Shown piece by piece: positions 1-64,000 of a stretch of DNA of 64,000 nucleotides. Origin of the DNA: an uncultured Pseudomonadota bacterium (GTDB lineage: Bacteria > Pseudomonadota > Alphaproteobacteria > Acetobacterales > Acetobacteraceae); contig CAVTQY010000002.1 of assembly GCA_963736975.1 (NCBI GenBank), positions 364,949 to 428,948 on the forward strand. Reading direction: 5' to 3'. The notes under the pieces are model-generated. The model was not told the DNA's origin and made no database searches. It was given only the letters and a program-made list of their open reading frames with translations. A program made the position numbers and the translations under genes. Numbering within the stretch: position 1 is the first letter of the stretch; the number at the start of each line of letters is the position of its first letter.

Positions 1-433
1 AGATGAACTTGCCCAGCAGGTCCTGCAGGCTGACCGCTCCCTGGGTAATGGTGATCGTTTGGCTCGGTTGCAGCATCGCCGTGTCCGCCCCGGGCTGCAC
101 CGACAGGTACTCCCCGCCCAGCAGGCTCTCGCTCGCCACCTCGATGCTGCTGTCCTTCGGCAGTTCGACCCCGTCGCGGATCGTCATTTTCACTACCGCC
201 AGATAGGTCTTCGGATCGATGCTGGCCGCATCCACCGTGCCGATCTTCACCCCGGCGATTTGTACGTCGGAGCCCGCATTCAGCCCGGCGATGCTGCTGA
301 ACCGCGCGTATAGCGGATACCCGCTTCCCACGCTCGACTGGCCGGAATGAGCCACGGCGTAGGCCAGGAATCCAACCGCGACGATAAGGACGACGGCGCC
401 GGTCAGCACCTCAACCAGATTGCGCCGAGCCAT
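1..433 (-). CDS. mlaD: MlaD/Mce-family lipid-asymmetry protein, N-terminal part (C-terminus beyond left edge)
   Basis: Hand translation of the minus strand from ATG 433-431 gives [31 protein letters not shown]...VQIAGVKIGTVDAASIDPKTYLAVVKMTIRDGVELPKDSS (TM anchor plus Mce core). The start shares one base with the stop of the upstream ORF (TGATG). It is absent from the ORF track because it runs off the window. Confidence 0.75.
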   Translation of the reverse strand, partial: MARRNLVEVLTGAVVLIVAVGFLAYAVAHSGQSSVGSGYPLYARFSSIAGLNAGSDVQIAGVKIGTVDAASIDPKTYLAVVKMTIRDGVELPKDSSIEVASESLLGGEYLSVQPGADTAMLQPSQTITITQGAVSLQDLLGKFI

Positions 434-786
434 CAGGCGCCCGGGGTCCAGGCTTCGTAATCGCCCGTCGCCGGAGCCCGCTGGCCTCCCAGGTAATCAT
501 GCCCAGGCGGCCGATAGGCCGCCGGCGTGCCGGTCGGGTTCTCGATATGCGGCTTCTGCCACGGCCGGCGCAGCGATTCTGGCAGCGGCGCGTCCGTGGT
601 GTAGTGCAGCCAGGCATGCCACTCGGGCGGCACTTTCGTCGCCTCCGGCAGCCCCCGATAGGCCACCCAGCGGCGTCCTCGCCGCCCTGGGCGCGGCCGG
701 CGCTCCTCGTAATAGATATTTCCGCCGGCGTCCGCGCCGAGGCGCCGGCCCTTCAGCCAAGTGAACAGTCTGGTACCTATGTTCAT
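433..786 (-). CDS. NDUFA12 (B17.2)-like NADH:ubiquinone oxidoreductase accessory subunit
   Basis: ORF 433..888. The family-typical sequence begins at the internal ATG (M35, nt 786): [28 protein letters not shown]...[13 protein letters not shown]. Confidence 0.8.
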
Positions 787-950
787 GCCGAGGCATATAC
801 GGGCTCCCCGCTGCGAGGTCCACCGGACAGGCGCCGATTCAGAATGTTGTGGGTTCGGCGCCACTGGAGCACAAAATATGCTTTGCACCGCCGCCAGTGC
901 CCACTACGATGCCCGGCATGAAACCAAATCGCGCCTGGCATGGAGTCAGA

Positions 951-2402
951 ATGCGGCGGGCCATGGCGGCCTCCGATCCCGACGCGCCGCGCCAGGCAGT
1001 GACCCTGCCCGCATCATGGGACGATGGGGCCGCCGACGCACTTGCCGCCTTCGCGCCGGAGGCGGGCACCGTTTCGCTTCCAGTTGCGGCTGAAGCGTGG
1101 ATTCGACCGATTGCTCGGCAGGCGCAGCATATCGGCCTGGAGGCTCCCTTAGCCGAGAGGCTGCACCGGCTCCTGCTGCTCCGCCAAGGCGCGCCGACGC
1201 GGTCTGTGTGGCAAGGCAGGGCGGATGATCCCGGCTTTGTCCTCAATCTTGCGGCATTCCACGACAATACGGGCTTCGACGCACCCGCCTTTGCCGAGGC
1301 GGTGGAGACGGCAACGCTCGCGGTGGCGATCGCCGTGCCCAGCGCCACGCGGCTGCGGGTTGGTATGGCCGAGCTTTCCGGCCTTCTGGCCGCGCTCGGG
1401 ATCGGCTACGACACCCCGAGCGCGCGCGATGTTGCACGGGCACTCGCCGCCATCCTGCGCGGCCGCTCCGAAGCGGCCTCCGCCCTGCTGGCCCGCCTGC
1501 TCGGTACCACCGCACCGGCGAGCCCGTGGCCGGCCGCGCCGAGCGCGACGGCGGTGCCGGGGCTTGCCGCGGCCGCCCAGGCAGCCCGCCAGGCAGCGGG
1601 CGCCGGAGGGTTGCGGCACGCTTCACTCACGGCCATCACCATCCCCGGACCAGCCGAAGCGCTGCTGGGCATTGAAACCGGCGGAATCGCACCGGCTTTC
1701 TCTCCGCTCGGTCCTACGGGTCTGTCCCGTACCGCCCGCGCCTCGCTGGTGGCCGGCGGTATCAGCCTGGAGCAAGCTCTCGCCGGACTACTGGCCGGCG
1801 ACAACCCATTTCCGCGCGCGGACCCGGCGGCGCACGCCGCGATGCACGACGCCGTCGCGCCCTTTCTGCATGCCATGCCGCTGCGGCCGGCGGTACTCGT
1901 GCCTCCCGCAAGACAGACGACACCCGCTCGCCGGGAACTGCCGGGCCGGCGCAGCGGCTACACCCAGAAAGCGTCGGTCGGCGGCCACAAGCTCTATCTC
2001 CGTACCGGCGATTATGCCGACGGCACACTCGGCGAGATCTCGCTTGCCCTGCATAAGGAAGGCGCCGCCTTCCGCGGCTTGATGGACAGTTTCTGCGCCG
2101 CGGTCAGCATCGGCCTGCAGCACGGCGTCCCGCTTGCCGGTTTCGTCGAGGCTTTCACTCTCACGCGGTTCGGCCACGCCGGCGCCGTCGAGGGCGACCC
2201 GGCGGTGACCCAGGCCTCCTCGCTGCTGGACTACGTCTTCCGCCACCTCGCCGCTAACTATCTCGGCCGGAACGATATCCCCGAGCCGGCACCCGAAGAG
2301 CCGCCTTCGGAAACCGGGCTTCTGCCGCTCGACTTTCCGGAGGCGTCGGCCGCCGCCCGCCGTCGCAGATTCAAGGTTATTTCGCAACAGGGACGCGGCT
2401 GA
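951..2402 (+). CDS. Orphan protein with class II ribonucleotide reductase (NrdJ) C-terminal-like module (TSCPD-type)
   Basis: ORF 849..2402. The last ~110 aa ([74 protein letters not shown]...[17 protein letters not shown]) resemble the C-terminal module of B12-dependent RNR. The N-terminal ~370 aa are Ala/Pro-rich with no RNR catalytic core. The start is ambiguous (849, 909, 918 or 951). Confidence 0.55.
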
Positions 2403-2453
2403 CCACGGCGCTGGAGTGTCCCGCGGACCCGGTCTAGCTTTGCCTTCTGCCTT

Positions 2454-2556
2454 AGAGCATGATCGCTTCTGGTAGGGCGAAGCGATCATGCTCTGACTCA
2501 CTGTTTGAGAGCGATTCACGCTTTCCGACGTGGCCGCCTCAAGCGGTCACGCTCTA
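2454..2556. repeat. Two-module REP-like intergenic element, copy 1
   Basis: Module A is a perfect 16-bp stem, AGAGCATGATCGCTTC (2454-2469) / GAAGCGATCATGCTCT (2479-2494). Module B (2508-2556) is an inverted repeat, AGAGCG..ATTCACGC...GCGGTCACGCTCT. The same element recurs at 51870-51971, and module B alone at 7527-7576. Confidence 0.85.
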
Positions 2557-2561
2557 AGGAG

Positions 2562-3035
2562 ATGGCGATGGCCAGCCTGATCGACGCGAAACTGGCGGAA
2601 CTCGGCATCACCATTCCCGCCCCCATGGCACCCGTCGCCAATTACGTTCCATACGTCGTGACTGGCCGACTGGTGATGGTTTCGGGCCAGGTGCCGGCAG
2701 TCGATGGGAAAATCACGGTCACCGGCAAGCTTGGCGGTACGGTTTCCATCGAGCAGGGCCAGCAGGCGGCCCAGCGTTGCTTCATCAACGTGCTCGCCCA
2801 CCTGAAGACCGCTTGCGACGGTCGGCTCGACCGGGTGCGCCGGGTCGTTCGGCTCGGCGGCTTCATCGCCTGCACGCCGGAGTTCGACCAACAGGCGCGC
2901 GTCATGAACGGTGCCTCGGATTTAGCAGTGGCGGTGTTCGGCGAAGCCGGCCGGCATGCCCGGACTACTATCGGTGTCGCCGCCTTGCCGCTCGATGTCC
3001 CGGTCGAGGTGGAGGGTCTTTTTGAAATCGATTGA
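2562..3035 (+). CDS. ridA: RidA/YjgF-family reactive-intermediate deaminase
   Basis: ORF 2505..3035, internal ATG 2562 preceded by AAGGAG. Sequence MAMASLIDAKLAELGITIPAP...VVTGRLVMVSGQ...RTTIGVAALPLDVPVEVEGLFEID is typical of YjgF/RidA. Confidence 0.85.
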   Translation: MAMASLIDAKLAELGITIPAPMAPVANYVPYVVTGRLVMVSGQVPAVDGKITVTGKLGGTVSIEQGQQAAQRCFINVLAHLKTACDGRLDRVRRVVRLGGFIACTPEFDQQARVMNGASDLAVAVFGEAGRHARTTIGVAALPLDVPVEVEGLFEID

Positions 3036-3060
3036 AGCCAATGGATAATGCCCGGGGACA

Positions 3061-4218
3061 ATGCCTGACGGATCGGCCGCCCTAACCCTCACGCTGCACA
3101 CCGCGATCGCCGAGATTCCCGCCGCCGAGTGGGATGCTTGCGCCGGCGCGGGCAACCCTTTCGTCAGCCACGCCTTCCTCTCCGCGGTCGAGGACAGCGG
3201 TTCCGCCGGCGCGCGCACCGGCTGGCTGCCGCAACACGCCGTATTGCGCGACGGCGGCGGGCAGATCCTGGCCGTCGCGCCGATGTACGCGAAATCGCAC
3301 AGCTACGGCGAGTACGTCTTCGACCACGGGTGGGCGAATGCGCTGGAACGCGCCAGCGGCGATTATTATCCCAAGCTACAGGTCGCGGTCCCTTTCAGCC
3401 CGGTGCCGGGACCACGGCTCCTGCTGCGTCCTGAAGGCGGGATCGTGCCGGCGGTGCTCGCCGCCGCTTTGGCCCAAGCCTGCCGGGAGCTTAGCCTCTC
3501 GTCCGTGCACGTCACCTTCTGCACCGAGCCCGAGTGGACAGCGCTCGGCGAAGCCGGCTGGCTGCAGCGGTTGGGGATGCAGTTCCATTGGGAGAACGCC
3601 GGCTACACGGGCTTCGAGGACTTCCTCGCTGCCTTGTCCTCGCGCAAGCGCAAAGTCCTCCGGCGCGAGCGCCGCGACGCCAATGCCGCCGGACTCGTCT
3701 TCAAGGAGCTGTCCGGTGCGGACATCACGGAGGCGCACTGGGACGCCTTCTATCGCTTCTACCGCTCCACCGTGGACCGTAAATGGGGCGGCGCGTATCT
3801 GACCCGGCGCTTTTTCTCGTTGGTCGGTGAACGGCTGGGCCAGCAGGTCGTGCTGATGCTGGCGGAGAATGCGGGGAAGCCGGTCGCCGGTGCACTTAAT
3901 CTGGCCGGCCGAGATACGCTGTATGGCCGCAACTGGGGCTGCCGCGGCGATTGGCCGTTCCTGCATTTCGAGCTGTGCTATTACCGCGCGATCGACTGGG
4001 CGATCACCCACGGGCTTCAGCGCGTCGAAGCCGGCGCCCAAGGACGGCACAAAATCCAGCGCGGTTATCTGCCGCGGCCGACCTATTCGGCGCATTGGAT
4101 CACGCATGGCGGGCTGCGCCGGGCTGTCGCCGCCTTTCTGGACAGCGAGCGCCCGCAAGTCCGCGCCGAGATGACCGCGCTCGCCGCGGACTCGCCGTAC
4201 CGGCACGAAGGGGGATAA
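3061..4218 (+). CDS. FemAB-like GNAT N-acetyltransferase family protein (DUF482/COG3146 type)
   Basis: 385-aa ORF. MYAKSHSYGEYVFDHGWANALERASGDYYPKLQVAVPFSPVPGPRLL and ...GAQGRHKIQRGYLPRPTYSAHWI are characteristic of this family. Confidence 0.75.
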   Translation: MPDGSAALTLTLHTAIAEIPAAEWDACAGAGNPFVSHAFLSAVEDSGSAGARTGWLPQHAVLRDGGGQILAVAPMYAKSHSYGEYVFDHGWANALERASGDYYPKLQVAVPFSPVPGPRLLLRPEGGIVPAVLAAALAQACRELSLSSVHVTFCTEPEWTALGEAGWLQRLGMQFHWENAGYTGFEDFLAALSSRKRKVLRRERRDANAAGLVFKELSGADITEAHWDAFYRFYRSTVDRKWGGAYLTRRFFSLVGERLGQQVVLMLAENAGKPVAGALNLAGRDTLYGRNWGCRGDWPFLHFELCYYRAIDWAITHGLQRVEAGAQGRHKIQRGYLPRPTYSAHWITHGGLRRAVAAFLDSERPQVRAEMTALAADSPYRHEGG

Positions 4219-4229
4219 GCGCGCTCAAG

Positions 4230-4291
4230 GGCCGGCGATCACGCCGGCCGGCCGTGACCCCCCTGTGTTCGCTGCCCTGCGACAGCGAACA
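4230..4291. terminator. Two GC-rich hairpins between convergent genes (terminator-like, no T-tract)
   Basis: GGCCGGCG-atca-CGCCGGCC at 4230-4249 and TGTTCGCTG-ccctgcga-CAGCGAACA at 4266-4291, placed between the stops of 3061..4218(+) and 4379..4849(-). Confidence 0.3.
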
Positions 4292-4378
4292 ACGGGGGCC
4301 AGTCCAGAGGCCTTCCGAGTATCCGATTCCCGCGTCGAAGCGTGCGGGGGAGCGCCTCACGCTTCTCTGCGACGGATA

Positions 4379-4849
4379 CTAGAACGCCAACCGCGCTTCC
4401 GACTTGGCGATTGCCGCGTCGAACGCAGCCAGTACCTGCGCGTGCGTCGAGCGGTCGTTCATCTTCTCGACATGGCTATACCCCCGCAGCACCGCTTCAG
4501 TGCGCAACAGGTCCTTCGCTTCCTCGAAGGCCCGCGGGTCGCGCAGCACACGTGCCGCAGCCTGCAGAGCGCCCATGGCGCAGCGACGGCCACGCACCGT
4601 CTCATAGCGGCCCTGCACCCATTTGTCCTCGAGTTCGATCAGTGCCCGCGCGGCGCGCAGCAGTTGGATCGCGGACACGTCGGAGGGAAGGACCGGATCG
4701 CCGGGTGCCAGCGACCACATCGGCACCGCGCGCGCATGCGTCAGCAGCGCGGCGACAGCACTGCGGATGAACGAGCCGAAACCGGTAGGAGCCACCGGCT
4801 CGGCAACGTGGACGGGAGGAACGCGGAACTCGGTTCCATCGAAAGGCAT
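4379..4849 (-). CDS. Hypothetical protein
   Basis: 156-aa ORF with coding-like G/C third positions. The motif EDKWVQGRYETVRGRRCAMGALQAAARVL loosely recalls small phage/actinobacterial DUF proteins. No confident family assignment. Confidence 0.5.
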   Translation of the reverse strand: MPFDGTEFRVPPVHVAEPVAPTGFGSFIRSAVAALLTHARAVPMWSLAPGDPVLPSDVSAIQLLRAARALIELEDKWVQGRYETVRGRRCAMGALQAAARVLRDPRAFEEAKDLLRTEAVLRGYSHVEKMNDRSTHAQVLAAFDAAIAKSEARLAF

Positions 4850-4955
4850 GAGTGATCCCCTTTCGTTGCGAGAGGCGTCAGCCTGAACGCCAGCCCGTGA
4901 ACCTCGTTCAACTCATCTCCTCGTGCCCGGGCCGGCCGGCAGCACGAGGAGCATA

Positions 4956-5738
4956 TCAACGGCCGCGGAACACAGGGCGCCTCTTTTCGGCGAAAGCGGT
5001 GACCGCCTCGCGGTGGTCCTCGCTGAGACCGGTGCGCGCCTGATGCACCGCCTCCATTTCCAGTACCGCCGCCAAAGGCTCCGTCTCGGCGGCATGCAAG
5101 TTGAGTTTCATATAACCATAGGCAAGGCGAGGACCTGCTGCAATGCGCCGGGCAAGCTGCATCGTCTCGTCCATGAGTACCGCATCGTCAGTCAGCTGGT
5201 TGACCAGCCCGATGGACACCGCTGTTTCGGCGTCGATCGTCTCTCCCAGCACATACAACTCACGCGCTTTGGCAGCCCCGACGAGGCGAGTCAGCAGCCA
5301 GGAGCCGCCGAAATCGCCCGAATATCCGATGCCCGAAAACCCTGTGCCAAAACGCGCGGAGCGAGCGGCAACACGGAAATCGCAGGCCATGGCGAGCCCT
5401 AGGCCAGCGCCGACCGCGGGCCCATTCACCATAGCGATGATCACTTTCGGGTGGCTGCGCATCAGCAGCGGCACCTGATGCATACGGCGCAGGCGCTGCA
5501 CACGCTGCTCGAAGGTCTGGTGCGCACGACCTGCCATGTCTTTCACGTCGCCCCCGGCGCAAAAGGCGCGACCGGCGCCGGTCAAAACGATGGCGCCAAC
5601 CGAGGCGTCGTCCGCTAGCCGGGTCAACGCCGCGTACAGCGTCGCCAGCATGTCCGGCGAGAAAGCGTTCAGCCGATCAGGCCGGTTGAGTGTCAACACG
5701 GCGACGCAATCGTCGATCGCTTCGGTCAGGTCGGTCAT
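4956..5738 (-). CDS. Enoyl-CoA hydratase/isomerase (crotonase) family protein
   Basis: 260 aa with LTLNRPDRLNAF...IVLTGAGRAFCAGGDVKDM...KVIIAMVNGPAVGAGLGLAMACDFRVAA, the crotonase oxyanion-hole motifs. Confidence 0.85.
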   Translation of the reverse strand: MTDLTEAIDDCVAVLTLNRPDRLNAFSPDMLATLYAALTRLADDASVGAIVLTGAGRAFCAGGDVKDMAGRAHQTFEQRVQRLRRMHQVPLLMRSHPKVIIAMVNGPAVGAGLGLAMACDFRVAARSARFGTGFSGIGYSGDFGGSWLLTRLVGAAKARELYVLGETIDAETAVSIGLVNQLTDDAVLMDETMQLARRIAAGPRLAYGYMKLNLHAAETEPLAAVLEMEAVHQARTGLSEDHREAVTAFAEKRRPVFRGR

Positions 5739-5825
5739 CGATCCTCCAGCGGGGGACGGTAACCGCCGTTGCTCGGTGCTTCAACCGCTGCGAGAGAACC
5801 CGCAGCACGCCGGACCGGGAAGGCC

Positions 5826-6140
5826 TCAGCGCAAGAGGGTGATGGCTGCGAGGCCGGCGCCATACGAGGCGACAATCGCGGCGACCAATACCCCGAGCAC
5901 GCCCCACATGTAGAGTTTGCTCGGCTTATCGGCGAGTTCCGCACGGAGTTCAGCCACCTCCGCCTTGGTCGCAAGGTGCGGCAGGGTGCTGTCCAGCGTC
6001 GCCAGGATACGGACGAGCATCGGGACGATCTGGCCGAGCACCGACTTCACCTCGCGCATATAGTCCTCCAGCCGGGATACGCGTCGTTCCAGCCCGGGAT
6101 CGTATCGTCCGGGACCGGCAGGTTCAAGGGTATCGGGCAT
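5826..6140 (-). CDS. Small coiled-coil protein with C-terminal transmembrane anchor (hypothetical)
   Basis: 104 aa. A heptad-like region (RVSRLEDYMREVKSVLGQIV...KAEVAELRAELADK) is followed by the hydrophobic tail LYMWGVLGVLVAAIVASYGAGLAAITLL. Confidence 0.45.
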   Translation of the reverse strand: MPDTLEPAGPGRYDPGLERRVSRLEDYMREVKSVLGQIVPMLVRILATLDSTLPHLATKAEVAELRAELADKPSKLYMWGVLGVLVAAIVASYGAGLAAITLLR

Positions 6141-6161
6141 CCGCGGCTCCTTGCCGGTTGC

Positions 6162-6872
6162 CTACCGCGTGGAGGTGAAAGATTGCTCCATGCCGACCTG
6201 TTCCAGGTGGTGCAGCAAGCTGCGCCGCGCCTTCGCGGCGTGGCGCGCAAGCAGGAGCAGCAACGGGAGCTGTCCCGGTTGTCGCGCCAGCGATGCGATG
6301 ATGTGGCCAAGCGCGATCGCGCCACGCGTATCCAGCCCTGCGAGTGCGGCGGGGGGAAGTGGCCGAGAAGCGGGATCACAAATCACGCGCAACACCGCAA
6401 ATGGCAGCCCGCGTTCAGTTGCCGCGACAGCGACGGCACCGCTCTCGAGATCGATCGCCGCACACCCGGTTTGCTGCCACAAGCTCTGTTTTTCATCCGG
6501 GGCTGCGGCGATCCGTTCCGCGCCGAGCACCGTGTCGAGTGTCGGTCCGGCAAACCTGCGACAGAGTCGAGGATCGGTCGGAAACCGATTTCTCCCCACG
6601 AGCACCGCTGCGGGAACGACAATCGTGCCGGCGGGTAACGCTGGATCCAGGCCACCAGCCAAACCGAAGCTCAGCAGTGCGGAGACGCCATCCGCGATCA
6701 GACGAAGCGCTGCGTGACGCGCCCCGGCACTGGTGCCACCGCCGATCGCCACATGACCGAGCCGGCGCGCAAGCCGCGCCTCGGCAGCGAACCCGACGAC
6801 GATACCTACTGCTCCGAATGGTCCGCTCAGCGTGTCACCAGCGTTCCGTGGCGGGTTTCTTCCGGGAGACAC
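6162..6872 (-). CDS. PNP/UDP phosphorylase-family protein, hopanoid-associated HpnG-like
   Basis: GIVVGFAAEARL..., SFGLAGGLDPALPAGTIVV..., AAIDLESGAVAVAATERGLPFAVLRVICDPASRPLPPAAL match the HpnG-type nucleosidase pattern. The start is uncertain because the ORF overlaps the upstream SDR gene by 46 nt. Confidence 0.6.
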   Translation of the reverse strand: MSPGRNPPRNAGDTLSGPFGAVGIVVGFAAEARLARRLGHVAIGGGTSAGARHAALRLIADGVSALLSFGLAGGLDPALPAGTIVVPAAVLVGRNRFPTDPRLCRRFAGPTLDTVLGAERIAAAPDEKQSLWQQTGCAAIDLESGAVAVAATERGLPFAVLRVICDPASRPLPPAALAGLDTRGAIALGHIIASLARQPGQLPLLLLLARHAAKARRSLLHHLEQVGMEQSFTSTR

Positions 6873-7525
6873 AGGGCGGCCAGTGCCGGTGCCACGTCGG
6901 CCGGTTTGGGCAATGCGTCAGGTATCTCGCCGGGATAGGCAGTGCGTCGCAGCCGCGTGGCCACCGGCCCCGGATCGAACAGGTTGACCCGCAGCCGGCT
7001 GTTGGCGACCTCGTCGGCCCAGGTCAACACGAGGTGCTCCAGCGCCGCTTTGCTGGCGCCGTATGCACCCCAATAGGCTTTCGGTGCGCGCGCCCGCGCC
7101 ACGGTTACAAACACCGCTCGCCCGGCTGGCGCAGCCCGCAACAGCGCATCGCAACTCCAAATCAGGCGCCATGCGGCGGTCGTGTTCACGGCCATTGCAT
7201 CGGCCCATTCCTCGGCGGTGAGATGCGCCACCGGCGTCACCCGCCCGAGTGATCCGGCGCCGTGCACTAAAACATCCAGCCGTTGGAAGCGCTGATACAG
7301 GCTCGGGCCGATCGCATCGAGTTGCTCGGCTTGGTGCAGATCGACGGGCAGCAGCGTCGCGGACCCGCCGGCCGCGCGGATCGCATCGTCGGTCTCTTCC
7401 AGCCCGCCGGGCGTACGTGCGGTTATCACCACATGGGCGCCCAGACGGGCGAGCTCGATCGCCGCGGCGGCCCCGATCCCGCGGCTCGCCCCGGTGACCA
7501 GTGCCACACTGCCCTTAAGCCGCAT
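6827..7525 (-). CDS. SDR-family oxidoreductase
   Basis: ORF 6827..7540, start taken at M6 (7525). MRLKGSVALVTGASRGIGAAAAIELARLGAHVVITAR contains the TGxxxGxG Rossmann motif, and ...YGASKAALEHL contains YxxxK. Confidence 0.8.
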   Translation of the reverse strand: MRLKGSVALVTGASRGIGAAAAIELARLGAHVVITARTPGGLEETDDAIRAAGGSATLLPVDLHQAEQLDAIGPSLYQRFQRLDVLVHGAGSLGRVTPVAHLTAEEWADAMAVNTTAAWRLIWSCDALLRAAPAGRAVFVTVARARAPKAYWGAYGASKAALEHLVLTWADEVANSRLRVNLFDPGPVATRLRRTAYPGEIPDALPKPADVAPALAALCLPEETRHGTLVTR

Positions 7526-7526
7526 G

Positions 7527-7576
7527 AGAGCGTGATGCACGCTTTCCGACGTATCCGCCTCCAGCGATCACGCTCT
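7527..7576. repeat. REP-like element, module B only, copy 2
   Basis: AGAGCGTGATGCACGCTTTCCGACGTATCCGCCTCCAGCGATCACGCTCT. It fills the purF-SDR spacer, overlaps the purF stop (7575-7577) and ends 1 nt from the SDR start codon (7525-7523). Confidence 0.85.
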
Positions 7577-9074
7577 AATGCGAGTCGAGGAGGCTGAGCT
7601 GGCGCTCGACGTTGTCGCCCTGATCGGGCCGGGGAATCGGATAATCGCCGGTGAAACAAGCGTCGCAGTAATAGGGCCGCACCGGGTCGCGATCCTGCTT
7701 GCCGAGCGCGCGGTAGAGGCCGTCGAGCGAGATGAACGCCAGGCTGTCCGCGCCGATCTGCTCGGCCATTTCGTCGAGGGAGTAGCACGCCGCCAGCAGC
7801 TGGCCGCGCTCTGGGGTATCGATGCCGTAGAAGCAGGAATGCGTGGTGGGCGGCGAGGAGATGCGCATGTGCACCTCGCCGGCTCCCGCCTGGCGAACCA
7901 TCTCGACGATCTTGCGGCTGGTGGTGCCGCGCACGATCGAATCATCTACCAGCACGACGCGGCGGCCTTCGAGGATGGCGCGATTGGCGGAATGCTTGAG
8001 CTTCACGCCGAGGTTACGGATGTGCTCGGTCGGCTCGATAAAGGTGCGGCCGACATAATGGTTGCGGATGATGCCCAGCTCGAAAGGAATGCCGCTTTCC
8101 ACCGCATAACCCATGGCCGCCGGCACGCCGGAATCGGGCACCGGCACGATCACGTCGGCCGGCACGCCTGACTCGCGGGCCAGCTCCGCGCCGATGCGTT
8201 TGCGCGCATCGTAAACCGGCATGCCCTCCATCACGGAGTCCGGGCGGGCAAAGTAGATATATTCGAACACGCAGAACCGCTCGCGAGCCCGGGTGAACGG
8301 CTTGATGCTACGCACGCCCTGATCGTTGATCACCACGACCTCGCCGGGCTCCACGTCGCGCACGAACTCGGCGCCGACGATGTCGAGCGCGCAACTCTCG
8401 CTGGCCAGCACCCAACCGCCGGTGCCCTCGGAGCCGATCCGTCCCCCGTCGGCGGAGCCGACGATACGGCCAAGAATAAGCGGGCGGACGCCCAGCGGAT
8501 CGCGCACGCCCAGCAGCGCTTCATTGGATAGCGCGACCAGCGAATAGGCGCCGACCACCTGCTTGATCGCGTCGATCAGCCGGTCCGCGACCGTGGAATA
8601 AAGGCTGATCGCGATCAGGTGGATGAACACCTCGGAATCGGTGGTGGACTGAAACAGGCAGCCGCGCCGCACCAGGGACCGGCGCAGGATATGCGCGTTG
8701 GTCAGGTTGCCGTTATGTGCCACCGCGAGGCCGCCGAACTCGAAATCGGCGTAGAGCGGCTGCACGTTGCGCAGGACCGTCGCGCCGGTCGTCGCATAAC
8801 GGTTGTGGCCGATCGCGGACTGCCCCGGCAGGGAGGCGATCACCCGTGCATCGCCGAAATTGTCGCCGACCAGTCCCATGCCTTTGTGCGAGTGGAACCG
8901 CGCCCCGTCGAAACTGACGATCCCGCTCGCCTCCTGCCCGCGGTGCTGCAGGGCGTGCAGACCGAGTGCGGTCACTGCCGCCGCATCGGGCACGCTCCAG
9001 ATGCCGAAGACGCCGCACTCCTCGTGCGGCTTGTCATCGGTCAAATCGTCCGGTTCAGGCGACGCGGGTGGCAT
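7575..9074 (-). CDS. purF: Amidophosphoribosyltransferase
   Basis: ORF 7575..9221, start taken at M50 (9074, GGAGAG upstream). HEECGVFGIW...LQHRGQEASGIV...AIGHNRYATTG...DSGVPAAMGYA...VVLVDDSIVRGTTSRKIV. Confidence 0.95.
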   Translation of the reverse strand: MPPASPEPDDLTDDKPHEECGVFGIWSVPDAAAVTALGLHALQHRGQEASGIVSFDGARFHSHKGMGLVGDNFGDARVIASLPGQSAIGHNRYATTGATVLRNVQPLYADFEFGGLAVAHNGNLTNAHILRRSLVRRGCLFQSTTDSEVFIHLIAISLYSTVADRLIDAIKQVVGAYSLVALSNEALLGVRDPLGVRPLILGRIVGSADGGRIGSEGTGGWVLASESCALDIVGAEFVRDVEPGEVVVINDQGVRSIKPFTRARERFCVFEYIYFARPDSVMEGMPVYDARKRIGAELARESGVPADVIVPVPDSGVPAAMGYAVESGIPFELGIIRNHYVGRTFIEPTEHIRNLGVKLKHSANRAILEGRRVVLVDDSIVRGTTSRKIVEMVRQAGAGEVHMRISSPPTTHSCFYGIDTPERGQLLAACYSLDEMAEQIGADSLAFISLDGLYRALGKQDRDPVRPYYCDACFTGDYPIPRPDQGDNVERQLSLLDSH

Positions 9075-9082
9075 ACGCTCTC

Positions 9083-9667
9083 CTATTCCCGGGCCGGAGG
9101 CTTGCCGAGTGCGCGCCCCTGCGGGGTGGCGCGCAGCAAAGCCTGTTCCGTAGTTGCCCGCCCTTCCGGTGGCGGATAGATCTGGGGCCGGTACCCGGCG
9201 GACAGCCATTTCACGCTCCACATCGCCCCGGCATAAGCGAGCGGCATGGCCCGCGCGTTCAGCACCGGCGCCGGCCAGCGGTCCACCGGAAGCACCATGC
9301 CGACCAATACATAGGCGACCACCACCAGCGCCGCACCCCGTGCAAGCCCGAAGAGCAGACCCAAGCTCCGGTCAAGCCCGCCCAGGGCCGAGCGCCGCAC
9401 TGCCTTGCCGATCGCGTGGCAGATGAACAGCAACACGACCAGAGTGGCGACGAAGATCACGCCGAACGCGACCGGCTGCGCCAGCCCGGGTTGGTTGGCG
9501 AGCCAGTGGTCGAAGGTCGGCAGCACGCGCGGATTGGCCCAGACCGCCACCACCACGGCGCCGATCCAGGCGCCGACCCCGAGCACCTCGCGCACGAAGC
9601 CGCGCATGAACGCCAGCAACCCGGAGATCGCGAGGATCGCCAGGATCACCAGATCAACCCAGGTCAT
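9083..9667 (-). CDS. cvpA: CvpA-family membrane protein (colicin V production protein)
   Basis: ORF 9083..9826, start at M54 (9667). MTWVDLVILAILAISGLLAFMRGFVREVLGVGAWIGA... is multi-TM and sits in the classical cvpA-purF arrangement. Confidence 0.85.
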   Translation of the reverse strand: MTWVDLVILAILAISGLLAFMRGFVREVLGVGAWIGAVVVAVWANPRVLPTFDHWLANQPGLAQPVAFGVIFVATLVVLLFICHAIGKAVRRSALGGLDRSLGLLFGLARGAALVVVAYVLVGMVLPVDRWPAPVLNARAMPLAYAGAMWSVKWLSAGYRPQIYPPPEGRATTEQALLRATPQGRALGKPPARE

Positions 9668-9786
9668 CAACTCGCCGCGGCACGATGCATGGGGTTTATC
9701 GGAGGGAGGGGTGCGGGCCAATCCCCATTCGGGACATAGGCTATACCGCCCGGGCAGTGCTTTCCCTATTACCTTCGGAGGTTGCA

Positions 9787-10395
9787 ATGCCGGAACCCGA
9801 ACGCATCGATCGGCATCGCACGGCACTCATCGCGTACGACGTCTGTCGGCGTGCGCTGACGCCGTCGGATCCCGCTCGAAGATCTGCAATGCGCCCGCTG
9901 CTCGATGCGTGGGTGCGGATGATCGCGCTCGCACGGGCGGCTGGTGTGCCGGTGATCTACACGACGCCGGTCAGCCGCGCCGATGGCGCCGATGTCGTCA
10001 TGCTGCCGACCGATCTATCGGCGGAGACCGGTGTGCCGCCGCTGACGAACGCGATCGAGGGGACCGCCGAGGCCGGTTTCCCCGAGGAGATTGCGCCTCG
10101 GGTTGAGGATTACGTCTTTCTCAAGCGTCGGCCGAGTGCCTTCTATGGGACGGGCGTTGCCGAGCTACTGCAAATGCTGCGGCGCAACACCCTTATCATC
10201 GGCGGTGGCGCCACCAACCGTGGCGTCGAGACGAGTGTCCGCGAGGCTTTCAATCTCGACGTTGCGTGTGTCGTCGTGCGCGAGTGCTGCTGGGGCAGTG
10301 ACGCGGACGCTCATGCGTATAGTCTGGACAAGGCGATGAAGATGTACGCTCGCATCCGGCGGCTGGAGCAAGTCGCGGAGATGCTGGGGGAGTGA
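9787..10395 (+). CDS. Isochorismatase-family cysteine hydrolase
   Basis: ORF 9685..10395, ATG 9787 preceded by GGAGG. ...RTALIAYDVCRR..., VFLKRRPSAFYGTGVAELLQMLRRNTLIIGGGATNRGVETSVREAFNLDVACVVVRECC. Confidence 0.85.
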   Translation: MPEPERIDRHRTALIAYDVCRRALTPSDPARRSAMRPLLDAWVRMIALARAAGVPVIYTTPVSRADGADVVMLPTDLSAETGVPPLTNAIEGTAEAGFPEEIAPRVEDYVFLKRRPSAFYGTGVAELLQMLRRNTLIIGGGATNRGVETSVREAFNLDVACVVVRECCWGSDADAHAYSLDKAMKMYARIRRLEQVAEMLGE

Positions 10396-10566
10396 GATGG
10401 CTGCTGGCCGAGGGCGGCAGTGCGGCGACAAACAGCGGCGGCCCGCGCCCATCATGGGGCGGCATAGGGTTAAGCAGTGGCCCTGCTCCTGATCCGATCC
10501 TGATTAACGACGTCTCAGCACGCGTGTGCTTCCCCTGGGGCGGCATCCCGAAGCGGAACCGCGCCA

Positions 10567-10828
10567 ATGCCGACGTTGAGCACGTTCTATGGTATCGGTG
10601 ATTCAGATGTTCTGGCAGGAACATCCGCCGCCGCACTTCCACGCCTTGTACGCGGAGCACGAGGCATTGATTGACATTCAGACGCTTGACGTCATCGAGG
10701 GAAGCCTGCCCCGCCGTACGCTTACTCTTGTGCGTGAGTGGGCGCGCGTACATCGTGCTGAACTGATGGAGGACTGGAATCTATGCCGGCAGAGGCAGCC
10801 GCCCAAGACGATCGAGCCGCTTCGGTAA
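10567..10828 (+). pseudogene. DUF4160-family gene interrupted by a +1 frameshift near nt 10597
   Basis: ATG 10567 encodes MPTLSTFYGI. After one extra G (~10597) the ORF-track frame (10589..10828) continues VIQMFWQEHPPPHFHALYAEHEALIDIQT... Joined, the sequence matches the canonical DUF4160 N-terminus (MPT.S.FYGI.I.M...EH.PPHFHA.Y.E). Confidence 0.6.
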
Positions 10829-11115
10829 CACCAACCATACGTCCGACTGCTCCGTGGCGGGTGCAGGAGGTGAAGGCGCTACCAGACGACCGCCTGTTCG
10901 TGCGGTTCATCGATGGGCTCAGGGGCATTGTCGATCTTTCCGCGCTCATTGCGTCGCCGAACGCGGGGGTATTCGCGCGCCTGCAGGACCGGAGCTTGTT
11001 CGAGCAGGTTCGGGTAGAAATGGGGGCCGTCGTCTGGCCCGGCGACCTGGATCTTGCCCCCGACGCGATGCACGCCGCGATCAAGAAACACGGGGAGTGG
11101 AGGATTGCTCCCTAG
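10783..11115 (+). CDS. DUF2442-family protein
   Basis: 110 aa. ...WRVQEVKALPDDRLFVRFIDGLRGIVDLSALI...GAVVWPGDLDLAPDAMH is the DUF2442 pattern. GGAGGA lies 9 nt upstream of the ATG. The gene overlaps the DUF4160 3' end by 46 nt. Confidence 0.65.
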   Translation: MPAEAAAQDDRAASVTPTIRPTAPWRVQEVKALPDDRLFVRFIDGLRGIVDLSALIASPNAGVFARLQDRSLFEQVRVEMGAVVWPGDLDLAPDAMHAAIKKHGEWRIAP

Positions 11116-11147
11116 TTAGCCGAGGTTGCGGCGCGGCCCCGTCATCT

Positions 11148-11350
11148 GGCAGCGCCGCCACCTATAGCGGTGTCGAGACGAGCGTGTGCGAGGCGTGCAA
11201 TCTCGACATTGCGTCTGTCGCCGTGAGCGATTTATGTTGCAGAGGCCACACGAACTACACCTACGGCCCCGACGAGGCGATGAAGACGCACGCGCGCATC
11301 CGGCGCCTGGACCAGGCCGCGGCGTGCTGGGGGAATGAGGGTGCTGCTGA
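11148..11350 (+). pseudogene. Diverged duplicate of the 3' end of the isochorismatase-family gene
   Basis: Nucleotides align by eye with 10201-10410. The translation ...GVETSVCEACNLDIASVAVSDLCC...DEAMKTHARIRRLDQAA compares with GVETSVREAFNLDVACVVVRECCW...DKAMKMYARIRRLEQVA. There is no upstream coding part. Confidence 0.7.
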
Positions 11351-11635
11351 TTGGTACAACGACTCGAGCCGCCAAGGTCGACCCCAAACGGTTCAATGCG
11401 CGCCGTCGGTTTTCGACCGTCCCCACCGTGATACACCATCAGCTCCGCCCGCGGTGCCAACGCGGCCATATCCGACCAGGACCATCGACATCGAAACTGT
11501 TGGACATTTGGGGATATCGGCCGAAAAATGTCGGTGCGTGCGGCCGCCGCGCGGCAATCAGCGGCCGCGCTTGACGGGCGCCGCGAATGTCGGCCCTGCC
11601 CGGCCGGCTGCTTCGAGAACGGCGCAGGAGGCGAT

Positions 11636-13290
11636 ATGGATTATCCTTACGACCTCGGCCCTTATTCCCGGACGGTGACCACGGCCTCGGCGGACGCCCA
11701 GCGCTGGTTCGACCGCGGCCTCAACTGGTGCTTCGGTTACCACCATGAGGAGGCGATCGCCTGCTTCCAGAAGGCGCTTGAGGCCGACCCGAACTGCGCC
11801 ATGGCGCACTGGGGCATCGGCTACGCGGCCGGGCCGAACTACAACTTCCCCTGGGAACTGATGGACCCCGCGGGTAAGGCGGTGGCACTCGCGCGCGCCC
11901 ACTCTGCCGCCTGCGCAGCCCTCGCGCTGGCCGGAGGTGCCACCGCGCCGGAACGGGCGCTGATCGGGGCGTTGACCACCCGCTATCCACAGCGCGACCC
12001 CATCGAAGACCAGTCGCCCTGGAACGACGCCTTCGCCGATGCCATGCGCCACGCACACCAAGCGTATCCAGACGACCTCGACTTACGCGCCATATTTGTT
12101 GAAGCGATCCTCAATCGTACGCCCTGGCTCATGTGGGACCTGCGTACCGGCGAGCCCGCGCCCGGCGCCGGCACGCTGGAAGCGCGCGAGGTGCTCGAGT
12201 GCGCCTTCCGCGATCTGCCCGGGGCGATGGACCACCCCGGTCTTCTGCACCTGCATGTGCACCTGATGGAAATGTCACCGCATCCGGAGGTTGCGTTGGT
12301 AACGGGTGACCGACTGCGCGAGATGAGCCCGGACATGGGCCACCTGGTTCACATGCCCACGCACATCGACATTCAGTGCGGCTACTATCGCGACGCGATG
12401 CACTGGAATCATAAAGCGATCGTTGCGGACCGCAAGTTCTATGACCTCGCCGGGCCGATGAATTTCTATTCGGGTACCGGATACATAATTACCATTTCGC
12501 CGCTTACGGGGCTATGTTCCTCGGCCAGTACGCGCCGGCGATCGCGGCCGTTGACGAGCTGATCGCGACCATGCCGGAAGCGTTTCTGCGCATTCCTTCA
12601 CCGCCCATGGCGGATTTTTTCGAAGGATACGTTTCCATCAGGCAGCACGTGCTGGTGCGCTTCGGCAAATGGCGCGAGATCATCGCGCAGGAGTTGCCGG
12701 CCGATCGCGAGCTGTTTTGCAACACCGTGGCGATGATGCACTACGCCAAGGGCGTCGCCCACGCCGCGCTGGGGGAGGTGCAAGCAGCGGAGGCGGAACA
12801 GGCGCTGTTCAGGGACGCCGCGAAACGCGTCCCGAAGTCGCGGCAAATCCACAACGTGTCCTGCGTGCAGCTTCTGGCTGTGGCCGAGGAGATGCTGGCG
12901 GGCGAGATCGCGTATCGGCGAGGCGAGCACGATGCGGCGTTCGCGCGTCTCCGCGCTGCCGTTTCGCTGGAGGATGATCTGCCGTACGACGAGCCGTGGG
13001 GGTGGATGCAGCCGGTCCGCCACGCGCTGGGTGCGCTGCTGCTGGAGCAGGGCCGCCCGGCGGAAGCCGAGGTGGTGTATCGCGAGGATCTTGGGCTTGG
13101 GGGCGCGTTGCCTCGGGCGCAGATCCACCCCGACAATCTGTGGGCTCTGCGCGGGCTGCTCGATTGCCTCGAGCGGCGGGGCGAGACGGCGGAGGCCGCA
13201 CTTATTCGCCAGCGGGTGAAGTTCGCGGCGGCGCGTGCAGATTTGCCGGTATGGGTGTCCTGTTTCTGTGCCGGCGGCATGGCGGCCTGA
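11636..13290 (+). pseudogene. TPR-like helical-repeat protein gene split by a -1 frameshift at ~12472-12475
   Basis: ORFs 11528..12562 (ATG 11636, GGAGG upstream) and 12514..13290 are two halves of one protein. The frame changes inside TCGGGTAC. Reading ...PMNFYS then, in the second frame, YRIHNYHFAAYGAMFLGQYAPAIAAVDE restores a continuous sequence. Confidence 0.65.
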
Positions 13291-13305
13291 GTTCGAGCCG
13301 GATTT

Positions 13306-13644
13306 TCAGATCGTAATGAAGCTCTCGAGCTTGGCGCGAACCTGCCGGGCCACTTCCGGGCTCACCGAACTACCAGCATAACGGATCGGCCTTGCCATTG
13401 TTCGATGCTGCGCACATGGCTGGTCAGAATTTCTCCCACGACCGGCAATCCGGGCGGCAGGACGACGCTGGTCGGAAATGGCCGTATGCGGGACGTAATC
13501 GGACACACCACCGAAAGCCCTGTATTCGCGCTGAACGCCGCGTCGGAGATGACCAGCGCTGGCCGTCGTCCGGCTTGCTCGCGTCCCTTCGTGGGGTCGA
13601 AATCGGTCCAGATCAGGTCCCCCGCCCGCTGGCATATAGCTCAT
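13306..13644 (-). pseudogene. mazF: MazF/PemK-type toxin gene whose core is out of frame (two opposite single-base indels)
   Basis: ATG 13644 overlaps the mazE stop (ATGA). Frame A encodes MSYMPAGG and the C-terminus ARPIRYAGSSVSPEVARQVRAKLESFITI. The canonical core DLIWTDFDPTKGREQAGRRPALVISDAAFSANTGLSVVCPITSRIRPFPTSVVLPPGLPVVGEILTSHVRSIEQW is readable only in another frame, between the C5 run at 13619-13623 and ~13392-13395. Confidence 0.7.
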
Positions 13645-13898
13645 TCGGGAACAATCTCGCGGCCAATATCCGGTCCCCAGTCGTAGGCTCCGGCATATTC
13701 GGCTCGCCAATCTTCGGGCGACTTACCGCGAAACAGCTCCGCGAGCGATATTCGCCTCTCGCTCGGGCGAATGACGACTGCCCCATCCCGCGCCTCGATA
13801 TCGACCCGTTCGCCATCGCGAAGCCTGACTGCATCGGCGATCTCCGCCGGCAGGCGCACCGCCAGGTTATTGCCCCATCTGCCGACCGTAACCTGCAT
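13641..13898 (-). CDS. mazE: AbrB/SpoVT-fold MazE-type antitoxin
   Basis: ORF 13641..13982, start at M29 (13898, GGAG upstream). MQVTVGRWGNNLAVRLPAEIADAVRLRDGERVDIEARDGAVVIRP. Confidence 0.75.
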   Translation of the reverse strand: MQVTVGRWGNNLAVRLPAEIADAVRLRDGERVDIEARDGAVVIRPSERRISLAELFRGKSPEDWRAEYAGAYDWGPDIGREIVPE

Positions 13899-13976
13899 CG
13901 AGCGCTCCAATGGATGGTCTGAGAATATCTGTGGCGCGGACGGCAACAGGCAAGGCCTACCCACCGGCACCCGCTT

Positions 13977-14191
13977 CCTCAAAACCCCCGCACCTGCTCA
14001 ATCGTCCGCGCCTTCAGCTCTGGCGGCTCCTTCCACGGAAACACCGTTACCTCCGCCCGCGGCGCCAATGCCGCCACATCGGTCGATGCCTGCAACGGAT
14101 GCGCTGGCGTATCGTCCGGCATTACCAGCACCGGCGTCTGGCAACCCCGCACGAACTCCCGCGACACGCCGCGGGGATTGATTGCACACAC
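13977..14191 (-). pseudogene. Diverged duplicate of the 3' end of the alpha/beta-hydrolase gene at 18456..19217
   Basis: ORF 13979..14191 translation matches 51 of 62 hand-aligned residues of the C-terminus of the intact hydrolase (VSREF.R.C.TP.LVMPDDTPAHPLQAS.DVAALAPRAEVT..PW..PPELKA.TIEQVR.F). Nucleotides 13977-14172 align with 18488-18683. Confidence 0.8.
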
Positions 14192-14276
14192 GAGCCGAGC
14201 GCCCGAAGCGCCACAGGATTATCTCGCAGGCATTGCGATCTGGTGTAGGATGCGCCGATCGGGGGGATAGAACTGC

Positions 14277-17200
14277 ATGGTTCAGTCCACGCTGCATCTC
14301 GAAGTTGCAGAGTTCCGCGATGCCGATCATTGGCGCTTTGTGCTGAAGGAGGCCGGCGGGGCGTTCCTGGCCGACCACGTCGCCGCGCTCGATCGGGCCG
14401 ATGCCCACTATGCCGCGCTAGTCGATCTGCCGGGCTATCTGCGCATGCATAGCGCACCGGATACCCGTGCGGCTGATGAGCAGCGGCTACTTGTTGAGGT
14501 AGGTAGTTGGATCGGCAAGCAAGTGTTGGGCCGGAGCCTTGCGGAGAAGCTGCTGTCGCGGGTGCCGCCGTCGGTGGTGGTGCGCGTGCTGGTCCCGCCG
14601 ACGGCAGAGCGGCTGCTCGCGTTGCCGCTCGAGATCGCACGGCTGGACGGCGGCGAGCCCCTGTCGGTGCAGGGCGTCAGCTTCGTGTTCGAGACGACCG
14701 GCACGGCGCCGCCACGAGCGGAGCCAGTCGGCGAGCGGCTGCGCATCCTGGCACTATTCAGCCTGCCGCCGGTCGGCAGCCCGCTGAATCTCCGCCGCGA
14801 GCGGCAGATGCTGCGTAATCTGGTACGCCGCTTGGCCGGCGCGGCCGGTCTTGGGGTGGAGTTGCACGTCCTGCAATACGGCGTGACGCGGAAGAGCCTG
14901 CAGGAGGTGCTGGAGCAGGGCGAGGGCTGGGACGTCATCCATTTCTCCGGCCATGGCCAGCCGGGCGCGCTGCTGCTGGAGCGCTCCGATGGCAAGCCGG
15001 ACGAGGTCTCCTCGATCGATCTCGCAAAGCTGCTCCGACAGGCGGGCGGACGGGTGAAACTGGTGACCTTGTCGGCCTGCCTGTCGGCAGCGGCCAGCGT
15101 CGCGCAGACGCTGTCCTGGCTTGGCTTCTCGGAGGGAGAGGCGGCGAAGCGCGACGCCTCGCCGGCTGTAACCACGGAAAAGCAGGACACCAAGGCGGCG
15201 CCGACGGTCGCGCGGGCGCTGACCGAAACGCTCGATTGCGCGGTACTGGCGATGCGCTACGCGGTCGAGGACGAGTTCGCGATGAACCTGGCGCGGGAAC
15301 TCTACGACCGGCTGTTCCGCCAGAAGCAGCCATTGCCGCAGGCGACAAGGCTGGCGCTTGCCAGTGTCGCTGGGGGCGAACGAGGAATCCCCGCCGTGGG
15401 TGCGCTCTCCGCCGCGGCGCCGGCGCTGTTCGGTCCACGTTCTGCGGACCTGATGCTCGTCCCGCCCAAGGGCACGGGGATCGACGCGGATACGTCGCTC
15501 GCTTTCGTGCCGAAGCTGCCGGAGCACTTTGTCGGCCGGGTGTCGGCGATGACGCGCGCGAGCGCGGCGCTCGCCACCGAGAGCAGCCGGAGCGGCGTTC
15601 TGTTCCACGGCATGGCGGGCGCCGGAAAGACCAGCTGTGCGGTCGAGCTCGTTTATCACCACGCCGCCGTTGGCCGGTTCCAGCGCTTTGTCTGGTTCTC
15701 GGCGCCGGAGCAGGGCAAGGACATCGCCCTGGCGCTGCGTGACTTCACACTGGCGCTGGAACGCCAGATCCCCGACCTGGCCATGCTGCAGGTCATCGAC
15801 CGCACCGACGCGTTGCGCGACTGGCTGCCACGGCTGGCTGAGGTGCTGGAGAACAACGCGCTCCTGATCGTGCTGGACAACCTGGAGAGCCTGCTGACCG
15901 AGGCGGGGGTATGGCGGGACGAGCGCTGGGGGTTGCTCGTCGAGGCCCTGCTGACCGCGGGCGGGCTGTCGCGCACGGTGCTGACCAGCCGCACCCGCCC
16001 TGCCGCGCTGCCGGAGTCGACCGAGGTAATCGCGGTGCACGCACTGCCGCGCGACGAGGCGCTGCTGTTGGTGCGCGAGCTGCGCAACCTGCGCCGGTTG
16101 CTCGACGGTGCGAAAGAGACCGGCGTGAGCCAGGAGGCGGGCCGGCAACTGGTGCGCCGGGTGCTGCGCCTGGTGCAAGGCCATCCCAAGCTGATCGAGC
16201 TGGCCGAGGCGCTGGCCGCGGCGCCGGCAAAACTGGCCGCGCAGCTCGACGAAGCCGACAAGGCGCAGACCGCGGGTGCCGGCGAACTCGACGCCTTCTT
16301 CGCCCAAGGCGAGACGCGACTCGGTCCGGCGGAATTTGTGGAGAGCCTGCATGGCTGGACCCGCGGCATCGCCGGCGCACTACCGGAGGCTGCACGCACC
16401 GGCTTCCATTTCCTTTGCGCCCTGGAGGAGGGTGACCGGCAGGGTTGGATCATCGCGGCCAACTGGTCGGACGTGTGGCAGCGCCTTGGCCGCCCGGCGC
16501 CGGCGCCGGATTTTCAAGCGGTGCTCGCCCCGCTCGTCGCGGCAGGGCTGGTCGACAAACAGGCGACCGCCGACCAGGCGGACGAGTTCGAAGTGCTGAT
16601 CCATCCTGGCATCGCCGAGGCCGGCCGCGCCGAGGCTGGCGCGGACCTGCAGGCCGCCGTCGATCACGAGCTCGCCGCGACGTGGAACACGCTGTTTCGG
16701 AACGCTTGGAAGGCGGAGGGCCGTGAGGCCTGGGCCGGCCCAATGATGGTGCGCGCCGGGCTGCACGGCTTCCCGTACTTCGCCCGCCTTGGGCACTGGG
16801 AGTTGGCTGCGGGAATGATGGACAGGGCCGTGCATCTGGACACATCGCCCGGTACGATCGCCGCAGTGCTGCCGCTGCTACAAAAGGTGGTCTCTGCCGC
16901 GACGGGCACCGAGCGGCAGAATGCGGAAAACCGCGGCATCCTCGCCAAGGTTCTCGAACTGGCCGGCCGGACCGGCGAGGCGGAAGGCCTGCTCCGCGAC
17001 CTCATCGCGCAAACTGCCGAGCGGGGTGAGTTTGGGGCCGCCTCTGTAAATTCAGGCACTTTGGCCAAACTGCTCCGGCGCACCGGTCGGGCGCGCGAAG
17101 CCTTACAAGTAATCGAGCGGCAGGCCGAATACACCAAGCAGGCAGGCTACGGGGCATGGACACAGTTAGCCGACGAGGTTCGGCGTCTGCAGATCCGCGT

Positions 17201-18071
17201 CGAGCTTGGCGAACATAGCGATGTGCTCGCGCGCGTGCTGGAGCTGCGCGGGCAGATGCACCAGTTGCCCGATCCGCCCGAGGCGAACGACCGGTCGGTG
17301 ACCACGTGGAATGTGCGTGAGACAATGTTGGATGTCGGGCGCAACGCTGCGGTGGAATCAGGTGAATGGCAGCCAGCCCTTGATCTCAACGCTGAGATTT
17401 TGCAGAGCAGCGTCAACCGCGGCGCCGGGGCTTTTGAACTTGCGCGTGGCCGGTTCAACGATTACGGGCCGCTACTGCGGCTGCAACGTTATGGTGAGGC
17501 CCGCAGCCTTTTGCAGCACTGCCGGGACGTGTTCGAGCAGGAGAACGCCGTGGCGGAGCTCGGGGCGGTGTTCTCTGGCCTTGCGGATCTAGAGGACGAG
17601 CTCGGCCGTAAAGAAGCGGCGGGGCGTTTCGAGCAAACGGCAATTCGCTACGAATATGCTGCGGGAAACCCCAGCAGTATCGCTATCAGCCACTTCAATC
17701 TCGCCAAATACCTGACCAAGGCGGATGGCGATTGGCGCGGCGCGCTCGGACATCGGCTGGCCGCGGCAATGATCAGATGCATCACCGGATCGGCGGGATT
17801 GGAGCAGGCGATCACGGCACTCGCCAGGGATCTTCGCAACGCCGGCGGCCAGGCGAGCGCGGCTCTGCCCGGCGATTTGGCCGCGCTGTATGCGGACGTG
17901 CAGCAAGTCGAAGGCGTGCGCTTCCACGAGTTGATGCAGCGACTGCAGCCGGACGAGGCGGCACTGGAACAGCTCCTGCAAGACATTATCGCCGGTGCGA
18001 AGAAACGGGCCGACGCAAATGACGGTGCATCGCCTGATCGCGGGCCACAGCAGGGGGAGGGGTCACAATGA
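14277..18071 (+). CDS. CHAT (caspase-like) protease - STAND P-loop NTPase - TPR-like repeat protein, 1264 aa
   Basis: The CHAT dyad context is WDVIHFSGHG (His226, nt 14952-14954) and KLVTLSACLS (Cys268, nt 15078-15080). Walker A is VLFHGMAGAGKTS (nt 15609-15632) and Walker B-like is NALLIVLDNLESLL (Asp534). The C-terminal ~450 aa are helical repeats. It is a single uninterrupted ORF with coding-like G/C third positions. Confidence 0.85.
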   Translation: MVQSTLHLEVAEFRDADHWRFVLKEAGGAFLADHVAALDRADAHYAALVDLPGYLRMHSAPDTRAADEQRLLVEVGSWIGKQVLGRSLAEKLLSRVPPSVVVRVLVPPTAERLLALPLEIARLDGGEPLSVQGVSFVFETTGTAPPRAEPVGERLRILALFSLPPVGSPLNLRRERQMLRNLVRRLAGAAGLGVELHVLQYGVTRKSLQEVLEQGEGWDVIHFSGHGQPGALLLERSDGKPDEVSSIDLAKLLRQAGGRVKLVTLSACLSAAASVAQTLSWLGFSEGEAAKRDASPAVTTEKQDTKAAPTVARALTETLDCAVLAMRYAVEDEFAMNLARELYDRLFRQKQPLPQATRLALASVAGGERGIPAVGALSAAAPALFGPRSADLMLVPPKGTGIDADTSLAFVPKLPEHFVGRVSAMTRASAALATESSRSGVLFHGMAGAGKTSCAVELVYHHAAVGRFQRFVWFSAPEQGKDIALALRDFTLALERQIPDLAMLQVIDRTDALRDWLPRLAEVLENNALLIVLDNLESLLTEAGVWRDERWGLLVEALLTAGGLSRTVLTSRTRPAALPESTEVIAVHALPRDEALLLVRELRNLRRLLDGAKETGVSQEAGRQLVRRVLRLVQGHPKLIELAEALAAAPAKLAAQLDEADKAQTAGAGELDAFFAQGETRLGPAEFVESLHGWTRGIAGALPEAARTGFHFLCALEEGDRQGWIIAANWSDVWQRLGRPAPAPDFQAVLAPLVAAGLVDKQATADQADEFEVLIHPGIAEAGRAEAGADLQAAVDHELAATWNTLFRNAWKAEGREAWAGPMMVRAGLHGFPYFARLGHWELAAGMMDRAVHLDTSPGTIAAVLPLLQKVVSAATGTERQNAENRGILAKVLELAGRTGEAEGLLRDLIAQTAERGEFGAASVNSGTLAKLLRRTGRAREALQVIERQAEYTKQAGYGAWTQLADEVRRLQIRVELGEHSDVLARVLELRGQMHQLPDPPEANDRSVTTWNVRETMLDVGRNAAVESGEWQPALDLNAEILQSSVNRGAGAFELARGRFNDYGPLLRLQRYGEARSLLQHCRDVFEQENAVAELGAVFSGLADLEDELGRKEAAGRFEQTAIRYEYAAGNPSSIAISHFNLAKYLTKADGDWRGALGHRLAAAMIRCITGSAGLEQAITALARDLRNAGGQASAALPGDLAALYADVQQVEGVRFHELMQRLQPDEAALEQLLQDIIAGAKKRADANDGASPDRGPQQGEGSQ

Positions 18072-18328
18072 ACCAACCCAACAGCAGCGAGGAGGTCGCA
18101 CGCAGGTCGGCGGCGCGGCTTGTCGATATCGATCCGGGATTACCGGATCAGGTTGAACAGGCGCTCGCGGAAGATCCGCTGTCCCGGCCAGCAGACCGCA
18201 TACTCGACCCGATTTCGCTGGGCGCGCTCATCGCCAGCATCGCCTCGCTGGGCTGGACCATATATCACGACATCAAGAAGGACCGCGGCACGGCCGGGCT
18301 CGATCGGGCGGGAAGACTCGGCGCCTGA
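18068..18328 (+). CDS. Small ORF translationally coupled to the CHAT-STAND gene (hypothetical, one hydrophobic helix)
   Basis: The ATG overlaps the upstream stop (ATGA at 18068-18071). The 86-aa product has an acidic N-half and one uncharged 19-residue stretch, PISLGALIASIASLGWTIY. Third-position G/C is high. A further open, coding-like stretch in another frame runs to 18450. Confidence 0.45.
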   Translation: MNQPNSSEEVARRSAARLVDIDPGLPDQVEQALAEDPLSRPADRILDPISLGALIASIASLGWTIYHDIKKDRGTAGLDRAGRLGA

Positions 18329-18455
18329 CCGAGCAGCTACAGGAATCGGATCTGGAGACCGGACCAGTTCCAACTGATCTTTCGCCAGAGCGGCACGCCC
18401 GGATGATCAGCGTCATTGCTGCGGAGATCGTTGGTTCCGACCCGGTCTAAAGCGC

Positions 18456-19217
18456 TTACCGGGCAACGGCTCTCACCGGCAGCTGCACCCTCAGAAACTC
18501 CCGCACCTGCTCGATCGTCTTGGCCTTCAACTCCGGCGGCTTGGTCCACGGATAGGCCGTCACCTCTGCGCGCGGCGCCAACGCCGCCACGTCCATCGAT
18601 GCCTGCAATGGATGCGCCGGGGTATCATCCGGCATCACCAGCATCGGTGTCTTGCAAGACCGCGCAAACTCCCGCGATACGCTGTAAACAAAATCGGGTC
18701 GTGCGCGGTAAAGATTGTGCAGATAGGCCTCGATCGTTACCATCGCAACATCTGGCCGTCGCGCCAGCAGTTCCGGCGCCCACACATCCCGGCCGGACCG
18801 GTACATCACGTCGGGATCGTCATCCCGATGCCCCACCGTCTGGCACAGCACGCCGGCCACCACGCGATCCGGCGCTCGCTCCATCAGCTTCAGCGCAAAG
18901 CAACCGCCGATGCAGTACCCCATGAAGAAGAACTGCCGGATGCCCAGGTGGTCCATCAGCCCGAGCTGATCATCGGTGAACGCGCCCCACGGGTCGTCAA
19001 CAGCGACAGGCCCCGTGGACTCGCCGCCGTTCGCGTTGCGCTGATCCATCGTGATGCAGCGGAAGTCGTCCTTGAAGACTTCCATCGCATTGAACACGGC
19101 GGTCGGCCAATGGCTGACGCCGGAGTTCAGGCCGCCGCCGGGAGTGACAAGCAGCGGGAAGCCGCTGCCGGTCTCCTCATAGCGGATGCGGACGTCGCCC
19201 TTTTCGTAGAATGGCAT
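18456..19217 (-). CDS. Alpha/beta-fold hydrolase
   Basis: 253 aa. MPFYEKGDVRIRYEETGSGFPLLVTPGGGLNS..., nucleophile-elbow-like FFMGYCIGGCFALK, and C-terminus ...PMLVMPDDTPAHP. Confidence 0.85.
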   Translation of the reverse strand: MPFYEKGDVRIRYEETGSGFPLLVTPGGGLNSGVSHWPTAVFNAMEVFKDDFRCITMDQRNANGGESTGPVAVDDPWGAFTDDQLGLMDHLGIRQFFFMGYCIGGCFALKLMERAPDRVVAGVLCQTVGHRDDDPDVMYRSGRDVWAPELLARRPDVAMVTIEAYLHNLYRARPDFVYSVSREFARSCKTPMLVMPDDTPAHPLQASMDVAALAPRAEVTAYPWTKPPELKAKTIEQVREFLRVQLPVRAVAR

Positions 19218-19304
19218 GGTGTATTTCCCAGGCTGCGGGTTGTGCGTTCTTTGTCATGGCTGGGCTCGGCCCGGCCGTCCACGTTTTCCTTCATGCGGGC
19301 AAGA

Positions 19305-19342
19305 AAGACGTGGATGGCCGGCACGAGGCCGGCCATGACGGT
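19305..19342. repeat. REP-type module left of the GIY-YIG gene
   Basis: AAGACGTGGATGGCCGGCACGAGGCCGGCCATGACGGT. An inverted partner CCGGCCGTCCACGT lies at 19271-19284, and the same motif recurs in reverse (TCCACGTCTT) at 19383-19392. Confidence 0.75.
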
Positions 19343-19422
19343 AAGTGCCGGCGTCCGCCTTCGCCGGGTTGAGGGCCAGCAGTCCACGTCTTCTTCACCA
19401 GTCCCGGCCATTGGGTGTTCGC

Positions 19423-19659
19423 ATGGGCGGATGGGTTTACATCATGACGAACCAGCGCAGTGGAACGCTGTATGTCGGGGTTACGAATGACCTGGTTCGT
19501 CGGGTTTGGGAGCATCGGCAGGGAATCGGAAGCAATTTTGTTCGTCGATATGCCCTGAACAGCTTGGTCTACTTCGAACATCATGAAGACGTAGGCACAG
19601 CAATTCAGCGAGAGACCAGTCTGAAGCGGTGGCCTCGTGCTTGGAAAGTCGCCTCTTGA
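19423..19659 (+). CDS. Small GIY-YIG nuclease-family protein (COG2827 type); conserved C-terminal tail is out of frame to 19709
   Basis: ORF 19345..19659, start at M27. MGGWVYIMTNQRSGTLYVGVTNDLVRRVWEHRQG...LVYFEHHEDVGTAIQRETSLKRWPRAWK. The expected tail QNPEWRDLYPSLLG* is encoded in another frame (19656-19709), implying an indel near 19650-19656. Confidence 0.7.
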   Translation: MGGWVYIMTNQRSGTLYVGVTNDLVRRVWEHRQGIGSNFVRRYALNSLVYFEHHEDVGTAIQRETSLKRWPRAWKVAS

Positions 19660-19740
19660 CTGCTCAGAACCCGGAGTGGCGGGACTTGTACCCGTCGCTG
19701 CTCGGTTGAAGTTCGATTTTGGTGTCATGTGTGCGGTTAA

Positions 19741-19821
19741 AAGACGTGGATGGCCGGGCCAAACCCGGCCATCCACGATAGGGGGCCGGCCACGACGATG
19801 AGGGCGGCCGGCCATGACGGT
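19741..19821. repeat. REP-type module right of the GIY-YIG gene
   Basis: AAGACGTGGATGGCCGGG-ccaaa-CCCGGCCATCCAC forms a 13-bp perfect stem (19746-19776) and is followed by GCGGCCGGCCATGACGGT (19804-19821). It is in the same orientation and has the same end motifs as 19305-19342. Confidence 0.75.
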
Positions 19822-19832
19822 GTACATCGTCC

Positions 19833-20708
19833 TTAATTCGCGGGGGCCAGCTTGTCCTGCGTCTTGGTTTCGAAATCGCCGGCCTCGTGGCGCTCGTGCA
19901 ACTGACTCGATGGGTCGCCGCTGGTGCGATTGACCATCCGCCCGCGCCGCACCGCCGGCCGTGCATGGATCGCATCGGCCCAGCGAATAACGTTCTTATA
20001 CTCCTGCACAGACAGGAACTCGGCGGCCCCGTACTGCCCGAACTTCACCAGCCCGGCGTACCAAGGCCATGCAGCCATATCGGCAATCGTATACACGTCA
20101 CCTGCAAGATACTCATTTTCCGCCAGCCGCTTATCGAGCACATCGAGCAGCCGCTTCGTCTCCATCGCAAACCGGTCGATGGCATATTCGATCTTCGTCG
20201 GCGCATAGGCGTAGAAATGACCAAATCCGCCGCCGAGATACGGCGCGCTGCCCATTTGCCAGAACAGCCATGACAGGCATTCGGCGCGTACAGCGACCTC
20301 GGTCGGCAGAAACGCCCCGAACTTCTCCGCCAGGTACAACAGGATCGCGCCGGACTCGAACAGCCGGATCGGCTTCGGACCGCTGCGGTCCACCAGCGCC
20401 GGGATTTTGGAATTGGGGCTGATCGCGACGAAGCCGCTGCCGAACTGATCGCCCTCGCCGATGCGGATCAGCCAAGCATCATACTCCGCGCCCGCATGCC
20501 CAAGCGCCAACAGCTCCTCCAGCATCACCGTGACCTTCACGCCGTTCGGTGTGCCCTGCGAGTAGAGCTGGAGAGGATGGCGCCCGACCGGCAGTTCTTT
20601 CTCGTGCGTGGGCCCGGAGATCGGGCGGTTGATGTTCGCGAACTGGCCGCCGCTTGGCTTGTTCCATGTCCAAACCTTCGGCGGCATATATTCGGATGAG
20701 TCCGACAT
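19833..20708 (-). CDS. yghU: YghU-type (Nu-class) glutathione S-transferase / GSH-dependent disulfide reductase
   Basis: 291 aa. YMPPKVWTWNKPSGGQFANINRPISGPTHEKELPVGRHPLQLYSQGTPNGVKVTVMLEELL... is near-diagnostic of YghU. Confidence 0.85.
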   Translation of the reverse strand: MSDSSEYMPPKVWTWNKPSGGQFANINRPISGPTHEKELPVGRHPLQLYSQGTPNGVKVTVMLEELLALGHAGAEYDAWLIRIGEGDQFGSGFVAISPNSKIPALVDRSGPKPIRLFESGAILLYLAEKFGAFLPTEVAVRAECLSWLFWQMGSAPYLGGGFGHFYAYAPTKIEYAIDRFAMETKRLLDVLDKRLAENEYLAGDVYTIADMAAWPWYAGLVKFGQYGAAEFLSVQEYKNVIRWADAIHARPAVRRGRMVNRTSGDPSSQLHERHEAGDFETKTQDKLAPAN

Positions 20709-20726
20709 CTTCCAAACTCCAACAGT

Positions 20727-22097
20727 TTACGACCTACAGCCAAACTGCCCCACGAGATCCGCCAGATGCCCGATCTCCTCGAGCCGAAGCCCCTCGGGTG
20801 GCGCCGGCGTGCGCCCGCCGCGCGCCACCCGTCGTGGCAGGCACGCCGTATCGAACCCCAGCTTAGCCGCTTCCTTCAGCCGCGCCTCGGCCTGCGCCAC
20901 CTGCCGGATCTCGCCAGAAAGCCCCACCTCACCGAAATACACCATCCCGGCGCTGGTCGGCCGATCGCCGGCCGCCGAGGCAATCGCGGCGGCCACGGCA
21001 AGGTCGGCCGCCGGCTCATTCACCCGCAGCCCGCCGGCCACGTTCAGATACACATCCGCCGCACCGAGCCGCAGTCCGCAACGCGTCTCCAGCACTGCCA
21101 GCAGCATGGATAACCGCCCGCCATCCCAACCGATCACCTGCCGGCGCGGCGCTCCGCCCGGATTGGGCGCCAGCAGCGCCTGCACCTCCACCAGCACGGG
21201 CCGCGTGCCTTCGATGCCCGCAAACACCGCGCTGCCGGCGATGTTGCCGCGCCGCTCGGCCAGGAACAGCGCCGAGGGGTTCGTCACCTCGGCAAGCCCG
21301 CGCTCGGTCATCTCGAACACGCCGATCTCGTCAGTGGCGCCGAAGCGGTTCTTCACCGCACGCAAGATGCGGAACTGGTGTCCCCGCTCGCCTTCGAAAT
21401 ACAGCACCGCATCGACCATGTGCTCCAGCACGCGCGGTCCGGCGATCGCCCCGTCCTTGGTCACGTGCCCGACCAGCACCAGCGCGAAGCCGCGCGACTT
21501 CGCCAGCCGGATCAGCTCGAACGCGGCGGCTCGCACCTGCGCCACCGTGCCGGGCGCGCTCTCGATCTGATCGAGCCACATCGTCTGGATCGAATCGATC
21601 ACCACCAGCGCCGGCCGGCTCGCCTCGAGGCCGGCGGCGATGTCGCGCAGGTTGATCGCGGCGGCGACGTCGAGCGGCGCCTCCGTCACGCCGAGCCGGC
21701 GGGCGCGCAGCCGGACCTGCTCGATCGACTCCTCGCCGGAGACGTAGAGAACGGGCTGTCCACTGGCGGCGAGCGCGGCGGCCGCCTGCAGCAGCAGGGT
21801 CGATTTGCCGATCCCCGGATCGCCGCCGACCAACACCGCCGAGGCGGGCACGAGGCCGCCACCCAGCACGCGGTCCAGTTCGGCGATCCCGGTGCCGGCG
21901 CGCGGCGGCGGCTCAGCCGTTCCGGCCAGGCGAACGATATCCAACCCGCGAACCGGCCCGCCCCTGGCCGCAGGCCCGGGCCGCGGCGCGTCCTCGACGA
22001 TTGTATTCCAGGCGCCGCAGGCTTCACAGCGTCCGGCCCATTTTGGGCCGACGGCACCGCAGCCCTGACAAACGAAACGAACGGCGGGCTTGGCCAA
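20727..22097 (-). CDS. radA: DNA repair protein RadA/Sms
   Basis: Zn-ribbon FVCQGCGAVGPKWAGRCEACGAWNT, Walker A GGDPGIGKSTLLLQ, KNRFG motif and a Lon-like C-terminus. Confidence 0.95.
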   Translation of the reverse strand: MAKPAVRFVCQGCGAVGPKWAGRCEACGAWNTIVEDAPRPGPAARGGPVRGLDIVRLAGTAEPPPRAGTGIAELDRVLGGGLVPASAVLVGGDPGIGKSTLLLQAAAALAASGQPVLYVSGEESIEQVRLRARRLGVTEAPLDVAAAINLRDIAAGLEASRPALVVIDSIQTMWLDQIESAPGTVAQVRAAAFELIRLAKSRGFALVLVGHVTKDGAIAGPRVLEHMVDAVLYFEGERGHQFRILRAVKNRFGATDEIGVFEMTERGLAEVTNPSALFLAERRGNIAGSAVFAGIEGTRPVLVEVQALLAPNPGGAPRRQVIGWDGGRLSMLLAVLETRCGLRLGAADVYLNVAGGLRVNEPAADLAVAAAIASAAGDRPTSAGMVYFGEVGLSGEIRQVAQAEARLKEAAKLGFDTACLPRRVARGGRTPAPPEGLRLEEIGHLADLVGQFGCRS

Positions 22098-22101
22098 TGC
22101 A

Positions 22102-22626
22102 CTATGGATTCGTGGTCAGAACGGCCTCGCCCCCCGCCGGGTCCTTCGCCGTGCTGACCAGCATGTGCCAGGACCGCCCGGCGGCGGAGGCGGCGTATTC
22201 CCGGTTGTTCAGATCCTTCTGCAAGGGATCCGCGGTATCATCGGTCGCAGTAAAGGTGACGTTCGCCTCGCGCAAACCTTTGTCGAGCGCCGCTATCACC
22301 TGAGACCCCTTCGCCTGGTCGATGACCACCGAGCACGAACCGCTATCCTCAGACACCAGGACAAGGGCGTAGTTGCCGCGCGAGGCGTCATACGCCGCAC
22401 CCGGCATGCCTTCGAGATACTCGTCGGCACGATCGGCCGGCACCTCCGGATAGCCGGCGTGGCTCACCCATGACCGTAGCCCGGTCGAGTCGCCGGCGAA
22501 GCCGACACAACTGGCGAGGAACAGGGACACACCCAGCGTCGTGGGATCAGGCGTCGCGTCGGCAGCTTGCGTCGGCGCTGCAAGCACGATAGCGAGAAAC
22601 GGCAGAATCACACGAATCATGACCAT
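22102..22626 (-). CDS. Secreted hypothetical protein
   Basis: 174 aa with signal peptide MVMIRVILPFLAIVLAAPTQA/AD. No recognisable family. Confidence 0.5.
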   Translation of the reverse strand: MVMIRVILPFLAIVLAAPTQAADATPDPTTLGVSLFLASCVGFAGDSTGLRSWVSHAGYPEVPADRADEYLEGMPGAAYDASRGNYALVLVSEDSGSCSVVIDQAKGSQVIAALDKGLREANVTFTATDDTADPLQKDLNNREYAASAAGRSWHMLVSTAKDPAGGEAVLTTNP

Positions 22627-22659
22627 AGGTTAACCCAGCCTGAGTGACGCGAGCCAGCC

Positions 22660-25476
22660 CTAGTGCGCATCCGCCCAGCTGGCGCCGCGTCCCGTTTCAA
22701 CCACTAGCGGCACTGCCAGTTCGGCTGCAGCCTCCATCGCACGCCTGGCGACCGCCGCAAGCGCCTCCGCCTCATGCTCCGGCGCCTCGAACAACAATTC
22801 GTCATGCACCTGCAGCAGCAGGCGCGAGCGCAGCCCGGCCTCCGCCAGGGCTTTCGGCAAGCGCACCATGGCCCGCTTGATGATGTCGGCAGCACCGCCT
22901 TGCAGCGGTGCGTTGATGGCTTGTCGCTCGGCATAGCCGCGCTTCGCCGGGTTCTTGTCGGCGATCCCCGGCACCCAACAGCGGCGGCCGAAAGCGGTCA
23001 CCACGTAGCCGTTGATCCGCGCCTCCTCCTTGGTACGCTCCATGTAGGCGCGGATGCCGGGATAACGGGCGAAATAGGCATCGATGTAACCGCGCGCCTC
23101 GGCCGGCTGGATGCCGAGCTGACGCGCCAGGCCGAAGGCGCTGATTCCGTAAATGATGCCGAAATTGATCGCCTTGGCGCGCCGACGGGTCATCGGGTCC
23201 ATGCCCGCCATCGGAACGCCGAACACCTCGCTCGCGGTGCGGGCATGGATATCTTCTCCGCGCGCAAAACTTTCGCGCAGCGGCGCGATCTCGGCGACAT
23301 GCGCCAGCAGCCGCAATTCGATTTGCGAGTAATCCGCGCTGACCAGCACATGGCCCGGTTCGGCCACGAAGGCGCGCCTGATCCGCGTACCCTCCTCGGT
23401 GCGGATGGGAATGTTCTGCAGGTTCGGATCGTTGGAGGAAAGCCTCCCCGTGCTGGCTACCGCCATGGCGAAGGAGGTGTGCACCCGCCCGGTGTCGGGG
23501 TTGATCTCGCCGATCAACGCATCGGCATAGGTCGATTTCAGCTTCTGCAACTGCCGCCATTCCAGGATGCGCGCCGGCAGCTCGTGGCCCTGCTCGGCGA
23601 GCGCCTGGAGCACGGAGGCATCGGTGCCCCAGGCACCGGTCTTCATCCGCCGCCCGCCCCCCAGTTTCATCTCATCGAACAGCACCTCGCCCAACTGTTT
23701 GGCGCTGCCAAGGTTGAAAGCATGCCCGGCAAGCCGGTGGATGTCGCGCTCCATGGCCGCCATCCGGGCTTCGAAATCGATCGAGATACGGCCAAGTTCC
23801 GCCGCGTCCACCTTGATGCCGGCACGCTCCATTTCCAGCAGCACGGATACTAACCGCCGCTCGATCTGCTCATAAAGTGCGAGCGCACGGGCAAAGCGCA
23901 GCCGCGGCCGCAGCGCACACCACAGGCGATAGGTGATGTCGGCCTGTTCGGCGGCACAGCCGGTGGCACGGTCGATCGGCACCTGGGCGAAGGGCAGCCG
24001 GTTGCGCCCCGTGCCGGTGACCTCGTCATAAGCGAGCGGCGTATGGCCGAGATGAAGCCGCGCCAGCTCGTCCAGCGCATGGCCGTGCAAACCGGCTTCC
24101 TGCGCGTAGGAGATCAACGTGACGTCATCGGTCGGGGAGGCCATCGGAAACCCGGCCCGGCCCATCACCAACAGGTCGAACTTGGCGTCCGGATAGACTT
24201 TCAGAACCCCGGGGTCGGTCAGCAGCGGACCGAGCAATGCGATCGCCTCGGCAACCGGCATCTGCGCGGTTATGCCCTCATGCCGCAGCGGCACGTAGCA
24301 GGCCCAGCCGGCCGCCGTCGCCAGCGAGAGTCCCAGCAGCGCGGCGCGCAACGCATCGCCTCCGTCGGTCTCGACGTGGATGGCGAGCACGCCTTCTTTC
24401 CGCGCCGCCGCCGCCCAGCGGGCCAGCGCGGTGGCATCAGTGACAGTTTCGTACGGGCCGAATCCGCTCGGCGCCTCCGACGGCGTGCCCGGGCGCGGGC
24501 GGGCAAGCAGACCCAGCTCGGCCTGCGCGGGACCGGCCGGGGCCCGGGAGCGGGCCGGGGCGGCCGGTTCCGGCGCGGATTCGCCGGCCTCCAGCCCCAT
24601 TCGCACCAGCACGCTGCGGAAACCCTGCTTCGAAAGCCACGCCGCGAGCTTCGGCCGGTCGATGGGACACGCGCAGAGCCGGTCCAAGGGCACGGGAAGC
24701 GGCGTATCGTCCCGCAGCGTCACCAGCTCGCGCGAGAGCCGGGCCGAGGCCGCGTGCTCGATCAGCGAGTCGCGTCGCTTCCCCGGCTTCATCGCGACCG
24801 CCGCCGCCAGCACCCCCTCCAAGTCGCCGAATTCGTTCACCAGCTCGGCGGCGCGCTTCGGCCCGATACCCGGGATGCCGGGCACATTGTCGGTGCTGTC
24901 CCCGATCAGCGCCTGCACATCAACCATTTTCTCCGGCCTCACGCCGAAGCGCTCCATCACCTCGGCCGGGCCGATCGGCTTCTGCCTGATCGGGTCGAGC
25001 ATCTCCACGCCCGGCCGGATGAGCTGCATCAGGTCCTTGTCGGAGGAGACGATCGTCACCTGCCCGCCGGCCCGCTCGGCCTCGCGGGCATAGGCGGCGA
25101 TCAGGTCGTCGGCCTCCCAGTCGGCGAGCTCGACCGCTGGGACGCAAAAGGCGTCGGTCGCCTCGCGCACCAGCGCGAATTGCGGGAGAAGGTCGTCGGG
25201 CGGCGGCGGCCGATGCGCCTTGTAGTCCTCATAGAGCCGATTGCGGAACGTCGTCCGCCCGGCATCGAAAATCACTGAGATATGCGTGCCGACATGCTCG
25301 CGCAGCAGCTTCGCCAGCATGTTGGTGAAGCCGAACACCGCGTTCACCGGCACTCCGTCCGGGCGCGTCATCGGCGGCAGCGCGTGGAAGGCGCGGAAGA
25401 TGAAGCCCGATCCGTCGATCAGGATGAGGTGGAGTAGCCGCTCCTCTGTCGCCGTCTCGGCCGGAACGGCGAGCAA
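22660..25476 (-). CDS. polA: DNA polymerase I
   Basis: 938 aa with a 5'-3' exonuclease N-terminus (LILIDGSGFIFRAFHALP), a 3'-5' exo region and pol motifs (SADYSQIELRLLAH, RRRAKAINFGIIYG, QVHDELLFE). Confidence 0.95.
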   Translation of the reverse strand: MLAVPAETATEERLLHLILIDGSGFIFRAFHALPPMTRPDGVPVNAVFGFTNMLAKLLREHVGTHISVIFDAGRTTFRNRLYEDYKAHRPPPPDDLLPQFALVREATDAFCVPAVELADWEADDLIAAYAREAERAGGQVTIVSSDKDLMQLIRPGVEMLDPIRQKPIGPAEVMERFGVRPEKMVDVQALIGDSTDNVPGIPGIGPKRAAELVNEFGDLEGVLAAAVAMKPGKRRDSLIEHAASARLSRELVTLRDDTPLPVPLDRLCACPIDRPKLAAWLSKQGFRSVLVRMGLEAGESAPEPAAPARSRAPAGPAQAELGLLARPRPGTPSEAPSGFGPYETVTDATALARWAAAARKEGVLAIHVETDGGDALRAALLGLSLATAAGWACYVPLRHEGITAQMPVAEAIALLGPLLTDPGVLKVYPDAKFDLLVMGRAGFPMASPTDDVTLISYAQEAGLHGHALDELARLHLGHTPLAYDEVTGTGRNRLPFAQVPIDRATGCAAEQADITYRLWCALRPRLRFARALALYEQIERRLVSVLLEMERAGIKVDAAELGRISIDFEARMAAMERDIHRLAGHAFNLGSAKQLGEVLFDEMKLGGGRRMKTGAWGTDASVLQALAEQGHELPARILEWRQLQKLKSTYADALIGEINPDTGRVHTSFAMAVASTGRLSSNDPNLQNIPIRTEEGTRIRRAFVAEPGHVLVSADYSQIELRLLAHVAEIAPLRESFARGEDIHARTASEVFGVPMAGMDPMTRRRAKAINFGIIYGISAFGLARQLGIQPAEARGYIDAYFARYPGIRAYMERTKEEARINGYVVTAFGRRCWVPGIADKNPAKRGYAERQAINAPLQGGAADIIKRAMVRLPKALAEAGLRSRLLLQVHDELLFEAPEHEAEALAAVARRAMEAAAELAVPLVVETGRGASWADAH

Positions 25477-25477
25477 A

Positions 25478-25675
25478 TCAGTGTCCGCTGGCGTGGCCGG
25501 CCCCTTCGTTCAGGATGTAGAGTCGCGAGCAATACGGGCACATCACCTGCTGGTGCTCGATAAACAGGAACACGCGGGGATGGCCGAGCGCACCCTCGCC
25601 GCCATCACAGGCGACGGTCCGCTGGTCGACATGAATGGTTTCGGTGGGCGTCGGCGCGGGGGCGGCGTCCAGCAT
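25478..25675 (-). CDS. zf-CHCC zinc-finger domain protein
   Basis: 65 aa. VACDGGEGALGHPRVFLFIEHQQVMCPYCSRLY is a small zinc-ribbon protein common in alphaproteobacteria. Its stop is 2 nt from the polA start. Confidence 0.6.
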   Translation of the reverse strand: MLDAAPAPTPTETIHVDQRTVACDGGEGALGHPRVFLFIEHQQVMCPYCSRLYILNEGAGHASGH

Positions 25676-25746
25676 GGCGGTTTCTCTGGCGATAACGTCG
25701 GCGCGATGATAGCCATGGCGCCCGTGCTTGCAACTGTCCGCTTGTC

Positions 25747-26724
25747 ATGCGCCGGCGCCTCGCCGCCCTGATCCTGCTCCTGCCGCTGCTGGGCGGCTGT
25801 GTCGCGCGTTTTGCTCCCGAGGGTCCGATCGTCGAGGCCCCCGCCGAGCGGGCCAACGCCTTCATCATGCCGGACGGCACGCGGCTGCCCTACCGGATCT
25901 GGAAACCGGCCGGCCCGCCGCTGGCGATCGTGCTCGCCCTGCACGGCATGAACGACAGCCGGGATGCCTGGGAGGTTCCGGCCGCCGCCTTCACCGGCGC
26001 CGGGATCGAGATCATCGCGCCGGACCAGCGCGGCTTCGGCGCCACCGCGGCGCGGGGCTACTGGCCGGGAACCGCCACGCTGGTCAGCGACGCGCGCACC
26101 ATGGCGCTGCTCGTCCATGCGCAAAACCCGCACGCAAAGCTGATCATGATGGGCGAGAGCATGGGCGCGGCGGTGCTGATCTGTCTTGCCGCCTCGCCTG
26201 ATCCGCCGCCGGTGGACGGCTATGTGCTGGTCTCCCCCGCGGTCTGGGGGCGCTCGCAGATGAACCTGTTCGAGCGGGTGGGGCTTTGGCTGATGGCGAC
26301 CACGCTGCCCGGCTTCACCGCGACGGGCGAGTTCCTGCACATCGAAGCGAGCAATAACCTTGCCGCAATCGAACGTCTGTCCGCCGATCCGCTGACCATC
26401 CACCACACCCGGTTCGACACGGTGAAGGGGCTGGTCGATCTGATGAGCACGGCGCTGGCAGATGCACCGTATATGCGGAGGCCGGTGCTGTTCCTTTACG
26501 GCGGGAAAGACGAGCTGATCCCCAAGCACGCCGCGCGGGCGGCCTGGCGTGCGCTGCCGCCCGGGGCGCGCATCGCCTACTACCCTCAGGATTACCATCT
26601 GATGCTGCGCGATATCGGCCGGGCGGTGCCGATCGACGATATTCTGACCTGGATCGCCAATCCGGCGGCACCGTTGCCCTCGGGTGCCGGGGAGACGGCG
26701 CGGACCTGGCTGGCGCTGCAATAG
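25747..26724 (+). CDS. Lipoprotein alpha/beta hydrolase (lysophospholipase/monoacylglycerol-lipase-like)
   Basis: Lipobox LLPLLGGC and nucleophile elbow IMMGESMGAAV. The HG motif LALHGMNDS is typical of the lysophospholipase family. Confidence 0.8.
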   Translation: MRRRLAALILLLPLLGGCVARFAPEGPIVEAPAERANAFIMPDGTRLPYRIWKPAGPPLAIVLALHGMNDSRDAWEVPAAAFTGAGIEIIAPDQRGFGATAARGYWPGTATLVSDARTMALLVHAQNPHAKLIMMGESMGAAVLICLAASPDPPPVDGYVLVSPAVWGRSQMNLFERVGLWLMATTLPGFTATGEFLHIEASNNLAAIERLSADPLTIHHTRFDTVKGLVDLMSTALADAPYMRRPVLFLYGGKDELIPKHAARAAWRALPPGARIAYYPQDYHLMLRDIGRAVPIDDILTWIANPAAPLPSGAGETARTWLALQ

Positions 26725-26769
26725 GGAGGCGGCTTCCGTCGCCGGCGGTTTGCCGCTATGAGATGCGCA

Positions 26770-26846
26770 GGACCCGTAGCTCAGTTGGATAGAGCGTCGC
26801 CCTCCGAAGGCGAAGGTCGCACGTTCGAGTCGTGTCGGGTCCGCCA
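26770..26846 (+). tRNA. tRNA-Arg (anticodon CCG)
   Basis: Hand-folded cloverleaf: GGACCCG-TA-GCTC-AGTTGGATA-GAGC-G-TCGCC-CTCCGAA-GGCGA-AGGTC-GCACG-TTCGAGT-CGTGT-CGGGTCC-G-CCA. 77 nt with an encoded CCA. Confidence 0.9.
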
Positions 26847-26938
26847 GCTTCGCGACGCCCCCCGAAAGCGGGCCGGTCCCTCAATATGCGCCAGAGCCTA
26901 TCATTCCCGCATTTCCCATCCAATGCGGGCTTGGTCGG

Positions 26939-28903
26939 TTGGATGCGCCCGAGGCAAATCACATGCACTCCGACACACTGATCCGTCTGTTTTATCGTCA
27001 CTTTCTTGGGCGCTCGCCGGATCCGCCGGGGTTTGCGTCTTTCATGAATCACCTCGAGCAGGGCACGGATCTGCGCGAAATCATCCGTATGTTCGTGGAG
27101 AGCGAGGAATACCACCGGCGCGAAGCCGCACTCGTCCCGCAGGTAATCGATTTCTCGCCGCTGCAGCACCGTCCGATCGTCATCGTCGATGTGGGAGCGC
27201 AGAAGCTCGAGGGCGAGGACCACATCTACACGCCCATTCTGACCTCAGGGCTGGATTGGCGTTGCATCGGTTTTGAGCCTTTGAAGCACCGGCTGGCGAG
27301 TCGCCGCGAAGCAGAGCCGGACCCGCGGATACGGCTTCTGGACGCGTTCATCGGCGATGGATCGGCGCGCACGTTTTACACGAACAACGAGGACGCCACC
27401 TCCTCGCTATTGCCCCTTGCGCTGGAAACTAATGCCGCCTTCACCGGACTTCGCCAGCTTCGGTCGGTGAAGACCACAGAAGTCGAAACTTCTCGCCTGG
27501 ATGACATTCTCGCCCACGAACCGCACATCGACCTGCTGAAGCTGGATATCCAGGGGTTCGAGCTCGAGGCGCTGCGTGGTGCGAAGGACACCCTGCGCCG
27601 GACGAATCTCATCCATTGCGAGGTTTCCTTTTTCCCCATGTACATTGGCTCCGCGCTGTTCGCTGATATCGATCGCTTCCTGCGGGAACAGGGCTTTGAG
27701 TTCCTCGATTTTGTGCATCTGTCCCGCTATGCTTACGCTGATCTCGATCCGGGTGAAGACCGGCTGATTTGGGGCGATGCGGTCTTTTTCCGAAAACTTG
27801 CGGCTGGCCCGAGCGAAGTCGAGGCGGCCTTTGCTCAAGCGGCGTTAGCAACCCTGATTTTCGGCAAATACGGCTTCGCTTCGCACGTCGCCCGAACCGC
27901 TGGAACCGCGGCGCTCGCGGCGTTGTTCGAACGTTCCCCGGCCGACAGCCCCGCGCCCAGCGGAACCCAGCCCAGTGCGCCCGCGAGCCAAAGCCTCGAG
28001 ACGCTTTCTCTCGATCCCCTCGTGCGCGACCCGCGCTTTCGCATTGAAATGACCGCAAGCTGCCGGGATTGCGACAGCATACCAAAGGTGGCGAACGCGG
28101 GAGCGATCCTCGACAGCAGCGGCCGCCGGGCCCAGGTCATGCACAACGGTGTTCTTGTGGTGGCGGGCGGCTATCATGGCGAGTGGATGGCCGAAGTGAT
28201 TAGCAGGCTGCGCGGCCATCACGAGCCGCAGGAGGAACTGGTTTTTCACACCGTTCTCGCGCACATCCCGCTTGAAGCTACGATGATCGAGCTGGGTGGC
28301 TTCTGGTCCTACTACTCGCTCTGGTTCCTGCAACAGGCGCCCTCAATGCGGCGGGCAGTCGTGCTTGAGCCCGATGCGGCTCACCTCCTCATAGGCCGCG
28401 CCAATGCCGAGCTGAACAGCCGCGATCTGACGTTCGTGCACGCTAGTGCCGGCATAGGCTCCCTCCCGCCGCAGCCTTTCCAGACTGAATTGTCCGGGAC
28501 CGCTCTGGTCCCGCAGACCTGCGTGGAGGATCTGATGTCCCATGCCGGCCTCGATGTTCTGGATGTCCTGCATTGCGATACGCAGGGTGCTGAAATCGAC
28601 GTCATCCGCTCATGTGAAGACCTGTTTCGGCAGCACCGGATACGCTTCTGCCTAATATCGACGCATCATATGTCGATTAGCGGGGATCCACTCACGCATC
28701 AGCGTTGTCTCGCCCTGCTTCGCCATTACGGCGGCCGCATTCTGGCCGAGCATGATGTCCATGAGAGCTTCAGTGGTGATGGGCTGATTGCCGCATATTT
28801 CGGCGAGGAACCACTCGACTGGCAAGAGCCGGCGATCAGTCGCAATCGCTATTCCACCAGCCTGTTCGCGAACCCGCTGTTTGATCTCGCAGCTTTGGTA
28901 TAA
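26939..28903 (+). CDS. DUF4214-like N-terminal domain fused to two FkbM-type SAM methyltransferase modules
   Basis: 654 aa. The N-terminus LIRLFYRHFLGRSPDPPGFASFMNHLEQG is DUF4214-like. FkbM-like module 1 is IVIVDVGAQKLEGE...IDLLKLDIQGFELEALRG. Module 2 is MIELGGFWSYYSLWF...LDVLHCDTQGAEIDVIRS. An alternative start lies at 26963. Confidence 0.7.
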   Translation: MDAPEANHMHSDTLIRLFYRHFLGRSPDPPGFASFMNHLEQGTDLREIIRMFVESEEYHRREAALVPQVIDFSPLQHRPIVIVDVGAQKLEGEDHIYTPILTSGLDWRCIGFEPLKHRLASRREAEPDPRIRLLDAFIGDGSARTFYTNNEDATSSLLPLALETNAAFTGLRQLRSVKTTEVETSRLDDILAHEPHIDLLKLDIQGFELEALRGAKDTLRRTNLIHCEVSFFPMYIGSALFADIDRFLREQGFEFLDFVHLSRYAYADLDPGEDRLIWGDAVFFRKLAAGPSEVEAAFAQAALATLIFGKYGFASHVARTAGTAALAALFERSPADSPAPSGTQPSAPASQSLETLSLDPLVRDPRFRIEMTASCRDCDSIPKVANAGAILDSSGRRAQVMHNGVLVVAGGYHGEWMAEVISRLRGHHEPQEELVFHTVLAHIPLEATMIELGGFWSYYSLWFLQQAPSMRRAVVLEPDAAHLLIGRANAELNSRDLTFVHASAGIGSLPPQPFQTELSGTALVPQTCVEDLMSHAGLDVLDVLHCDTQGAEIDVIRSCEDLFRQHRIRFCLISTHHMSISGDPLTHQRCLALLRHYGGRILAEHDVHESFSGDGLIAAYFGEEPLDWQEPAISRNRYSTSLFANPLFDLAALV

Positions 28904-28984
28904 CATCGCCGCCCATCGGCAGAGCGGCGTCACACTGGACGCTCGCGGAAGCCGGTTATGCGGTGCGTCAACAAAGGACAGACC

Positions 28985-31231
28985 ATGTCGGCATGGATGC
29001 CAGCGTTATTCGCGCGTGCACTGCTGCGCGCAATTCCGATGTTCATCATCGCCTGCACCGGCGCGGCAGCGGCGCCATCCTTCACCGAGGCATCCGTACC
29101 CCCGGCAAAGCTGCCGGCCATCTCAGGCACTATGCTGACAGTCAGCCCCGGCGGCCAGTACCCCGATCTCGCTTCCGCATACGCCGCGTCGAAGCCGGGC
29201 GATACGATCATCATCGCCCCCGGCAGCTACACAGGCGGTCAGGCAGCCCGAAATGCGGATGTAACAATCCGCCATGACCTCACGATCAAGTGCCAGCCAG
29301 GCGCAGTTTTCGACAACCCGGCAACGACGATCGACCCAAAGAACCTGAAGGCGGCGAATGTCGCCAAGGGCTATCTCGTTATCGGGAACCAGCGCAATCT
29401 TCCCTTCACGCCCGACGTCCTGATCGATGGCTGCACGTTCCAACATGCTATCAGCTTCAGCTATAACGGCGCCGGCATCCGCTACCAATCGGGCAACCTG
29501 ACCGTGCGGAACTCGACCTTCCGCGACAACCAGATGCATATCCTCGCACCACCCACGGTGACCGGCAGCGGCAACATAACGCTTGAAAAGGATACCTTCC
29601 TCACCGGTGCGTTTGCGGCGACGGGCCTCGGACACGCCCTTTACATCGGCACCGTCAAGTATTTCACCATCGCGAACAGCAAGGTGATCGGCGTCTACGA
29701 CGGCCACGGCGTGAAAACCCGCGCCGCCAACAACCTGATCAAGGACAACACGATCGGCGACGGGCCGGGCGAGGACGGCCAGATGAGTTATCAGATCGAG
29801 GCAGCGGAGAACGGCAACACGATCGCGGAGGGCAACACGTTGGAGAAGGGCCCGCATGCGACGAACTCGGCCTTCATCCAGACCGGAACCCTGGATGGCG
29901 TCGCCTGGCCCGACACCACGATCATCATCAGGAGCAACACCTTCATCGACGACCATGACGGCGAAGGGGCAAACGCCACGGGCCCGATCAGGGCATTGTG
30001 GAATATTTCCCTGACCCATGTGCAGATGACGGGCAACAAGTTCGTCAACATGGCCAGGAGCTTCGATCAGGACGGCAAGAACTGGGCGCTGCAAGGCACC
30101 GTAGATTTCACCGGGAACGTGGACGGAAACCGCAGACCGATTCCCGACGCGCACCTTGTCGGCTACAATTATTCGTGGCGAACCGTGGATTACAGTTCCT
30201 CAACCGGTCCGGTGACCTACACCACGCCGCCCGGCCCTCCTATGACCGTGATCGGCGGCGCTGGCAAGCTCACCTTCAACAATCAGGGCCGCAACTGGAC
30301 GGTGATTTCCGGACCGGGCGGACTCTCGGTGGCCGATACAGGCGGTCGGCTGCGCGTGATCACCGCCGCGGGGTCCAAAAGTATCCTGTCGTTGCTCGGG
30401 TCCTCGCGCTACTCGGGATACGGCGATGACACCGTGACATTCGCCGGCAGAAGCAACGGAACCGGCCCCCGTCCCGGGGGGAACCAGATCTATGGCACGG
30501 CCGCGATCAGCGAGCCGGTCGATTTCGGCCTGGCTGCTTACGCCGTCACTGGTGCCGCGACGATCCACATGGCCGGCGGCACGCGGCACTTCCTGGGCGA
30601 GGTATATCCCGGCGGTTCAATGTCTGTTTCCGGGCCGCTCGGCCCGTCGCTTTCGGTCGGCGAACAGGGCGGTTCGCTCAGCCTCGACGTAACGCAAGCG
30701 GATACCGGCACCGAAAGTATCGCCGACCTGCGCGGCGGCTGCATGTCGGTTCTCCGGGGAGGCAAAGCGGACAACCCGATCACCATCACCGTGATGCCAA
30801 TGGAAGGCGCGGATCTGGCGACCTTCAACCCATCCCCGCGCGGGTTCAGCACCGCACCTGCCATATCCCTTCGTCGTGGCAGCTATCTTATCCACAACTT
30901 CGATCAGCACCTGATCGTGAACGTGTCGAGCGGCGATCAGAGCATCGCTGTTTCCAATGGAGGCAACGAGGCGGTGCCGCGGGAGCGCGCCGTGACGGAA
31001 TTCCGGGTTGATGCCACGGCGAACACCGGCACGACGATGATCACCGCTTTCGCCGGGGGCGGTGCCCGGTTCGCTGATGGTCGATGGGGCAAGGTCACCA
31101 CGTTCCGTCTCAGTTTCTCCGGCTTTACCGGCAACCCCATCGCGGCCGGAGCCGAGACAGGGCCGGATCTGAGGCTCACACTGATCAACGGCAAGACGAT
31201 CGTATTGAAGAACACGCGGGCCGGATCGTAG
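28985..31231 (+). CDS. Secreted right-handed parallel beta-helix repeat protein (pectate-lyase-fold, glycan-active?)
   Basis: ORF 28958..31231 with a signal-like MSAWMPALFARALLRAIPMFIIACTGAAAAPS. Repeated N-rich rungs (GNLTVRNSTFRDNQMHI, NNLIKDNTIGDG, GNTIAEGNTLEKG, IIIRSNTFIDD) are typical of the beta-helix fold. The C-terminal ~350 aa are Gly/Ser/Thr-rich. Confidence 0.7.
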   Translation: MSAWMPALFARALLRAIPMFIIACTGAAAAPSFTEASVPPAKLPAISGTMLTVSPGGQYPDLASAYAASKPGDTIIIAPGSYTGGQAARNADVTIRHDLTIKCQPGAVFDNPATTIDPKNLKAANVAKGYLVIGNQRNLPFTPDVLIDGCTFQHAISFSYNGAGIRYQSGNLTVRNSTFRDNQMHILAPPTVTGSGNITLEKDTFLTGAFAATGLGHALYIGTVKYFTIANSKVIGVYDGHGVKTRAANNLIKDNTIGDGPGEDGQMSYQIEAAENGNTIAEGNTLEKGPHATNSAFIQTGTLDGVAWPDTTIIIRSNTFIDDHDGEGANATGPIRALWNISLTHVQMTGNKFVNMARSFDQDGKNWALQGTVDFTGNVDGNRRPIPDAHLVGYNYSWRTVDYSSSTGPVTYTTPPGPPMTVIGGAGKLTFNNQGRNWTVISGPGGLSVADTGGRLRVITAAGSKSILSLLGSSRYSGYGDDTVTFAGRSNGTGPRPGGNQIYGTAAISEPVDFGLAAYAVTGAATIHMAGGTRHFLGEVYPGGSMSVSGPLGPSLSVGEQGGSLSLDVTQADTGTESIADLRGGCMSVLRGGKADNPITITVMPMEGADLATFNPSPRGFSTAPAISLRRGSYLIHNFDQHLIVNVSSGDQSIAVSNGGNEAVPRERAVTEFRVDATANTGTTMITAFAGGGARFADGRWGKVTTFRLSFSGFTGNPIAAGAETGPDLRLTLINGKTIVLKNTRAGS

Positions 31232-31237
31232 GGTTTG

Positions 31238-32470
31238 TCACGTCGGCCGGACATGCTCCGGCAGAAAGCCGAGCCCGACCAGCCGGGCTGCCAGCCCACG
31301 CAGCGCCGGCACGTTCTGCATCAGCCGCAGCGCGAGCGGCACGGTTGGGGTCGTGTCCGCCGCCAGCACACGGCGGATCACCCGGTTCTGCAGCAGGATC
31401 TGCAATCGCTGCGTCAGCCGCGTCGGTGTCTCCCGCCGGCGCTGCACGGCCTTTAATGTTTCATGCGAAACATGGCCGGCCCGCAGAGCGGGGATCAGGA
31501 TATTGGCTGCCGCGACCGCATCCTGTATCGCCAGGTTGATGCCCACGCCGCCGATCGGCGACATGGCGTGCGCGGCATCGCCGATCAGCAACAGACCGGG
31601 GCGGTGCCATTCGCGCACGCGGTTCACCGCCACGGTCAGCAGCTTCACATCGTCCCAACTGTTGATCTCATCGACGCGATCGGCAAAAGCCGGCACCAGC
31701 CTCGCGATCTCGGCGCGAAACGCCGGCAGGCCCCTTGCATGTATGTCATCCACCGCACCTTTGGCGATCACGAATGCGCATTGCCAGTAATCGCCGCGGT
31801 CGATCGTGATAAAGATCCGCCCGGCGGTGACACGACCCAGTGAAACCTGCGGATCGTCGTTGCGGCGCGGCAGCCGTAGCCATAACACGTCCATCGGTGC
31901 GCCGAGATCGAGCACCCGGAACCCTCCGGCCTCGCGCAAGGTTGAGTGTCGCCCATCGGCCGCGACCACCAGTTCCGCGCTGATCTCCAGCTCACGGTCC
32001 GGCCCGCGGGCACGCAACCCACGCACGCAGCCAGCCGCTTCGATCAGACCCGTCGCCTCTGTCTGCATCAACAAGCGGAAGCTTGGGTAGGCTTTCGCGC
32101 GACTGGCCAGGAAGTCGAGGAAATCCCATTGCGGCATGAGAGCGATGAAGCCGCAGCGCGTCGGCAGATGGGTGAAATCGGCAACCTCCAACACGGTATC
32201 GCCGATCTGCGCGCCGAGCGTTCGTGCCTTGGCGTGCGGGAGCTTCAGCAGGTCGTCGAGCATGCCGAGCTCATGCATGACCTGCAGCGTCGAGGGATGA
32301 ATCGTGTCGCCGCGGAAGTCGCGCAGGAAATCGGCGTGCTTTTCCAGCACGGTCACATCGATACCGGCGCGAGCGAGCAGCAGCCCCAGCATCATGCCGG
32401 CAGGGCCGCCGCCGGCGATGCAGCAACGGGTGGATAGAGCGGCCATCGGGCGAGAGCTTAGCACCGGCAC
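31238..32470 (-). CDS. FAD-dependent monooxygenase/oxidoreductase
   Basis: Dinucleotide-binding motif CCIAGGGPAGMMLGLLLARAGIDVTVLEK, plus LLIGDAAHAMSPIGGVGINLAIQDA (GD motif). Confidence 0.8.
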   Translation of the reverse strand: MPVLSSRPMAALSTRCCIAGGGPAGMMLGLLLARAGIDVTVLEKHADFLRDFRGDTIHPSTLQVMHELGMLDDLLKLPHAKARTLGAQIGDTVLEVADFTHLPTRCGFIALMPQWDFLDFLASRAKAYPSFRLLMQTEATGLIEAAGCVRGLRARGPDRELEISAELVVAADGRHSTLREAGGFRVLDLGAPMDVLWLRLPRRNDDPQVSLGRVTAGRIFITIDRGDYWQCAFVIAKGAVDDIHARGLPAFRAEIARLVPAFADRVDEINSWDDVKLLTVAVNRVREWHRPGLLLIGDAAHAMSPIGGVGINLAIQDAVAAANILIPALRAGHVSHETLKAVQRRRETPTRLTQRLQILLQNRVIRRVLAADTTPTVPLALRLMQNVPALRGLAARLVGLGFLPEHVRPT

Positions 32471-32493
32471 GGGAAGAATGGAGGGGCGTTTTC

Positions 32494-32805
32494 TTACCTC
32501 GTGACACTGCGCAGGAAGGACCGATCCTCGTTCAGGATGCAGCCCGAGGCATCGACGCGGCGAGCCGTCTCGGCGGCGGCGGGATCGGCGGCGAGCTTCT
32601 CCCGATACCGTTCATAGCAAGCGAGGTCGGGAAAATCGATGAGGCCCAGCGCGATGTTGGTCGGGCCGGCGAATTTGGTCGGCAGGTAGTAGTGCGCGGA
32701 GGTGCCGCCGCAGCGCTCGATATGGGCGGGCAAAGCTCGAGCATACGCGTCGAAATCGGCCATTTTGTTGATATCCAGCGTGTAGCGGATGCAGAGGGTG
32801 AACAT
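32494..32805 (-). CDS. NIPSNAP-family protein
   Basis: 103 aa. MFTLCIRYTLDINKMADFDAYARALPAHIERCGG... is a ferredoxin-like dimeric alpha-beta barrel pattern. Confidence 0.7.
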   Translation of the reverse strand: MFTLCIRYTLDINKMADFDAYARALPAHIERCGGTSAHYYLPTKFAGPTNIALGLIDFPDLACYERYREKLAADPAAAETARRVDASGCILNEDRSFLRSVTR

Positions 32806-32902
32806 GCGCTTCTCCCGATCGTTGTGACCGCAGGGAGATGATCCGGGGAGCGGGTCCGGTCGAGTGCGAACGCTTCGGCGCTGACCGAAGCGAGGGAGGC
32901 CT

Positions 32903-33196
32903 AGTGCGCAGTATCAGGGCACGGTGCAGTCCGCCAAGGCGGCGATCGCCACCGACCAGCTCAACATAGCGTACTGCCACATCGTCTCCCCGATTGATGG
33001 GGCGCGTCGGCCTGCGTCTGGTGGATCCCGGCAATTATGTGCAGACCAGCAACACCGCGGGGATCGCCGTCGTCACCCAGTTGCAGCCGATGTCACCTCG
33101 AAGACGCTGCCGCTGATCCAGGTGGAGGATCTCGGTGATACAAGGCTGGCGCAGAAGATATCGCAGCCGCCCGGCGTGGGGCTGGTCAGCATGGGC
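32903..33196 (+). pseudogene. Fused remnants of an RND efflux operon (MdtA-like membrane-fusion fragment + MdtB-like permease fragment)
   Basis: QYQGTVQSAKAAIATDQLNIAYCHIVSPIDG, then (frameshift in the GGGG run at ~32998-33001) RVGLRLVDPGNYVQTSNTAGIAVVTQLQPM, is the centre of an MFP. It is directly joined to IQVEDLGDTRLAQKISQPPGVGLVSMG, which recalls from memory an N-proximal periplasmic-loop segment of MdtB-type RND permeases (not aligned to a reference). Both fragments lack starts and ends. Confidence 0.55.
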
Positions 33197-33420
33197 TCGA
33201 TATCGACGGCCTACGCACCACGCCTGACAATGCCAATGTGGATGATCCGAAGGGCAGCGTCTACGGAGTTGGCTTCGAGCGGGAGGCCCGTGCGGGTGGC
33301 GTAGCGGCGTTCGATGTTCTCGATGTGTTTCACGTGAAACGTTCGTAAATAAACAGTAAACGAGGCGCTGGTATAAGGGCTCGTGCGCCGGTCCGATTAT
33401 CTGGGCGTAGCTGCCGCGAG

Positions 33421-33548
33421 GTTGTACAACAAGGCGTTTCGGGGCGATGCGCGTTGTACAACGGGGCATTTTGGGGCGCCGTCGGTTGTACAACAGGGCT
33501 TTTTGGGGCATGGCCAGTTGCACAACAGGGCTAAAATCGGGTGCGCCA
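33421..33548. repeat. Four tandem 32-bp iteron-like repeats, each starting with the 10-bp palindrome GTTGTACAAC
   Basis: The units start at 33421, 33453, 33485 and 33517, an exact 32-bp register. They read GTTGTACAACAAGGCGTTTCGGGGCGATGCGC / GTTGTACAACGGGGCATTTTGGGGCGCCGTCG / GTTGTACAACAGGGCTTTTTGGGGCATGGCCA / GTTGCACAACAGGGCTAAAATCGGGTGCGCCA. Confidence 0.9.
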
Positions 33549-33617
33549 GATGTACGTTTGGACGGCTGATCGTCTCGGATTTGAGCTAAGAGTTAGGCAC
33601 CGCTAAATTTTTGGGGA

Positions 33618-36072
33618 ATGCCGATGTCGCCCGAGGGTTGGGAGCGGGGTAGGTCGGGCATTTACGTGTGGATAAGAATTGAGAGGTGGCCATTGTGCCC
33701 ATCGGCGACGGGTCGAGGACCGGGGGGCCTCGCTGCATGGCGGGCCATTCGGCGGCATCAATGCCTCTTTCCTCGAGTCCGGTCAAAGGTCGACTCCAGG
33801 CACAAGCTCGCCGAGACCGACCGGACAGGCGCGGCAAAACTTGTCGCGGAGTTTCACGCCCGGCTTTGCGGCGTGCGCGTGTTGATCCGGCCTGCGGGAC
33901 GGGGAATTTTCTGTATGTGACGCTGGAGCTGATGAAGCGGCTGGAAGGGGAGGTGCTTGATCTGCTGGTTGATCTGTCGCCGGGCGAAGGCGATCGGTTA
34001 TCGCTGAGCGGGGCGAGCGTTGATCCGCACCAGTTTCTTGGATTGGAGAAGAATCCGCGCGCTGTGCCTGTGGCAGAGCTTGTGTTGTGGATCGGCTGGT
34101 TGCAATGGCATTTCCGGACGCGCGGCAAGGCTCCGCCGGCGGAGCCGATCATGCATGACTTCCATAATATCCAGGAACGGGACGCGCTGCTGGCTTATAC
34201 GGATGAGGTGCCTGAACGCAACGCACGGGGCGATCCGATGACGCGTTGGGATGGCCGCACCTTCAAGCTGCATCCGATCACCGGGGAGGAAGTGCCGGAC
34301 GAAACGGCCAGGGTTCTGACGTTGCGGCCGGTGGGGGCGATGGCTCAGAGTTGGCCGGCAGCCGATTTTGTCGTCGGCAATCCGCCGTTCATCGCCGGCA
34401 AGGATTTGCGGACGGAGCTTGGCGAGGGCTACACGAAGGCTCTGTGGGGGGCATATCCGGACGTGCCGCGTTCGGCCGACCTCGTCATGTTCTTCTGGTG
34501 GAAAGCGGCGGAGCTGGCGCGAACCAGCGATCTGCCGCGGCGGTTCGGCCTCATCGGGTCCAACAGCATCCGGCAGACCTTCTCGCGCCGCGTCATGGCG
34601 GCGGCGCTGGAGGGCAAGCGCCGGCTGCATCTGGTGTTCGCCATTCCGGACCATCCGTGGGCGGACGGCGCCGGGGCGGCTGCGGTTCGGATCGCGATGA
34701 CGGTGGCTGAGCGATCGATCTCGGCGAAGCGGACCGGCCGGCTCGCCACGGTGACTGCGGAGCGAGCGGTAAAGGAGGGTGCGCCCGAGGTCGAGTTGGC
34801 GATGCGCGAGGGGGTGATCAACGCTGACCTGACGGTGGGGACGGATGTAACCTCGGCGCGGCCGCTGAGGGCGAACGAGGGGCTGTGTTGTCCCGGCGTA
34901 AAGCTGCATGGTGCAGGATTTATCGTCTCTCCCGCAACTGCACGCGGGCTGGGGTTGGGACGGATTGCAGGGTTGGAGCGGCATATCCGGCCTTATCTGA
35001 ACGGGCGCGATCTGACGCAGAGAAGCCGCGGGCAGATGGTGATTGATCTTTTCGGGCTCACGGAAGATGAGGTGCGGCAGCGGTTTCCGGCGGTGTACCA
35101 GCACGTCCTGCTGCGGGTTAAGCCAGAGAGGGATCAGAACAACCGGCCCAGTTATCGCGACGCGTGGTGGGTATTCGGCGAGCCGAGGCGGGAGCTGAGG
35201 CCTGGTTACGTGGCCTGCGACGTTATACCGCTACTGTGGAAACCGCGAAGCACAGGCCGTTTGTGTTTTTGCCGGCTGAGACAATTGCTGACAACATGCT
35301 GGTCTGTTTCGCCAGCGATGACGCATTGCATCTGGGTGTTTTGTCGTCGAGGTTCCATGTTGTTTGGGCGCTCGCGGCCGGTGGTCGGCAGGGCGTAGGC
35401 AACGATCCTCGATACAATAAGACACGTTGCTTTGATCCATTCCCTTTCCCATTTCCCACCCATTCGCAGGCGGAGAAGATTCGGGTCGCTGCCGAGGAGC
35501 TGGACACACATCGGAAGGCTCGACTGTCCGCCCATCCTGAGCTCACCCTGACTTCCCTTTATAATGTGCTCGTTGCTTTACGCGCCGGCGCCCCACTCTC
35601 GCCGGCGGAGCGCGACATCCATGATGCGGGGCAGGTGTCGATCCTGCGTGAGTTGCATGATCGGCTGGATGCAGCCGTTGCCGCTGCGTATGGTTGGCCG
35701 GTTGACTTGAACGACAGCGAGGTCCTCACACGACTTGTGACGTTGAATGCGGAGCGCCGAGCCGAGGAAGAGGCCGGGCTCGTTCGCTGGCTTCGGCGCG
35801 AGTATCAGGCTCCGGAGGAGACTGGCAGGCGTGCGACGCAGAGCAGCCTTGTCATCGAAGAAACGACCGTCGTGGAGGCGCTTCCCTGGCCGAAGCGGAT
35901 ACCCGACCAGTATGTCACTCTGCGTGCGGCACTTGCTGGGCATCCGGCGACGCCGACCGAGCTGACCCGCCGCTTCGTTCGGGCGCCGCGTACCCGCATG
36001 AAGGAGATGCTGGAGGCGCTGGTCGCCATGGGGCAGGCTCGGCAGGTCGGCGACGGGCGGTATGTGAGTTGA
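33618..36072 (+). pseudogene. Decayed MmeI-like (type IIL/IIG-like) N6-adenine DNA methyltransferase, 5'-truncated and frameshifted
   Basis: Motif I is split by a missing G at 33884: ...AEFHARLCGVRVL (frame of ORF 33618) / DPACGTGNFLYVTLE (ORF 33686). Motif IV is FVVGNPPFIAG. A second frameshift at ~35198-35203 joins ...WWVFGEPRRELR to LRGLRRYTATVETAKHRPFVFL...LGVLSSRFHVVW...CFDPFPFP (ORF 35164..36072). Only ~90 codons lie upstream of motif I, versus several hundred in full-length relatives. Confidence 0.7.
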
Positions 36073-36109
36073 TGACGGGCACCCTCACCCGGTTCGCTTT
36101 GCGAACCGA

Positions 36110-36131
36110 CCTCTCCCGCGAGCGGGAGAGG
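36110..36131. repeat. GC-rich REP hairpin (CTCCCGC...GGGAG family)
   Basis: CCTCTCCCGC-GA-GCGGGAGAGG. Related hairpins lie at 41193-41215 and 56630-46. Confidence 0.5.
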
Positions 36132-36387
36132 TGACGCTGCTCTCCGAGCTTACTCAGAGGCAACGGCGGCGGATTGAAGGGCAGTTCCGGGTCGAGATCG
36201 GTCGCCGCAGATGGCCGCTGGTGTAATACCAGCCCGCGGAAATGTTGACCCTCCTGGGTCATTGCGGCGGAAGCCGGGAACCCAGGCGAGAGGCGCCGAA
36301 TTCCATGGAGCAGCCTGGGTGCCGGCTTTCGCCGGCATGACGAAGGAAGCGTCGGCGGTTTCGCGGGCGTATAAGTGCTTGGAAAGG

Positions 36388-36463
36388 TGGCTCCCGGAGT
36401 AGGACTCGAACCTACGACCCAGCGGTTAACAGCCGCTTGCTCTACCGACTGAGCTATCCGGGA
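36388..36463 (-). tRNA. tRNA-Asn (anticodon GTT)
   Basis: The reverse complement folds as TCCCGGA-TA-GCTC-AGTCGGTA-GAGC-A-AGCGG-CTGTTAA-CCGCT-GGGTC-GTAGG-TTCGAGT-CCTAC-TCCGGGA-G-CCA. 76 nt. Confidence 0.9.
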
Positions 36464-36557
36464 CCAGCGCGTGCCCCTATCTAGCGAGGCGGCCCCTCGG
36501 AAGCAAACCACTGAGGTGCCGTGGCCCCTCGGGCTTACCTGGTGTTAGGATACGCTG

Positions 36558-36992
36558 GTGCTCAAAACGCTGACCCGTCTGCACACGCCGGACCTTCTGC
36601 ATGTGCTCGCCTCCATGGGGCATGGCGACGATATCGCCATCGTGGATGCGCATTTCCCGGCGGTGGCGTTGGCCCGAAGGCTGGTGCGGCTGGATGGGGC
36701 GGACCTGCCGGAGGTGGTGGATGCCTGCCTCGCGCTGATGCCGCTCGATGATTTCGTCGATGCGCCGGCGCGGCGGATGGAGGTGGTAGGCAAGCCGGAT
36801 GAAATTCCGGACGTGCAGCGGCTGTGCCAGGCGGTGATCGACAAGCGCGAAGGCCGTCCGGTGCGGCTGGTGGGCACGGAGCGGCACGCCTTCTATGCCG
36901 ATGCTCGGGCGGCCTTCGCGATCGTGCTGACCGGCGAGTTGCGGCCGTATGGCTGCCTGTTGCTCAAAAAGGGCGTGGCGCTGCCGGCATGA
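36558..36992 (+). CDS. RbsD/FucU-family sugar mutarotase/pyranase
   Basis: 144 aa (GTG start). LHTPDLLHVLASMGHGDDIAIVDAHFP...FAIVLTGELRPYGCLLLKKGV is typical of FucU/RbsD. Confidence 0.8.
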   Translation: MLKTLTRLHTPDLLHVLASMGHGDDIAIVDAHFPAVALARRLVRLDGADLPEVVDACLALMPLDDFVDAPARRMEVVGKPDEIPDVQRLCQAVIDKREGRPVRLVGTERHAFYADARAAFAIVLTGELRPYGCLLLKKGVALPA

Positions 36993-37960
36993 GTGGGGAA
37001 GGGCGCCTGCGGGTCGGCATCCAGGCGATTCACCGGCAGGCCGAGCCTTCCAGCCTACCATGGCGGCCGGCGATTGATGAGCTGGTAGCGCTGGTCGAGC
37101 TGGTCGATCGGTCAGGCTACGACTTGCTGTGGGTCGGTGACCATGTGTCCTTCGCCGTGCCCATGCTCGATCCGTTGCTGCAGTTGGCGCAGGCGGCCGT
37201 GGTCAGCCGGCGGCTGACCCTGGGCACCGCGGTCTATCTGCTGCCGCTGCGGCATCCGGCGCCGGTGGCGAAACAGGTGTCGACGCTCGACCACCTGACC
37301 GAAGGACGGCTGATCTTCGGGGTGGGGGTGGGCGGGGAGTTTCCGCAGGAATATGCGGCGTGCGGCGTTCCGCTGCAGGAGCGGGGCGCCCGTCTGACCG
37401 AGGCGCTCGGGCTGTTGCGGCGGTTCTGGAGCGGCGAGCCGGTGAGCCATGCCGGGCGGTTTTACGGCCCGTTCAGCGATGTGAGCATGCAGCCGCCGGC
37501 GCGGCAGCCCGGTGGACCGCCGATCTGGCTGGGCGGCCGCTCCGAGGCGGCGCTTCGACGTGCGGGGCGGATGGGCGACGGCTATCTGTCGTATGTGGTT
37601 ACGCCTGAGATGTACGGGGCTGCGCTCGGCACGATCTGGACCGAGGCGGAAGCGGTCGGGCGCAGCCTGGACGGGTTCGGCACCGGGCACCTGCTGTTCA
37701 CGCGGCTGGATGCAACCTATGAGGCCGCGCTGGACGCGGCGACCGCCACGCTTTCGGTCCGCTACGCGATGGATTTTCGTCGGGCGGCGGAGCGGTACTG
37801 CGCGCTTGGCCCTCCGGCTGCCGTGGCGGAACGCATCCGTGCTTTCCATGCCGCCGGGGTGCGGCATGTGATCCTGGACTTGCTCGGGCCGTATCAGGAG
37901 CGCGAGCGGCAGGTCGCCTGGTTCGCCGCCGAGGTGATGCCGCTGCTTCAGGACCTGTAG
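36989..37960 (+). CDS. LLM-class (luciferase-like) flavin-dependent oxidoreductase
   Basis: ORF 36824..37960. ATG 36989 overlaps the upstream stop (ATGA). LLWVGDHVSF...LTLGTAVYLLPLRHPAPVAKQVSTLDHLTEGRLIFGVGVGGE. Confidence 0.8.
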   Translation: MSGEGRLRVGIQAIHRQAEPSSLPWRPAIDELVALVELVDRSGYDLLWVGDHVSFAVPMLDPLLQLAQAAVVSRRLTLGTAVYLLPLRHPAPVAKQVSTLDHLTEGRLIFGVGVGGEFPQEYAACGVPLQERGARLTEALGLLRRFWSGEPVSHAGRFYGPFSDVSMQPPARQPGGPPIWLGGRSEAALRRAGRMGDGYLSYVVTPEMYGAALGTIWTEAEAVGRSLDGFGTGHLLFTRLDATYEAALDAATATLSVRYAMDFRRAAERYCALGPPAAVAERIRAFHAAGVRHVILDLLGPYQERERQVAWFAAEVMPLLQDL

Positions 37961-39054
37961 AGGGCGAGCGCGTTTTCCAGGAAGAATTTCCGACGTTTCT
38001 CTTCCGGCACCGGCAATGGCAGCGCGAGCGCCGGATCGTCATAGTCCCAGTGCGGATAGTCGGTCGCGAACAGCAAACGGTCCCAGCCGATCCAATCGAG
38101 CACGTCCAGCAGGTGCTCACGCGGCTGCGGTTCTTCCATCGGCTGCGTGGTCCACCAGACTTGCTGGCGCATGGCCTCGGACGGGGCACGATGCAGATGC
38201 GGGGTTTCAACTTTCAGGCGACGCCATAATCTGTCCAGCCGCCAGCCGAGTGAAGGCACCCAGCCGAAGCCGGACTCGATCAGCACCAGTTTGAAATCCG
38301 GGAGGCGATCGAAGACGCCCTCGATCAGCATGCTGGTCAGGAAGGATTGGCAGGACTGGGCGTGGCCGACCATGTCCTCGATGTAGAAAGAGGGCCAGCC
38401 GCTGCCGCTGACCGGCCAGCCGCCGAAGCCGAATGCGTGCACGCCGATCGGCAGACCGGCGGCGGCGGCCGCTTCGTAGAATTTCCAGTAGCGCTTCTGG
38501 CCGGGCGGCTCGGCGGTGCGGTTGAGCATCAGCACCTGGGCGAAGCGGGAATCGCCGGCATAGCGTTCGAGCTCGGCGATTGCGGCCTCGGTGTCCTCGA
38601 AGGGTACGACGATGGAGCCCTTGAGGCGCGGCTCCGGTGACAACCATTCCGCGATCAGCCATTCATTCATGGCGTGACAGACTGCGTTGCCAAACTCGCG
38701 GTTTTGGAAACTTTGGCCGTTCTCGCCGGTGGCGTTGAGGATGCCGAGCTGCGTGTTGTTGGCATCCAGAAGCTGCGCGCGCAGGAAGTTCAAATCGCTG
38801 CCGGGGCGGCCGTTTGGCGGCCAGGCATCGCGGCGCGAGGCTTGCGGCTGGCCTTTCGGATACGCCGGGCCGCCCTGGTAGGCCTGGCGCAGCCGGGCGC
38901 CGAATGTGGCGTAGTGCTCCTGCCAGCGCTTCGGCAGATAGGGAGCGAGATCGCCGTTGCCGTTGCGCCCCGGATGGATGTCGCCGTCGGCCGTTGCGAG
39001 CTTGGAGACATTCGCCGTCTGCGGGGTCGGGCGGTCGGAGATGTGCACGTTCAT
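37948..39054 (-). CDS. Amidohydrolase_2 (ACMSD/lactonase-type) family protein
   Basis: 368 aa. ...ADGDIHPG..., ...LLFATDYPHWDYDDP is a TIM-barrel metal-dependent hydrolase signature. Confidence 0.8.
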   Translation of the reverse strand: MNVHISDRPTPQTANVSKLATADGDIHPGRNGNGDLAPYLPKRWQEHYATFGARLRQAYQGGPAYPKGQPQASRRDAWPPNGRPGSDLNFLRAQLLDANNTQLGILNATGENGQSFQNREFGNAVCHAMNEWLIAEWLSPEPRLKGSIVVPFEDTEAAIAELERYAGDSRFAQVLMLNRTAEPPGQKRYWKFYEAAAAAGLPIGVHAFGFGGWPVSGSGWPSFYIEDMVGHAQSCQSFLTSMLIEGVFDRLPDFKLVLIESGFGWVPSLGWRLDRLWRRLKVETPHLHRAPSEAMRQQVWWTTQPMEEPQPREHLLDVLDWIGWDRLLFATDYPHWDYDDPALALPLPVPEEKRRKFFLENALALYRS

Positions 39055-40121
39055 CGGACGGTCTCCGTCAGGCGCGCATAGGTCGCACGCGGATTGTCTA
39101 TCATGATCTTGCGGGTGAGTTCTGGCGAGAGGCCGGGAGGCAGGGCAGCCTCGCCGTCGAACTGCCAGTGCGGGTAGTCGGTCGAGAACAGCAACATCTC
39201 GTCGCTGCCGAGATGCTCGATCAGGCGCTCGACCACTGAGGCGTCGTCCGGGGCGTCGAAAGGTTGGAGGGTCAGGCGCACATTCTCGCGCACGATCTCG
39301 CTGGGGGCGCGGTCCACCCAGGGGATTTCCAGCCGAAGGCCACGCCAGAATTTGGTGAGGCGCCAGAGATGCGCCGGTAGCCAGGTGACGCCGGATTCGA
39401 TCAGCACGACGCGAAGGCCGGGGAATTTGGTGAATACGCCCTCGCAGACCAGGCTGGAGAGCGCGGCCTGAAACGCGGTCGCCTGGGCGGCGTAATCCTC
39501 GGTGAAGTAGGTGGGCCAGCCGACCGGAGTGACGGGGTGGCGATAGGCGCTGCCGGCGTGGATACCGATCGGCAGGCCGTGTTTCTGGGCGGCGGCGTAG
39601 ATCGGCCAGTACTGGCGTTTGCCGAGCGGGGCGTCGCCCATCACCAGCAACAGCACCTGCACGAAGCGATGATCCGGAGCGACGCGTTCGATTTCATCCA
39701 CTGCCAGTTCGGAGTTCTGCGTGGGCACGACGATGGAGGCGCGCAGCCGCGGTTCGCGATCCAGCCATTCGCGCGCGATCCAATCGTTCACCGCTCGGGC
39801 GAAGCCGGCGCCCATATCCTCGCTGAACAGCAACTGCACGCCATAGAGACAGTTGCAGATGGCATGAGCGGTGCCGAACGCATCGAGCGCATGGCGGCGC
39901 AGCAAGTCGAGGTCGGAGCCGGGCTTACCGGAGGCGGGCCGCCACTCGGGCCGTGAGGACAGCGGTGCATTCACCGGATAGGCGATGGACTCGAGGTCGT
40001 GCAGACCGCGCTGCACGACGGAATCACGCCAGTGATCGGCGAGATAGGGCAGCAGCGTCTTCAGCCCCGGCACGGCTGGGTGGATGTCGCAGTCGATGCC
40101 GCCGGGCGGCAGTGTGCTCAT
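39051..40121 (-). CDS. Amidohydrolase_2 family protein (paralogue of the downstream gene)
   Basis: 356 aa. GIDCDIHPAVPG..., ...LLFSTDYPHWQFDGE. Its stop overlaps the start of 37948..39054 (ATGA). Confidence 0.8.
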   Translation of the reverse strand: MSTLPPGGIDCDIHPAVPGLKTLLPYLADHWRDSVVQRGLHDLESIAYPVNAPLSSRPEWRPASGKPGSDLDLLRRHALDAFGTAHAICNCLYGVQLLFSEDMGAGFARAVNDWIAREWLDREPRLRASIVVPTQNSELAVDEIERVAPDHRFVQVLLLVMGDAPLGKRQYWPIYAAAQKHGLPIGIHAGSAYRHPVTPVGWPTYFTEDYAAQATAFQAALSSLVCEGVFTKFPGLRVVLIESGVTWLPAHLWRLTKFWRGLRLEIPWVDRAPSEIVRENVRLTLQPFDAPDDASVVERLIEHLGSDEMLLFSTDYPHWQFDGEAALPPGLSPELTRKIMIDNPRATYARLTETVR

Positions 40122-40204
40122 GGATCACCTCGTCCCGGCTGCCTCGACCGGATATGGAGCGGATGATAGCCTGACTCCGGGCCAGGACGAAGCCGGGAGG
40201 AGCC

Positions 40205-41077
40205 ATGCTGACAGGGGCACAGATCGAGCAGTACAACGAGGTCGGCGCGATCGTGGTTCCGGACGTGCTGGGGCCGGACGAGGTCATGCAGCTTCGACGC
40301 GTCACGGACGACTTCGTCGAGAATGCGCGCGGCCTTACGGGTCATACGGATATCTACGACCTGGAGGACAGCCACAGCGCCGATCAGCCGCGGGTGCGGC
40401 GCATCAAGGCGCCGCATCTGCATCATGAGGTGTATGCGAGGCTGGCGCGCCATCATGGCATTGTCGCCGTACTGCGGGACTTATGGGGACCGGACATTCG
40501 CTTCGATACCGCCAAGCTGAACATGAAATCGGCGGGGTTCGGGGCGGCTGTGGAGTGGCACCAGGATTGGGCGTTCTATCCGCACACAAACGACGACCTC
40601 GCCGCGGTCGGCGTGATGATGGATGATATGCAGATGGAAAACGGTCCGCTGCTGATTGTCCCGGGCAGCCATCGCGGACCGGTGTTCGATCATCACGCGG
40701 ACGGCGTGTTTTGCGGCGCGATGGATCCGACGCGGGGCGAGTGCGACTACGCCGCCGCGGTGCCGCTGACCGGGCGGGCGGGGTCGATCACCGTGCATCA
40801 CGTGCGCGCGGTGCATGGGTCGGCGCCGAACACCTCGGAGCGTGACCGGCGGCTGTTGCTGTTCCAGTTCCGGGCCGCTGATGCGTGGCCGTTGCTGGGA
40901 TTCCCGGCGGGCATCGAGGCGTTCGATGCGTTGATGGTTGCGGGAGAGCCGACCTTGTCGCCGCGGCTGGCGCCTGTGCCGGTGCGCCTGCCGTTGCCGC
41001 CGGCGGCGAAGCAGGGGTCGATCTACGAGAACCAGAAAGGGTTGCGCGCGCGGTATTTTGTGAAAGCGGCAGAGTAG
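40205..41077 (+). CDS. Phytanoyl-CoA dioxygenase (PhyH)-family Fe(II)/2-oxoglutarate oxygenase
   Basis: 290 aa. MLTGAQIEQYNEVGAIVVPDVL..., VEWHQDWAFYPHTNDD (HxD), ...GSITVHHVRAVHGSAPN. Confidence 0.8.
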   Translation: MLTGAQIEQYNEVGAIVVPDVLGPDEVMQLRRVTDDFVENARGLTGHTDIYDLEDSHSADQPRVRRIKAPHLHHEVYARLARHHGIVAVLRDLWGPDIRFDTAKLNMKSAGFGAAVEWHQDWAFYPHTNDDLAAVGVMMDDMQMENGPLLIVPGSHRGPVFDHHADGVFCGAMDPTRGECDYAAAVPLTGRAGSITVHHVRAVHGSAPNTSERDRRLLLFQFRAADAWPLLGFPAGIEAFDALMVAGEPTLSPRLAPVPVRLPLPPAAKQGSIYENQKGLRARYFVKAAE

Positions 41078-41192
41078 CGGGCATGAGCGACAGGACGCCG
41101 CAACCGGTCGAGCCGCTGTTCGACCGCACCCGCCCGCTGGTGGGGACGGGCCGCCTGATCCGCTAGTGTATCACGCATCAACACTCCCGCTG

Positions 41193-41215
41193 CCCCCTCC
41201 CGCAAGGGGAGGGGG
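41193..41215. repeat. GC-rich REP hairpin (CCCCCTCCCGCAAGGGGAGGGGG)
   Basis: A stem of about 9-10 bp with a short central GCAA-type loop lies in the phyH-dehydratase spacer. A near-identical core CCTCCCGCAAGGGGAGG lies at 56630-56646. Confidence 0.6.
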
Positions 41216-41250
41216 TTGATGGCGGTTGCATTTGAAGAGGAACGCCCAGC

Positions 41251-42426
41251 ATGCAAATCAGCGCCATCCGTCCCCTTACGGTACATGCCGGCGATCGCAA
41301 CTGGATCTTCGTGCGCGTGGAGACCGATCAACCCGGTCTTTATGGCTGGGGGGAGGCCACGCTGGAATGGAAGACGCGTGCCGTGGTCGGCTGCATCGAG
41401 GATTTCGCCCCGATGCTGACTGGGCGCGATCCGCGCGACATCCCCTGGCTGCATGAGCGGATGATCAAGCATAGTTTCTGGCCGCTCGGGGTAATCGGGC
41501 TGACGGCGGTCAGCGCCATCGAGCAGGCGCTGTGGGACATCCTGGGCAAGGATTGGGGCAAGCCGGTCTGGCAGTTGCTCGGCGGTCGCGCGCGCGAGCG
41601 GGTGCGCGTCTATGCGCATATCACCAACTCCAAGCAGAATTTGCATGCGCGGCCGGTGGATCCGGAGGCTTATGCCGACGGGGCGCGGGAGATGGTGGAG
41701 AAGGGTTACAATGCGCTGAAATGCGGTCCGGCGCCCTATACGCATTATGCAACCGACCGGGATGGCGTTCGCCGGATGGAGCGGCTGGCGATCAAGCTGC
41801 GGGACGCCGTGGGGCCGGATGTGGATCTGCTGTTCGATTTTCACGGCCGGGCCACCACGATCGGTGCGGCGGTCGCCTACACCAAGGCGCTGGCCGCGTG
41901 CGACCCGATGTTCGTGGAGGAACCCGTGCAGCCGGGTGACCCGGAGTTGATGCAGGTGGTGGCGGATCGCAGCAATGTGCCACTGGCGGCGGGTGAGCGG
42001 CTACTGACCTTGCCGGAGTTCCAGGCGCTGGCGGACCGGCGGGCGGTAAGTTTCTTTCAGCCCGATCTCTGCCATTGCGGCGGGTTCACGGTGGGGCAGC
42101 AGATCGCGGCGGTGGGCGCGGCGGCGCAGATCGGCATCGCGCCGCACAACCCGATGGGGCCGATCGCCTCGGTGGTCGGGCTGCATTTCGCCATTGCGAC
42201 ACCGAATTTCGTCATCCTGGAGCAGTTGTCGGACCGGGTCGCGCATTTCTCGGCGGTTGCGGATGTGCCGATCCGGATGAAGGACGGCTATTGGGAGATA
42301 CCCGACCGCCCCGGCCTTGGCGTGGAGATCGACATGGTGGAAGCTGCGAAGCATCCATTCGAGCAGGAAGCGATTGCCGCGCGGTCTGCTGTCCATAGGC
42401 CGGACGGTTCCATAACGCACTGGTAG
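41251..42426 (+). CDS. Enolase-superfamily acid-sugar dehydratase (galactonate-dehydratase-like)
   Basis: 391 aa. [29 protein letters not shown]...[27 protein letters not shown]...DLLFDFHGR...FVEEP. Confidence 0.8.
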   Translation: [391 protein letters not shown]

Positions 42427-42428
42427 AG

Positions 42429-43220
42429 GTGTTCATGGTGACAGGCGCAAATCGGCCGTTGACGGTTGATCTCAGCGGGCTGCGGGTTGCGATTACCGCC
42501 GGAGCGAACGGCATCGGCAAGGCGATGGCGGATAGTTTCACTGCTTGCGGAGCCAGTGTTTTCGTTTGCGACATCGACGAAGCGGCGCTGGCTGTCTGCA
42601 CGCATCCTCGGATGCGGGCCGATGCGGGGGTGAGTGCCGATTGCGAGGCGTTCATTGATGCGGCGGCGGCACGGCTCGGCGGGCTGGATGTGCTGGTGAA
42701 CAATGCCGGCATCGCCGGACCGACCGCGCGGGTGGAGGATGTCACGCCCGAGGCGCTGGACGCGACATTGCGGATCGATCTGGCGAGCATGTTCCATTGC
42801 TCGAGGCGGGCGATTCCACACATTCGCCGCGCGGGAGGTGGGGCGATTATCAATTTGTCCTCGGCTGCCGGACGCTTCGGTTTCCCGCTGCGGGCGCCGT
42901 ATTCGGCGGCGAAATGGGGGGTGATCGGTTTCACCAAGTCGCTGTCGATCGAGTTGGGGCCGGACGGCGTCCGGGTGAATGCAATTTTGCCTGGGCCGGT
43001 GGATGGGCCGCGCATCCGCGCGGTGATCAAGGCCAAGGCGGATGCTGCCGGTATCTCGGACAATGAGATGACGGAGCGCACGGTTGGCACAACCAGCCTG
43101 CGGTGTTTTGTCACCCAGCAGGATATTGCGAATATGGCGCTGTATCTGGCGAGCCCGTTCGGCGCGACAATCAGTGGCCAGGCGATCAGTGTCGATGCGG
43201 ACATGCAGACGACGATGTGA
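42429..43220 (+). CDS. SDR-family oxidoreductase
   Basis: 263 aa. VAITAGANGIGKAMA, NNAG, YSAAKWGV (YxxxK). It starts 2 nt after the dehydratase stop. Confidence 0.8.
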   Translation: MFMVTGANRPLTVDLSGLRVAITAGANGIGKAMADSFTACGASVFVCDIDEAALAVCTHPRMRADAGVSADCEAFIDAAAARLGGLDVLVNNAGIAGPTARVEDVTPEALDATLRIDLASMFHCSRRAIPHIRRAGGGAIINLSSAAGRFGFPLRAPYSAAKWGVIGFTKSLSIELGPDGVRVNAILPGPVDGPRIRAVIKAKADAAGISDNEMTERTVGTTSLRCFVTQQDIANMALYLASPFGATISGQAISVDADMQTTM

Positions 43221-43395
43221 CTGCGCGGGTGCGTGCAGTACACCTGGATCGCCACGCCGCCGCAATCGGCAGCGGCTCGCGATGACGTGGAGCCCGAACG
43301 CGATAACAGTTGACAGCCGCAGCGGCCGGGCCTAAGCGCCATGCCGGGTCACGCCCCCCCACCGGGGCGCTTCTCTTCTGCAAGGGAGAGCCGTC

Positions 43396-44565
43396 ATGGC
43401 AGTCGCCGCGCGTCCGGACTTGCGTCCGGCAAATCCCAATTTTTCCTCCGGCCCGTGCGCCAAGCGTCCCGGCTTTTCGCTGGAGGCGCTGGGTGGCGCG
43501 TTGCTGGCGCGCAGCCATCGCGCCGGACCGCTCAAGGCGCGACTTGCGGAGGTGATCGACCGGTCGCGGGCCATCCTGGGCATGCCGGCTGATTGGCGGC
43601 TGGCGATCGTGCCGGCCTCCGACACCGGCGCGGTGGAGATGGCGCTGTGGTCCCTGCTGGGCGCGCGCGGCGTGGATGTGCTTGCCTTCGAAAGCTTCTC
43701 CGAGGGCTGGGCCGCCGATGTGGTCAAGCAACTGAAGCTGCCCGACGCGCGGGTGCTGTCGGCGCCGTACGGGGGGCTGCCGGATCTTGCCGCGGTCGAT
43801 TTCAGCCGGGACCTCGTTTTCACCTGGAACGGCACGACGTCGGGTGTGCGGATGCCGCACGGCGCGTGGATACCGGCCGAGCGCGAGGGGTTGGTGGTTT
43901 GCGACGCCACCTCGGCGGCGTTCGCGATGGCGCTGCCGTGGGACAGGCTCGATGTCGTCACCTGGTCCTGGCAAAAGGTGCTGGGCGGCGAGGCGGCGCA
44001 CGGGATGCTGGCGCTTTCGCCCCGCGCGGCGGCTCGGCTGGAGAGTTACCAACCGGCCTGGCCGCTGCCGAAGATCTTCCGCCTGACCAAAGGCGGCAAA
44101 CTGATCGAGGGCATCTTCAAAGGCGAAACGATCAACACGCCTTCCATGCTGTGCGTGGAAGATGCGCTGGACGGGCTGCGCTGGGCGGAGGCGATCGGTG
44201 GACTGCCGGCGCTGATCGCGCGCAGCGAGGCCAACCTCGCTGCCGTCGCGGATTGGGTCGCGCGCACGCCTTGGGTTGATTTCCTCGCCGAAGACCCGGC
44301 GACGCGTTCCTGCACATCGATTTGCCTGAAGTTCACCGCGCTGGCGGCCACCGACCAAGCGCAGGCGGCGAAGCGGTTGGTTGCGCTGCTGGAGCGCGAA
44401 GGCGTCGCATTCGATATCGGCGCTTATCGCGATGCGCCGCCGGGCTTGCGTATCTGGGGCGGCGCCACGGTGGAAACCGCCGACATCGTCGCCCTGCTGC
44501 CTTGGCTGGACTGGGCTTACGCGCAGCTCGCCGCCGAACATGCGCCGGCGCGAGCCGCGGAGTAG
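43396..44565 (+). CDS. serC: Phosphoserine aminotransferase (long alphaproteobacterial form)
   Basis: 389 aa. [19 protein letters not shown]..., [16 protein letters not shown], and the position upstream of serA. Confidence 0.9.
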
Positions 44566-44569
44566 GCCG

Positions 44570-46156
44570 ATGCCGAAAGTCCTGATCAGCGATAAGCTTT
44601 CCCCCGCCGCGGTGGAGATTTTCCGCAATCGCGGCATCGAGGCCGATGTAAAGCACGGCCTCTCGCCCGCCGAGTTGCGCGCGGTCATCGCACCATATGA
44701 CGGGCTGGCTATCCGTTCCGCCACGAAGGTTACGCGTGAATTGTTGGATGCGGCGCGGAGCCTGAAAGTGGTCGGCCGCGCCGGGATCGGCGTTGATAAT
44801 GTCGATGTGAAATCGGCGACGGCGCGCGGTGTGGTGGTGATGAATACGCCGCACGGCAATACGATCACGACGGCCGAACACGCGATCGCCATGATGTTTG
44901 CGCTGGCTCGGCAAATTCCCGAAGCGTCGGCTTCTACGAAAGCGGGGAGGTGGGAGAAGAACCGCTTTCTCGGCGTGGAGCTGGCCGGCAAGACGCTCGG
45001 GCTGATCGGCTGCGGCAATATCGGCTCGATCGTCGCCGATCGTGCGATCGGGCTGCGGATGCGGGTGATCGCCTACGATCCGTTCCTGTCGGAAAAAAGA
45101 GCGCTCGATCTCGGCGTGGAGAAAGTGGAACTGGAGGCGCTGTTGCAGCGCGCGGACATCATCACGCTGCACACGCCGCTGACTGAGGCGACGCGCAATA
45201 TTGTCTCGCGCGAGGCGATTGCGCAGACAAGGCGCGGTGTACGCATCATCAACTGCGCGCGCGGCGGGCTGGTCGATGAAGCGGCATTGGCGGAGGCGAT
45301 CAGGTCGGGTCATGTCGCCGGGGCCGCCCTGGATGTATTCGAGACCGAGCCGGCAACCGACAGTCCGCTGTTCGGGCTGGAGAACGTGGTGTGCACGCCG
45401 CATCTCGGCGCCGCGACGACCGAGGCGCAGGAGAATGTGGCGCTGCAGGTCGCCGAGCAGATGAGCGATTTCCTGTTGAGCGGGGCGGTGGCGAACGCGA
45501 TCAACATGCCGTCGGTTTCGGCTGAAGAGGCGCCGCGCATCACGCCCTATATGGCGCTTTGCCGGCATCTCGGGGCTTTTGCCGGGCAATTGACGCACGC
45601 GCGCGAGGGGGTGATCCGGCGAGCCGTGATCGAATACGAGGGGCACGCGGCCGAGCTCAACCATCGACCGCTGACGGCGGCCGTGCTCGCCGGGCTGTTG
45701 GCGCCGGTGATGGAAGGGGTGAACATGGTCAATGCGCCGACAGCAGCGCATGAGCGCGGCATCGATGTTGCCGAAACGGTGCACGATCGGCCGAGCGAGT
45801 ATCAGACACTGGTGCGGGTGACGATCGAGGCGGATCGGCTGACGCGCTCGGTTGCCGGGACATTGTTCGCCGGCGCGCGCCCGCGGATTGTTGAGATCAA
45901 GGGCATTCGCGTGGAGGCCGATTTCGCCTCGCACATGCTGTATGTGACCAACCAGGACAAGCCGGGTTTTATCGGCCGGTTCGGGGCGACTCTGGCGGGG
46001 GCGGGGATCAATATCGCGACCTTCCATCTCGGCCGGGCGGAGCCGGGCGGGGACGCGATCTGCCTGGTTTCGGTCGATGAGCCGGTGCCGGAGGATGTGC
46101 TGGCGATGGTGCGCACGCTGCCGCTGGTGGTGCAGGCGACGGGGTTGTCGTTTTAG
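44570..46156 (+). CDS. serA: D-3-phosphoglycerate dehydrogenase
   Basis: ORF 44381..46156, start at M64. MPKVLISDKLSPAAVEIF..., GLIGCGNIGSIVA (NAD fold), C-terminal ACT-like YVTNQDKPGFIGRFGATLAGAGINIATFHLGR. Confidence 0.95.
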   Translation: MPKVLISDKLSPAAVEIFRNRGIEADVKHGLSPAELRAVIAPYDGLAIRSATKVTRELLDAARSLKVVGRAGIGVDNVDVKSATARGVVVMNTPHGNTITTAEHAIAMMFALARQIPEASASTKAGRWEKNRFLGVELAGKTLGLIGCGNIGSIVADRAIGLRMRVIAYDPFLSEKRALDLGVEKVELEALLQRADIITLHTPLTEATRNIVSREAIAQTRRGVRIINCARGGLVDEAALAEAIRSGHVAGAALDVFETEPATDSPLFGLENVVCTPHLGAATTEAQENVALQVAEQMSDFLLSGAVANAINMPSVSAEEAPRITPYMALCRHLGAFAGQLTHAREGVIRRAVIEYEGHAAELNHRPLTAAVLAGLLAPVMEGVNMVNAPTAAHERGIDVAETVHDRPSEYQTLVRVTIEADRLTRSVAGTLFAGARPRIVEIKGIRVEADFASHMLYVTNQDKPGFIGRFGATLAGAGINIATFHLGRAEPGGDAICLVSVDEPVPEDVLAMVRTLPLVVQATGLSF

Positions 46157-46583
46157 GGAGATAATACCAGCCTCGTCTGGTGGCGGCTTTGGGCGGAGAG
46201 CCGACGTTGCCACCCGGCCGCCTCTACCAGACGCGATGACCGGTTTCAGGCAGCGGCGGCCGATCAGGGCCGCCAACCTTCACTTACCGACCCAACAACT
46301 CAGCGAAGCGCCACCGCTTCTCAGCGGCAGCCCGGCGCGCCGGTTTACGCCGCATCCCACCCGGAGTCGCGTTGTAATGCGCATTAGCGGCGGGCGGTGT
46401 GACTGGCCATGTAGCTGAGAGATCGCATGGTGGTGAGCCTTTCATGGTCCGGCAGAGTGCGTATGCGGGGGGCACGATGGAGCACTGACACAAAGCACCA
46501 AGGTCCCCCTGGTGCTCTAACAGTGCGAGATTCGTCTCCTATGAGCGACCAACCCAATGGCTTCTCGAACCTTCTCCGTCAAA

Positions 46584-46856
46584 TCAGTCCTGCCACGGAT
46601 TACGATAATTCGGATCTTGCTGCTGCCGACTCTTGACATAGTCTTGTTGGTTCTGCATTGCTTTCTGGCTCATTTGGTGCTTGTTCCATTCATGTCCAGC
46701 AATGCACCCCCCGATGGCCCCGAGCACGCCATGACCCGCCATATGACCCGCCAAGGCTCCCGCAGCGCCGCCAGATAGGCAGCCGATAGCGTTCGCTGAG
46801 GGGCTCGCCGCTGTGAGGCCCAAAACTGCTGCCGCAGCGATAAGTGCATATCGCAT
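46584..46856 (-). CDS. Small secreted glycine-zipper protein (hypothetical)
   Basis: ORF 46584..46883, start at M10. Signal MRYALIAAAAVLGLTAASPSANA, then GCLSGGAAGALAGHMAGHGVLGAIGGCIAGH. It lies in a visibly AT-richer stretch. Confidence 0.5.
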   Translation of the reverse strand: MRYALIAAAAVLGLTAASPSANAIGCLSGGAAGALAGHMAGHGVLGAIGGCIAGHEWNKHQMSQKAMQNQQDYVKSRQQQDPNYRNPWQD

Positions 46857-46872
46857 CGATAATCCCTCCATC

Positions 46873-47262
46873 TCACTTAGCATACGCTTGCTTGTGGAAC
46901 ACCATCACATCATTTTTGCTGGAAACGAGCCGCAGCACCTTCCCGCCCTGCTCCAACGTGTATTTGTCTTCCTCGACCTGGGCAGCGCCGTGCTCCTCAG
47001 TCGTTTTCGATTTCACCGGGGTGAAAACGAGCGTTCCGGTTGTGGCATTGGCTTTTTTCTGTTCGTAGGAGCCCGCCATCTCAGCCACGAGCTTGTTGCT
47101 CTGCACCGTCTGGCTGGTCCAATAACCATCCGCCAGCACGTCCATGGCAATGATCACGTTGTGACCGAGATTGGCTTCCCATTGTCCAGAAATACTTTCA
47201 TCCGCCATCGCTAGCATGGGCGTGAACGCGATGACGGCGGCGAGAAGTGCACGGCGATGCAT
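46873..47262 (-). CDS. Small secreted hypothetical protein
   Basis: 129 aa with signal MHRRALLAAVIAFTPMLAMA. No family recognised. AT-richer codon usage than the neighbours. Confidence 0.5.
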   Translation of the reverse strand: MHRRALLAAVIAFTPMLAMADESISGQWEANLGHNVIIAMDVLADGYWTSQTVQSNKLVAEMAGSYEQKKANATTGTLVFTPVKSKTTEEHGAAQVEEDKYTLEQGGKVLRLVSSKNDVMVFHKQAYAK

Positions 47263-47606
47263 GAACTTACGCTCCTGCTGTTTCTACCGACGGAAAGAGC
47301 GCCAGAACGGCGGCTAACCCTTGCCGACGAACCCAAACTATCTCTCCGTCAAGGCGACTGCAAAAGCCGAGCAGGGTCCTTCCCCTTGGCCTCATGCTGG
47401 GATGATCGAAGCCCGGCGAGGTCAGCAGCGCTCACTACAGGATCGCTGATCTGGTCGAGGATGACAAGGCGGCAGGTCGCTACCGCAGCAAAATCACTGG
47501 CTTGGGGGCTGCATAAGTCCCGGTGCGAATGACCGCAAAGGGTCGAGACCGGTCATCGGAAACCGGCCGCTGGTATAAAAGCGACTGAGCGAAGCCCCAT
47601 TCGTGG

Positions 47607-48944
47607 TCAGTCGGAGACGAAGCGCTCCAACCAGTGAATCGTGTAAGCGCCCGCGCCAAACCCGGGATCGGCAGCAATGCGCTGATGCAGCGGGATCGTG
47701 GTCTTGATCCCCACCACGACGAACTCGTCCAGGGCGCGGCGCAGCCTGGCGATCGCATCCGCGCGGGTCGGCGCGTGCACGATCAGCTTGGCCACAAGGC
47801 TGTCGTAATAGGGCGGCACCTGACAGCCGGCATAGAGCGCCGAATCGACACGCACCCCAAGCCCGCCCGGCGCGTGGAACATCGACACCCGGCCTGGCGA
47901 GGGAGCGAATGTCTCCGGGTCCTCGGCGGTGATCCGGCACTCGATCGCATGGCCGGAAAAGCCGATATCGGCCTGCGTGTAGCCGAGCCGGTCGCCGGCG
48001 GCGATGCGGATCTGTTCACGGACAAAGTCGATGCCGCAGACCATTTCGGTGACCGGGTGTTCGACCTGCAGCCTTGTGTTCATCTCGATGAAAGCGAACT
48101 GCCCGTCCTGGTAGAGGAATTCCAGCGTCCCGGCATTGCGGTAGCCGATCCGCGCCAGCGCCGCGGTCACGGTGCCACCGATGCGAGAGCGCTCATCGGC
48201 TGACAAGGCGGGCGATCCCGCCTCCTCCAGCAGCTTCTGGTGTCGGCGTTGCAGGCTGCAGTCGCGCTCGCCGAAATGCACGACGGCGCCATGTGCGTCG
48301 GCCAGCACCTGCACCTCGATGTGGCGCGGGCGATCGAGATATTTCTCGAGATAGACGGCGTCGCTGCCGAATGCCGCACGCGCCTCGGCCCGCGCGGTTT
48401 GCAGCGCCTCGGCCAGCTCATCCGGTCGGCGTGCCACTTTCATGCCGCGTCCGCCGCCGCCCGCCGCAGCCTTGACCAGCACGGGGTAGCCGACGCGGCC
48501 GGCTGCCTGCCGCGCCGCGGCGGCATCCGTGACCTCGTCGGCGGAGCCGGGGACCAGCGGCACGCCGAGGCCGGCCATCGCCGATTTGGCTGCGATCTTG
48601 TTGCCCATCATGCGGATATGCTCGGGCGAGGGGCCGATGAAGGTCAGCCCGTGCGCCTCCACCATCTCGGCGAAAGCCGCGTTTTCCGACAAAAATCCAT
48701 AACCCGGGTGGATGGCATCCGCGCCGGTGATGCTGGCGGCCGAGAGGATCGATGGGATGTTGAGGTAACTGTCTTTCGCCGGCGGCGGGCCGATGCAGAC
48801 GCTTTCATCGGCGAGGCGCACATGCATGGCTTCGGCATCCGCGGTGGAATGCACCGCGACGGTCGGGATGCCCAGCTCGCGGCAGGCGCGTTGGATGCGC
48901 AGGGCGATCTCGCCGCGATTGGCGATCAGGATCTTCTGAAACAA
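47607..48944 (-). CDS. accC: Acetyl-CoA carboxylase, biotin carboxylase subunit
   Basis: [26 protein letters not shown]..., ATP-grasp [23 protein letters not shown]. Confidence 0.95.
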
Positions 48945-48948
48945 GCGG

Positions 48949-49398
48949 CTATTCCAGGATCATCAGCACCTCGCCGTATTCGACCGGGGTGCCGTTGCTG
49001 ACCAGGATGCGGGCGAGGGTGCCGGATTTCGGGGCCTTGATCTGGTTGAAGGTCTTCATGGCCTCGATCAGCAGCAAGGTCTGTCCGGCGGTGACCGTCT
49101 GGCCCAATGTCACGAAGGGCGGTGCGCCGGGTTCGGCGGCCAGATAGACCACGCCGACCATGGGGCTGGTGATCGCACCGGGATGTGCTGCTTCTTCGGG
49201 GACGGCGGCCGGCGACGGTTCGACAGCCGGCGCCGCGGCCATCCGCGGCGAGGCGGGCGGTTCTGTCGCTGTGCCCGGGGCGCGCGCCACGCGGATGCGG
49301 TAGTCCTTCTCGGCGATCTCGATCTCGGTTAGGCCGGTTTCGTGCAGGATGTCGGCGAGGGCGCGAATAGCGTCGGGGTCGAGGGGGACGCGCGTCAT
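48949..49398 (-). CDS. accB: Acetyl-CoA carboxylase, biotin carboxyl carrier protein
   Basis: ORF 48949..49929, start at M178 (49398). Pro/Ala linker and the biotinyl motif [16 protein letters not shown]. Confidence 0.9.
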
Positions 49399-49853
49399 CC
49401 GCCTTGCTCCAGGATCTCCGCCATGGCGGAGAGGGCGAGGGAATAACCCCGGATGCCGAGCCCGCATATCACCCCCACAGCAGCCTTGGAGACGAAGGAG
49501 TGCTGCCGGAACTCCTCGCGCCGATGAATATTGGTGACGTGGACCTCGATGACGGGCAGCTCGACCGCCAGCAAGGCGTCCATCAACGCGATCGAGGTGG
49601 TGGTGTAGCCGGCCGGGTTGATCACGATCCCCTGTGCCCGGCCGCGGCACTCCTGCACCCAGGACACCAGCTCGCCTTCGCCGTTGGTCTGGCGGAAGTC
49701 GATGGCGAGCCCCAGGCTCTCGCCGGTTTCGGCGCAGAGCTGCTCCACGTCGTCGAGTGTGGCCGAGCCGTAGAGATGCGGCTGACGCAGGCCGAGCATG
49801 TTCATGTTCGGGCCGTTCAACACGGCGATCAGCGGCAGCGGCATATCCGACAT
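49395..49853 (-). CDS. aroQ: Type II 3-dehydroquinate dehydratase
   Basis: ORF 49395..49916, start at M22. IAVLNGPNMNMLGLRQPHLYG..., INPAGYTTTSIALMDAL, VEVHVTNIHRRE. Its stop overlaps the accB start (ATGA). Confidence 0.9.
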   Translation of the reverse strand: MSDMPLPLIAVLNGPNMNMLGLRQPHLYGSATLDDVEQLCAETGESLGLAIDFRQTNGEGELVSWVQECRGRAQGIVINPAGYTTTSIALMDALLAVELPVIEVHVTNIHRREEFRQHSFVSKAAVGVICGLGIRGYSLALSAMAEILEQGG

Positions 49854-49927
49854 CGGCTTCGCGCCTAGCATGGCGGCGGAGGTTGGTCCATGCGACTGTA
49901 CCGGGTCGATCGGCACGGAAGGGTGGC

Positions 49928-50809
49928 ATGGTCCAGGTTCCGCAGCAGCAGATTCCCGGCGTGTATCACCGCCGGATCGGCGACATCGTGGTGACCGCGC
50001 TCGCCGACGGCTATCTGGACGGCACGGTCGAGGTGTTGCGCAACATCGATCATTCGGAGGCCGCCGGGATGCTGACCGCGGCGTTCCGTCCGGGCCGGCG
50101 GACCTCGGTGAACTGTTTTGCGGTGTATTCCGCCGGGCGGTTGGCGCTGATCGAGACCGGCTCCGGCAATTACCTGCAGCCGACCGCGGGGAAGCTGCGG
50201 GCCAACCTGGCGGTGGCGGGGATCAATCCAGCGGATATCGAGCGCGTGTTGCTGACGCATATGCATCCGGACCACTCGGCGGGGTTAACTGACCCGGCGA
50301 TCGGGCGGGCGCTGTTCCCCAATGCCGAGCTGGTGGTGCACGCGAATGAGCCGCGCCATTGGGATGACGACGCGGCCAAGGCGCGAGCGAGCGAGCGGGC
50401 GAAGAAACTCTATTTTGAGGCGGCGCGCGAGCAGATTGCGCCCTATCGGGACCGGTTGCGGACCTTCGATGCGGGCGGAGAGGTTTTTCCGGGGGTTATC
50501 GCCGTGCCGCTGATCGGGCATACGCCGGGGCACACGGGATATCTGATCGCCTCGGGCGGGGAGTCGCTGCTTGTTTGGGGCGATATTATCCACGTGCCGG
50601 AAATTCAGGTGCCCCGGCCGGAGGTGACGATCGAGTTCGACACCGACCCGGAGGCCGCGGCAGCCACGCGGCGACGCACGTTCGACATGGTGGCGACGGA
50701 CAAGCTGCTGATCGCCGGGATGCATGTGCATTACCCGGGCTTCGCGCATGTGGTCCGCAGCGGGAGCAGCTACGCGCTGGTGCCGGAGCCTTGGGTGCAC
50801 GCGTTCTGA
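49928..50809 (+). CDS. MBL-fold metallo-hydrolase
   Basis: ORF 49634..50809, start at M99. HxHxDH motif LLTHMHPDHSAG and later GHTPGHTGY. Confidence 0.8.
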   Translation: MVQVPQQQIPGVYHRRIGDIVVTALADGYLDGTVEVLRNIDHSEAAGMLTAAFRPGRRTSVNCFAVYSAGRLALIETGSGNYLQPTAGKLRANLAVAGINPADIERVLLTHMHPDHSAGLTDPAIGRALFPNAELVVHANEPRHWDDDAAKARASERAKKLYFEAAREQIAPYRDRLRTFDAGGEVFPGVIAVPLIGHTPGHTGYLIASGGESLLVWGDIIHVPEIQVPRPEVTIEFDTDPEAAAATRRRTFDMVATDKLLIAGMHVHYPGFAHVVRSGSSYALVPEPWVHAF

Positions 50810-50901
50810 GCGGATAGGCCAAGGGCGGCGACTTGAACCCAGCCCTCACTCGGCGCGCCTATTACGGGACCTGCCCGATCGGTACGGCTGGACGGGCTGA
50901 A

Positions 50902-50917
50902 TGCTACGTTATAACGT
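50902..50917. promoter_or_regulatory. Putative Zur box upstream of the metal ABC importer
   Basis: TGCTACGTTATAACGT contains the perfect 12-bp palindrome ACGTTATAACGT (50906-50917), 34 nt upstream of ATG 50951. A 13/16-identical sequence lies upstream of zur (55025-55040). Confidence 0.45.
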
Positions 50918-50950
50918 CTTGACGTTCATTCTCTGGTCCGGGGAAGCCGA

Positions 50951-51871
50951 ATGAAGCAGCTCTTGGCTGTGGCAGCGCTCGCGGCCTTGTTGAGCGCTGG
51001 TCCGATCGGTCAGGCGGGCGCCGAAATATCGGGGATGATCAACGCCGTCGGCGTGGAAAACGAATATGCCGACGTTATCGCGCAAATTGGCGGCAAGTAT
51101 GTGCAGATGACGGCGATTGAAACAGATCCCAACACCGATCCGCATACGTTCGAGGCCAGCCCGAAAGTCGCGGCACAGATCGCCTCCGCTGAGCTGATCG
51201 TGAAGAACGGAGTCGGCTACGACTCATGGGCAGACAAAATCATATCGGCTGCGCCAAAGGCCGATCGCAAAGTTATTGATGTCCAACAGTTGCTGGGAAT
51301 GCCCGACAGCACCCCGAACCCGCATCTGTGGTATGATCCGAAGACGATGCCGACCCTCGCGAAGGCCATCGCGGCCGACCTCTCCGCCCTGCAGCCGGTA
51401 AACGCCGCGTATTTCCAGGCGAACATGCAAAAATTCAACTCCTCGCTCCAACCCTGGACGGCGGCGATCGCATCCTTCAAAACGCAGTACGGGAACACAC
51501 TGATCGCGGTGACCGAGCCGGTCGCCGACTACCTGCTGGCGGCCATGGGGTTCAACATAGCCACCCCCTTGGGCCTGCAGGCCGCGATCATGAACGGCAC
51601 GGACCCTTCTCCTCAGGATGTCACGACACAGAACGACCTGTTCAAAAACCACAAGGTGAAGGTGTTCGCCTATAACCAGCAGGTCACAGATACCTTGACT
51701 CAGTCTTTCCTCGATCTGGCGAAGAAGAACGGGGTTCCGGTTGTCGGCGTGTATGAGACGATGCCGACGCCCGGCTACAACTACCAATCGTGGATGATGG
51801 CGGAGGTCGCCGCTCTTCGGAAGGCCGTCGCTGAAAAGGTGTCCACCGTGACGCTTGAGGCGGGACACTAG
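50951..51871 (+). CDS. Metal (Zn/Mn) ABC transporter substrate-binding protein, TroA/ZnuA family
   Basis: Signal MKQLLAVAALAALLSAGPIGQAGA, then ...VGVENEYADVIAQIGG..., DPHTFEASP, NPHLWYDP. Confidence 0.85.
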   Translation: MKQLLAVAALAALLSAGPIGQAGAEISGMINAVGVENEYADVIAQIGGKYVQMTAIETDPNTDPHTFEASPKVAAQIASAELIVKNGVGYDSWADKIISAAPKADRKVIDVQQLLGMPDSTPNPHLWYDPKTMPTLAKAIAADLSALQPVNAAYFQANMQKFNSSLQPWTAAIASFKTQYGNTLIAVTEPVADYLLAAMGFNIATPLGLQAAIMNGTDPSPQDVTTQNDLFKNHKVKVFAYNQQVTDTLTQSFLDLAKKNGVPVVGVYETMPTPGYNYQSWMMAEVAALRKAVAEKVSTVTLEAGH

Positions 51872-51971
51872 AGCATGATCGCTTCTGGCAGGCGAAGCGA
51901 TGATGCTCTAGCTCTTTGTTTAGAGCGTGATTCACGCGTTCCGACGTGTCCGCCTCAAGCGATCACGCTCT
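51870..51971. repeat. Two-module REP-like intergenic element, copy 3
   Basis: Module A is AGAGCATGATCGCTTC (51870-51885) / GAAGCGATGATGCTCT (51894-51909). Module B is AGAGCGTGATTCACGCGTTCCGACGTGTCCGCCTCAAGCGATCACGCTCT (51922-51971). It starts inside the stop codon of the SBP gene and ends 1 nt before ATG 51973. Confidence 0.85.
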
Positions 51972-51972
51972 A

Positions 51973-52797
51973 ATGCCCACGGGCGCCGGGAGCGAGGTCC
52001 TCGCTGTCCGTCAGGTGAGCGTCTCGCTTTCCGGACGCAGGATTCTACAGGACATGAATTTCGCGTTGGAGCCGGGCGAGTTCTGCGGTCTTATCGGCGC
52101 CAATGGATCGGGAAAAACGACGCTGCTGCGGACCATCCTTGGCTTCATCAAGCCCAGCCGCGGCAGCATCGCAATCGGGAGTGGCAGGCCGGCCTCGGTC
52201 GGCTACGTGCCGCAGAAGTTTACCCTCGATCCCTACATGCCGATGCGCGCGCGAGATCTTGTGGCACTCGGGTTCGATGGTCACCGGCTTGGCATTCCGC
52301 TTCCGTCGAGAGAGCGTGGGCGGAAGGTGGACGAGATGCTGGCTGCGGTCGAAGCGGCGGATTTCGCCGACCAGCGCATCGGGGCTTTATCCGGTGGGCA
52401 GCAACAGCGGGTGCTGATTGCGCACGCGCTGATCCGGCGTCCGCGCCTGCTTCTGTTGGACGAACCACTCGCCAACCTGGATATAAGAAGCATCGCCGCG
52501 ATCGTTGCGCTCTTGCGGCGCGTTTCCAGCGACTATCGGGTGACCGTCCTGCTCTCCGCCCATGACATGAACCCGCTGCTCGCGGCCATGGACCGGATCA
52601 TCTATCTGGCCAATGGGCGGGCTGCGAGCGGTCCTACCGACGACGTGGTTCGCACTGAGGTGCTGAGCAAGTTGTTCGGCTACCATATCGACGTCATCCG
52701 GGTTCATGGCCGGATCCTGGTGATCGCCGCCGACGCAGAGGACAGCATAGAAGCTGCGGTCGAGCGGCACCCCGAGCACGTGGCCCAGGTTCCATGA
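51973..52797 (+). CDS. Metal ABC transporter ATP-binding protein (TroB/ZnuC-like)
   Basis: ORF 51946..52797, ATG at M10. Walker A GANGSGKTTLL, signature LSGGQQQRV, Walker B LLLLDEP. Confidence 0.85.
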   Translation: MPTGAGSEVLAVRQVSVSLSGRRILQDMNFALEPGEFCGLIGANGSGKTTLLRTILGFIKPSRGSIAIGSGRPASVGYVPQKFTLDPYMPMRARDLVALGFDGHRLGIPLPSRERGRKVDEMLAAVEAADFADQRIGALSGGQQQRVLIAHALIRRPRLLLLDEPLANLDIRSIAAIVALLRRVSSDYRVTVLLSAHDMNPLLAAMDRIIYLANGRAASGPTDDVVRTEVLSKLFGYHIDVIRVHGRILVIAADAEDSIEAAVERHPEHVAQVP

Positions 52798-52804
52798 TCG
52801 CTTG

Positions 52805-53708
52805 ATGTCGCTTTTTTCGATCATCTTCGAGCCGGGCTTCTTCACGAGTGAGCCGGTACCGTACAGCCGCGGTGATCGGCGGAGCGGCGGCCATCGTGTC
52901 CGGAGTTGTCGGCGTCTTCACCGTCATAAGGGGCCAGTCCTTCGCCGGTCACACCCTGGCCGATGTAAGCAGTGCGGGAGGGGCGGCTTCGTACCTTCTT
53001 GGGATAAACCCATTGCTCGGGTTTCTGAGCATGGGTGTGATGGCGGCTTGCAGTATGGAACTTATCCGCGTGCATCTTGCCCGCGAGCGCGATCTTGTGA
53101 CGGGCGTCGTGACGGGGGCCGGGCTCGGGCTTGCGGCCTTGTTTCTCTACTGGGACGTCACGTCGAGCAGCACCACCGGAGCCGCGGTAGCGGTGATGTT
53201 CGGGTCTATGTTTGCGATTCCGCCTTCGATCATTCTGCCTGCCCTGGCGGTGGGTTGCGGTGCGCTCCTGGCGATGACCCTGCTGTACCGACCGTTGTTG
53301 TTGAGCTCGCTCGATCCGGATCTTGCTGCCGTGCGCGGGGTGCCGGTTCGGCTGGTTGGATTGTTGCATCTGATCGTGCTGGCGCTGGCCGTTGCCCTTT
53401 CAGCAATCACCGTCGGTGCCATTCTCTCCACGGCGTTGCTGATCGGCCCCGCTGCTATCGCGCTGCATATCGCCAGGCGACCCGGATCCGCCATCTGCCT
53501 TGCGGCCGCTATTGGCGTCACAACGACCTGGGGCGGGATCCTTATAGCCTATGACAGCTTCAACTGGACGTCTGGGCACGGCTGGCCGGTGAGCTTCTGC
53601 ATCGTCGCCCTGATTTTCATCTGCTACATTGGTGCCGGCTGGCCGAAACCTGGGCAGGCACGCCGGGTACCGCGCATTGCCCCGCGTTATGTCCGGCCTG
53701 CCGAGTAA
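52805..53708 (+). CDS. Metal ABC transporter permease 1 (TroC/ZnuB-like); conserved N-terminus lies in a different frame
   Basis: ORF 52848..53708 (GTG) carries the permease body (AAIVSGVVGVFTVIRGQSFAGHTLADV...). The family-typical N-terminus MSLFSIIFEPGFFTSEPV is encoded from ATG 52805 in the frame of ORF 52802. The frames meet at ~52859. Confidence 0.7.
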
Positions 53709-53713
53709 GGCTG

Positions 53714-54508
53714 ATGTTTTCCAGTTTCATGGTCAACACCTGGATCGCGGCCACCATCGTTGCCGCGGTCGCCGGGGTGGTCGGCTTCTTCGTCGTTATT
53801 CGGGGGGCGGCCTTCGCCGCTCATGCCCTTCCGCTCGGCAGCTTTCCCGGCGCGGCCGCAGCCAGCTTGCTGGGTATCAACCCGCTCATTGGCCTGCTGG
53901 TGTTCTCCGGGCTGGGCGTGATCGGGATCAGCCAACTCGGACGGCGAGGCCGGCAAGAGGTCGCGACGGCGCTATCGCTCGTCACGCTGCTTGGACTGGG
54001 CGCGCTGTTCCTGAGCATGAGCAGCGAGTACTCCCAGGCGACCTTCGCGCTGCTTTTCGGCGAGGTGCTGGGGGTCAGCCGCAGCGAACTAGCGCCAGTG
54101 CCGGCGCTTAGCGCCGTCGGTATGGGCCTGACAGCGATGCTGTTCCGCCCGCTGCTGCTGAGTTCCGTCTCGCCTGAGCTGGGACAAGCCAGGGGCATTT
54201 CGGCTGCCCGGATGGAGCTGCTGTTTCTGACGATTGTGGCACTCGCAACTTCTATGGCGTTGCCGGTTGTCGGGGCGCTCCTGGTCTTTTCCCTGATGGT
54301 GGGCCCTGCCTCTGCCGCGCGCGCACTCGCGGACCAACCGCTGCGCGCGATGCTGCTCTCGGGCGCCTTATCCGTCCTGACGGTCTGGGTAGCGATCGCC
54401 CTGTCCTTTGTCTCGAACTGGCCAATCGGTTTTTTTGTCGGCAGCTTGAGTGCTGGCGCCTACGGGGTCGGGAGGATGTGGACGTGGGCGGCGTTTGCTC
54501 GGTTTTGA
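53714..54508 (+). CDS. Metal ABC transporter permease 2 (TroD/ZnuB-like)
   Basis: 264 aa, multi-TM. MFSSFMVNTWIAATIVAAVAGVVGFFVVIRGAAFAAHALP... Confidence 0.85.
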   Translation: MFSSFMVNTWIAATIVAAVAGVVGFFVVIRGAAFAAHALPLGSFPGAAAASLLGINPLIGLLVFSGLGVIGISQLGRRGRQEVATALSLVTLLGLGALFLSMSSEYSQATFALLFGEVLGVSRSELAPVPALSAVGMGLTAMLFRPLLLSSVSPELGQARGISAARMELLFLTIVALATSMALPVVGALLVFSLMVGPASAARALADQPLRAMLLSGALSVLTVWVAIALSFVSNWPIGFFVGSLSAGAYGVGRMWTWAAFARF

Positions 54509-54533
54509 GTATTGGAAACGGCGGTGTGCAGGC

Positions 54534-54995
54534 TCAGGCTGGCCGGGAGCAGGCAGCGCATGTGCCGTCGAGCTCCACCATGGTGTGGTCGGGATGAAAG
54601 CCTTCGCGCTCCGCGGCGTGTTCAAGCGCCTTCGAGACAGCGCGATCCTCGATTTCGGCCACCGTGCCGCATGTCCGGCAGATCAGTAATTGCACCGCAT
54701 GGCGGTGATTGCCGGCCTCGGTGCAGGGGATAAACGCATTCAGGCGCTCGACCTTGTGGATCAACCGTTGCTCCATCAGGAAATCGAGCGCGCGATAGAT
54801 CGTCGGTGGCACAGCACCTTTGCGGGTCTGCTTGAGCTGGTCCAGGAGCTCATACGCGATCGAGGGCCCCTCAGCCTCCAGGATCAGGCGCAGGACATCA
54901 CGGCGAAGATCAGTGAACCGGGCGCCCTGTTGGGAGCAAGCCTGTGCCGCTGTCTCCAGTTGGGCCTTGATGGCGCGCTGCTTTCTTTGTTTCAT
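54534..54995 (-). CDS. zur: Fur-family zinc uptake regulator
   Basis: 153 aa. FTDLRRDVLRLILEAEGPSIAYELLDQL...TIYRALDFLMEQRLIHKVE, with metal sites HAVQLLICRTCGTV and GTCAACS. It is convergent with the importer operon. Confidence 0.8.
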   Translation of the reverse strand: MKQRKQRAIKAQLETAAQACSQQGARFTDLRRDVLRLILEAEGPSIAYELLDQLKQTRKGAVPPTIYRALDFLMEQRLIHKVERLNAFIPCTEAGNHRHAVQLLICRTCGTVAEIEDRAVSKALEHAAEREGFHPDHTMVELDGTCAACSRPA

Positions 54996-55024
54996 CGATC
55001 AACCTCTGGCCGGGCGTCCAGGAG

Positions 55025-55040
55025 TGCTACGATATAGCGT
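55025..55040. promoter_or_regulatory. Second Zur-box-like sequence, upstream of zur
   Basis: TGCTACGATATAGCGT matches TGCTACGTTATAACGT (50902-50917) at 13 of 16 positions. It lies 30 nt upstream of the zur start (54995) in the zur/GST divergent spacer. Confidence 0.35.
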
Positions 55041-55263
55041 GGTGCATAGGCTTGCCAGCAGAGGCTTCGTGGCATGATGATGGGCTGGCGACCGTATCGC
55101 CTACCGGCTGCACGTTCGGCGGCTCCTTCGCTTATGCGGTCAATTCGCTCGAGCTGCAGATCGCCACCGACGAGGGCGGTGCGCCTGGGGTATGGGCTCT
55201 TTGGCTGGGTTTGGGCGGTCGCGGCACGGCAGCCTGGCCGTTTCAAATGATACAGAGGTCGTG

Positions 55264-55896
55264 ATGCAGCTTTATGGCATGCGGATGTCAGGCAATTGTT
55301 GGAAGGCGGCGCAGATATTGCGTTTGACCGGATATCAGTTCGAATGGATCGAGACCGACAGCAATGCCGGCGCGACGCGCGCGCCGGACTTCCTGAAGAT
55401 CAATCCCATAGGCAAAGTGCCGGCCATCGTCATGGACGACGGCACCGTTCTGGTGGAAAGCAACGCAATCCTATTGCATTTTGCCGAAGGATCTTCCTGG
55501 CTGCCACCGCCGGGACTGAACCGTACGCGCGTGCATGAATGGCTGTTCTTCGAGCAATACAGCCATGAACCATATATCGCGGTTGCCCGTAATATCATGG
55601 CTTGGCTGCGACAGGCGCATCTGTATCAGGATCGCCTGGTGGAATGCGCCAAACGCGGTGCGTACGCGCTTGACGTCATGGAGCGACGGCTCGACGGACA
55701 TTCCTGGCTCGACGGCGAGGCGCCGTCGATCGCCGATCTGGCGCTGTTCGCCTATACGCACCGTGCGGATGAGGGAGGTTTCGATCTCAAGCAGTGGCCT
55801 GCCGTGCTTGGCTGGGTGGAGCGGGTGGCCGCGCTCCCCGGCATGGCTACCCTGCCGCGTCCTCCCGACTGGGCTGCAACCGCAACGACATGGTAA
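55264..55896 (+). CDS. Glutathione S-transferase
   Basis: ORF 55192..55896, start at M25. MQLYGMRMSGNCWKAAQILRLTG...INPIGKVPAIVMDDGTVLVESNAILLHFA. Confidence 0.8.
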   Translation: MQLYGMRMSGNCWKAAQILRLTGYQFEWIETDSNAGATRAPDFLKINPIGKVPAIVMDDGTVLVESNAILLHFAEGSSWLPPPGLNRTRVHEWLFFEQYSHEPYIAVARNIMAWLRQAHLYQDRLVECAKRGAYALDVMERRLDGHSWLDGEAPSIADLALFAYTHRADEGGFDLKQWPAVLGWVERVAALPGMATLPRPPDWAATATTW

Positions 55897-56506
55897 GCCG
55901 ATTCAGTTCCTCCAGAAACGACCTCGCCGCGATGCCCGGCGGCCACGGTTCCCAGGGCCGCATCTCCGCCGGGCGCGGCGTCGGGTCGCGGGTCAGCGGC
56001 TTCGCCGCGATGCCGAGACTGCCGCGGACCTCGGCAGCCGACCAGCCCACCACATGCACGGCCTCGCTGGCAGCAGCCAGCCGGTCCGCTCGTTTATGCA
56101 GTGCCTGTTCTTCTGCGCTCCAGGCCGGCAGGGCGTAGCGGCGCCAGATCGCCGCACGCAGCCGCTCGGCAAGAGCGGCGAAACCGTCGCCGAGAAACGG
56201 CTTGATCGGGGAGATCGCATCGAAGCCGAGCAAACCCTCATCGGCGTCGTGCAGCAGCTCCCGCAACGCCTGCGGCGGCGATAGCCGTGCACGCTCCTGG
56301 CGGCGCAGGGCGAGCACGGTCAGGCTGTGCTGTGCCACCGACAACGGCAGCGGCCAGCCGGAATGCCCGCCCCAGCGATAGGTGCGGGCCAAGCCGAGCG
56401 CGAGATCCTGGTCTTCCCAGTCGAACGGTGTCGGGTCGAGCAGGTCCAGGCGTTTGCCGGAGGGCAGCAGCACCCAGGCGCGCGGCGCGTCGTCCCGGCG
56501 CGTCAC
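55847..56506 (-). CDS. HD-domain phosphohydrolase-like protein
   Basis: 219 aa. ...YRWGGHSGWPLPLSVAQHSLTVLAL...ELLHDADEGLLGFD contains an H...HD...D pattern. It overlaps the GST gene 3' end by 50 nt (convergent). Confidence 0.55.
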   Translation of the reverse strand: MTRRDDAPRAWVLLPSGKRLDLLDPTPFDWEDQDLALGLARTYRWGGHSGWPLPLSVAQHSLTVLALRRQERARLSPPQALRELLHDADEGLLGFDAISPIKPFLGDGFAALAERLRAAIWRRYALPAWSAEEQALHKRADRLAAASEAVHVVGWSAAEVRGSLGIAAKPLTRDPTPRPAEMRPWEPWPPGIAARSFLEELNRLTMSLRLQPSREDAAG

Positions 56507-56629
56507 GGCGGCAGGAGCGGCGGCTTGGGGGCGCGGCTCGGGGGCAGACCGAACGTGGCGGCAGCCGTGAGGGAGACGACGCGGAGGGGCGGTGCTTCTT
56601 GATCGGCCGCCGCCCCCTCCCGCTGACCG

Positions 56630-56646
56630 CCTCCCGCAAGGGGAGG
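56630..56646. repeat. GC-rich REP hairpin (CCTCCCGCAAGGGGAGG)
   Basis: Same core as 41193-41215. It lies just downstream of the CDF transporter stop and has no T-tract. Confidence 0.6.
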
Positions 56647-56663
56647 GGGAAGAAGGGCGGTGC

Positions 56664-57551
56664 TCATAGGACGGGGACGCCTTGTTGCTTGGCCTTGGCT
56701 TCCGGCTCGACGTGGATGGTGATCAGCAGATGCGCCATTTCGGCCCTCAGCGTCTCTTCTATCCGGTCGCAGATCGAGTGCGACTCCGCGACTGTCATTG
56801 TTCCGGGTACGACGAGATGGAATTCGAGGAAGCTGACTTTGCCGGCGTAGCGCATGCGCAGATCATGGGCCTCCAGAGCGCCGGCGGCGCTTTGCGCGAC
56901 CAGCTCGCGAATGCGGGCCACCACATCCGCCGGCGGCGCCGCGTCCATCAGCCCGCCCACTGAGCCGGAGATGGTGGTCATGCCAGACCACAGGACATAG
57001 ACGCCGGCCAGCGCGGCAATCGCCGGATCCAGCAGCAGCACGCCGGTGCGCGCCGCCACGGCGACGCCGACGATGATCCCCGTGGCGGTGATCGCGTCGG
57101 CGAGCAAGTGGCGCCCGTCGGCGGCGAGGGCCGGCGAACTGAGGCGATCGCCGCGGCGGATCAGCCAATACCCCCAGCCGGCGTTCAGCACCGTGCCGAC
57201 GGCATTGAACGCAATGCCGGCGAAGGGTGCGGTGAGCGGCCGCGGGGCACGGAAATCCAGCCAAGCCTGGTCGAAGATCGAGAGCGCGGCGACGACGATG
57301 AGCGCGCCTGTCACGACCGCGGCGAAGAACTCCGCCTTGTCGTGACCGTACGGGTGGTTGGCGTCGGCCGGCACCGCGGCGAGCCGGACCGCGAACAGCG
57401 CGATGGCGGCGGATGCGACGTTGACCGTCGTTTCCAGCGCGTCCGAGTAGAGCGCGGCGCTGCCGGTTATGCGCCATGCGGCGACCTTGAGCGCCAGCAC
57501 CACACAGCCGATGACAATGCTGCCGACGGCGATCCGCTCTGTCCGGCTCAC
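56664..57551 (-). CDS. Cation diffusion facilitator (CDF) family metal efflux transporter
   Basis: 295 aa with six TM segments. ALYSDALETTVNV..., HPYGHDKAEF, HLLADAITATGIIVG, and a C-terminal cytoplasmic domain. Confidence 0.85.
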   Translation of the reverse strand: MSRTERIAVGSIVIGCVVLALKVAAWRITGSAALYSDALETTVNVASAAIALFAVRLAAVPADANHPYGHDKAEFFAAVVTGALIVVAALSIFDQAWLDFRAPRPLTAPFAGIAFNAVGTVLNAGWGYWLIRRGDRLSSPALAADGRHLLADAITATGIIVGVAVAARTGVLLLDPAIAALAGVYVLWSGMTTISGSVGGLMDAAPPADVVARIRELVAQSAAGALEAHDLRMRYAGKVSFLEFHLVVPGTMTVAESHSICDRIEETLRAEMAHLLITIHVEPEAKAKQQGVPVL

Positions 57552-57568
57552 GCCCCCTCCGGCCGGCT

Positions 57569-58858
57569 TTATGCTTCGAACGGGTCGCGCACCAGGATCG
57601 TGTCATCCCGCTCGGGGCTGGTGGATACCAGCGTGACCGGCGCCTCCACCAGTTCCTCGATCCGGCGCACGTATTTCACGGCCTGGGCAGGCAGCGCGGC
57701 CCAGGAGCGGGCACCGCGGGTCGAGCCGCTCCAGCCCTCCATCGTTTCGTAGTCAGGGACCACGTCCGCTTGGGCGCCGGGGGAAGCGGGCATCCTGCGA
57801 AGCTGCTCGCCACCGATGCGATATCCGGTGCAGATTTTCAGCTCCGGCAGACCATCGAGCACGTCGAGTTTGGTGAGCGCGAGGCCGTGGATGCCGCCCA
57901 CCTTGACAGCCTGGCGGACCAGCACGGCATCGAACCAGCCGCAGCGGCGGCGGCGGCCGGTGACGGTGCCAAACTCGTGGCCGCGGTCGCCGAGCAACTG
58001 GCCGGTGGCGTCGGCCAGCTCGGTGGGGAAGGGGCCGGCGCCGACGCGGGTGGAGTAGGCCTTGGCGATGCCCAGCACAAAGCCGACGACGCCCGGCCCG
58101 ACGCCCGCGCCGGCGGCGGCGGTGGCGGCTACCGTGTTGCTGCTTGTCACGTACGGATAGGTGCCGTGATCGACGTCCAGCATGACCGCCTGCGCGCCTT
58201 CGAACAGGATTCGGGTGCCGGCGCGGCGGGCTTCGTCCAGCCGTTCCCAGACCGGCTCGGCATAGGGCAGCACGCGCGGGGCCAGCGCCAGCAACTGTGC
58301 CTGCAACGCCGGCTTTTCGAACACCGGCGCGCCCAGGCCGGCCAACAGCGTGTTATGGTGCAGCAGCAGCTCGTCGAGCTTGGCGGCGATCGTCGCCGGC
58401 TCGGCAAGATCGGCGAGGCGGATGGCGCGACGCGCCACCTTGTCTTCATACGCGGGGCCGATGCCCCGGCCGGTGGTTCCGATCCGCCGCTCCCCGCGCG
58501 CCGCTTCCCGCGCGCGATCGAGTGCGGGATGCAGCGGCAGGATCAGGGCGGCGTTCTCGGCGATGCGCAGGCTATCGGGCGTCACGGTCAGGCCCTGCGC
58601 CCGCACGCGGTCGATTTCCGCCAGCAGCGCTTCGGGATCGACCACCACGCCGTTGCCGATGATGCCGAGCTTGCCGCGCACCAGGCCGGCGGGCAGCAGC
58701 GAGAGTTTGTAGGTCTGGTTGCCGACGACCAGCGTGTGGCCGGCATTATGGCCGCCCTGGAAGCGCACGACGATCTCGGCGCGGCTGGCGAGCCAGTCCA
58801 CCACCTTCCCTTTGCCCTCGTCGCCCCATTGGGCGCCGATCACCGCGACATTCGCCAT
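57569..58858 (-). CDS. purA: Adenylosuccinate synthase
   Basis: [23 protein letters not shown]..., [28 protein letters not shown]. Confidence 0.95.
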
Positions 58859-58861
58859 CGC

Positions 58862-60010
58862 TCAGTCTCCGAGGGGGATTGCCCGACCGTCGCACAGGAT
58901 ATGCGTGCAGCCGAGCCGACGGGCCTCCGCCGCCGCGTCGGTTTCGCCGTCCTCCAGCGACGCTACTGTGGCGTAGCCCTGGCAGCGGAACTGGGCTGCC
59001 GCCGCCGCGGTATCCGCCGGTAGATAAAGCGTCGGACGGGGCGCGCGGGGCGGGGCGGCGCGCAGGACCGCATCCGGATAGAGAGTGAGCCCGGTTGCCG
59101 GTTCGGTCTCGCCGCACAGATAGCGCCCGCCGCGGCCCAGCTCCTCATGACGGCCGGGCGCGAAGATCGTGATCGCCACCCCGGTGTGGTAGCGCAGGCC
59201 GCGGAACTCCACTGGATCAATGGTCAGGCGCAGCGCCGGCGCGCGCGCGCGGATGGCCGCCACGGTTTCCGCGAGCCGGTCGGCGAGGTCACGGGCGGTA
59301 GTGGGGAGGCGCGCGGACTGCAGCGCGGCGAGGGCGCGGTCGGCGGCGCCGGCGGCGAGCAACAGCCCGGTCAGTGTTGGCGCGAGCGCGCCGCCATGCC
59401 GGGCCACCGCCGCCGCGTCCTTGCGGTCGAGCGCGCGGGCGAGGGCAGCCCGGTCGGCGCCATCGACCCCGGCGTCGTCGAGCAGGGCGGGCGCCAGCGT
59501 CGGCAAAGTGAGATCGAAGCTGACGCGGGTGAGGCCAACGGCGGCGAGCGCCTCGGCGCCCACCAGCACGATCTCGGCATCCGCCGTCGGGGAGGCGCTG
59601 CCGATCAGCTCGATGCCGGCCTGCGCGATCTGGCGGTCCGGGGCGATCTGGCTGCCGCGCACGCGCAGGCATTGGCCGGCATAGGCGAGGCGCAGCGGGC
59701 GGGGTGCATTGGCGAGCCGCGTGGTGGCGATGCGCGCCACCTGCGGGGTGGTGTCGGCGCGCAGCCCCATCATGCGCTGGCTGTCCGGGTCCATGAGGCG
59801 GAAGGTCTGTTCCGCCACCGCCGCCCCGGATCCGGCGAGGAGGCTGTCCTCGAATTCCAGCAGCGGCGGCTTGACGCGCTGATAGCCGTGCCGGGCGAAT
59901 ACCTCCATCAGCGCCTCGACGGCGGCCGCTTCGGTCTCGGCGTCGGGCGGCAGCAAGTCACGCAGGCCGGCGGGCAGCAGCGCCGGGTGGTTGGAGGTGT
60001 CGTCGGTCAT
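58862..60010 (-). CDS. hisZ: ATP phosphoribosyltransferase regulatory subunit
   Basis: ORF 58862..60313, start at M102. LLPAGLRDLLPPDAETEAAAVEALMEVFARHGYQRVKPPLLEF...FRLMDPDSQRMMGLRADTTPQVAR (HisRS-like). Confidence 0.85.
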   Translation of the reverse strand: MTDDTSNHPALLPAGLRDLLPPDAETEAAAVEALMEVFARHGYQRVKPPLLEFEDSLLAGSGAAVAEQTFRLMDPDSQRMMGLRADTTPQVARIATTRLANAPRPLRLAYAGQCLRVRGSQIAPDRQIAQAGIELIGSASPTADAEIVLVGAEALAAVGLTRVSFDLTLPTLAPALLDDAGVDGADRAALARALDRKDAAAVARHGGALAPTLTGLLLAAGAADRALAALQSARLPTTARDLADRLAETVAAIRARAPALRLTIDPVEFRGLRYHTGVAITIFAPGRHEELGRGGRYLCGETEPATGLTLYPDAVLRAAPPRAPRPTLYLPADTAAAAAQFRCQGYATVASLEDGETDAAAEARRLGCTHILCDGRAIPLGD

Positions 60011-60121
60011 ACGAGGGGGCTGGTACCAGCTATGCGGGCGAAGGCAAGGATGACGGCAACGGAATGTTAACGGATGGTGGGATAAGGTCGCGCGGGGCGG
60101 TGTGACTTGGCACGGTGGTGA

Positions 60122-60502
60122 ATGGACGACTGGCCGAAGGAGTCTGATGGGCAGGGCACGCTGCGGGTGCCGTTCCTGTGGGTGCCGGACGGGGCGCCGG
60201 AGCCGGTCGAGTGGCTGGCAGCGCATCCCGATTATATCCGGCTGCGGGCGCGGTATGTGCCACGGGAGCGGGGTGTTGCACGGGTGGGGCTGGTGCGTGA
60301 TCAGCTCGCGCAAAGCGGGATCGGGCAGGGGATGATCCGGCCGGACGGACGTCGGTGGTTCCCGCCTTCGCCTGATATTGATCGGTCGGGATATTTTCAG
60401 AAGAGTCCGGTCGCAGCGTTTCTACAGGCGAATGAGGCGTTCGGGCATTTCGACCGCAGCACAGCGAAGGTCGGGGTACGAACGCCACGACAATCTATCT
60501 GA
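60122..60502 (+). CDS. Hypothetical protein
   Basis: 126-aa ORF with strongly G/C-biased third positions. No family recognised. Confidence 0.4.
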   Translation: MDDWPKESDGQGTLRVPFLWVPDGAPEPVEWLAAHPDYIRLRARYVPRERGVARVGLVRDQLAQSGIGQGMIRPDGRRWFPPSPDIDRSGYFQKSPVAAFLQANEAFGHFDRSTAKVGVRTPRQSI

Positions 60503-60522
60503 CCATATACCGGCTCTCCGCC

Positions 60523-61776
60523 TCAACCAAACACATGCTCCAACAGAAATTCGTTTCGAAACTTCCCGGCTGGATCGAACCTGTCTGCCAAAGCCCGGAA
60601 ATCCGCCAGCCGATCATACAAGCGGCCGATCTGCCCAGCACCAGCATGCATCAGCTTGCCCCAATGCGGCCGCGCCCCAAGCGGCAGCAGCATCGCCTCG
60701 ATCTCGGCGGTGATCGCCGCCACGGCATCGGGCTCACGCTTCCAGGTGAAATAAATCGCGACCGTGTCCTGGCCATAGGACGGGCTGAGCCAAAGATCAT
60801 CCGCCGCCATGCTGCGTATCTCGCTCAGATACAGATGCCGGTCGATGCGATCCGCGATTGCCCGCAACCCGCCCAGCGCGGTCGTGGCGTGCGCGCGCGG
60901 AACCATATACTCGCTTTGTATCTGCTCGACCGGGCCCGGTTCCAACTCCACGGTGAAATGGCATAGGTGCTCGGACCACGGGCCGGCGATGCCGAACGGC
61001 GTGAGGCCCTCGGCCGCATCGTCCGGACCGGTGGCGCTCGCATACGGCGCCGGCGTCGCACCGAAATGTGCCGCCGTGACCACCGAAGGGCCGCCATCCA
61101 CCAAGCGCGTCTTCAGCCATAATCGGTCGATGTCACGGCTCGACCATTTCGTCATCAGGCTGACGCTGTAGGCCGCCGACATGATGTCTTGCAGGTTCGC
61201 CAGCGCGGCATCCCAGGACAAGCCGATGAAGGCATCCTGGCGCAAGTCGAAACTCGGCTGAATATCCAGCGTAACACGGGTCACCACACCGAAGGCGCCC
61301 AGCCCCACCACCATCCCGTCGAAGCCCTCATCGCCCCGCCGGACCTCGACCAGGTCGCCGCCGGCCGTGACCATCTGAAAACCCGCTACCGCGGTAGCGA
61401 GATTGCCGTGTTTGTCGCCCGAACCATGCGTCCCGGTCGCGATGGCGCCGGCAAGCGAGATATGCGGGAGCGATCCCATATTGTGCAGCGCCCAGCCCTG
61501 CGATTGCAGATACCGCGCAAGCGCCCCGTAGCGCGTGCCCGCGCCGGCCGCGACAGTCCGCCGCACAGGATCGATGACGAACCCGGCGGGCAATGCGCCG
61601 AGATCGACCAGATCGCCGGCCGAATCAGCGATGCCGTTGAATGAATGACGGGTCCCCAGAGCGCGAACCCGCACGGATCGCTCGATCGCGCGGCGCAACT
61701 CGTCGATCGAAGCGGGACGATGAATGCGTTGGGCTTTGTAGGCGTAGCTGTGCGACCAGTTATACTCGCCAGTCAT
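60523..61776 (-). CDS. FAD-linked oxidase of the D-arabinono-1,4-lactone/alditol oxidase type
   Basis: ORF 60523..61821, start at M16. NWSHSYAYKAQRIHRPASIDEL..., VRALGTRHSFNGIAD, SLPHISLAGAIATGTHGSG, C-terminal ...ARPHWGKLMH. Confidence 0.8.
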   Translation of the reverse strand: MTGEYNWSHSYAYKAQRIHRPASIDELRRAIERSVRVRALGTRHSFNGIADSAGDLVDLGALPAGFVIDPVRRTVAAGAGTRYGALARYLQSQGWALHNMGSLPHISLAGAIATGTHGSGDKHGNLATAVAGFQMVTAGGDLVEVRRGDEGFDGMVVGLGAFGVVTRVTLDIQPSFDLRQDAFIGLSWDAALANLQDIMSAAYSVSLMTKWSSRDIDRLWLKTRLVDGGPSVVTAAHFGATPAPYASATGPDDAAEGLTPFGIAGPWSEHLCHFTVELEPGPVEQIQSEYMVPRAHATTALGGLRAIADRIDRHLYLSEIRSMAADDLWLSPSYGQDTVAIYFTWKREPDAVAAITAEIEAMLLPLGARPHWGKLMHAGAGQIGRLYDRLADFRALADRFDPAGKFRNEFLLEHVFG

Positions 61777-62957
61777 CCGTCCTGACCGATTCGGAACGCG
61801 TTGACGCAGATGCTGAGCCATACTTCCAGCGAAAGCGCGTGCGCGTCTTCATAGGGCGCGAAACGGTCTATATGTCCGCGCAGCAGCCCCGGCATCAGCC
61901 GGTCCACCGTGCCCGGCGCATGATCCGCGTCGCCGGGCACGACCCACAGCAGGGTATTCGACCCGTAGCGGTTCAGCTCCGCGTGCAGCGGCAGCACGTC
62001 CTGCTCCGCAAGCGGCGCGTTGCGCTTGCAGACAAAGATTTTCTCTCCGGTCTGAAGATCTTCCAAAAGCTTGCGCTGTAGGAAGCCGAGCCGGCGCGCC
62101 TGCTGTGTCAGCAACCCGTCGTGATCAACATCGCCTTCGTATAGGAATGTGTGGAACACCAACGAATACTGGCGGTCGCGGATCACGTATTCACGCCTCG
62201 TCCCCGCGGCTACCCAGAATTCGAGGTTGCGGACATCGCCCAGCCCTTCGAAGCCGCGCTGCAGCCCCCAGATCAGCCGGTGCAGCTCCAAATTGGAAAA
62301 TCGCAGCAGGCCCTGCGGCTCCGCACCGCATCGGCGCTGCACCAGGCCGAACTCGCAGTTATCCCCCAGGCTCTCGAATTTCAGCATGAACTCGGCGGCG
62401 GGCAGGCCAATCAGTTTCCCGACATCTGCTGCGATCACGCCCTTCCAGGCCTCCAGCCGCTTCGGCGCCAGGTCCCCAACCAGCCGCGACAGCCGAAGAT
62501 TGCGGAAATTCACCGCCAGCCGGCGATCGTCGCGGTCATGCCCGAAGTCGGACGGCCGTGAGGCGTCCGGGTGCTCGAAGACCAACCGGACCGGACCACG
62601 GCCGGCGAACAGGCTGGCGGGAATGCGAAATCCTAGATTTGCCGGCGCGGTCAGCGTGCTCCGGCCGACGAGCGTGCCGCGAGCGAATACGCTGAGACGC
62701 TGGTGGGGAAGCTCCGGGGCTTGAAGATAGGGCGCGACGTCGAGTTCCAGGACGCAATCGCTCTCCGCGCCAGGGTTCTCGATCCAGAGCTCGCTCCACT
62801 CATTGACGGTCCAACGAAAGCCCGGCTCGTTTCCCGACCATCCGGCGCCGAGGTAATGAGTGTCATCCCCACCGGACCCAAAGGTGATGCGCAGCAGCGC
62901 CTCGGCGTTGGCCGGGGCGTGCGCCGTGGTTTGACCAGTTGTCGCTTCAGTGTCCAT
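61773..62957 (-). CDS. Conserved-looking hypothetical two-domain protein
   Basis: 394 aa. The N-half is YLGAGWSGNEPGFRWTVNEWSELWI...LELDVAPY...QRLSVFARGTLVG (beta-sandwich-like). The C-half is FESLGDNCEFGLVQRRCGAEPQGLLRFSNL. Its stop overlaps the oxidase start (ATGA). Confidence 0.55.
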   Translation of the reverse strand: MDTEATTGQTTAHAPANAEALLRITFGSGGDDTHYLGAGWSGNEPGFRWTVNEWSELWIENPGAESDCVLELDVAPYLQAPELPHQRLSVFARGTLVGRSTLTAPANLGFRIPASLFAGRGPVRLVFEHPDASRPSDFGHDRDDRRLAVNFRNLRLSRLVGDLAPKRLEAWKGVIAADVGKLIGLPAAEFMLKFESLGDNCEFGLVQRRCGAEPQGLLRFSNLELHRLIWGLQRGFEGLGDVRNLEFWVAAGTRREYVIRDRQYSLVFHTFLYEGDVDHDGLLTQQARRLGFLQRKLLEDLQTGEKIFVCKRNAPLAEQDVLPLHAELNRYGSNTLLWVVPGDADHAPGTVDRLMPGLLRGHIDRFAPYEDAHALSLEVWLSICVNAFRIGQDG

Positions 62958-63043
62958 TCAGCTCCTGCGTTGCGACAAATTCAATTCCTGTGGCGAGTAA
63001 CACGAGCAACGCGAACGCGGGAAGGCAACTGCGCGTGTGTGGA

Positions 63044-64000
63044 TCATTCCGCCGGAACTACAATCGGCGGTCGTTTCCCGGCCAACCGTTCCAGCGCCAG
63101 ATAAACAACCGGGGTGGTGTAGAGCGTCAGCATCTGCGAGACGATGAGGCCGCCGACGATGGCGATGCCGAGCGGCCGCCGCAGTTCCGCGCCGGTGCCG
63201 AAGGACAGCGCCAGCGGCATGGCGCCCAGCAGCGCGGCCAACGTCGTCATCAGGATCGGCCGGAAGCGCTCCATGCAGGCGTCGCGGATCGCCTCGGCCG
63301 GTGGAAGGCCGCGGTTCCGCTCCGCTTCCAGCGCGAAATCGACGATCATGATGCCGTTCTTCTTTACGATTCCCATCAGCAGGACGATCGCGATCATCCC
63401 CATGATGTCGAGCGGCTCGCCGGTGATCAGAAGTGCGAGCAAGGCACCCGCTCCGGCGGAGGGCAGCGTGGAAAGGATGGTCAGCGGGTGCAGCAGGCTC
63501 TCATACAGTACCCCCAGCACGATATAGATCGCGATCAAAGCGGCGGCGATCAGCAGCGGCTCCGACTGCACCGTCTGTTGCAGCCATTTCGCGTTGCCGG
63601 CAAACTCGGTGTGGACGTCGGCGGGCATGTGCAGCTCGTCCGCGGCTTTCTGCACCGCCGCCTCGGCATCGCCGAGCGCCATGCCGGGCGCCAGGTTGAA
63701 ACTCAGTGTGGCGGCGGGGAACTGACCCTGATGGCGCACGGCCAGCGGCGCGTCGCCGCGTTCGAAATGCGCCACCGCCGACAGCGGCACCTGCGTCCCG
63801 GCAGTGGAACCGACGTAAACCCGATCCAGCATGGCAGGGCTGGTTTGCAGCGCCGGGTCGGTTTCGACCACAACCTTGTACTGGTTGCGTTGAGTATAAA
63901 TGGTCGAGACCTGGCGCTGCGCGAAGGCATTGTTCAGCGCATTGTCGATGTCCGTTGTCCTGACCCCAAGCCGGGCAGCGGCGGCGCGATCGATCACCAC
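63044..64000 (-). CDS. RND efflux permease (AcrB/MdtC family), C-terminal part; N-terminus beyond right edge
   Basis: ...NAFAQRQVSTIYTQRNQYKVVVE..., TM10-12 region LLIAAALIAIYIVLGVLYESLLHPLTILSTLPSAGAGALLAL..., VKKNGIMIVDFALEAER. Confidence 0.9.
   Translation of the reverse strand: MVIDRAAAARLGVRTTDIDNALNNAFAQRQVSTIYTQRNQYKVVVETDPALQTSPAMLDRVYVGSTAGTQVPLSAVAHFERGDAPLAVRHQGQFPAATLSFNLAPGMALGDAEAAVQKAADELHMPADVHTEFAGNAKWLQQTVQSEPLLIAAALIAIYIVLGVLYESLLHPLTILSTLPSAGAGALLALLITGEPLDIMGMIAIVLLMGIVKKNGIMIVDFALEAERNRGLPPAEAIRDACMERFRPILMTTLAALLGAMPLALSFGTGAELRRPLGIAIVGGLIVSQMLTLYTTPVVYLALERLAGKRPPIVVPAE

What the first reader, a model, noticed from the sequence alone, without database searches (positions are those of the whole stretch)
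13977..18683. CHAT-STAND cassette is bracketed by diverged direct copies of the 3' end of the alpha/beta-hydrolase gene (integrase-less insertion footprint)
Seen in the sequence: nt 13977-14172 align by eye, in the same orientation, with nt 18488-18683, the last ~65 codons of the intact hydrolase gene 18456..19217(-). Translated, 51 of 62 hand-aligned residues are identical (VSREFVRGCQTPVLVMPDDTPAHPLQASTDVAALAPRAEVTVFPWKEPPELKARTIEQVRGF versus VSREFARSCKTPMLVMPDDTPAHPLQASMDVAALAPRAEVTAYPWTKPPELKAKTIEQVREF). Everything between the copies (about 4.3 kb) is the CHAT-STAND gene and its partner. Established knowledge: elements that integrate into the 3' end of a gene or tRNA carry a replacement 3' end and displace the original, leaving this kind of direct repeat. 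Inference: the cassette arrived as a unit and the two copies have different origins, because they are too diverged for a recent duplication. No integrase or recombinase is present, so the mobilising function is lost, acts in trans, or the exchange occurred by homologous recombination.
Basis: partly seen in the sequence, partly recalled or inferred. Interest (0 to 1): 0.6.

Follow-up and report, generated by a model that had tools for sequence, protein, structure and literature searches.

The report
Displaced hydrolase gene remnant beside cassette
A truncated second copy of a hydrolase gene's tail does sit on the far side of a two-gene CHAT-STAND (probable immune) cassette, but it is a leftover from recombination between two diverged versions of a variable chromosomal locus, not the signature of an element that carries its own replacement gene end.

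Summary
The repeat is real. Window 13949-14170 and 18462-18683 align in the same orientation (81% nt, E=4e-55; 51/63 aa). The copies diverged as functional genes (dS 0.59, dN/dS 0.19). Fragment A is closer to another species' hydrolase (L013, 88.7% aa) than to the neighbouring intact gene (82%).

The att-type reading (an element carrying a replacement 3' end) is not supported:
- The CHAT+small cassette (~14228-18455) ends 5 nt beyond the intact gene's stop codon.
- Homologous cassettes in other contexts carry no hydrolase end.
- One relative (L081) has the same cassette at the same spot with no displaced fragment.
- Against L081, dS is 0.16 for the cassette but 0.46 for the hydrolase, including its 3' end.

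The locus is a mosaic. An inner block (isochorismatase 3' relic, TPR gene, mazEF, hydrolase fragment) lies between full-length isochorismatase+DUF4160/DUF2442 and CHAT/small+hydrolase. In L084 the cassette abuts a 5'-truncated higB.

Best explanation (about 0.45): DNA carrying a xenologous hydrolase plus the cassette entered by homology-anchored recombination and displaced the resident hydrolase, as in Rhs/T6SS "C-terminal displacement".

This is an ordinary kind of event, so interest is modest. The cassette's sharp, recombinase-less boundaries are the more interesting residue.

The parts
9685..10395 (+). Intact isochorismatase-family gene (outer left gene of the nested structure)
   Evidence: Pfam PF00857 E=6e-30. 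It is 80-86% nt identical to relatives, omega 0.06-0.13.
10560..11115 (+). DUF4160/DUF2442 gene pair (DUF4160 is frameshifted near its start; DUF2442 is 10783-11115)
   Evidence: Pfam PF13711 E=8e-21 and PF10387 E=3e-12. Window 10499-11123 is 85-87.5% identical to sequence lying just downstream of the hydrolase in L012, L008, L001, L005 and L006. A weaker copy lies directly upstream of the cassette in L081.
11127..11349 (+). Old 3' relic of an isochorismatase gene. It forms a second 'bracket' with 10183-10406 around the DUF pair.
   Evidence: the repeat finder D1/D8, spacing 943-944. About 58% aa and 72.5% nt identity to the intact gene. Against relatives, dN is about 0.25 and omega 0.5-0.68, compared with 0.06-0.13 for the intact gene.
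11420..11485 (-). Possible third, very short hydrolase-like relic (marginal)
   Evidence: blastn 81% over 43 nt to fragment A, E=3e-6. 10/14 aa are identical ('DMAALAPRAELMVY'), with protein-level E only 0.28.
11528..13290 (+). TPR-repeat gene, frameshifted around 12476-12514. It is the conserved far-side neighbour of the hydrolase in L013 and L018, and of the CHAT cassette in L084.
   Evidence: Weak Pfam TPR hits. Single ORF in L013 and L084. 85% nt / 88-89% aa to L084, 81% nt to L013.
13362..13644 (-). mazF/pemK toxin gene. Its start overlaps the mazE stop, and it has one frameshift in a G-run.
   Evidence: Pfam PF02452 E=8e-18; reading of the translations.
13641..13898 (-). mazE (AbrB/SpoVT-type) antitoxin gene, about 50 nt downstream of fragment A in the same orientation
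   Evidence: Pfam PF04014 E=2.6e-12.
13949..14170 (-). Hydrolase fragment A: a 5'-truncated remnant corresponding to codons ~179-253, with a 1-nt indel in the tail
   Evidence: 88.7% aa to the L013 hydrolase and 82.3% to hydB, but only 45-48% to the tandem paralogue family.
14171..14227 (.). 57-nt junction filler of unknown origin between fragment A and the cassette
   Evidence: No match to any fetched locus, to the L012 or L081 spacers, or elsewhere in the window.
14228..18455 (+). CHAT-STAND cassette. It comprises about 50 nt of conserved upstream sequence, the CHAT-NB-ARC-TPR gene 14277-18071, and the small partner gene 18068-18450 (frameshift near 18307).
   Evidence: Pfam CHAT E=5e-10 and NB-ARC E=2e-6. 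The left boundary is shared with L081 and L084. The right boundary is set by homology to L083 ending at 18444 and by the dS step against L081. No PADLOC hit was confident.
18456..19217 (-). Intact alpha/beta-hydrolase gene (copy B is its last ~75 codons, 18456-18683)
   Evidence: Pfam PF00561 E=5e-11. 71-89% aa to 80 relatives. The gene plus 19218-19340 and GST are collinear with L001, L005, L008 and L012.
19341..19831 (+). Small insertion carrying a GIY-YIG ORF, between the hydrolase promoter region and GST
   Evidence: Pfam PF01541 E=8e-16. Absent in L001, L005, L008 and L012, where the spacer is about 20 nt.
19833..20708 (-). Glutathione S-transferase gene, the conserved upstream partner of the hydrolase in about 30 relatives
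   Evidence: Pfam GST_N/GST_C; synteny.

Best explanation
Fragment A is the displaced 3' remnant of a second hydrolase orthologue from a different lineage. That orthologue once sat, full-length, next to mazEF and the TPR gene, as in relatives with GST>hydrolase><TPR.

DNA from a differently organised relative, carrying a hydrolase gene with the CHAT+small cassette immediately 3' of it (the arrangement seen in L081), recombined into the locus. One side paired by homology in the conserved GST/hydrolase region. The other end, about 50-110 nt upstream of the CHAT gene, was joined illegitimately inside the resident hydrolase at codon 178/179. A single crossover of a circularised fragment would give the same layout.

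The result is intact hydrolase - cassette - 5'-truncated old hydrolase tail - old downstream genes. This is the 'C-terminal displacement' footprint known from Rhs/CDI/T6SS loci. No integrase is needed, and the repeat is not an att site.

Shown: the repeat, its xenologous nature, the cassette's boundaries, occupied and unoccupied versions of the locus in relatives, an older bracket of the same design around the isochorismatase gene, and a truncated higB at the cassette's left edge in L084.

Inferred: the direction of transfer (which copy is resident) and the recombination mechanism.
For: 1. Layout: full gene, cargo, then a 5'-truncated copy in the same orientation, followed by genes (mazEF, TPR) that are the hydrolase's downstream neighbours in relatives L013 and L018.
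2. The copies diverged under purifying selection to dS 0.59 with no excess dN on the A branch, so A was functional until recently and came from another lineage. A is 88.7% aa identical to the hydrolase of L013, the TPR-adjacent type.
3. The donor-type arrangement exists: in L081, cassette and complete hydrolase are contiguous, with 5 nt between the stop codons.
4. Unoccupied versions exist: L012 and L008 (DUF2442><hydrolase) and L013 (hydrolase><TPR).
5. Parallel case: in L084 the cassette's identical left boundary abuts a 5'-truncated higB, whereas L018 has intact higBA next to the hydrolase.
6. A second bracket of the same design (isochorismatase - DUF4160/2442 - isochorismatase 3' relic) has a different, older age. 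This indicates recurrent events at both conserved borders of the variable region.
7. No recombinase was found in or near the locus.
8. Precedent: orphan 3' fragments from homology-facilitated illegitimate recombination or single crossover (PMC5361080; PMC3240628).
Against: 1. Against L081, the hydrolase, including its 3' end, is three times more diverged at synonymous sites than the cassette (0.46 vs 0.16). There is therefore no direct evidence that hydrolase DNA travelled with the cassette; the true donor is unsampled.
2. The cassette's left boundary is the same within +-5 nt in the window, L081 and L084. Random donor ends under HFIR would not predict this.
3. The 57-nt filler has no identifiable source.
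4. A DUF2442 gene abuts the cassette in L081, but in the window it lies on the far side of the inner block. This is equally well explained if the inner block is the incoming DNA.
5. Which copy is resident could not be determined. No strain-level relative was found.
Confidence: 0.45

Rival explanations
1. The inner 3.1-kb block (11127-14227: isochorismatase relic, TPR, mazEF, hydrolase fragment A) is the incoming DNA. The resident locus was isochorismatase - DUF4160/2442 - cassette - hydrolase - GST, and a piece of another lineage's version of the same locus was inserted exactly at the DUF2442/cassette boundary.
For: In L081, DUF2442 sequence lies directly upstream of the cassette. In L012 and L008 the DUF pair directly faces the hydrolase. 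Removing the inner block from the window recreates that arrangement. Only two illegitimate joints are needed. HydB plus its upstream region plus GST are collinear with relatives. The history test leans weakly towards hydB being unitary.
Against: The two end fragments have very different decay: the isochorismatase relic has omega 0.5-0.7 and dN 0.25, while the hydrolase fragment shows no excess dN. They were therefore not truncated in one event, unless one was already a relic in the donor. TPR next to the cassette recurs in L084 without any DUF pair. TPR next to the hydrolase is a native arrangement in L013 and L018. Random capture of a fragment from exactly the homologous locus is improbable unless homology played a role, and homology-driven exchange would replace the region rather than nest within it.
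Confidence: 0.2
2. Fragment A is what remains of a second, tandem hydrolase gene that stood downstream of hydB. The cassette was inserted between the two copies, or a deletion next to its left end followed, which removed the second copy's 5' two-thirds.
For: Tandem hydrolase arrays are common in relatives (L020, L046, L059, L070, L079). In L084, a deletion adjoining the cassette's left edge would by itself explain the higB remnant. The cassette's boundaries are precise and its dS is decoupled from the hydrolase, as expected if it inserts on its own just past the hydrolase stop codon.
Against: The tandem second copies in relatives are only about 52% identical to hydB and 45-48% to A, whereas A is orthologue-grade at 82-89%. 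No relative has two orthologue-grade copies in tandem. A dS of 0.59 with both copies under selection would require long coexistence of redundant genes, or again a xenologous acquisition.
Confidence: 0.15
3. One reading: a site-specific element that targets the hydrolase 3' end carries its own copy of that end (attP-like). It reconstitutes the gene and displaces the native end. The recombinase has been lost or acts in trans.
For: The geometry fits: both outer flanks look native, with GST and the promoter region on the 5' side and mazEF/TPR beyond fragment A. The cassette has sharp, conserved ends and occupies the same spot in two lineages. An 11-nt identical stretch (AACTCCCGCGA) lies at the inner edge of the repeat.
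Against: The cassette ends before the hydrolase stop codon. Five or more cassette homologues in other contexts lack any hydrolase sequence. L081 has no displaced fragment. The hydrolase 3' end is the least conserved part of the window-L081 block (82.9% nt, dS 0.45, against 92% and 0.16 for the cassette). There is no chimerism signal. There is no recombinase, and there are no repeats shared by the two cassette ends.
Confidence: 0.05
4. Assembly artefact: two co-occurring strains' versions of the locus were merged into one contig.
For: The nested structure equals one haplotype's interior placed inside another's. The window carries several frameshifts: DUF4160, TPR, small, hydA' tail, and mazF (the only one seen in a homopolymer run). 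Related ENA long-read assemblies are full of split genes.
Against: The copies share no exact repeat longer than about 14 nt, so an assembler would not be misled. The junctions show no similarity. The isochorismatase relic is truly decayed at the protein level, which a functional gene of a co-occurring strain would not be. L084 independently shows TPR - TA - truncated gene - cassette.
Confidence: 0.05

Closest known systems
C-terminal displacement / orphan 3' fragments in Rhs, CDI and T6SS effector-immunity loci (PMC5361080 and the Rhs work it cites)
   Same: An incoming module shares a homologous 'anchor' with the resident gene and brings new downstream cargo. The old 3' end is shifted downstream as a 5'-truncated orphan in the same orientation, together with its old neighbours. 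No dedicated recombinase is involved, and repeated events build arrays of relics. Here two brackets of different age are seen.
   Different: The anchor gene here is an ordinary alpha/beta-hydrolase (and an isochorismatase), not a polymorphic toxin with a variable tip. The new and old 3' ends are orthologous rather than functionally distinct. The cargo is a CHAT-STAND gene pair, not an immunity gene. Co-transfer of the anchor was not demonstrated.
Homology-facilitated illegitimate recombination and single-crossover integration of incoming DNA (PMC3240628; de Vries & Wackernagel 2002 and Prudhomme et al. 2002, as cited in PMC5361080)
   Same: One homologous end plus one illegitimate joint explains a full gene, foreign cargo and a truncated resident remnant without an integrase. 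A circularised fragment integrating by one crossover gives the same direct repeat.
   Different: No microhomology could be assigned because 57 nt at the joint are of unknown origin. The copies are only 82% identical, which is a poor substrate. The cassette's left end is the same in three genomes, which HFIR does not predict. Nothing was tested experimentally.
Integrase-mediated genomic islands inserted in the 3' end of tRNA or protein genes (attL/attR direct repeats)
   Same: Direct repeat of a gene's 3' end bracketing foreign cargo, with the gene kept intact.
   Different: There is no integrase. The cassette does not overlap the gene. The 3' end does not travel with the cassette. The repeat is 220 nt at 82% identity, with no conserved core beyond 11 nt.
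Antiviral STAND (Avs) / bacterial NLR-related defence proteins
   Same: The cassette's large protein has an N-terminal CHAT protease-like effector domain, a central NB-ARC/NACHT-type NTPase and a C-terminal TPR-like region. Its C-terminal part evolves fast (dN 0.19 in codons 1001-1100). Homologues sit beside Mrr, IS21 and resolvases.
   Different: No PADLOC model matches confidently. The conserved small partner (about 125 aa, no Pfam family) is not a described Avs component. No defence activity is known. In this window the partner gene is frameshifted.

Membership tests
Integrase-type island in a gene 3' end (att duplication) | A tyrosine or serine recombinase encoded in or beside the element | tested here: not met
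   The cassette holds only the CHAT-STAND gene and the small gene. Pfam scans of ORFs across about 7.5-36 kb found no integrase, resolvase or transposase.
Integrase-type island in a gene 3' end (att duplication) | The element carries its own copy of the target gene's 3' end, which travels with it | tested here: not met
   Cassette homologues in L082, L083, L085, L086/87 and L093 have no hydrolase sequence. Against L081, the hydrolase 3' end has dS 0.45 while the cassette has 0.16.
Integrase-type island in a gene 3' end (att duplication) | Insertion point inside the gene, with an identical core at both junctions | tested here: not met
   The cassette ends 5 nt beyond the stop codon. The only identity at the repeat's inner edge is 11 nt. 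No repeat is shared by the two cassette ends.
Integrase-type island in a gene 3' end (att duplication) | Every occupied site shows the displaced fragment | tested here: not met
   L081 is occupied at the same position and has no second hydrolase fragment.
C-terminal displacement / HFIR-type footprint | Full gene, new cargo, then a 5'-truncated old 3' end in the same orientation, followed by the old downstream genes | tested here: met
   hydB - small/CHAT - fragment A - mazEF - TPR. The TPR gene is the hydrolase's downstream neighbour in L013 and L018.
C-terminal displacement / HFIR-type footprint | The old and new copies are xenologues that diverged as functional genes, not a recent in-situ duplication | tested here: met
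   dS 0.585, omega 0.19, even branch split. A is closer to the L013 hydrolase (88.7% aa) than to hydB.
C-terminal displacement / HFIR-type footprint | A donor-type arrangement exists in which the cargo directly follows the anchor gene | tested here: met
   In L081, cassette and complete hydrolase are contiguous over 5.0 kb.
C-terminal displacement / HFIR-type footprint | Anchor DNA came in together with the cargo (the intact gene is wholly or partly donor-derived) | tested here: inconclusive
   There is no identity step at 18683. Spearman correlation of the 5'-part identity profile with the B 3' core is 0.53 and with A 0.38, against 0.61 for matched and 0.33 for mismatched controls, with overlapping ranges. 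L081 is not the donor lineage for the hydrolase.
C-terminal displacement / HFIR-type footprint | Illegitimate joint with short microhomology | tested here: inconclusive
   57 nt of unknown origin separate fragment A from the cassette.
Avs / bacterial NLR-like STAND defence protein | Tripartite architecture: N-terminal effector, STAND NTPase, C-terminal repeat sensor | tested here: met
   CHAT E=5e-10 (residues 88-364) and NB-ARC E=1.7e-6 (427-612) pass Pfam cut-offs. TPR_12 is below its cut-off (1066-1123).
Avs / bacterial NLR-like STAND defence protein | Match to a curated defence-system model | tested here: not met
   PADLOC gives only SAVED_CHAT at E=2e-4, with no stretch passing on its own. 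The small partner has no hit.
Avs / bacterial NLR-like STAND defence protein | Protection against phage | not testable with these tools
   This needs an experiment.
mazEF type II toxin-antitoxin | Adjacent AbrB-type antitoxin and PemK/MazF toxin genes with overlapping stop and start | tested here: met
   PF04014 E=2.6e-12 and PF02452 E=8e-18. An ATGA overlap lies at 13641-13644. The toxin reading frame has one shift in a G-run.

The most novel reading that the evidence does not exclude
The CHAT+small pair is a discrete, recombinase-less mobile unit with fixed ends (about 50 nt upstream of the CHAT start codon, and the partner gene's stop codon). An unknown trans-acting or sequence-directed mechanism places it at a defined spot a few nucleotides past the stop codon of the hydrolase gene. 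Its arrival deletes or truncates whatever lay on its left side (the hydrolase here, higB in L084). This reading rests on identical boundaries in three genomes with three different left neighbours, and on a synonymous divergence one third that of the abutting hydrolase.
Probability: 0.12. Interest if true: 0.6.

Novelty: new member of a known kind. Interest (0 to 1): 0.3.

Why it matters
The finding shows how a probable immune gene pair enters a chromosome without any mobility gene of its own: by recombination at the conserved borders of a variable region. It also shows that such events leave dateable scars, namely gene-tail relics of different ages.

In practical terms, a 3'-end direct repeat around cargo should not be read as an att site without checking whether the repeat actually travels with the cargo.

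The locus itself is a compact natural record of successive exchanges. It includes two brackets (a possible third, very short hydrolase-like relic at 11420-11485 is marginal), variable toxin-antitoxin modules (none, higBA or mazEF) and a CHAT-STAND cassette. This record could be used to study the turnover of defence cargo in soil Acetobacteraceae. The cassette's sharp boundaries and its decoupled divergence are the one feature that could point to something mechanistically new.

Tried and rejected
- **Exact-protein look-ups** of the hydrolase and the CHAT protein, to find the same strain elsewhere: nothing on record.
- **Metagenome scan with the CHAT protein:** only 5 loci and no new context.
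- **Which copy is native:** identity to 78 relatives, with nearest neighbours and a 5'/3' history-correlation test, has too little signal in 189 nt. The 3' end is more variable in every relative.
- **Closer parent of fragment A:** the best hit is 86%. The short hits on long contigs that were examined (L094, L095) turned out to be frameshift-split full genes in long-read assemblies, not relics.
- **Source of the 57-nt filler:** none found.
- **Repeats at the ends** of the inner block and of the cassette (candidate TIRs, target duplications or recombination sites): nothing beyond chance.
- **Fixed-offset codon comparison** of the isochorismatase pair failed because of indels. It was redone with a protein-guided alignment.
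- **GC3-based gene map** to judge frameshift frequency across the window: too crude and abandoned.
- **Considered and rejected:**
  - Fragment A as a member of the ~52% tandem paralogue family (45-48% identity).
  - In-situ duplication followed by decay (omega 0.19, no excess dN on the A branch).
  - An internal repeat of the hydrolase family (no second match inside any hydrolase gene).

Full report
**1. The observation**

The repeat is real. An alignment of 13950-14200 with 18461-18711 shows continuous similarity in the same orientation.
- blastn of the fragment region against the whole window returns 13949-14169 vs 18462-18682, 81.1% over 222 nt, E=4e-55.
- tblastn of the intact hydrolase returns 82% over 62 residues, E=3e-29, and nothing else convincing in 64 kb.
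- In that core, 155/189 nt and 51/63 residues are identical.
- Similarity continues through the C-terminal tail up to about the stop codon of the intact gene, with a 1-nt indel in copy A.
- It ends abruptly at 14170/18683, between codons 178 and 179 of the 253-codon gene.

Copy A is therefore a 5'-truncated remnant on the minus strand.

Between the copies lie 57 nt of unassigned sequence, the CHAT-NB-ARC-TPR gene (14277-18071; Pfam) and a small partner gene. The partner really ends at 18450, 5 nt from the hydrolase stop codon. In this window it carries a frameshift relative to its 123-127-aa homologues.

**2. Nature of the two copies**

The 34 differences fall 7/8/19 on codon positions. dS is 0.585, dN 0.111 and dN/dS 0.19. 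When polarised with 15 outgroups, the changes split evenly between the A branch (4/4/8) and the B branch (3/4/11).

Copy A is no closer to copy B (82.0% nt) than to orthologues of other species (L010 86.2%, L024 84.7%, L005 and L013 84.1%). At protein level A is 88.7% identical to the L013 hydrolase, against 82.3% to hydB. It is only 45-48% identical to the ~52% tandem paralogues that some relatives carry.

So the copies are xenologues that evolved as working genes in different lineages, and A was truncated recently.

**3. The neighbourhood**

From left to right the window carries the following:

| Coordinates | Strand | Feature |
|---|---|---|
| 9685-10395 | + | isochorismatase gene |
| ~10560-11115 | + | DUF4160/DUF2442 pair |
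| 11127-11349 | + | isochorismatase 3' relic |
| 11528-13290 | + | TPR gene (frameshifted) |
| 13362-13644 | - | mazF |
| 13641-13898 | - | mazE |
| 13949-14170 | - | hydrolase fragment A |
| 14171-14227 | . | 57-nt filler |
| ~14228-18455 | + | CHAT+small cassette |
| 18456-19217 | - | intact hydrolase |
| 19218-19340 | . | conserved promoter-side stretch |
| 19341-19831 | + | insertion with a GIY-YIG ORF |
| 19833-20708 | - | GST gene |

RadA and PolA follow GST.

The structure is nested. Two full-length convergent genes (isochorismatase, hydrolase) lie outside, each followed by accessory cargo. 5'-truncated copies of the same two genes lie inside, flanking TPR+mazEF.

The isochorismatase pair (10183-10406 vs 11127-11349, spacing 943-944) is much older than the hydrolase pair. 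The relic is about 58% aa identical to the intact gene. Against relatives it shows dN about 0.25 and omega 0.5-0.68, where the intact gene shows 0.06-0.13.

No integrase, resolvase or transposase was found among the ORFs scanned across about 7.5-36 kb. The only tRNAs are at 26.8 and 36.4 kb.

**4. Relatives**

Eighty hydrolase loci from species-representative genomes (mostly Acetobacteraceae MAGs, 71-89% aa) were fetched. The GST>hydrolase pair is conserved in about 30 of them. What follows the hydrolase varies:
- the DUF2442/DUF4160 pair (L012 directly; L008, L001, L005 and L006 after 1-2 kb);
- the isochorismatase gene, convergent (L016, L027, L029, L030);
- the TPR gene, convergent (L013 after 40 nt; L018 after higBA and one more gene).

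None of the 80 loci has a CHAT gene or a second hydrolase fragment. The interval downstream of the hydrolase is thus a variable region bordered by conserved genes. Unoccupied versions of the site exist.

**5. The cassette elsewhere**

The CHAT-STAND protein has 757 homologues at E<=1e-10 among the 8000 candidates scored.

- **L081.** The closest homologue (94% aa over the part called as one gene) lies on a 196-kb contig. Window 14230-19228 aligns with L081 over 5012 nt at 90.7%, covering the cassette and the whole hydrolase. L081 has no displaced fragment. Its left neighbour is a DUF2442-like stretch, and further left a gene homologous to one in L018's variable region. Its hydrolase belongs to the GST-linked clade. 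It is therefore another version of the same locus.
- **Identity along the block is uneven.** It is 92% for CHAT (94-98% in the middle), 92% for the small gene, 82.9% for the hydrolase 3' part and 87.9% for the 5' part.
- **Synonymous divergence steps at the stop codons.** dS is 0.160+-0.014 for CHAT and 0.167+-0.055 for the small gene (0.154 in its last 45 codons). It is 0.464+-0.065 for the hydrolase (windows of 0.42, 0.62, 0.45, 0.30 and 0.52). The cassette was shared far more recently than the hydrolases diverged, and the hydrolase 3' end is not part of that unit.
- **L084.** This cassette (76% aa) is preceded by an orthologue of the window's TPR gene (85% nt), a higA gene and only the last ~30 codons of higB. 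L018 has higB and higA between TPR and the hydrolase.
- **Left boundary.** About 50 nt upstream of the start codon, it is the same within a few bases in the window, L081 and L084, with three different left neighbours.
- **Other homologues.** L082, L083, L085, L086/87 and L093 sit in unrelated contexts. L082 lies beside IS21, Mrr and a resolvase, L083 beside a resolvase, and L085 and L086/87 beside ABC-transporter genes. None carries hydrolase sequence.

**6.

An element that integrates into a gene's 3' end and brings a replacement end makes four predictions:
- the end travels with the element;
- the insertion point is inside the gene;
- every occupied site has a displaced fragment;
- the intact gene is chimeric at the repeat's edge.

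The first three were tested and not met. The fourth gave no signal. The att-type reading is therefore not supported, although the geometry that prompted it is accurate.

**7. Best explanation**

The layout is intact gene, new cargo, 5'-truncated old tail in the same orientation, then the old downstream genes. This is the footprint called C-terminal displacement in Rhs, CDI and T6SS loci. There, an incoming module anchored by a homologous region pushes the old 3' end downstream. Homology-facilitated illegitimate recombination, or a single crossover of a circularised fragment, has been proposed as the mechanism (PMC5361080; PMC3240628).

In this window, DNA from a relative with the L081-type arrangement (hydrolase with the cassette right behind it) would have paired in the GST/hydrolase region. 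It would then have been joined illegitimately inside the resident hydrolase, which belonged to a TPR-type locus like L013's.

Three things fit recurrent events of this kind at both borders of the variable region: the older isochorismatase bracket, the truncated higB in L084, and the variable toxin-antitoxin content.

I put this at about 0.45, for four reasons:
- the direction of transfer is not established;
- no hydrolase DNA can be shown to have come with the cassette;
- the constant left boundary of the cassette is not what random donor ends predict;
- the 57-nt filler is unexplained.

**8. Rivals**

(a) The inner 3.1-kb block is the incoming piece (0.2). The DUF2442-cassette adjacency in L081 supports it. 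The different ages of its two end fragments and the TPR-cassette adjacency in L084 count against it.

(b) Fragment A is a remnant of a tandem second hydrolase, truncated by cassette insertion or an adjoining deletion (0.15). Tandem arrays exist, but only with distant paralogues.

(c) The att-type model (0.05).

(d) An assembly chimera (0.05). There is no long exact repeat, the isochorismatase relic is truly decayed, and L084 gives independent support, all of which argue against it. Still, the window has several frameshifts (only the mazF one lies in a homopolymer run), and related long-read assemblies are error-prone. Frameshifts here should therefore not be read as pseudogenisation without read support.

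**9. Novelty and interest**

This is a new instance of a known kind of recombination scar, in an unusual setting: housekeeping-type border genes and a CHAT-STAND cargo. The large protein has the Avs/bacterial-NLR architecture but matches no PADLOC model. It has a conserved small partner with no Pfam family match.

The feature that could be new is the cassette's behaviour. It has fixed ends, no recombinase, the same position a few bases past a stop codon in two lineages, and divergence decoupled from its neighbour. I give a dedicated, unknown placement mechanism a probability of about 0.12. Overall interest is 0.3.

Noticed in passing
window 10183-10406 vs 11127-11349: A second bracket of the same design: the DUF4160/DUF2442 pair is flanked by the intact isochorismatase 3' end and a decayed 3' relic of an isochorismatase gene (omega 0.5-0.7 against relatives). 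It is much older than the hydrolase fragment.
   Followed up: yes
window 11420-11485 (-): A short stretch resembles the hydrolase 3' region ('DMAALAPRAELMVY'; 81% over 43 nt to fragment A, E=3e-6, but protein-level E 0.28). It may be a third relic, lying between the isochorismatase relic and the TPR gene.
   Followed up: partly
window 19341-19831: A 490-nt insertion lies between the hydrolase promoter region and GST, relative to L001, L005, L008 and L012. It carries a 78-aa GIY-YIG ORF. The translated flanks contain the repeated 'AGHDG / PAMT'-like motifs typical of alphaproteobacterial repeat elements.
   Followed up: partly
window ~10600, ~12476-12514, ~13620, ~13981, ~18307: There are single-base frameshifts in DUF4160, the TPR gene, mazF, the fragment A tail and the small partner gene. 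Only the mazF one was seen to lie in a G-run. They could be real decay of this locus or long-read assembly errors, and this cannot be decided without reads.
   Followed up: partly
L084 2333-2476: The CHAT cassette of L084 abuts a 5'-truncated higB (only '...HSIRVNQQWRICFVWTAGGPDYVEIVDYH' remains) next to an intact higA. L018 has higB+higA at the equivalent place without any cassette.
   Followed up: yes
L082 5802-19597; L083 4451-5041: More distant CHAT+partner cassettes (64-78% aa) lie beside IS21 (IstA/IstB), a faint phage-integrase hit, an Mrr restriction enzyme and serine resolvases. These are mobile or defence-island contexts, unlike the window's.
   Followed up: partly
window 17277-17576 (CHAT codons 1001-1100) vs L081: The C-terminal repeat region of the CHAT-STAND protein evolves fast (dN 0.19 with dS 0.28; omega 0.54 over codons 751-1264). 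The central NTPase region is nearly invariant (dN 0.004-0.036). This would be expected for a sensor domain under diversifying pressure.
   Followed up: partly
window 33686-36072, beside tRNA-Asn at 36388-36463: An MmeI-type restriction-modification gene appears split into a methyltransferase-domain ORF and a target-recognition-domain ORF. The 26.8-36.4 kb stretch between tRNA-Arg and tRNA-Asn has lower G+C (61-64%) and holds FkbM methyltransferase and beta-helix genes.
   Followed up: no
window 20708-25476 vs L001-L035: RadA and PolA follow GST in the window, but in none of the about 30 relatives that share the GST-hydrolase pair. No synteny outside 9.7-20.7 kb was detected with any fetched locus.
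   Followed up: no
L020 10796-11536; L046; L059 (four copies); L070; L079: Several relatives carry tandem arrays of hydrolase paralogues about 52% identical to the query, separated by only tens of bases.
   Followed up: no
L094 11445-16573: In this relative, the region downstream of the GST-hydrolase pair holds DUF2442 followed by a cluster of IS elements (DDE_3, DDE_Tnp_1, IS110). This is further evidence that the interval is a hot spot for insertions.
   Followed up: no

Follow-up and report, generated by a model that had tools for sequence, protein, structure and literature searches.

Apaf-1 and AP-ATPase-caspase architectures in bacteria are said to go back to Koonin and Aravind (2002) and Leipe et al. 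(2004), and the Avs proteins, bacterial NLR-like STAND receptors directed against phages, were reportedly introduced by Gao et al. in 2022. A published scheme divides the Avs/STAND receptors into 589 clades, and caspase-fused Apaf-1 orthologues have been described (PMC13581612). Small proteins encoded beside protease-fused Avs/STAND sensors, i.e. EACC1 and Pepco, are cleaved to become pore formers (PMC12642450). EACC1 was found in a two-gene system with a caspase by Kaur et al. 2020, who proposed a membrane-sensor role (PMC7159879), and was studied with KrAvs12 by Evans et al. 2025 (PMC12642450). In fungi, CHAT-NLR-like proteins cut neighbouring gasdermins (PMC8851545). Here we analyse a gene pair of related design, located in a stretch of 64,000 nucleotides (the window). 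The features are collected in Table 1.

Table 1. Features of the two-gene locus and its surroundings (window coordinates).
Feature	Position	Strand	Remarks
Large gene	14277..18071	+	1264 aa; from the N-terminus: beta/alpha region + CHAT, STAND NTPase of NB-ARC type, helical repeats
CHAT (caspase-like, clan CD) protease domain, aa 88-364	14538..15368	+	Pfam PF12770
Catalytic His226, Cys268	14952-14954, 15078-15080	+	CHAT domain of large protein
NB-ARC/STAND NTPase core, aa 427-612	15555..16112	+	Pfam NB-ARC
Walker A GMAGAGKT	15609-15632	+	NTPase core of large protein
Walker B LLIVLDNLE	15864-15887	+	NTPase core of large protein
QGHPKL, 'GxP' motif of ARC/winged-helix module, aa 634-639	16176..16193	+	
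C-terminal alpha-helical repeat (TPR-like) region, aa about 760-1220	16554..17936	+	Presumed sensor
Poorly conserved C-terminal tail, aa 1221-1264	17937..18068	+	Holds RBS of partner gene
Small partner gene	18068..18449	+	127 aa once repaired; sequenced form: 86-aa ORF 18068-18328, rest in +1 frame 18316-18449
Partner aa 36-50, EDPLSRPADRILDPI	18173..18217	+	Sole low-confidence exposed loop (AF2 model); candidate protease cleavage region
Partner aa 48-66, PISLGALIASIASLGWTIY	18209..18265	+	Conserved hydrophobic helix, many small residues (family alignment)
Frameshift site	18310..18315	+	GGGAAG, relatives imply GGGAAAG; 1-nt deletion
Degenerate copy of alpha/beta-hydrolase gene 3' end	13982..14169	-	Context, outside the system
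Convergent alpha/beta-hydrolase gene	18456..19217	-	Pfam Abhydrolase_1; context

Domain organisation of the large protein

The 1264-residue reading frame reported in an earlier note is real, and the CHAT and P-loop STAND domains proposed there are recovered by Pfam above the cut-offs (CHAT 39.6 bits, cut-off 24; NB-ARC 28.0 bits, cut-off 23.5). The AF2 model of residues 1-430 (pLDDT 84.9) matches SAVED-CHAT 8tl0, Csx29 7y84/8eey, DdvA 8rot and separase in Foldseek (E 1e-9 to 1e-6). The catalytic dyad and the nucleotide-binding motifs had also been placed correctly. In an alignment of 30 homologues with 44-78% identity, His226 (within WDVIHFSGHG) and Cys268 (within KLVTLSACLS) are invariant, as are Lys451 of the Walker A motif and Asp534 of the Walker B motif, the additional NTPase residues G445, G448, G450, N535, T570 and R572, and Q634, G635, H636 and P637 of the GxP motif. 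QGHPKL was also the search pattern picked automatically as the most conserved in the large protein. The TPR repeats assigned to the C-terminus fall below threshold with Pfam TPR_12 (21.8 bits, cut-off 30.1), whereas residues about 870-960 match designed PPR/TPR solenoids in a profile search against the PDB (E about 1e-8). Profiles, invariant catalytic residues and fold search thus support a CHAT protease joined to a STAND/NB-ARC NTPase and a helical-repeat C-terminus.

Homologues of the large protein number 757, many of them full length. Conservation amounts to 0.60 in the NTPase, 0.43-0.46 in the TPR-like region and 0.18 in the C-terminal tail, and the presumed sensor region shows no hypervariability by this measure. 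On sequence comparison the large gene is under purifying selection (dN/dS of 0.30 versus the homologous locus L078). PADLOC yields no system, only a weak SAVED_CHAT match (E 2e-4) and a weaker mad8 match (E 0.033); the earlier note likewise named no defence system for the locus.

Extent, predicted fold and linkage of the partner gene

The start codon of the small gene overlaps the stop codon of the large gene (ATGA, 18068-18071), as previously noticed, and is preceded by a ribosome-binding site (GGGGGAGGGG, 18053-18062) within the large-gene tail; the overlap and a strong RBS are found here and in relatives. The 86-residue ORF described before is, however, a misreading of a conserved 127-residue gene with a 1-nt deletion near 18314, the frameshift having been overlooked. 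By tblastn, protein P0123 aligns over residues 1-83 in one frame (18068-18316) and over residues 82-127 in the next (18310-18447). Adding one A to GGGAAG gives a protein of 127 aa that reads ...AGKTRRLTEQLQ...VIAAEIVGSDPV* and ends at the stop TAA 18447-18449; close homologues are 121-135 aa long. Because the copy is frameshifted by one nucleotide, the module may be crippled in the present genome, barring a sequencing error. The partner family comprises 467 representative clusters at 50% identity, has no Pfam, NCBIfam or PADLOC model, and is likewise under purifying selection as judged from substitution ratios (dN/dS 0.20-0.37).

The hallmark of the family is DPISLGxLIVSxAxLxWTIYxDLKKD. In the AlphaFold model (pLDDT 84, pTM 0.79) five helices form a bundle with the hydrophobic helix buried inside. 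Of the 19-residue uncharged helix proposed earlier, the conserved hydrophobic helix itself stands, but not the single-helix peptide, as the model is a soluble helical bundle. The central helix 51-71 (pLDDT 91-92) is separated from helix 25-35 by a loop with pLDDT <50 at residues 43-46, whose sequence varies among family members up to a conserved D-P at its end. In appearance this D-P is closer to a helix cap than to a scissile bond, which leaves the cleavage site a candidate region. As a transmembrane (TM) helix the hydrophobic segment would be only borderline: the best 19-aa Kyte-Doolittle window averages 1.66 over 45 family members, just over the classic threshold of 1.6, and database echoes are limited to sub-threshold hits on single-TM proteins (holins, PspB and Saf_2TM among others). 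In actinobacterial relatives of 150-170 aa the hydrophobic stretch spans just 12-14 residues. Foldseek finds no significant structural match and no pore-former for the partner model (best E 0.69).

Starting from the small protein, a CHAT…TPR gene lies immediately upstream in all ten informative metagenome loci. The same order recurs in four further loci (two in Streptomyces, one in Actinomadura and one in a MAG whose upstream gene is fragmented); there the intact large proteins are only 26-27% identical and the partners 34-51% identical; the partner thus behaves as the constant component. One locus, L057, encodes both as a single protein, with the partner domain joined in frame behind the C-terminal tail region of the large protein. 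In the reverse direction, 76 close homologues of the large gene include 19 with a recognisable partner (about 25%), and in most lineages the protease must therefore act on other substrates or through other outputs.

The large-gene family is patchily distributed over bacterial phyla and archaea, with multiple copies or tandem arrays in a genome and neighbourhoods that vary between loci, some adjoining a resolvase or integrase. Among homologue loci the small protein is the only conserved operon partner, and a fixed housekeeping neighbourhood is lacking; no relative was found on a viral contig. Surrounding genes are mostly metabolic and defence matches scattered (counts that stand without a background control).

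The window locus sits among TA remnants in an accessory patch, outside any dense defence island. A direct repeat flanks the genes (13982-14169 versus 18495-18682, 82% nucleotide identity), and residues 180-241 of the hydrolase align to the left copy at 82% (tblastn). This repeat had been taken for an insertion footprint bracketing the genes, which is right only in part. The 90.7% identical locus L080 contains the large gene, the small gene and the hydrolase as a block with the left copy absent, so the repeat did not arise as a target duplication of this cassette. The hydrolase was also rejected as a component of the system: L080 and L081, the closest relatives, are the only ones in which it adjoins the pair, and it is absent from L078, L083, L089 and L090.

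Proposed mechanism and competing explanations

Our tentative reading is a two-gene conflict module of the NLR/Avs type, most likely acting in anti-phage abortive infection, in which the CHAT protease would cleave the partner into a membrane-active fragment. From trigger and oligomerisation through partner cleavage and its site to membrane activity and a role in defence, we infer the following course. The large protein would be a cytoplasmic tripartite receptor whose C-terminal TPR-like solenoid binds the trigger. Binding would free the NB-ARC NTPase for nucleotide exchange and oligomerisation, gathering the N-terminal CHAT domains and switching on the His226/Cys268 dyad. The translationally coupled partner would be the dedicated substrate, at rest a soluble bundle hiding its hydrophobic helix. 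A cut in the exposed loop (aa about 36-50) may strip two shielding N-terminal helices, and the freed fragment with helix 51-71 could then insert into or disrupt the membrane, stopping the cell.

Of the readings of the partner, that of a cleaved, membrane-active executioner has the best support, because the gene pair is tightly linked over distant lineages, one genome carries the L057 fusion, and the EACC1 and Pepco systems work in this way. The patchy, multicopy family with its tandem arrays and variable neighbourhoods, and the TA remnants at the window locus, are consistent with a conflict system. Against this reading stand the predicted solubility of the partner, its borderline hydropathy, the lack of a pore-former or any significant match in Foldseek and a conserved D-P unlike a scissile bond. 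The lack of a PADLOC system, the 19/76 partner frequency, the metabolic neighbours, the lack of viral copies, the non-hypervariable sensor and the frameshifted window partner also weigh against it.

Alternatively, the partner might be a regulator, i.e. a securin-like pseudo-substrate inhibitor, a chaperone or a safety catch, acting on the CHAT domain or the C-terminal tail, with host or phage proteins as the lethal or signalling substrates of the activated CHAT protease. We consider this rather unlikely. About 75% of close homologues have no partner and yet keep the dyad invariant, so the partner is evidently dispensable for the protease to work; the predicted compact soluble bundle would also suit a regulator, and both separase and Csx29, to which the CHAT region is structurally close, are governed by the binding of partner proteins. 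The L057 fusion fits an intramolecular regulator as well as a substrate. On the other hand, the strongest conservation of the partner falls on the hydrophobic helix and not on a surface or loop, and both small protease partners with published tests to date, EACC1 and Pepco, act as effectors (PMC12642450). The higher conservation of the partner in distant pairs suits a constant effector, albeit not decisively. Cutting of host or phage proteins by the protease would parallel what is described for promiscuous bacterial caspase-like effectors.

We regard it as improbable that the pair is non-immune, serving as a STAND-regulated proteolytic switch in stress, development or cell fate, although the fairly conserved sensor region, the mostly metabolic neighbours and the lack of a PADLOC system and of viral copies point that way. 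Developmentally complex Actinomycetota are rich in the family, and STAND clades of the defence and non-defence kind are interspersed (PMC13581612). This is countered by the small protein being the sole conserved operon partner in the absence of a fixed housekeeping neighbourhood, by a patchy distribution, archaea included, that is consistent with horizontal transfer, and by the tandem paralogue arrays and adjoining resolvase or integrase genes. At the window locus, the accessory patch with TA remnants and the frameshift decay typical of dispensable genes argue in the same direction. Parallels for a non-immune role are non-defence STAND regulators and CHAT proteins such as the anti-sigma factor DdvA and HetF.

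Very unlikely, finally, is a partner spanning the membrane once, which would anchor or localise the receptor, or sense membrane perturbation and activate the protease: the small-residue-rich helix with its basic DLKKDR flank, the hydropathy, the weak single-TM matches and the comparable patch of small residues that Kaur et al. describe in the TM helix of EACC1 (PMC7159879) would fit, but AF2 confidently buries the helix in its predicted bundle, the actinobacterial stretch is too short for a bilayer, there is no signal peptide or second TM segment in the partner, the positive-inside rule would force a charged 50-aa N-terminus through the membrane, and EACC1 later proved to be a cleaved pore former and no sensor (PMC12642450).

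Comparison with known systems

By analogy only, the logic of sensor, switch and protease output matches that of protease-fused Avs/STAND proteins (PMC12642450, PMC13581612). The large protein shares with Avs and NLR-like STAND receptors the tripartite order of effector, STAND NTPase and TPR-like sensor, and with the protease-fused Avs an adjacent small protein as the likely proteolytic target. It differs in matching no PADLOC v2 Avs model, and its NTPase is NB-ARC/AP-ATPase-like.

In Foldseek, residues 1-430 match the structures of Csx29 (TPR-CHAT) and SAVED-CHAT best (E 1e-9 to 1e-8, TM about 0.5). Like Csx29/Csx30 of the type III-E CRISPR 'Craspase' and SAVED-CHAT of type III-B, the pair would hold an inactive CHAT protease that is triggered by a sensor and cuts a dedicated neighbour protein. 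In contrast to these, it has no CRISPR association, and activation would proceed via the STAND NTPase instead of RNA-bound Cas7-11 or cyclic oligoadenylate. The TPR region, unlike that of Csx29, is C-terminal with the NTPase between TPR and CHAT, and the partner is unrelated to Csx30.

Gasdermin systems, comprising bacterial bGSDM and fungal HET-Q1 with a CHAT- or S8-type HET-Q2-like NLR, likewise place a protease beside a membrane-active protein that stays latent until it is cleaved, and the protease sometimes combines CHAT with a NOD domain and TPR/WD/ANK repeats, as in the present architecture (PMC8851545). The partner, at 127 aa and predicted to be all-helical, matches no gasdermin profile or fold. 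With the Apaf-1 and AP-ATPase-caspase proteins the large protein has in common a caspase-superfamily protease joined directly to NB-ARC/AP-ATPase and C-terminal repeats. The proteins nearest Apaf-1 are cyanobacterial with WD40 propellers, whereas the present family combines a protease of CHAT type with TPR-like repeats and has a small partner dedicated to it.

The EACC1-caspase system resembles the pair in several respects: EACC1 is small (~120 aa), non-enzymatic and has one conserved hydrophobic helix with many small residues; its neighbour carries an N-terminal caspase-superfamily protease and a STAND sensor; the small protein is constant while the sensors diverge; and the system is abundant in Actinomycetota and sporadic in Proteobacteria. 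However, the present partner lies 3' of the protease gene and EACC1 5', none of the 45 partner members tested matches a Pfam or NCBIfam EACC1 model, and the large protein reaches 16 bits on NCBIfam caspase_w_EACC1 (cut-off 140). The partner is predicted to be all-alpha, while EACC1 is alpha+beta with an autoinhibitory beta-sheet. The pair is outside the EACC1, Pepco and gasdermin families, and looks like a fresh version of the immune modules that these represent, in which a sensor-protease cleaves a small death effector. The architecture and the protease-effector logic are already published; what has no name is the small helical partner family.

Domain structure of the large protein

The 1264-amino-acid reading frame is present as earlier described. 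Pfam profiles recognise in it a CHAT domain (PF12770, clan CD, caspase-like; 39.6 bits against a cut-off of 24) and an NB-ARC domain (28.0 bits against a cut-off of 23.5), with the NACHT and nSTAND models below threshold. In 30 full-length homologues of 44-78% identity the putative dyad H226/C268 is invariant, as it is in a set of 35. The same 30 homologues keep without exception the Walker A residues G445, G448, G450 and K451 (GxxGxGK[ST]), the Walker B residues D534 and N535 (hhhhD[DN]), T570 and R572 of a sensor-1-like element (sensor-1 Arg, TSR) and the ARC 'GxP' motif Q634-G635-H636-P637. An AlphaFold2 model of residues 1-430 (pLDDT 84.9, pTM 0.87) has a caspase/separase-like fold. In Foldseek it resembles SAVED-CHAT (8tl0), Csx29/TPR-CHAT (7y84, 8eey, 8d9f), the CHAT-containing anti-sigma factor DdvA (8rot) and separases at E-values of 1e-9 to 1e-6, with a probability of 1.00 for 8tl0, 7y84, 8eey, 8rot and the separases; caspases-3/7/9 match more weakly (E ~1e-4).

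The profile scores, the motifs invariant in 30 homologues and the fold matches of residues 1-430 thus confirm the CHAT and STAND NTPase calls that had been made by eye, including the conservation of H226, C268, K451 and D534. The profile search that the earlier note proposed for the repeats turned out differently, as every Pfam TPR model stays under its cut-off. Compared with the PDB, the family profile matches designed PPR/TPR solenoids at residues ~870-960 (E ~1e-8), and by sequence the large protein finds only generic PPR/TPR repeats among solved structures. Conservation is highest in the NTPase (0.60), followed by CHAT (0.53), the C-terminal repeats (0.43-0.46) and the last 44 residues (0.18).

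The partner gene and its linkage to the large gene

The large-gene stop codon and the partner start do overlap in an ATGA (18068-18071), with GGGGGAGGGG ahead of it at 18053-18062. GC content by codon position in the partner frame is high/low/high (0.69/0.51/0.75), the pattern of coding DNA. Its length of 86 amino acids was a misreading, since close homologues have 121-135 residues. P0123, a close partner homologue with 81% identity, aligns with residues 1-83 to 18068-18316 and with residues 82-127 to the next frame, 18310-18447. A single A added to GGGAAG at 18310-18315 yields a 127-aa protein that ends with the family C-terminus ...VIAAEIVGSDPV and a TAA stop at 18447-18449. This frame switch, together with its repair by one nucleotide, demonstrates a 1-nt deletion in the window partner, due either to recent inactivation or to an assembly error. 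The cassette of large gene and partner is probably impaired here, and intact homologues from Streptomyces and Actinomadura are therefore better experimental entry points; since the system looks partly decayed in this genome, the window serves to point out the family and is not its best specimen. A partner homologue in an alphaproteobacterial MAG (L004:13721-14164) fits the family profile at positions 3-92 only, is Arg-rich and unlike coding sequence past position 92, and could represent a further frameshifted partner.

L078 and L079, the closest relatives, show the same overlap of partner start and large-gene stop codon. A search starting from the partner returned 12 metagenome loci, and in 10 of the 10 with upstream sequence a large-gene homologue, 42-76% identical to the window protein, ends directly upstream. 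Distant partners likewise lie directly 3' of a CHAT…TPR gene in Streptomyces (L093, L094), Actinomadura (L095) and a MAG (L096). The upstream gene is fragmented in the MAG; the intact ones encode 1248-1276 aa and keep the motifs GPGGTGKT, LLxVWDNFE and DGHPLSM. Across these distant pairs the large proteins are 26-27% identical to that of the window over CHAT plus P-loop, whereas the partners are 34-51% identical to P0123. Judged by these sequence comparisons, the partner is therefore the component that stays constant across a broader CHAT-STAND-TPR superfamily.

At 18 actinobacterial loci the gene after the large one encodes a longer partner variant of 150-170 aa, in most cases overlapping it by ATGA or GTGA; in one locus (L057) the variant is fused in frame to the large-protein C-terminus. 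Profile-profile comparison relates its core to the 120-aa family (84% probability, E 8e-6, 52 columns), the shared core consisting of two helices, a loop and the start of the hydrophobic helix. The downstream conservation of a small ORF, which the earlier note had asked about, thus holds for every partner-first locus with upstream sequence but not for the large-gene family as a whole: either partner type is present at only 19 of the 76 loci of close large-gene homologues, and we reject a universal partner. The remaining large-gene loci have downstream a different small family (L028, L054, L077), a subtilase (L027, L066), a tandem paralogue (L015) or nothing obvious. The different small family (~145-165 aa; L028:13571-14071, L054:13757-14200, L077 ~13567-14000), with the motif ...EFDPLL.AI.A.A.G...KGWHL...RIWNGERD..., occupies the place immediately 3' of the large gene in Chloroflexi, Desulfobacterales and an Actinomycetota MAG and may be an alternative partner. 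The subtilases in the downstream slot are S8 (subtilisin-like) proteases. A homotypic EAD-like adaptor shared by partner and large protein is rejected (hhalign probability 0.1%).

A profile built from 12 close partners finds, among sequences clustered at 50% identity, 467 representatives with E <= 1e-3, of which 171 reach E <= 1e-10; most have 115-130 aa. Their N-terminal hallmark is ARxAAxRLA followed by LPxxVExxL and a loop of variable length and sequence, and their C-terminal hallmark DPISLGxLIVSxAxLxWTIYxDLKKD followed by ...RDRIIxVVxxE. For 45 diverse members Pfam and NCBIfam contain no family match at E <= 0.1, the sole sub-threshold echoes being single-TM proteins (holin Pam3 gp28, PspB, Saf_2TM); neither collection gives any match at E <= 1, EACC1 included, for the partner of the window, that of L004 or the actinobacterial ones. 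All named members are annotated as 'hypothetical protein', many of them from cultured Streptomyces, Nonomuraea and Actinomadura. The dN/dS of the partner against its relatives is 0.20-0.37, and that of the large gene 0.30.

AlphaFold2 predicts the partner as a five-helix bundle (helices 3-17, 25-35, 51-71, 80-93 and 107-124; pLDDT 84.2, pTM 0.79) with the hydrophobic segment as central helix and one low-confidence loop only, at 36-50. With a mean best 19-aa hydropathy window of 1.66, that segment is a borderline candidate for a TM helix. Foldseek against the PDB gives no significant match to the model (best E 0.69), the Bak and globin matches being meaningless at TM 0.2-0.3, and a PDB profile search found no solved relative by sequence.

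Spread of the family and setting of the cassette

The large protein has 757 homologues in the protein database, many full length at ~1220-1290 aa, and 313 stretches of one-genome-per-species contigs encode relatives. Hosts comprise Alpha-, Beta- and Gammaproteobacteria, many Actinomycetota, Acidobacteriota, Chloroflexota and Desulfobacterales as well as archaeal MAGs (Methanothrix, Bathyarchaeia); Dactylosporangium aurantiacum has three copies. The only neighbours that recur in a set of 518 flanking ORFs are the large gene's own paralogues, in tandem arrays at 7 loci, and the small partner. PADLOC matches (mREase_IV, a type IV restriction enzyme, SoFic, AriA, dGTPase, mads and PDC candidates) account for a minority of 148 immediate neighbours, the majority being ordinary metabolic genes in a tally made without background control. 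A phage-borne origin is rejected, as the viral contigs of IMG/VR hold no relative of the large gene.

Paralogues are tandem or multi-copy per genome in Geodermatophilus (L035, L039, L060), in D. aurantiacum (L038, L041, L058) and at L015, L022 and L029, a pattern reminiscent of NLR gene clusters; in the tandem arrays one of the paralogues has a partner gene after it. L078, whose intact copy is the one most closely related to the large protein of the window, has a serine resolvase (4451-5041) directly after the cassette, and L096 has a phage-type integrase (1-57) close to the pair; both hint that the cassette travels on mobile DNA.

Features of the cassette, its products and its surroundings (window positions unless marked aa)
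Feature	Position	Strand	Remark
Isochorismatase gene	9685-10395		
DUF4160/DUF2442 pair	10589-11115		
Degenerate isochorismatase 3'-end copy	11148-11336		
551-aa TPR-protein gene (TPR551)	11636-13287		frameshifted; frame switch ~12460-12475
MazF/PemK-like full-length frame (GDLIWTDFDPTKGREQAGRRPALVIS...)	within 13309-13982	minus	after MazE
MazE antitoxin gene	13641-13982	minus	
Degenerate hydrolase 3'-end copy	13982-14169		counterpart 18495-18682
Large gene	14277-18071	plus	1264 aa
CHAT domain of large protein	aa 88-364		
NB-ARC domain of large protein	aa 427-612		
Partner gene	18068-18449	plus	
Alpha/beta-hydrolase gene	18456-19217	minus	
Repeat left of GIY-YIG	19304-19336		
GIY-YIG ORF	19345-19659		
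Repeat right of GIY-YIG	19740-19777		
MmeI-like type IIG methyltransferase ORF	33686-35395	plus	

Close relatives share different blocks with the window. Homology to L078 and L079 is limited to the cassette (14258-18444), and the metagenome contig L080 is 90.7% identical over 14230-19228, i.e. cassette plus hydrolase, and diverges beyond the hydrolase. L080 is without the 3.1-kb segment 11133-14229, which holds TPR551, MazEF and the hydrolase fragment; in L079 (80% identical) an HTH_3 gene stands between TPR551 and the cassette. Close relatives thus vary upstream of the cassette as well, and the differing blocks indicate that the locus is an accessory patchwork. The duplicated hydrolase end that had been read as an insertion footprint around the cassette is indeed there, but L080 carries the cassette without the left copy, so that a target-site duplication from cassette insertion is not supported. 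Beside the DUF4160/DUF2442 pair, and likewise beside the cassette, lies an old partial duplicate of a neighbour gene's 3' end, the isochorismatase copy matching 10201-10378 with 52% amino acid and 77-85% nucleotide identity.

TPR551 is split into overlapping ORFs of 344 and 258 aa in the window and is intact in L079 (85% nucleotide identity). Its frameshift, ~2 kb upstream of the cassette, is the second within 6 kb of that in the partner, and the two reflect either a decaying accessory patch or indel errors of the assembly; the RadA and PolA genes are intact. Toxin-antitoxin remnants adjoin the cassette, the MazF/PemK-like frame having no ATG, GTG or TTG start before residue ~45 and being either a start-codon-less pseudogene or a gene with a non-canonical start. 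The hydrolase is followed by GIY-YIG, GST, RadA and PolA genes. The GIY-YIG ORF, a small nuclease gene, is bracketed by 28-33-nt repeats (AAAGACGTGGATGGCCGG...GGCCGGCCAT) in both direct and inverted register and may with them form a small mobile or repeat-associated element.

Alpha/beta-hydrolases of this kind are known effectors, and the hydrolase accompanies the cassette in L080 and L081; its absence beside the pair in L078, L083, L089 and L090 rejects it as the protease-activated effector. The only clear defence-type gene nearby, ~15 kb off, is the MmeI-like ORF (PADLOC REase_MTase_IIG, E 1e-169; motifs VDPACGTG and NPPF), which with only 570 aa and an odd N-terminus may be truncated or frameshifted. 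Scans for sigma-70 promoters, uninformative in such a GC-rich genome, gave no match.

Possible working of the pair and comparison with known systems

From the observed anatomy and linkage of the pair we infer each functional step of a pathway, guided by the published precedents of protease-fused Avs/STAND, Apaf-1-like and fungal NLR-like proteins. In the best-supported reading the TPR-like region would sense a trigger and the NB-ARC NTPase would oligomerise, bringing CHAT domains into an activating proximity; the activated protease would cut the partner in its exposed loop, and the freed fragment with the hydrophobic helix would attack the membrane. The main alternative, a serious one given that 75% of the homologues are partner-less, would have the partner bind as a regulator or inhibitor and the protease kill via other substrates. 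Less likely, the partner could be a membrane anchor or membrane sensor, or the pair could have a non-immune regulatory role.

That the partner, cut by the protease, represents the first of a new class of all-alpha toxins licensed by proteolysis to insert into membranes is a bolder proposal, which we consider rather doubtful. Here a bundle that hides its hydrophobic helix, in concept similar to Bcl-2/Bax or colicin pore domains, would be unlocked by a CHAT protease fused to an NLR, giving a bacterial pathway from NLR through caspase-like protease to a non-gasdermin executioner. If true, this pathway, which so far has no name and no entry in Pfam, NCBIfam or PADLOC, would be widespread in Streptomyces, other Actinomycetota and Alphaproteobacteria. 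Should the best-supported reading above be right, a 'hypothetical protein' family of ~470 clusters (50% identity) would join the short list of immune-protease-activated small effectors. Culturable Streptomyces and Actinomadura would then offer a tractable NLR-like receptor with built-in caspase-like protease, useful for comparing prokaryotic and eukaryotic cell-death pathways. Defence-finder tools now miss the cassette loci, which a partner profile would flag.

Avs/STAND sensors fused to a protease turn small proteins encoded beside them (EACC1, Pepco) into pore formers by cleavage, and further neighbours of theirs (MBL nuclease, alpha/beta-hydrolase) are zymogens (PMC12642450). Bacteria have caspase-fused Apaf-1-like STANDs, and defence STAND sensors are mostly TPR-like (PMC13581612); in fungi, gasdermins are cleaved by NLR-like proteins of the CHAT or S8 type encoded next to them (PMC8851545). 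In its proposed working the pair comes closest to the EACC1-caspase/Avs and gasdermin-protease modules, but it falls outside them by membership. The large protein scores 16.1 bits with the EACC1-associated caspase model (NCBIfam NF047832) against a cut-off of 140, and the partner, predicted all-alpha, matches no EACC1 profile. The partner always lies 3' of the protease gene, usually with start/stop overlap, whereas the EACC1 gene lies 5' of the caspase. Its 127-aa all-helical form has no gasdermin match by sequence or fold, and the predicted fold is unlike gasdermin, EACC1 or Pepco. Without a profile match, membership of the partner in EACC1, CATASP, Trypco/Pepco or gasdermin is rejected, and Pfam gave no CATASP/CATRA match.

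In type III-E Craspase (Csx29 with Csx30/31) the TPR is N-terminal to CHAT, in contrast to the CHAT-NTPase-TPR order here. Csx29 is the nearest solved fold to the CHAT region but is CRISPR-linked, unlike the pair, which has no cas-like neighbour among the window genes scanned. The earlier note could assign no named defence system, in agreement with PADLOC v2, which returned for the large protein only SAVED_CHAT (E 2e-4) and mad8 (E 0.03) and, in a library without the newer Avs6+ definitions, no Avs family match. The CHAT-NB-ARC-repeat architecture itself is reportedly two decades old in comparative genomics, going back to Koonin and Aravind in 2002 and Leipe et al. in 2004. Judged against Pfam, NCBIfam and PADLOC, the novelty lies in a large partner family without a name and in its strict coupling.

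Follow-up and report, generated by a model that had tools for sequence, protein, structure and literature searches.

A partly decayed segment between facing tRNA-Arg and tRNA-Asn genes, possibly a mosaic of unrelated pieces

The window, that is, the whole stretch of 64,000 nucleotides analysed here, belongs to an Acetobacteraceae chromosome and contains a 9.5-kb segment into which the 3' ends of two tRNA genes point (26846 and 36388). ARAGORN and Rfam (66.9 and 70.7 bits) placed both genes at exactly the coordinates and on the strands given by the first-pass annotation, and every item in its inventory of the segment was found to be present. The features of the segment are the following:

26770-26846, + strand: tRNA-Arg(CCG), the left boundary
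26939-28903, + strand: intact gene for a DUF4214 and double FkbM-family methyltransferase (two FkbM stretches; GC 0.604, GC3 0.70)
28958-31231, + strand: intact gene for a right-handed beta-helix protein of 757 aa (Beta_helix; GC 0.624)
30888-30896, + strand: second perfect DnaA box
31238-32470, - strand: intact gene for a FAD-dependent monooxygenase (FAD_binding_3, PRK06185 type)
31457-31472, unstranded: second parS-like palindrome, TGTTTCatgcGAAACA, with 2 mismatches (14/16), inside the monooxygenase coding sequence
32494-32805, - strand: intact NIPSNAP-domain gene, 23 bp upstream of the monooxygenase gene and co-directional with it
32933-33093, + strand: fragment of an RND adaptor gene of the MdtA/MuxA type, internally frameshifted and covering profile positions 180-231 of 392
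33101-33199, + strand: fragment of an RND permease gene of the MdtB/MuxB type, covering profile positions 157-186 of 1040
33326-33341, unstranded: parS-like palindrome, TGTTTCACGTGAAACg, matching the chromosomal ParB-site consensus at 15 of 16 bases
33420-33548, + strand: array in which a 32-bp direct repeat occurs four times, every copy containing a 10-bp palindrome, GTTGTACAAC (GTTGCACAAC in the fourth), followed by ARGGC-N-TTTYGGGGC
33667-33675, - strand: perfect DnaA box, TTATCCACA
33807-36069, + strand: remains of an MmeI-like type IIG restriction-modification gene, equivalent to residues 388-1146 of a plasmid-borne homologue of 1146 aa
36090-36132, unstranded: two small adjoining hairpins, the second of which, CCTCTCCCGCgaGCGGGAGAGG, is a REP-like motif
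36318-36341, unstranded: GC-rich hairpin, GGTGCCGGCTTTCGCCGGCATGAC, single copy in the window and in the relatives' loci
36388-36463, - strand: tRNA-Asn(GTT), the right boundary

The gene pair adjoining tRNA-Arg has the lowest GC of the segment. The database copy of the FkbM methyltransferase begins at 26963 and counts 646 aa. Only 172 homologues of this protein were found; they are patchily distributed, and the best full-length ones share 46-47% identity with it (one is named as Verrucomicrobiota), compared with 80-84% for the orthologues of the neighbouring amidohydrolases. Neither this protein nor the beta-helix protein has sequence relatives in the PDB, and the latter had no match in PADLOC or PHROGs. 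The beta-helix protein is probably a lipoprotein, judging by a FIIAC signal that was spotted only by eye. We have considered whether the two genes constitute a cassette, and have rejected this: the methyltransferase homologues are solitary elsewhere and occur in unrelated contexts. The block was probably acquired horizontally and, going by family membership alone, plausibly acts on a surface glycan.

To the right of the monooxygenase/NIPSNAP pair, profile matches confirmed that the reported fragments of an RND efflux operon are MdtA/MuxA and MdtB/MuxB scraps, of 33-55 aa. The DNA that follows was searched for further coding and RNA remnants. No Pfam match was obtained in 33150-33900 at E ≤ 5, pieces shorter than 60 aa included, and the debris had no Rfam match even at E ≤ 1.

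The gene described by the first-pass annotation as a decayed DNA methyltransferase is indeed decayed, and its identity can be refined to the C-terminal two-thirds of an MmeI-like type IIG gene. Homology starts at residue 388 of 1146, and the MmeI_N nuclease and helical spacer are missing; the homologue from a Paracoccus plasmid does carry these N-terminal domains. The two share 58% and 49% identity in two frames. The gamma-class methyltransferase and target-recognition domains are present (MmeI_Mtase, 1.2e-20; MmeI_TRD, 1.4e-9), and PADLOC aligned the remnant with positions 406-1135 of 1136 of REase_MTase_IIG (PDLC03627, 1.6e-169 and 4.5e-104). Frameshifts at ~33885 and 35206 leave no single uninterrupted reading frame, and since the second one precedes the target-recognition domain, what is left of the gene is inactive. 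The top homologues are plasmid-borne, including one on a Paracoccus replicon of 8.7 kb that also carries rep, and the gene may be of horizontal origin. It cleanly illustrates a type IIG enzyme whose nuclease third was the first part to go. Between the remnant and tRNA-Asn, the hairpins reported as REP elements do exist and the REP-like motif of 36090-36132 recurs in two relatives (L001 and L005), but neither this element nor the hairpin at 36318-36341 has a second copy within the window, so that the name REP holds in part only.

The lower GC reported between the tRNA genes was reproduced (0.627 vs. 0.661 in the rest of the window). The minimum among 3-kb windows fell at 27-30 kb (z = -2.0), dips of similar size occur outside the segment at 17-21, 45-49 and 50-56 kb, and the tetranucleotide distance of the segment had a z of at most 1.5. 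The composition dip is mild and matched elsewhere in the window. GC3 differed from piece to piece: it was 0.70 in the FkbM gene and 0.66 in the second part of the IIG remnant, 0.79-0.80 in the monooxygenase and NIPSNAP genes and 0.82-0.87 in core genes, so that low GC3 within the segment is limited to the FkbM gene and part of the IIG remnant. Gene scraps are found outside the segment too, such as a duplicate of an isochorismatase C-terminus at ~11148-11337.

We have then compared gene order at 80 relative loci, the closest of which share ~70% amino-acid identity and none of which exceeds ~85%. In 43 of the 80, tRNA-Arg is the last member of a conserved polA-Hydrolase_4-tRNA-Arg micro-block, beyond which both flanks differ in every relative. 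None of the 80 carries the segment's genes near tRNA-Arg, a count to be read with the reshuffled flanks of all of them and the ~70% protein identity of the closest. The amidohydrolase pair to the right of tRNA-Asn has orthologues of 80-84% identity with different neighbours and no tRNA-Asn beside them. Since neither flank of the micro-block is conserved in any relative, synteny says nothing about whether the segment is an island, and we have set it aside as a test.

tRNA-targeted integration was addressed directly. All stop-to-stop pieces of at least 60 aa in the six frames were scanned with Pfam and PHROGs; only six known gene families were recognized in the segment, with no trace of an integrase, excisionase, transposase, Rep, Par or phage gene. 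The absence of integrase, transposase and phage structural genes noted in the first pass was hence borne out, as was that of a direct repeat of either tRNA 3' end. When the window was searched with the last 24-25 nt of each, allowing up to 3 mismatches, the tRNA genes were the sole hits. Apart from them, blastn-short (word size 7) gave alignments to either tRNA of 10-13 nt at the longest, with E-values expected by chance. No repeats of the tRNA 3' end were found downstream of tRNA-Arg in the relatives. In ~31 relatives, 112 ORFs downstream of this tRNA-Arg gave 74 families, and the 25 of these that were listed include no integrase; among them, core genes predominate (COX1, ilvD, photosynthetic reaction centre, his). 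Four transposases lie downstream of tRNA-Arg in relatives, directly adjoining it in L020, L024 and L032.

Could the segment nevertheless derive from one or more islands that tyrosine integrases inserted at the 3' end of tRNA-Arg(CCG) and/or tRNA-Asn(GTT), with int and att since lost? tRNA 3' ends are classical sites of genomic islands, and here both face the segment. Conserved synteny ends exactly at tRNA-Arg, the content is accessory or of defence type with pseudogenes, GC is lower, the FkbM homologues are patchily distributed, and the transposases of the three relatives just named adjoin the same tRNA. Against this stand the lack of any repeat of either tRNA 3' end, of an integrase or excisionase trace in any frame, and of an integrase among the 25 families listed downstream of tRNA-Arg in the relatives. 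Moreover, the synteny break is equally sharp beyond polA, a side without a tRNA gene. A tRNA pair facing each other within 10 kb is in itself unremarkable, since about one such pair is expected at random (an estimate that assumes, rather than measures, ~50 tRNA genes in a 4-5 Mb genome). We consider this origin doubtful. Of the eroded island proposed by the first-pass annotation, the accessory-looking, partly decayed character stood, and positive evidence for integration at the tRNA genes, in the form of an att-like repeat or integrase trace, was not obtained.

The array at 33420-33548 invites another reading. It comprises 3.5-4 copies at a 32-bp period (33420-33531 in the repeat count), with 77-79% identity between units and a conserved 26-bp unit, which confirmed the iteron-like array reported earlier (at least three direct repeats at helical periodicity). 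The ~3 kb at 33.2-36.1 kb might then be what is left of a plasmid, or of a replicon like it, that integrated here, and in which the parS-like site and the array would represent a centromere and/or iterons, the DnaA box part of an origin, and the IIG gene its cargo. The plasmid-borne homologues of the IIG gene, with the rep-bearing 8.7-kb Paracoccus replicon among them, would fit such a remnant, as would the helical-turn periodicity and conserved unit of the array and the perfect DnaA box 136 bp downstream of it. Tandem repeats with a palindrome in each are also the architecture of sopC of the F plasmid. The GC around the array falls to 0.55 over 300 bp, but the truly AT-rich stretch is very short (~20 bp). 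No rep, parA or parB trace was detected in the six-frame scans or among the short pieces of 33150-33900, and rep lies 3', not 5', of the IIG gene in the plasmid homologues. The array matched nothing among plasmids, phages or Rfam; by blastn, 33250-33700 showed no DNA similarity to any of 72,556 plasmids, nor did 32806-33900 to phages. Scans for repeats of GTTGTACAAC matched 23 viral and 10 metagenome contigs, and we have rejected both sets as homologues of the array. The metagenome contigs have unrelated units, periods and GC, as expected of a chance 10-mer in tandem repeats, while many of the viral ones belong to one phage family with the 10-mer inside the terS gene, and none resembles the unit of the window. 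A literature search with the 10-mer turned up only primers. Arrays sharing the 10-mer, which look like chance or belong to unrelated phage terS regions, also speak against a plasmid remnant, which we regard as unlikely.

The parS-like palindromes raise the question of native chromosome architecture, namely an origin-proximal centromere (the parS pair), possibly oriC itself, at the segment's centre, around which accessory genes accumulated. The two sites (1 and 2 mismatches to TGTTNCACGTGAAACA) are 1.87 kb apart, where 0.01 matches are expected, and 1.35 Mb of relatives' loci contain none with ≤1 mismatch. The two perfect DnaA boxes compare with 0.12 expected in the window (P(≥2) = 0.006). In addition, a strand-asymmetry switch with origin polarity, independent of gene strand and seen in GC3 skew as well as in KOPS-like motifs, was detected at ~32.2 kb within the 64-kb window. 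Mean GC3 skew is -0.021 to its left vs. +0.099 to its right (p = 0.008), AIMS octamers number 6 on the + and 12 on the - strand to the left vs. 20 and 5 to the right (p = 0.004; these counts are not independent of GC skew), and GGGNAGGG occurs 1 and 2 times vs. 6 and 0 times, respectively. Finally, polA lies ~3.6% of record length from the record start in the complete chromosome of one relative. Several observations oppose an origin or centromere here. The DnaA boxes form no cluster (no stretch of 600 bp has more than 2-3, a density that other parts of the window also reach), no CtrA or dif site was found, and dnaA, hemE and parAB were not seen among the window's long ORFs. The skew left of the switch is patchy, being positive at 10-20 kb, and no switch occurs at the tRNA-Arg locus in 29 relatives. 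Both tRNA genes would be transcribed head-on to the departing forks, and an inversion or translocation breakpoint gives the same local pattern. In Acetobacter pasteurianus, oriC is predicted beside dnaA, and prediction, likewise beside dnaA, is so far the only basis on which origins have been located in this family (PMC3751514). We hold native architecture to be improbable. Quite improbable, too, is a working chromosome-organising locus at 31.4-33.7 kb (the parS pair, the array and the DnaA boxes, positioned just at the point where leading-strand signatures diverge) that would act as a centromere, perhaps an origin, far from dnaA and in horizontally acquired DNA, or alternatively be a captured plasmid-derived origin/partition module.

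Taken together, we lean towards the segment being a mosaic of at least four unrelated pieces, assembled stepwise through insertions, deletions and illegitimate recombination in a lineage with very fluid gene order. Its anatomy, its decay and its lack of att repeats and int are seen directly; the order of events, like the horizontal origin of the FkbM/beta-helix block and of the IIG gene, is what we infer. The pieces would be an intact block of the FkbM methyltransferase and beta-helix lipoprotein genes, the intact NIPSNAP/FAD-monooxygenase pair, ~1 kb of non-coding debris (the mdtA-mdtB scraps, a parS-like palindrome, the four 32-bp repeats and a DnaA box), the dead C-terminal two-thirds of a plasmid-type IIG gene, and the REP-like hairpins, and the tRNA genes would merely be the ends of the neighbouring conserved blocks. 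Nothing in it would work as a unit, and the intact genes are presumably expressed singly. It is possible that some piece entered via an integrase at a tRNA 3' end, leaving no detectable trace. The mosaic is supported by the domain content and intactness of the genes, the mapped IIG remnant, the RND scraps, the FkbM homologues, the piecewise composition, the scraps outside the segment and the fluid gene order. Against it, horizontal origin is read from weak signals, namely a GC dip of at most 2 sd with counterparts elsewhere and a tetranucleotide z of at most 1.5. tRNA-targeted islands would give the same facing geometry, and old att repeats can erode. Furthermore, what we call debris may be something else, as it includes a near-perfect parS-like site together with an ordered array, just where strand asymmetry switches.

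In large part the finding is routine: variable, partly decayed DNA beside tRNA genes is common, and no new mechanism is involved. It does carry two cautions. Facing tRNA genes and accessory content alone are no proof of tRNA-targeted integration, and a synteny test is meaningless where the nearest genomes are too distant and every neighbourhood is reshuffled. Only one part might carry more weight, namely the parS pair in combination with the array and the polarity switch. If they marked an origin or centromere, chromosome-organising sites would lie inside a plastic region.

We have finally set the locus beside known systems. The high-pathogenicity island of Yersinia and E. coli carries a P4-type tyrosine integrase and resides at asn tRNA genes. 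The segment is like tRNA-associated islands with such integrases in its site directly 3' of tRNA genes (one a tRNA-Asn), its accessory content, its slightly low GC and its pseudogenes. It differs from them in that it lacks an integrase and direct repeats derived from a tRNA and does not form one coherent element, and its absence from relatives is not attributable to insertion. Like plasmid iteron origins and sopC-type centromeres, the array repeats in tandem, with a period of about three helical turns and a palindromic core in each of its four units, and a DnaA box is nearby; unlike them, it has four units only, no adjacent rep or par and no homologous array in the plasmid and phage collections. 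The parS candidates resemble chromosomal parS in their 15/16 and 14/16 matches to the consensus, their intact palindromic arms and their clustering; no parAB genes lie nearby and one candidate is within a coding sequence. The IIG remnant shares the methyltransferase, target-recognition and C-terminal regions of MmeI-family type IIG/IIL enzymes (MmeI_N, MmeI_hel, MmeI_Mtase, MmeI_TRD), with which these regions align end to end, whereas the N-terminal nuclease and helical spacer are gone and two frameshifts mark it as a fossil. As for regions of genomic plasticity and islets without mobility genes, which small gains and losses build up over and over, plasticity is inferred here rather than drawn from a population-level comparison, but the segment is like them in that intact genes and scraps of unrelated origin form a mosaic flanked by conserved blocks, in its heterogeneous composition and in the scraps found elsewhere in the window.

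The only two tRNA genes that ARAGORN found in the window are tRNA-Arg(CCG) and tRNA-Asn(GTT), both confirmed by Rfam. As described in the first-pass annotation, they face each other with their 3' ends pointing inward, separated by 9,541 bp, and every item of content listed there was found in the segment between them:

26770-26846 (+), tRNA-Arg(CCG)
26939-28903 (+), DUF4214 protein with two FkbM stretches
28958-31231 (+), Beta_helix protein
31238-32470 (-), FAD_binding_3 monooxygenase
32494-32805 (-), NIPSNAP gene
33420-33548, "iteron-like array" of four 32-bp units, each with the palindrome GTTGTACAAC
33686-36072 (+), two ORFs carrying MmeI methyltransferase and target-recognition domains
36090-36132 and 36318-36341, small hairpins
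36388-36463 (-), tRNA-Asn(GTT)

NCBIfam recognized two RND scraps at 32.9-33.2 kb, matching positions 180-231 of 392 in MdtA/MuxA and 157-186 of 1040 in MdtB/MuxB. Another RND permease, apparently intact, continues past the window end, its C-terminal part lying at 63044-64000 (-). The hairpins described as several REP elements do exist, but only the first motif (36090-36132) recurs, and in relatives only.

The two MmeI-like ORFs had been annotated as a decayed DNA methyltransferase. Our tblastn search returned 71 plasmid records, the top match being a 1146-aa gene of Paracoccus sanguinis pPspOM44; another homologue is carried, together with a rep gene, by an 8.7-kb Paracoccus marcusii plasmid. 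Residues 389-853 of the pPspOM44 protein mapped to 33806-35206 (58% identity) and residues 854-1146 to 35206-36069 in a different frame (49% identity), with no credible similarity in the window upstream of residue 388. At 35206 a single-base deletion outside any long homopolymer breaks the frame, and an extra frame change occurs near 33885. PADLOC placed the two pieces in REase_MTase_IIG, covering profile positions 406-1135 of 1136, and the MmeI_N and MmeI_hel domains of the homologue fall within the part absent from the window. The truncation, the two frame changes and the missing domains show the gene to be a type IIG restriction-modification fossil, broken twice and deprived of its nuclease third, in keeping with the decay proposed earlier.

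We then considered traces of integration. At ≤3 mismatches, neither tRNA had a second copy of its final 24-25 nt, and short-word BLAST with either tRNA gave chance matches of 10-13 nt only. Among all 84 stop-to-stop six-frame pieces of at least 60 aa, Pfam gave known families only and PHROGs two families only, with no trace of integrase, transposase, Rep, ParA/B or phage structural proteins. The reported absence of a tRNA 3'-end repeat and of mobility or phage structural genes was thus upheld. Regarding the proposal that the segment is the eroded product of integration at a tRNA site, the erosion is shown; integration at the tRNAs may have taken place but, if so, left neither an att-like repeat nor an integrase trace that these searches detected.

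The neighbourhood was compared with 80 loci with 10-kb flanks from species-representative genomes of relatives. The hydrolase adjoining tRNA-Arg, whose nearest database proteins are just 69-75% identical, places the organism in the Acetobacteraceae; it was preceded by polA in 74 of the 80 loci and followed directly by tRNA-Arg(CCG) in 43. None of the genes from 27-46 kb of the window was found 3' of tRNA-Arg in any of these loci, nor was there a tRNA-Asn within 10 kb in any. Neighbourhoods also differed from one relative to the next and, as a control, the far side of polA, which has no tRNA, was equally unconserved. Orthologues (80-84%) of the amidohydrolase pair to the right of tRNA-Asn occur in relatives, with other neighbours and no tRNA-Asn; in one genome they lie ~180 kb away from the polA locus. 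Therefore, the synteny comparison suggested in the first-pass annotation is non-discriminating at this evolutionary distance.

In ten relatives, the first ORF 3' of tRNA-Arg was never an integrase and was a transposase in three:

L020 11386-13032, IS66-family transposase immediately 3' of tRNA-Arg(CCG)
L032 11127-12467, IS66-family transposase, same position
L024 11064-12116, DDE_3 transposase, same position

One further relative had a Mutator-family transposase. The 112 ORFs within the first ~4 kb 3' of tRNA-Arg in ~31 relatives matched 74 Pfam families, nearly all once, with COX1, ilvD and genes for histidine biosynthesis and the photosynthetic reaction centre among them; the 25 families listed contain no integrase family, and no partial tRNA repeats were found 3' of the relatives' tRNA-Arg. 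These neighbourhoods look like ordinary reshuffled chromosome.

The lower GC noted in parts of the segment is real (0.627 vs 0.661 in the remainder of the window), but mild and uneven. Among 3-kb windows, GC falls furthest at 27-30 kb, across the FkbM and beta-helix genes, where it lies 2 sd under the mean; the tetranucleotide distance reaches z = 1.5 at most, and dips of equal size occur at 17-21, 45-49 and 50-56 kb. GC3 is 0.70 in the FkbM gene, 0.66 in the final stretch of the IIG remnant and 0.76-0.80 in the segment's other genes, compared with 0.82-0.87 in polA, radA, purF, purA and the hydrolase. This pattern fits several pieces, not one island. Only 172 homologues of the FkbM protein were found, and these stand singly in unrelated contexts; the full-length ones reach 46-47% identity at best, and one of these top matches bears a Verrucomicrobiota name. 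Such sparse, distant and scattered homologues are the best single sign of a probable horizontal acquisition. A truncated second copy of the isochorismatase gene 9685-10395 (C-terminal 65 aa, 52% identity) was found at ~11148-11337, and therefore gene scraps extend beyond the tRNA-bounded segment. Overall, the segment combines intact accessory genes with dead fragments in a mosaic, within a generally fluid chromosome.

Other stretches of the window were also inspected:

11528-12562 and 12514-13290 (+), overlapping ORFs resembling, by eye, one frameshift-split TPR-type gene
14277-18071 (+), 1264-aa protein with CHAT protease, NTPase and TPR-like repeats (by eye) and only a weak PADLOC SAVED_CHAT match (2e-4)
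43342-43394 (+), serC leader (Rfam, 44.2 bits) immediately 5' of serC-serA
46200-47600, between serA and accC, GC 0.50-0.60, coding only a pair of small proteins, both on - and apparently secreted (46584-46883 and 46873-47262)

The 10-20 kb stretch around the 1264-aa gene interrupts the purF-cvpA and radA genes, has itself the opposite GC skew, and may be a second accessory insertion.

The segment also contains two parS-like sites, 1.87 kb apart:

31457-31472, TGTTTCatgcGAAACA, within the monooxygenase gene, arms intact, two mismatches to the chromosomal consensus TGTTNCACGTGAAACA
33326-33341, TGTTTCACGTGAAACG, one mismatch to the same consensus

Shuffled sequences predicted 0.01 matches at ≤2 mismatches; 1.35 Mb of relatives' loci had none at ≤1 mismatch, and four looser matches there all failed the strict pattern. 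Two perfect DnaA boxes (30888, 33667) compare with 0.12 expected. Between the parS-like sites, at ~32100-32500, GC skew, GC3 skew and KOPS/AIMS octamers reverse sign with origin polarity, independently of gene orientation. On the + strand, the 17 genes to the left of tRNA-Arg have a mean GC3 skew of -0.021 and the 23 to the right of tRNA-Asn one of +0.099 (Mann-Whitney p = 0.008). For the AIMS octamers, the set used for Acetobacter pasteurianus (PMC3751514), counts were 6+/12- to the left and 20+/5- to the right (Fisher p = 0.004), although such counts and skew are not independent; those of GGGNAGGG were 1+/2- and 6+/0-, respectively.

Such a combination could mark a replication origin or centromere, but we consider this improbable. 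A DnaA-box cluster, CtrA sites and dif were not found, nor were dnaA, parAB or hemE seen among the window's long ORFs; forks would meet both tRNA genes head-on, skew is positive at 10-20 kb, and 29 relatives lack a switch at the tRNA-Arg locus. Across 59 relatives, polA has no constant orientation with respect to skew, so a rearrangement breakpoint would explain the switch equally well.

The array unit reads GTTGTACAAC-ARGGC-N-TTTYGGGGC with a 32-bp period, and searches of plasmids, phages and Rfam revealed no homologue. Scanning collections for the 10-mer GTTGTACAAC gave arrays with unrelated units, as chance predicts, and these were rejected as homologues. The scans also gave phage contigs with GTTGTACAAC repeated in or beside terS genes. 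In one family (L087, L092, L098, L100, L105 and others; 30-56% GC), the small-terminase gene contains 2-3 copies, which code for VVQQ and are spaced ~24-33 bp apart; this suggests a DNA-level constraint, e.g., a pac site. A second group (L083, L096, L104) has non-coding GTTGTACAAC arrays near endolysin and terS genes. Tandem units that each bear a palindrome are an architecture as close to sopC-type centromeres as to iterons, and the array of the window would resemble both in this respect.
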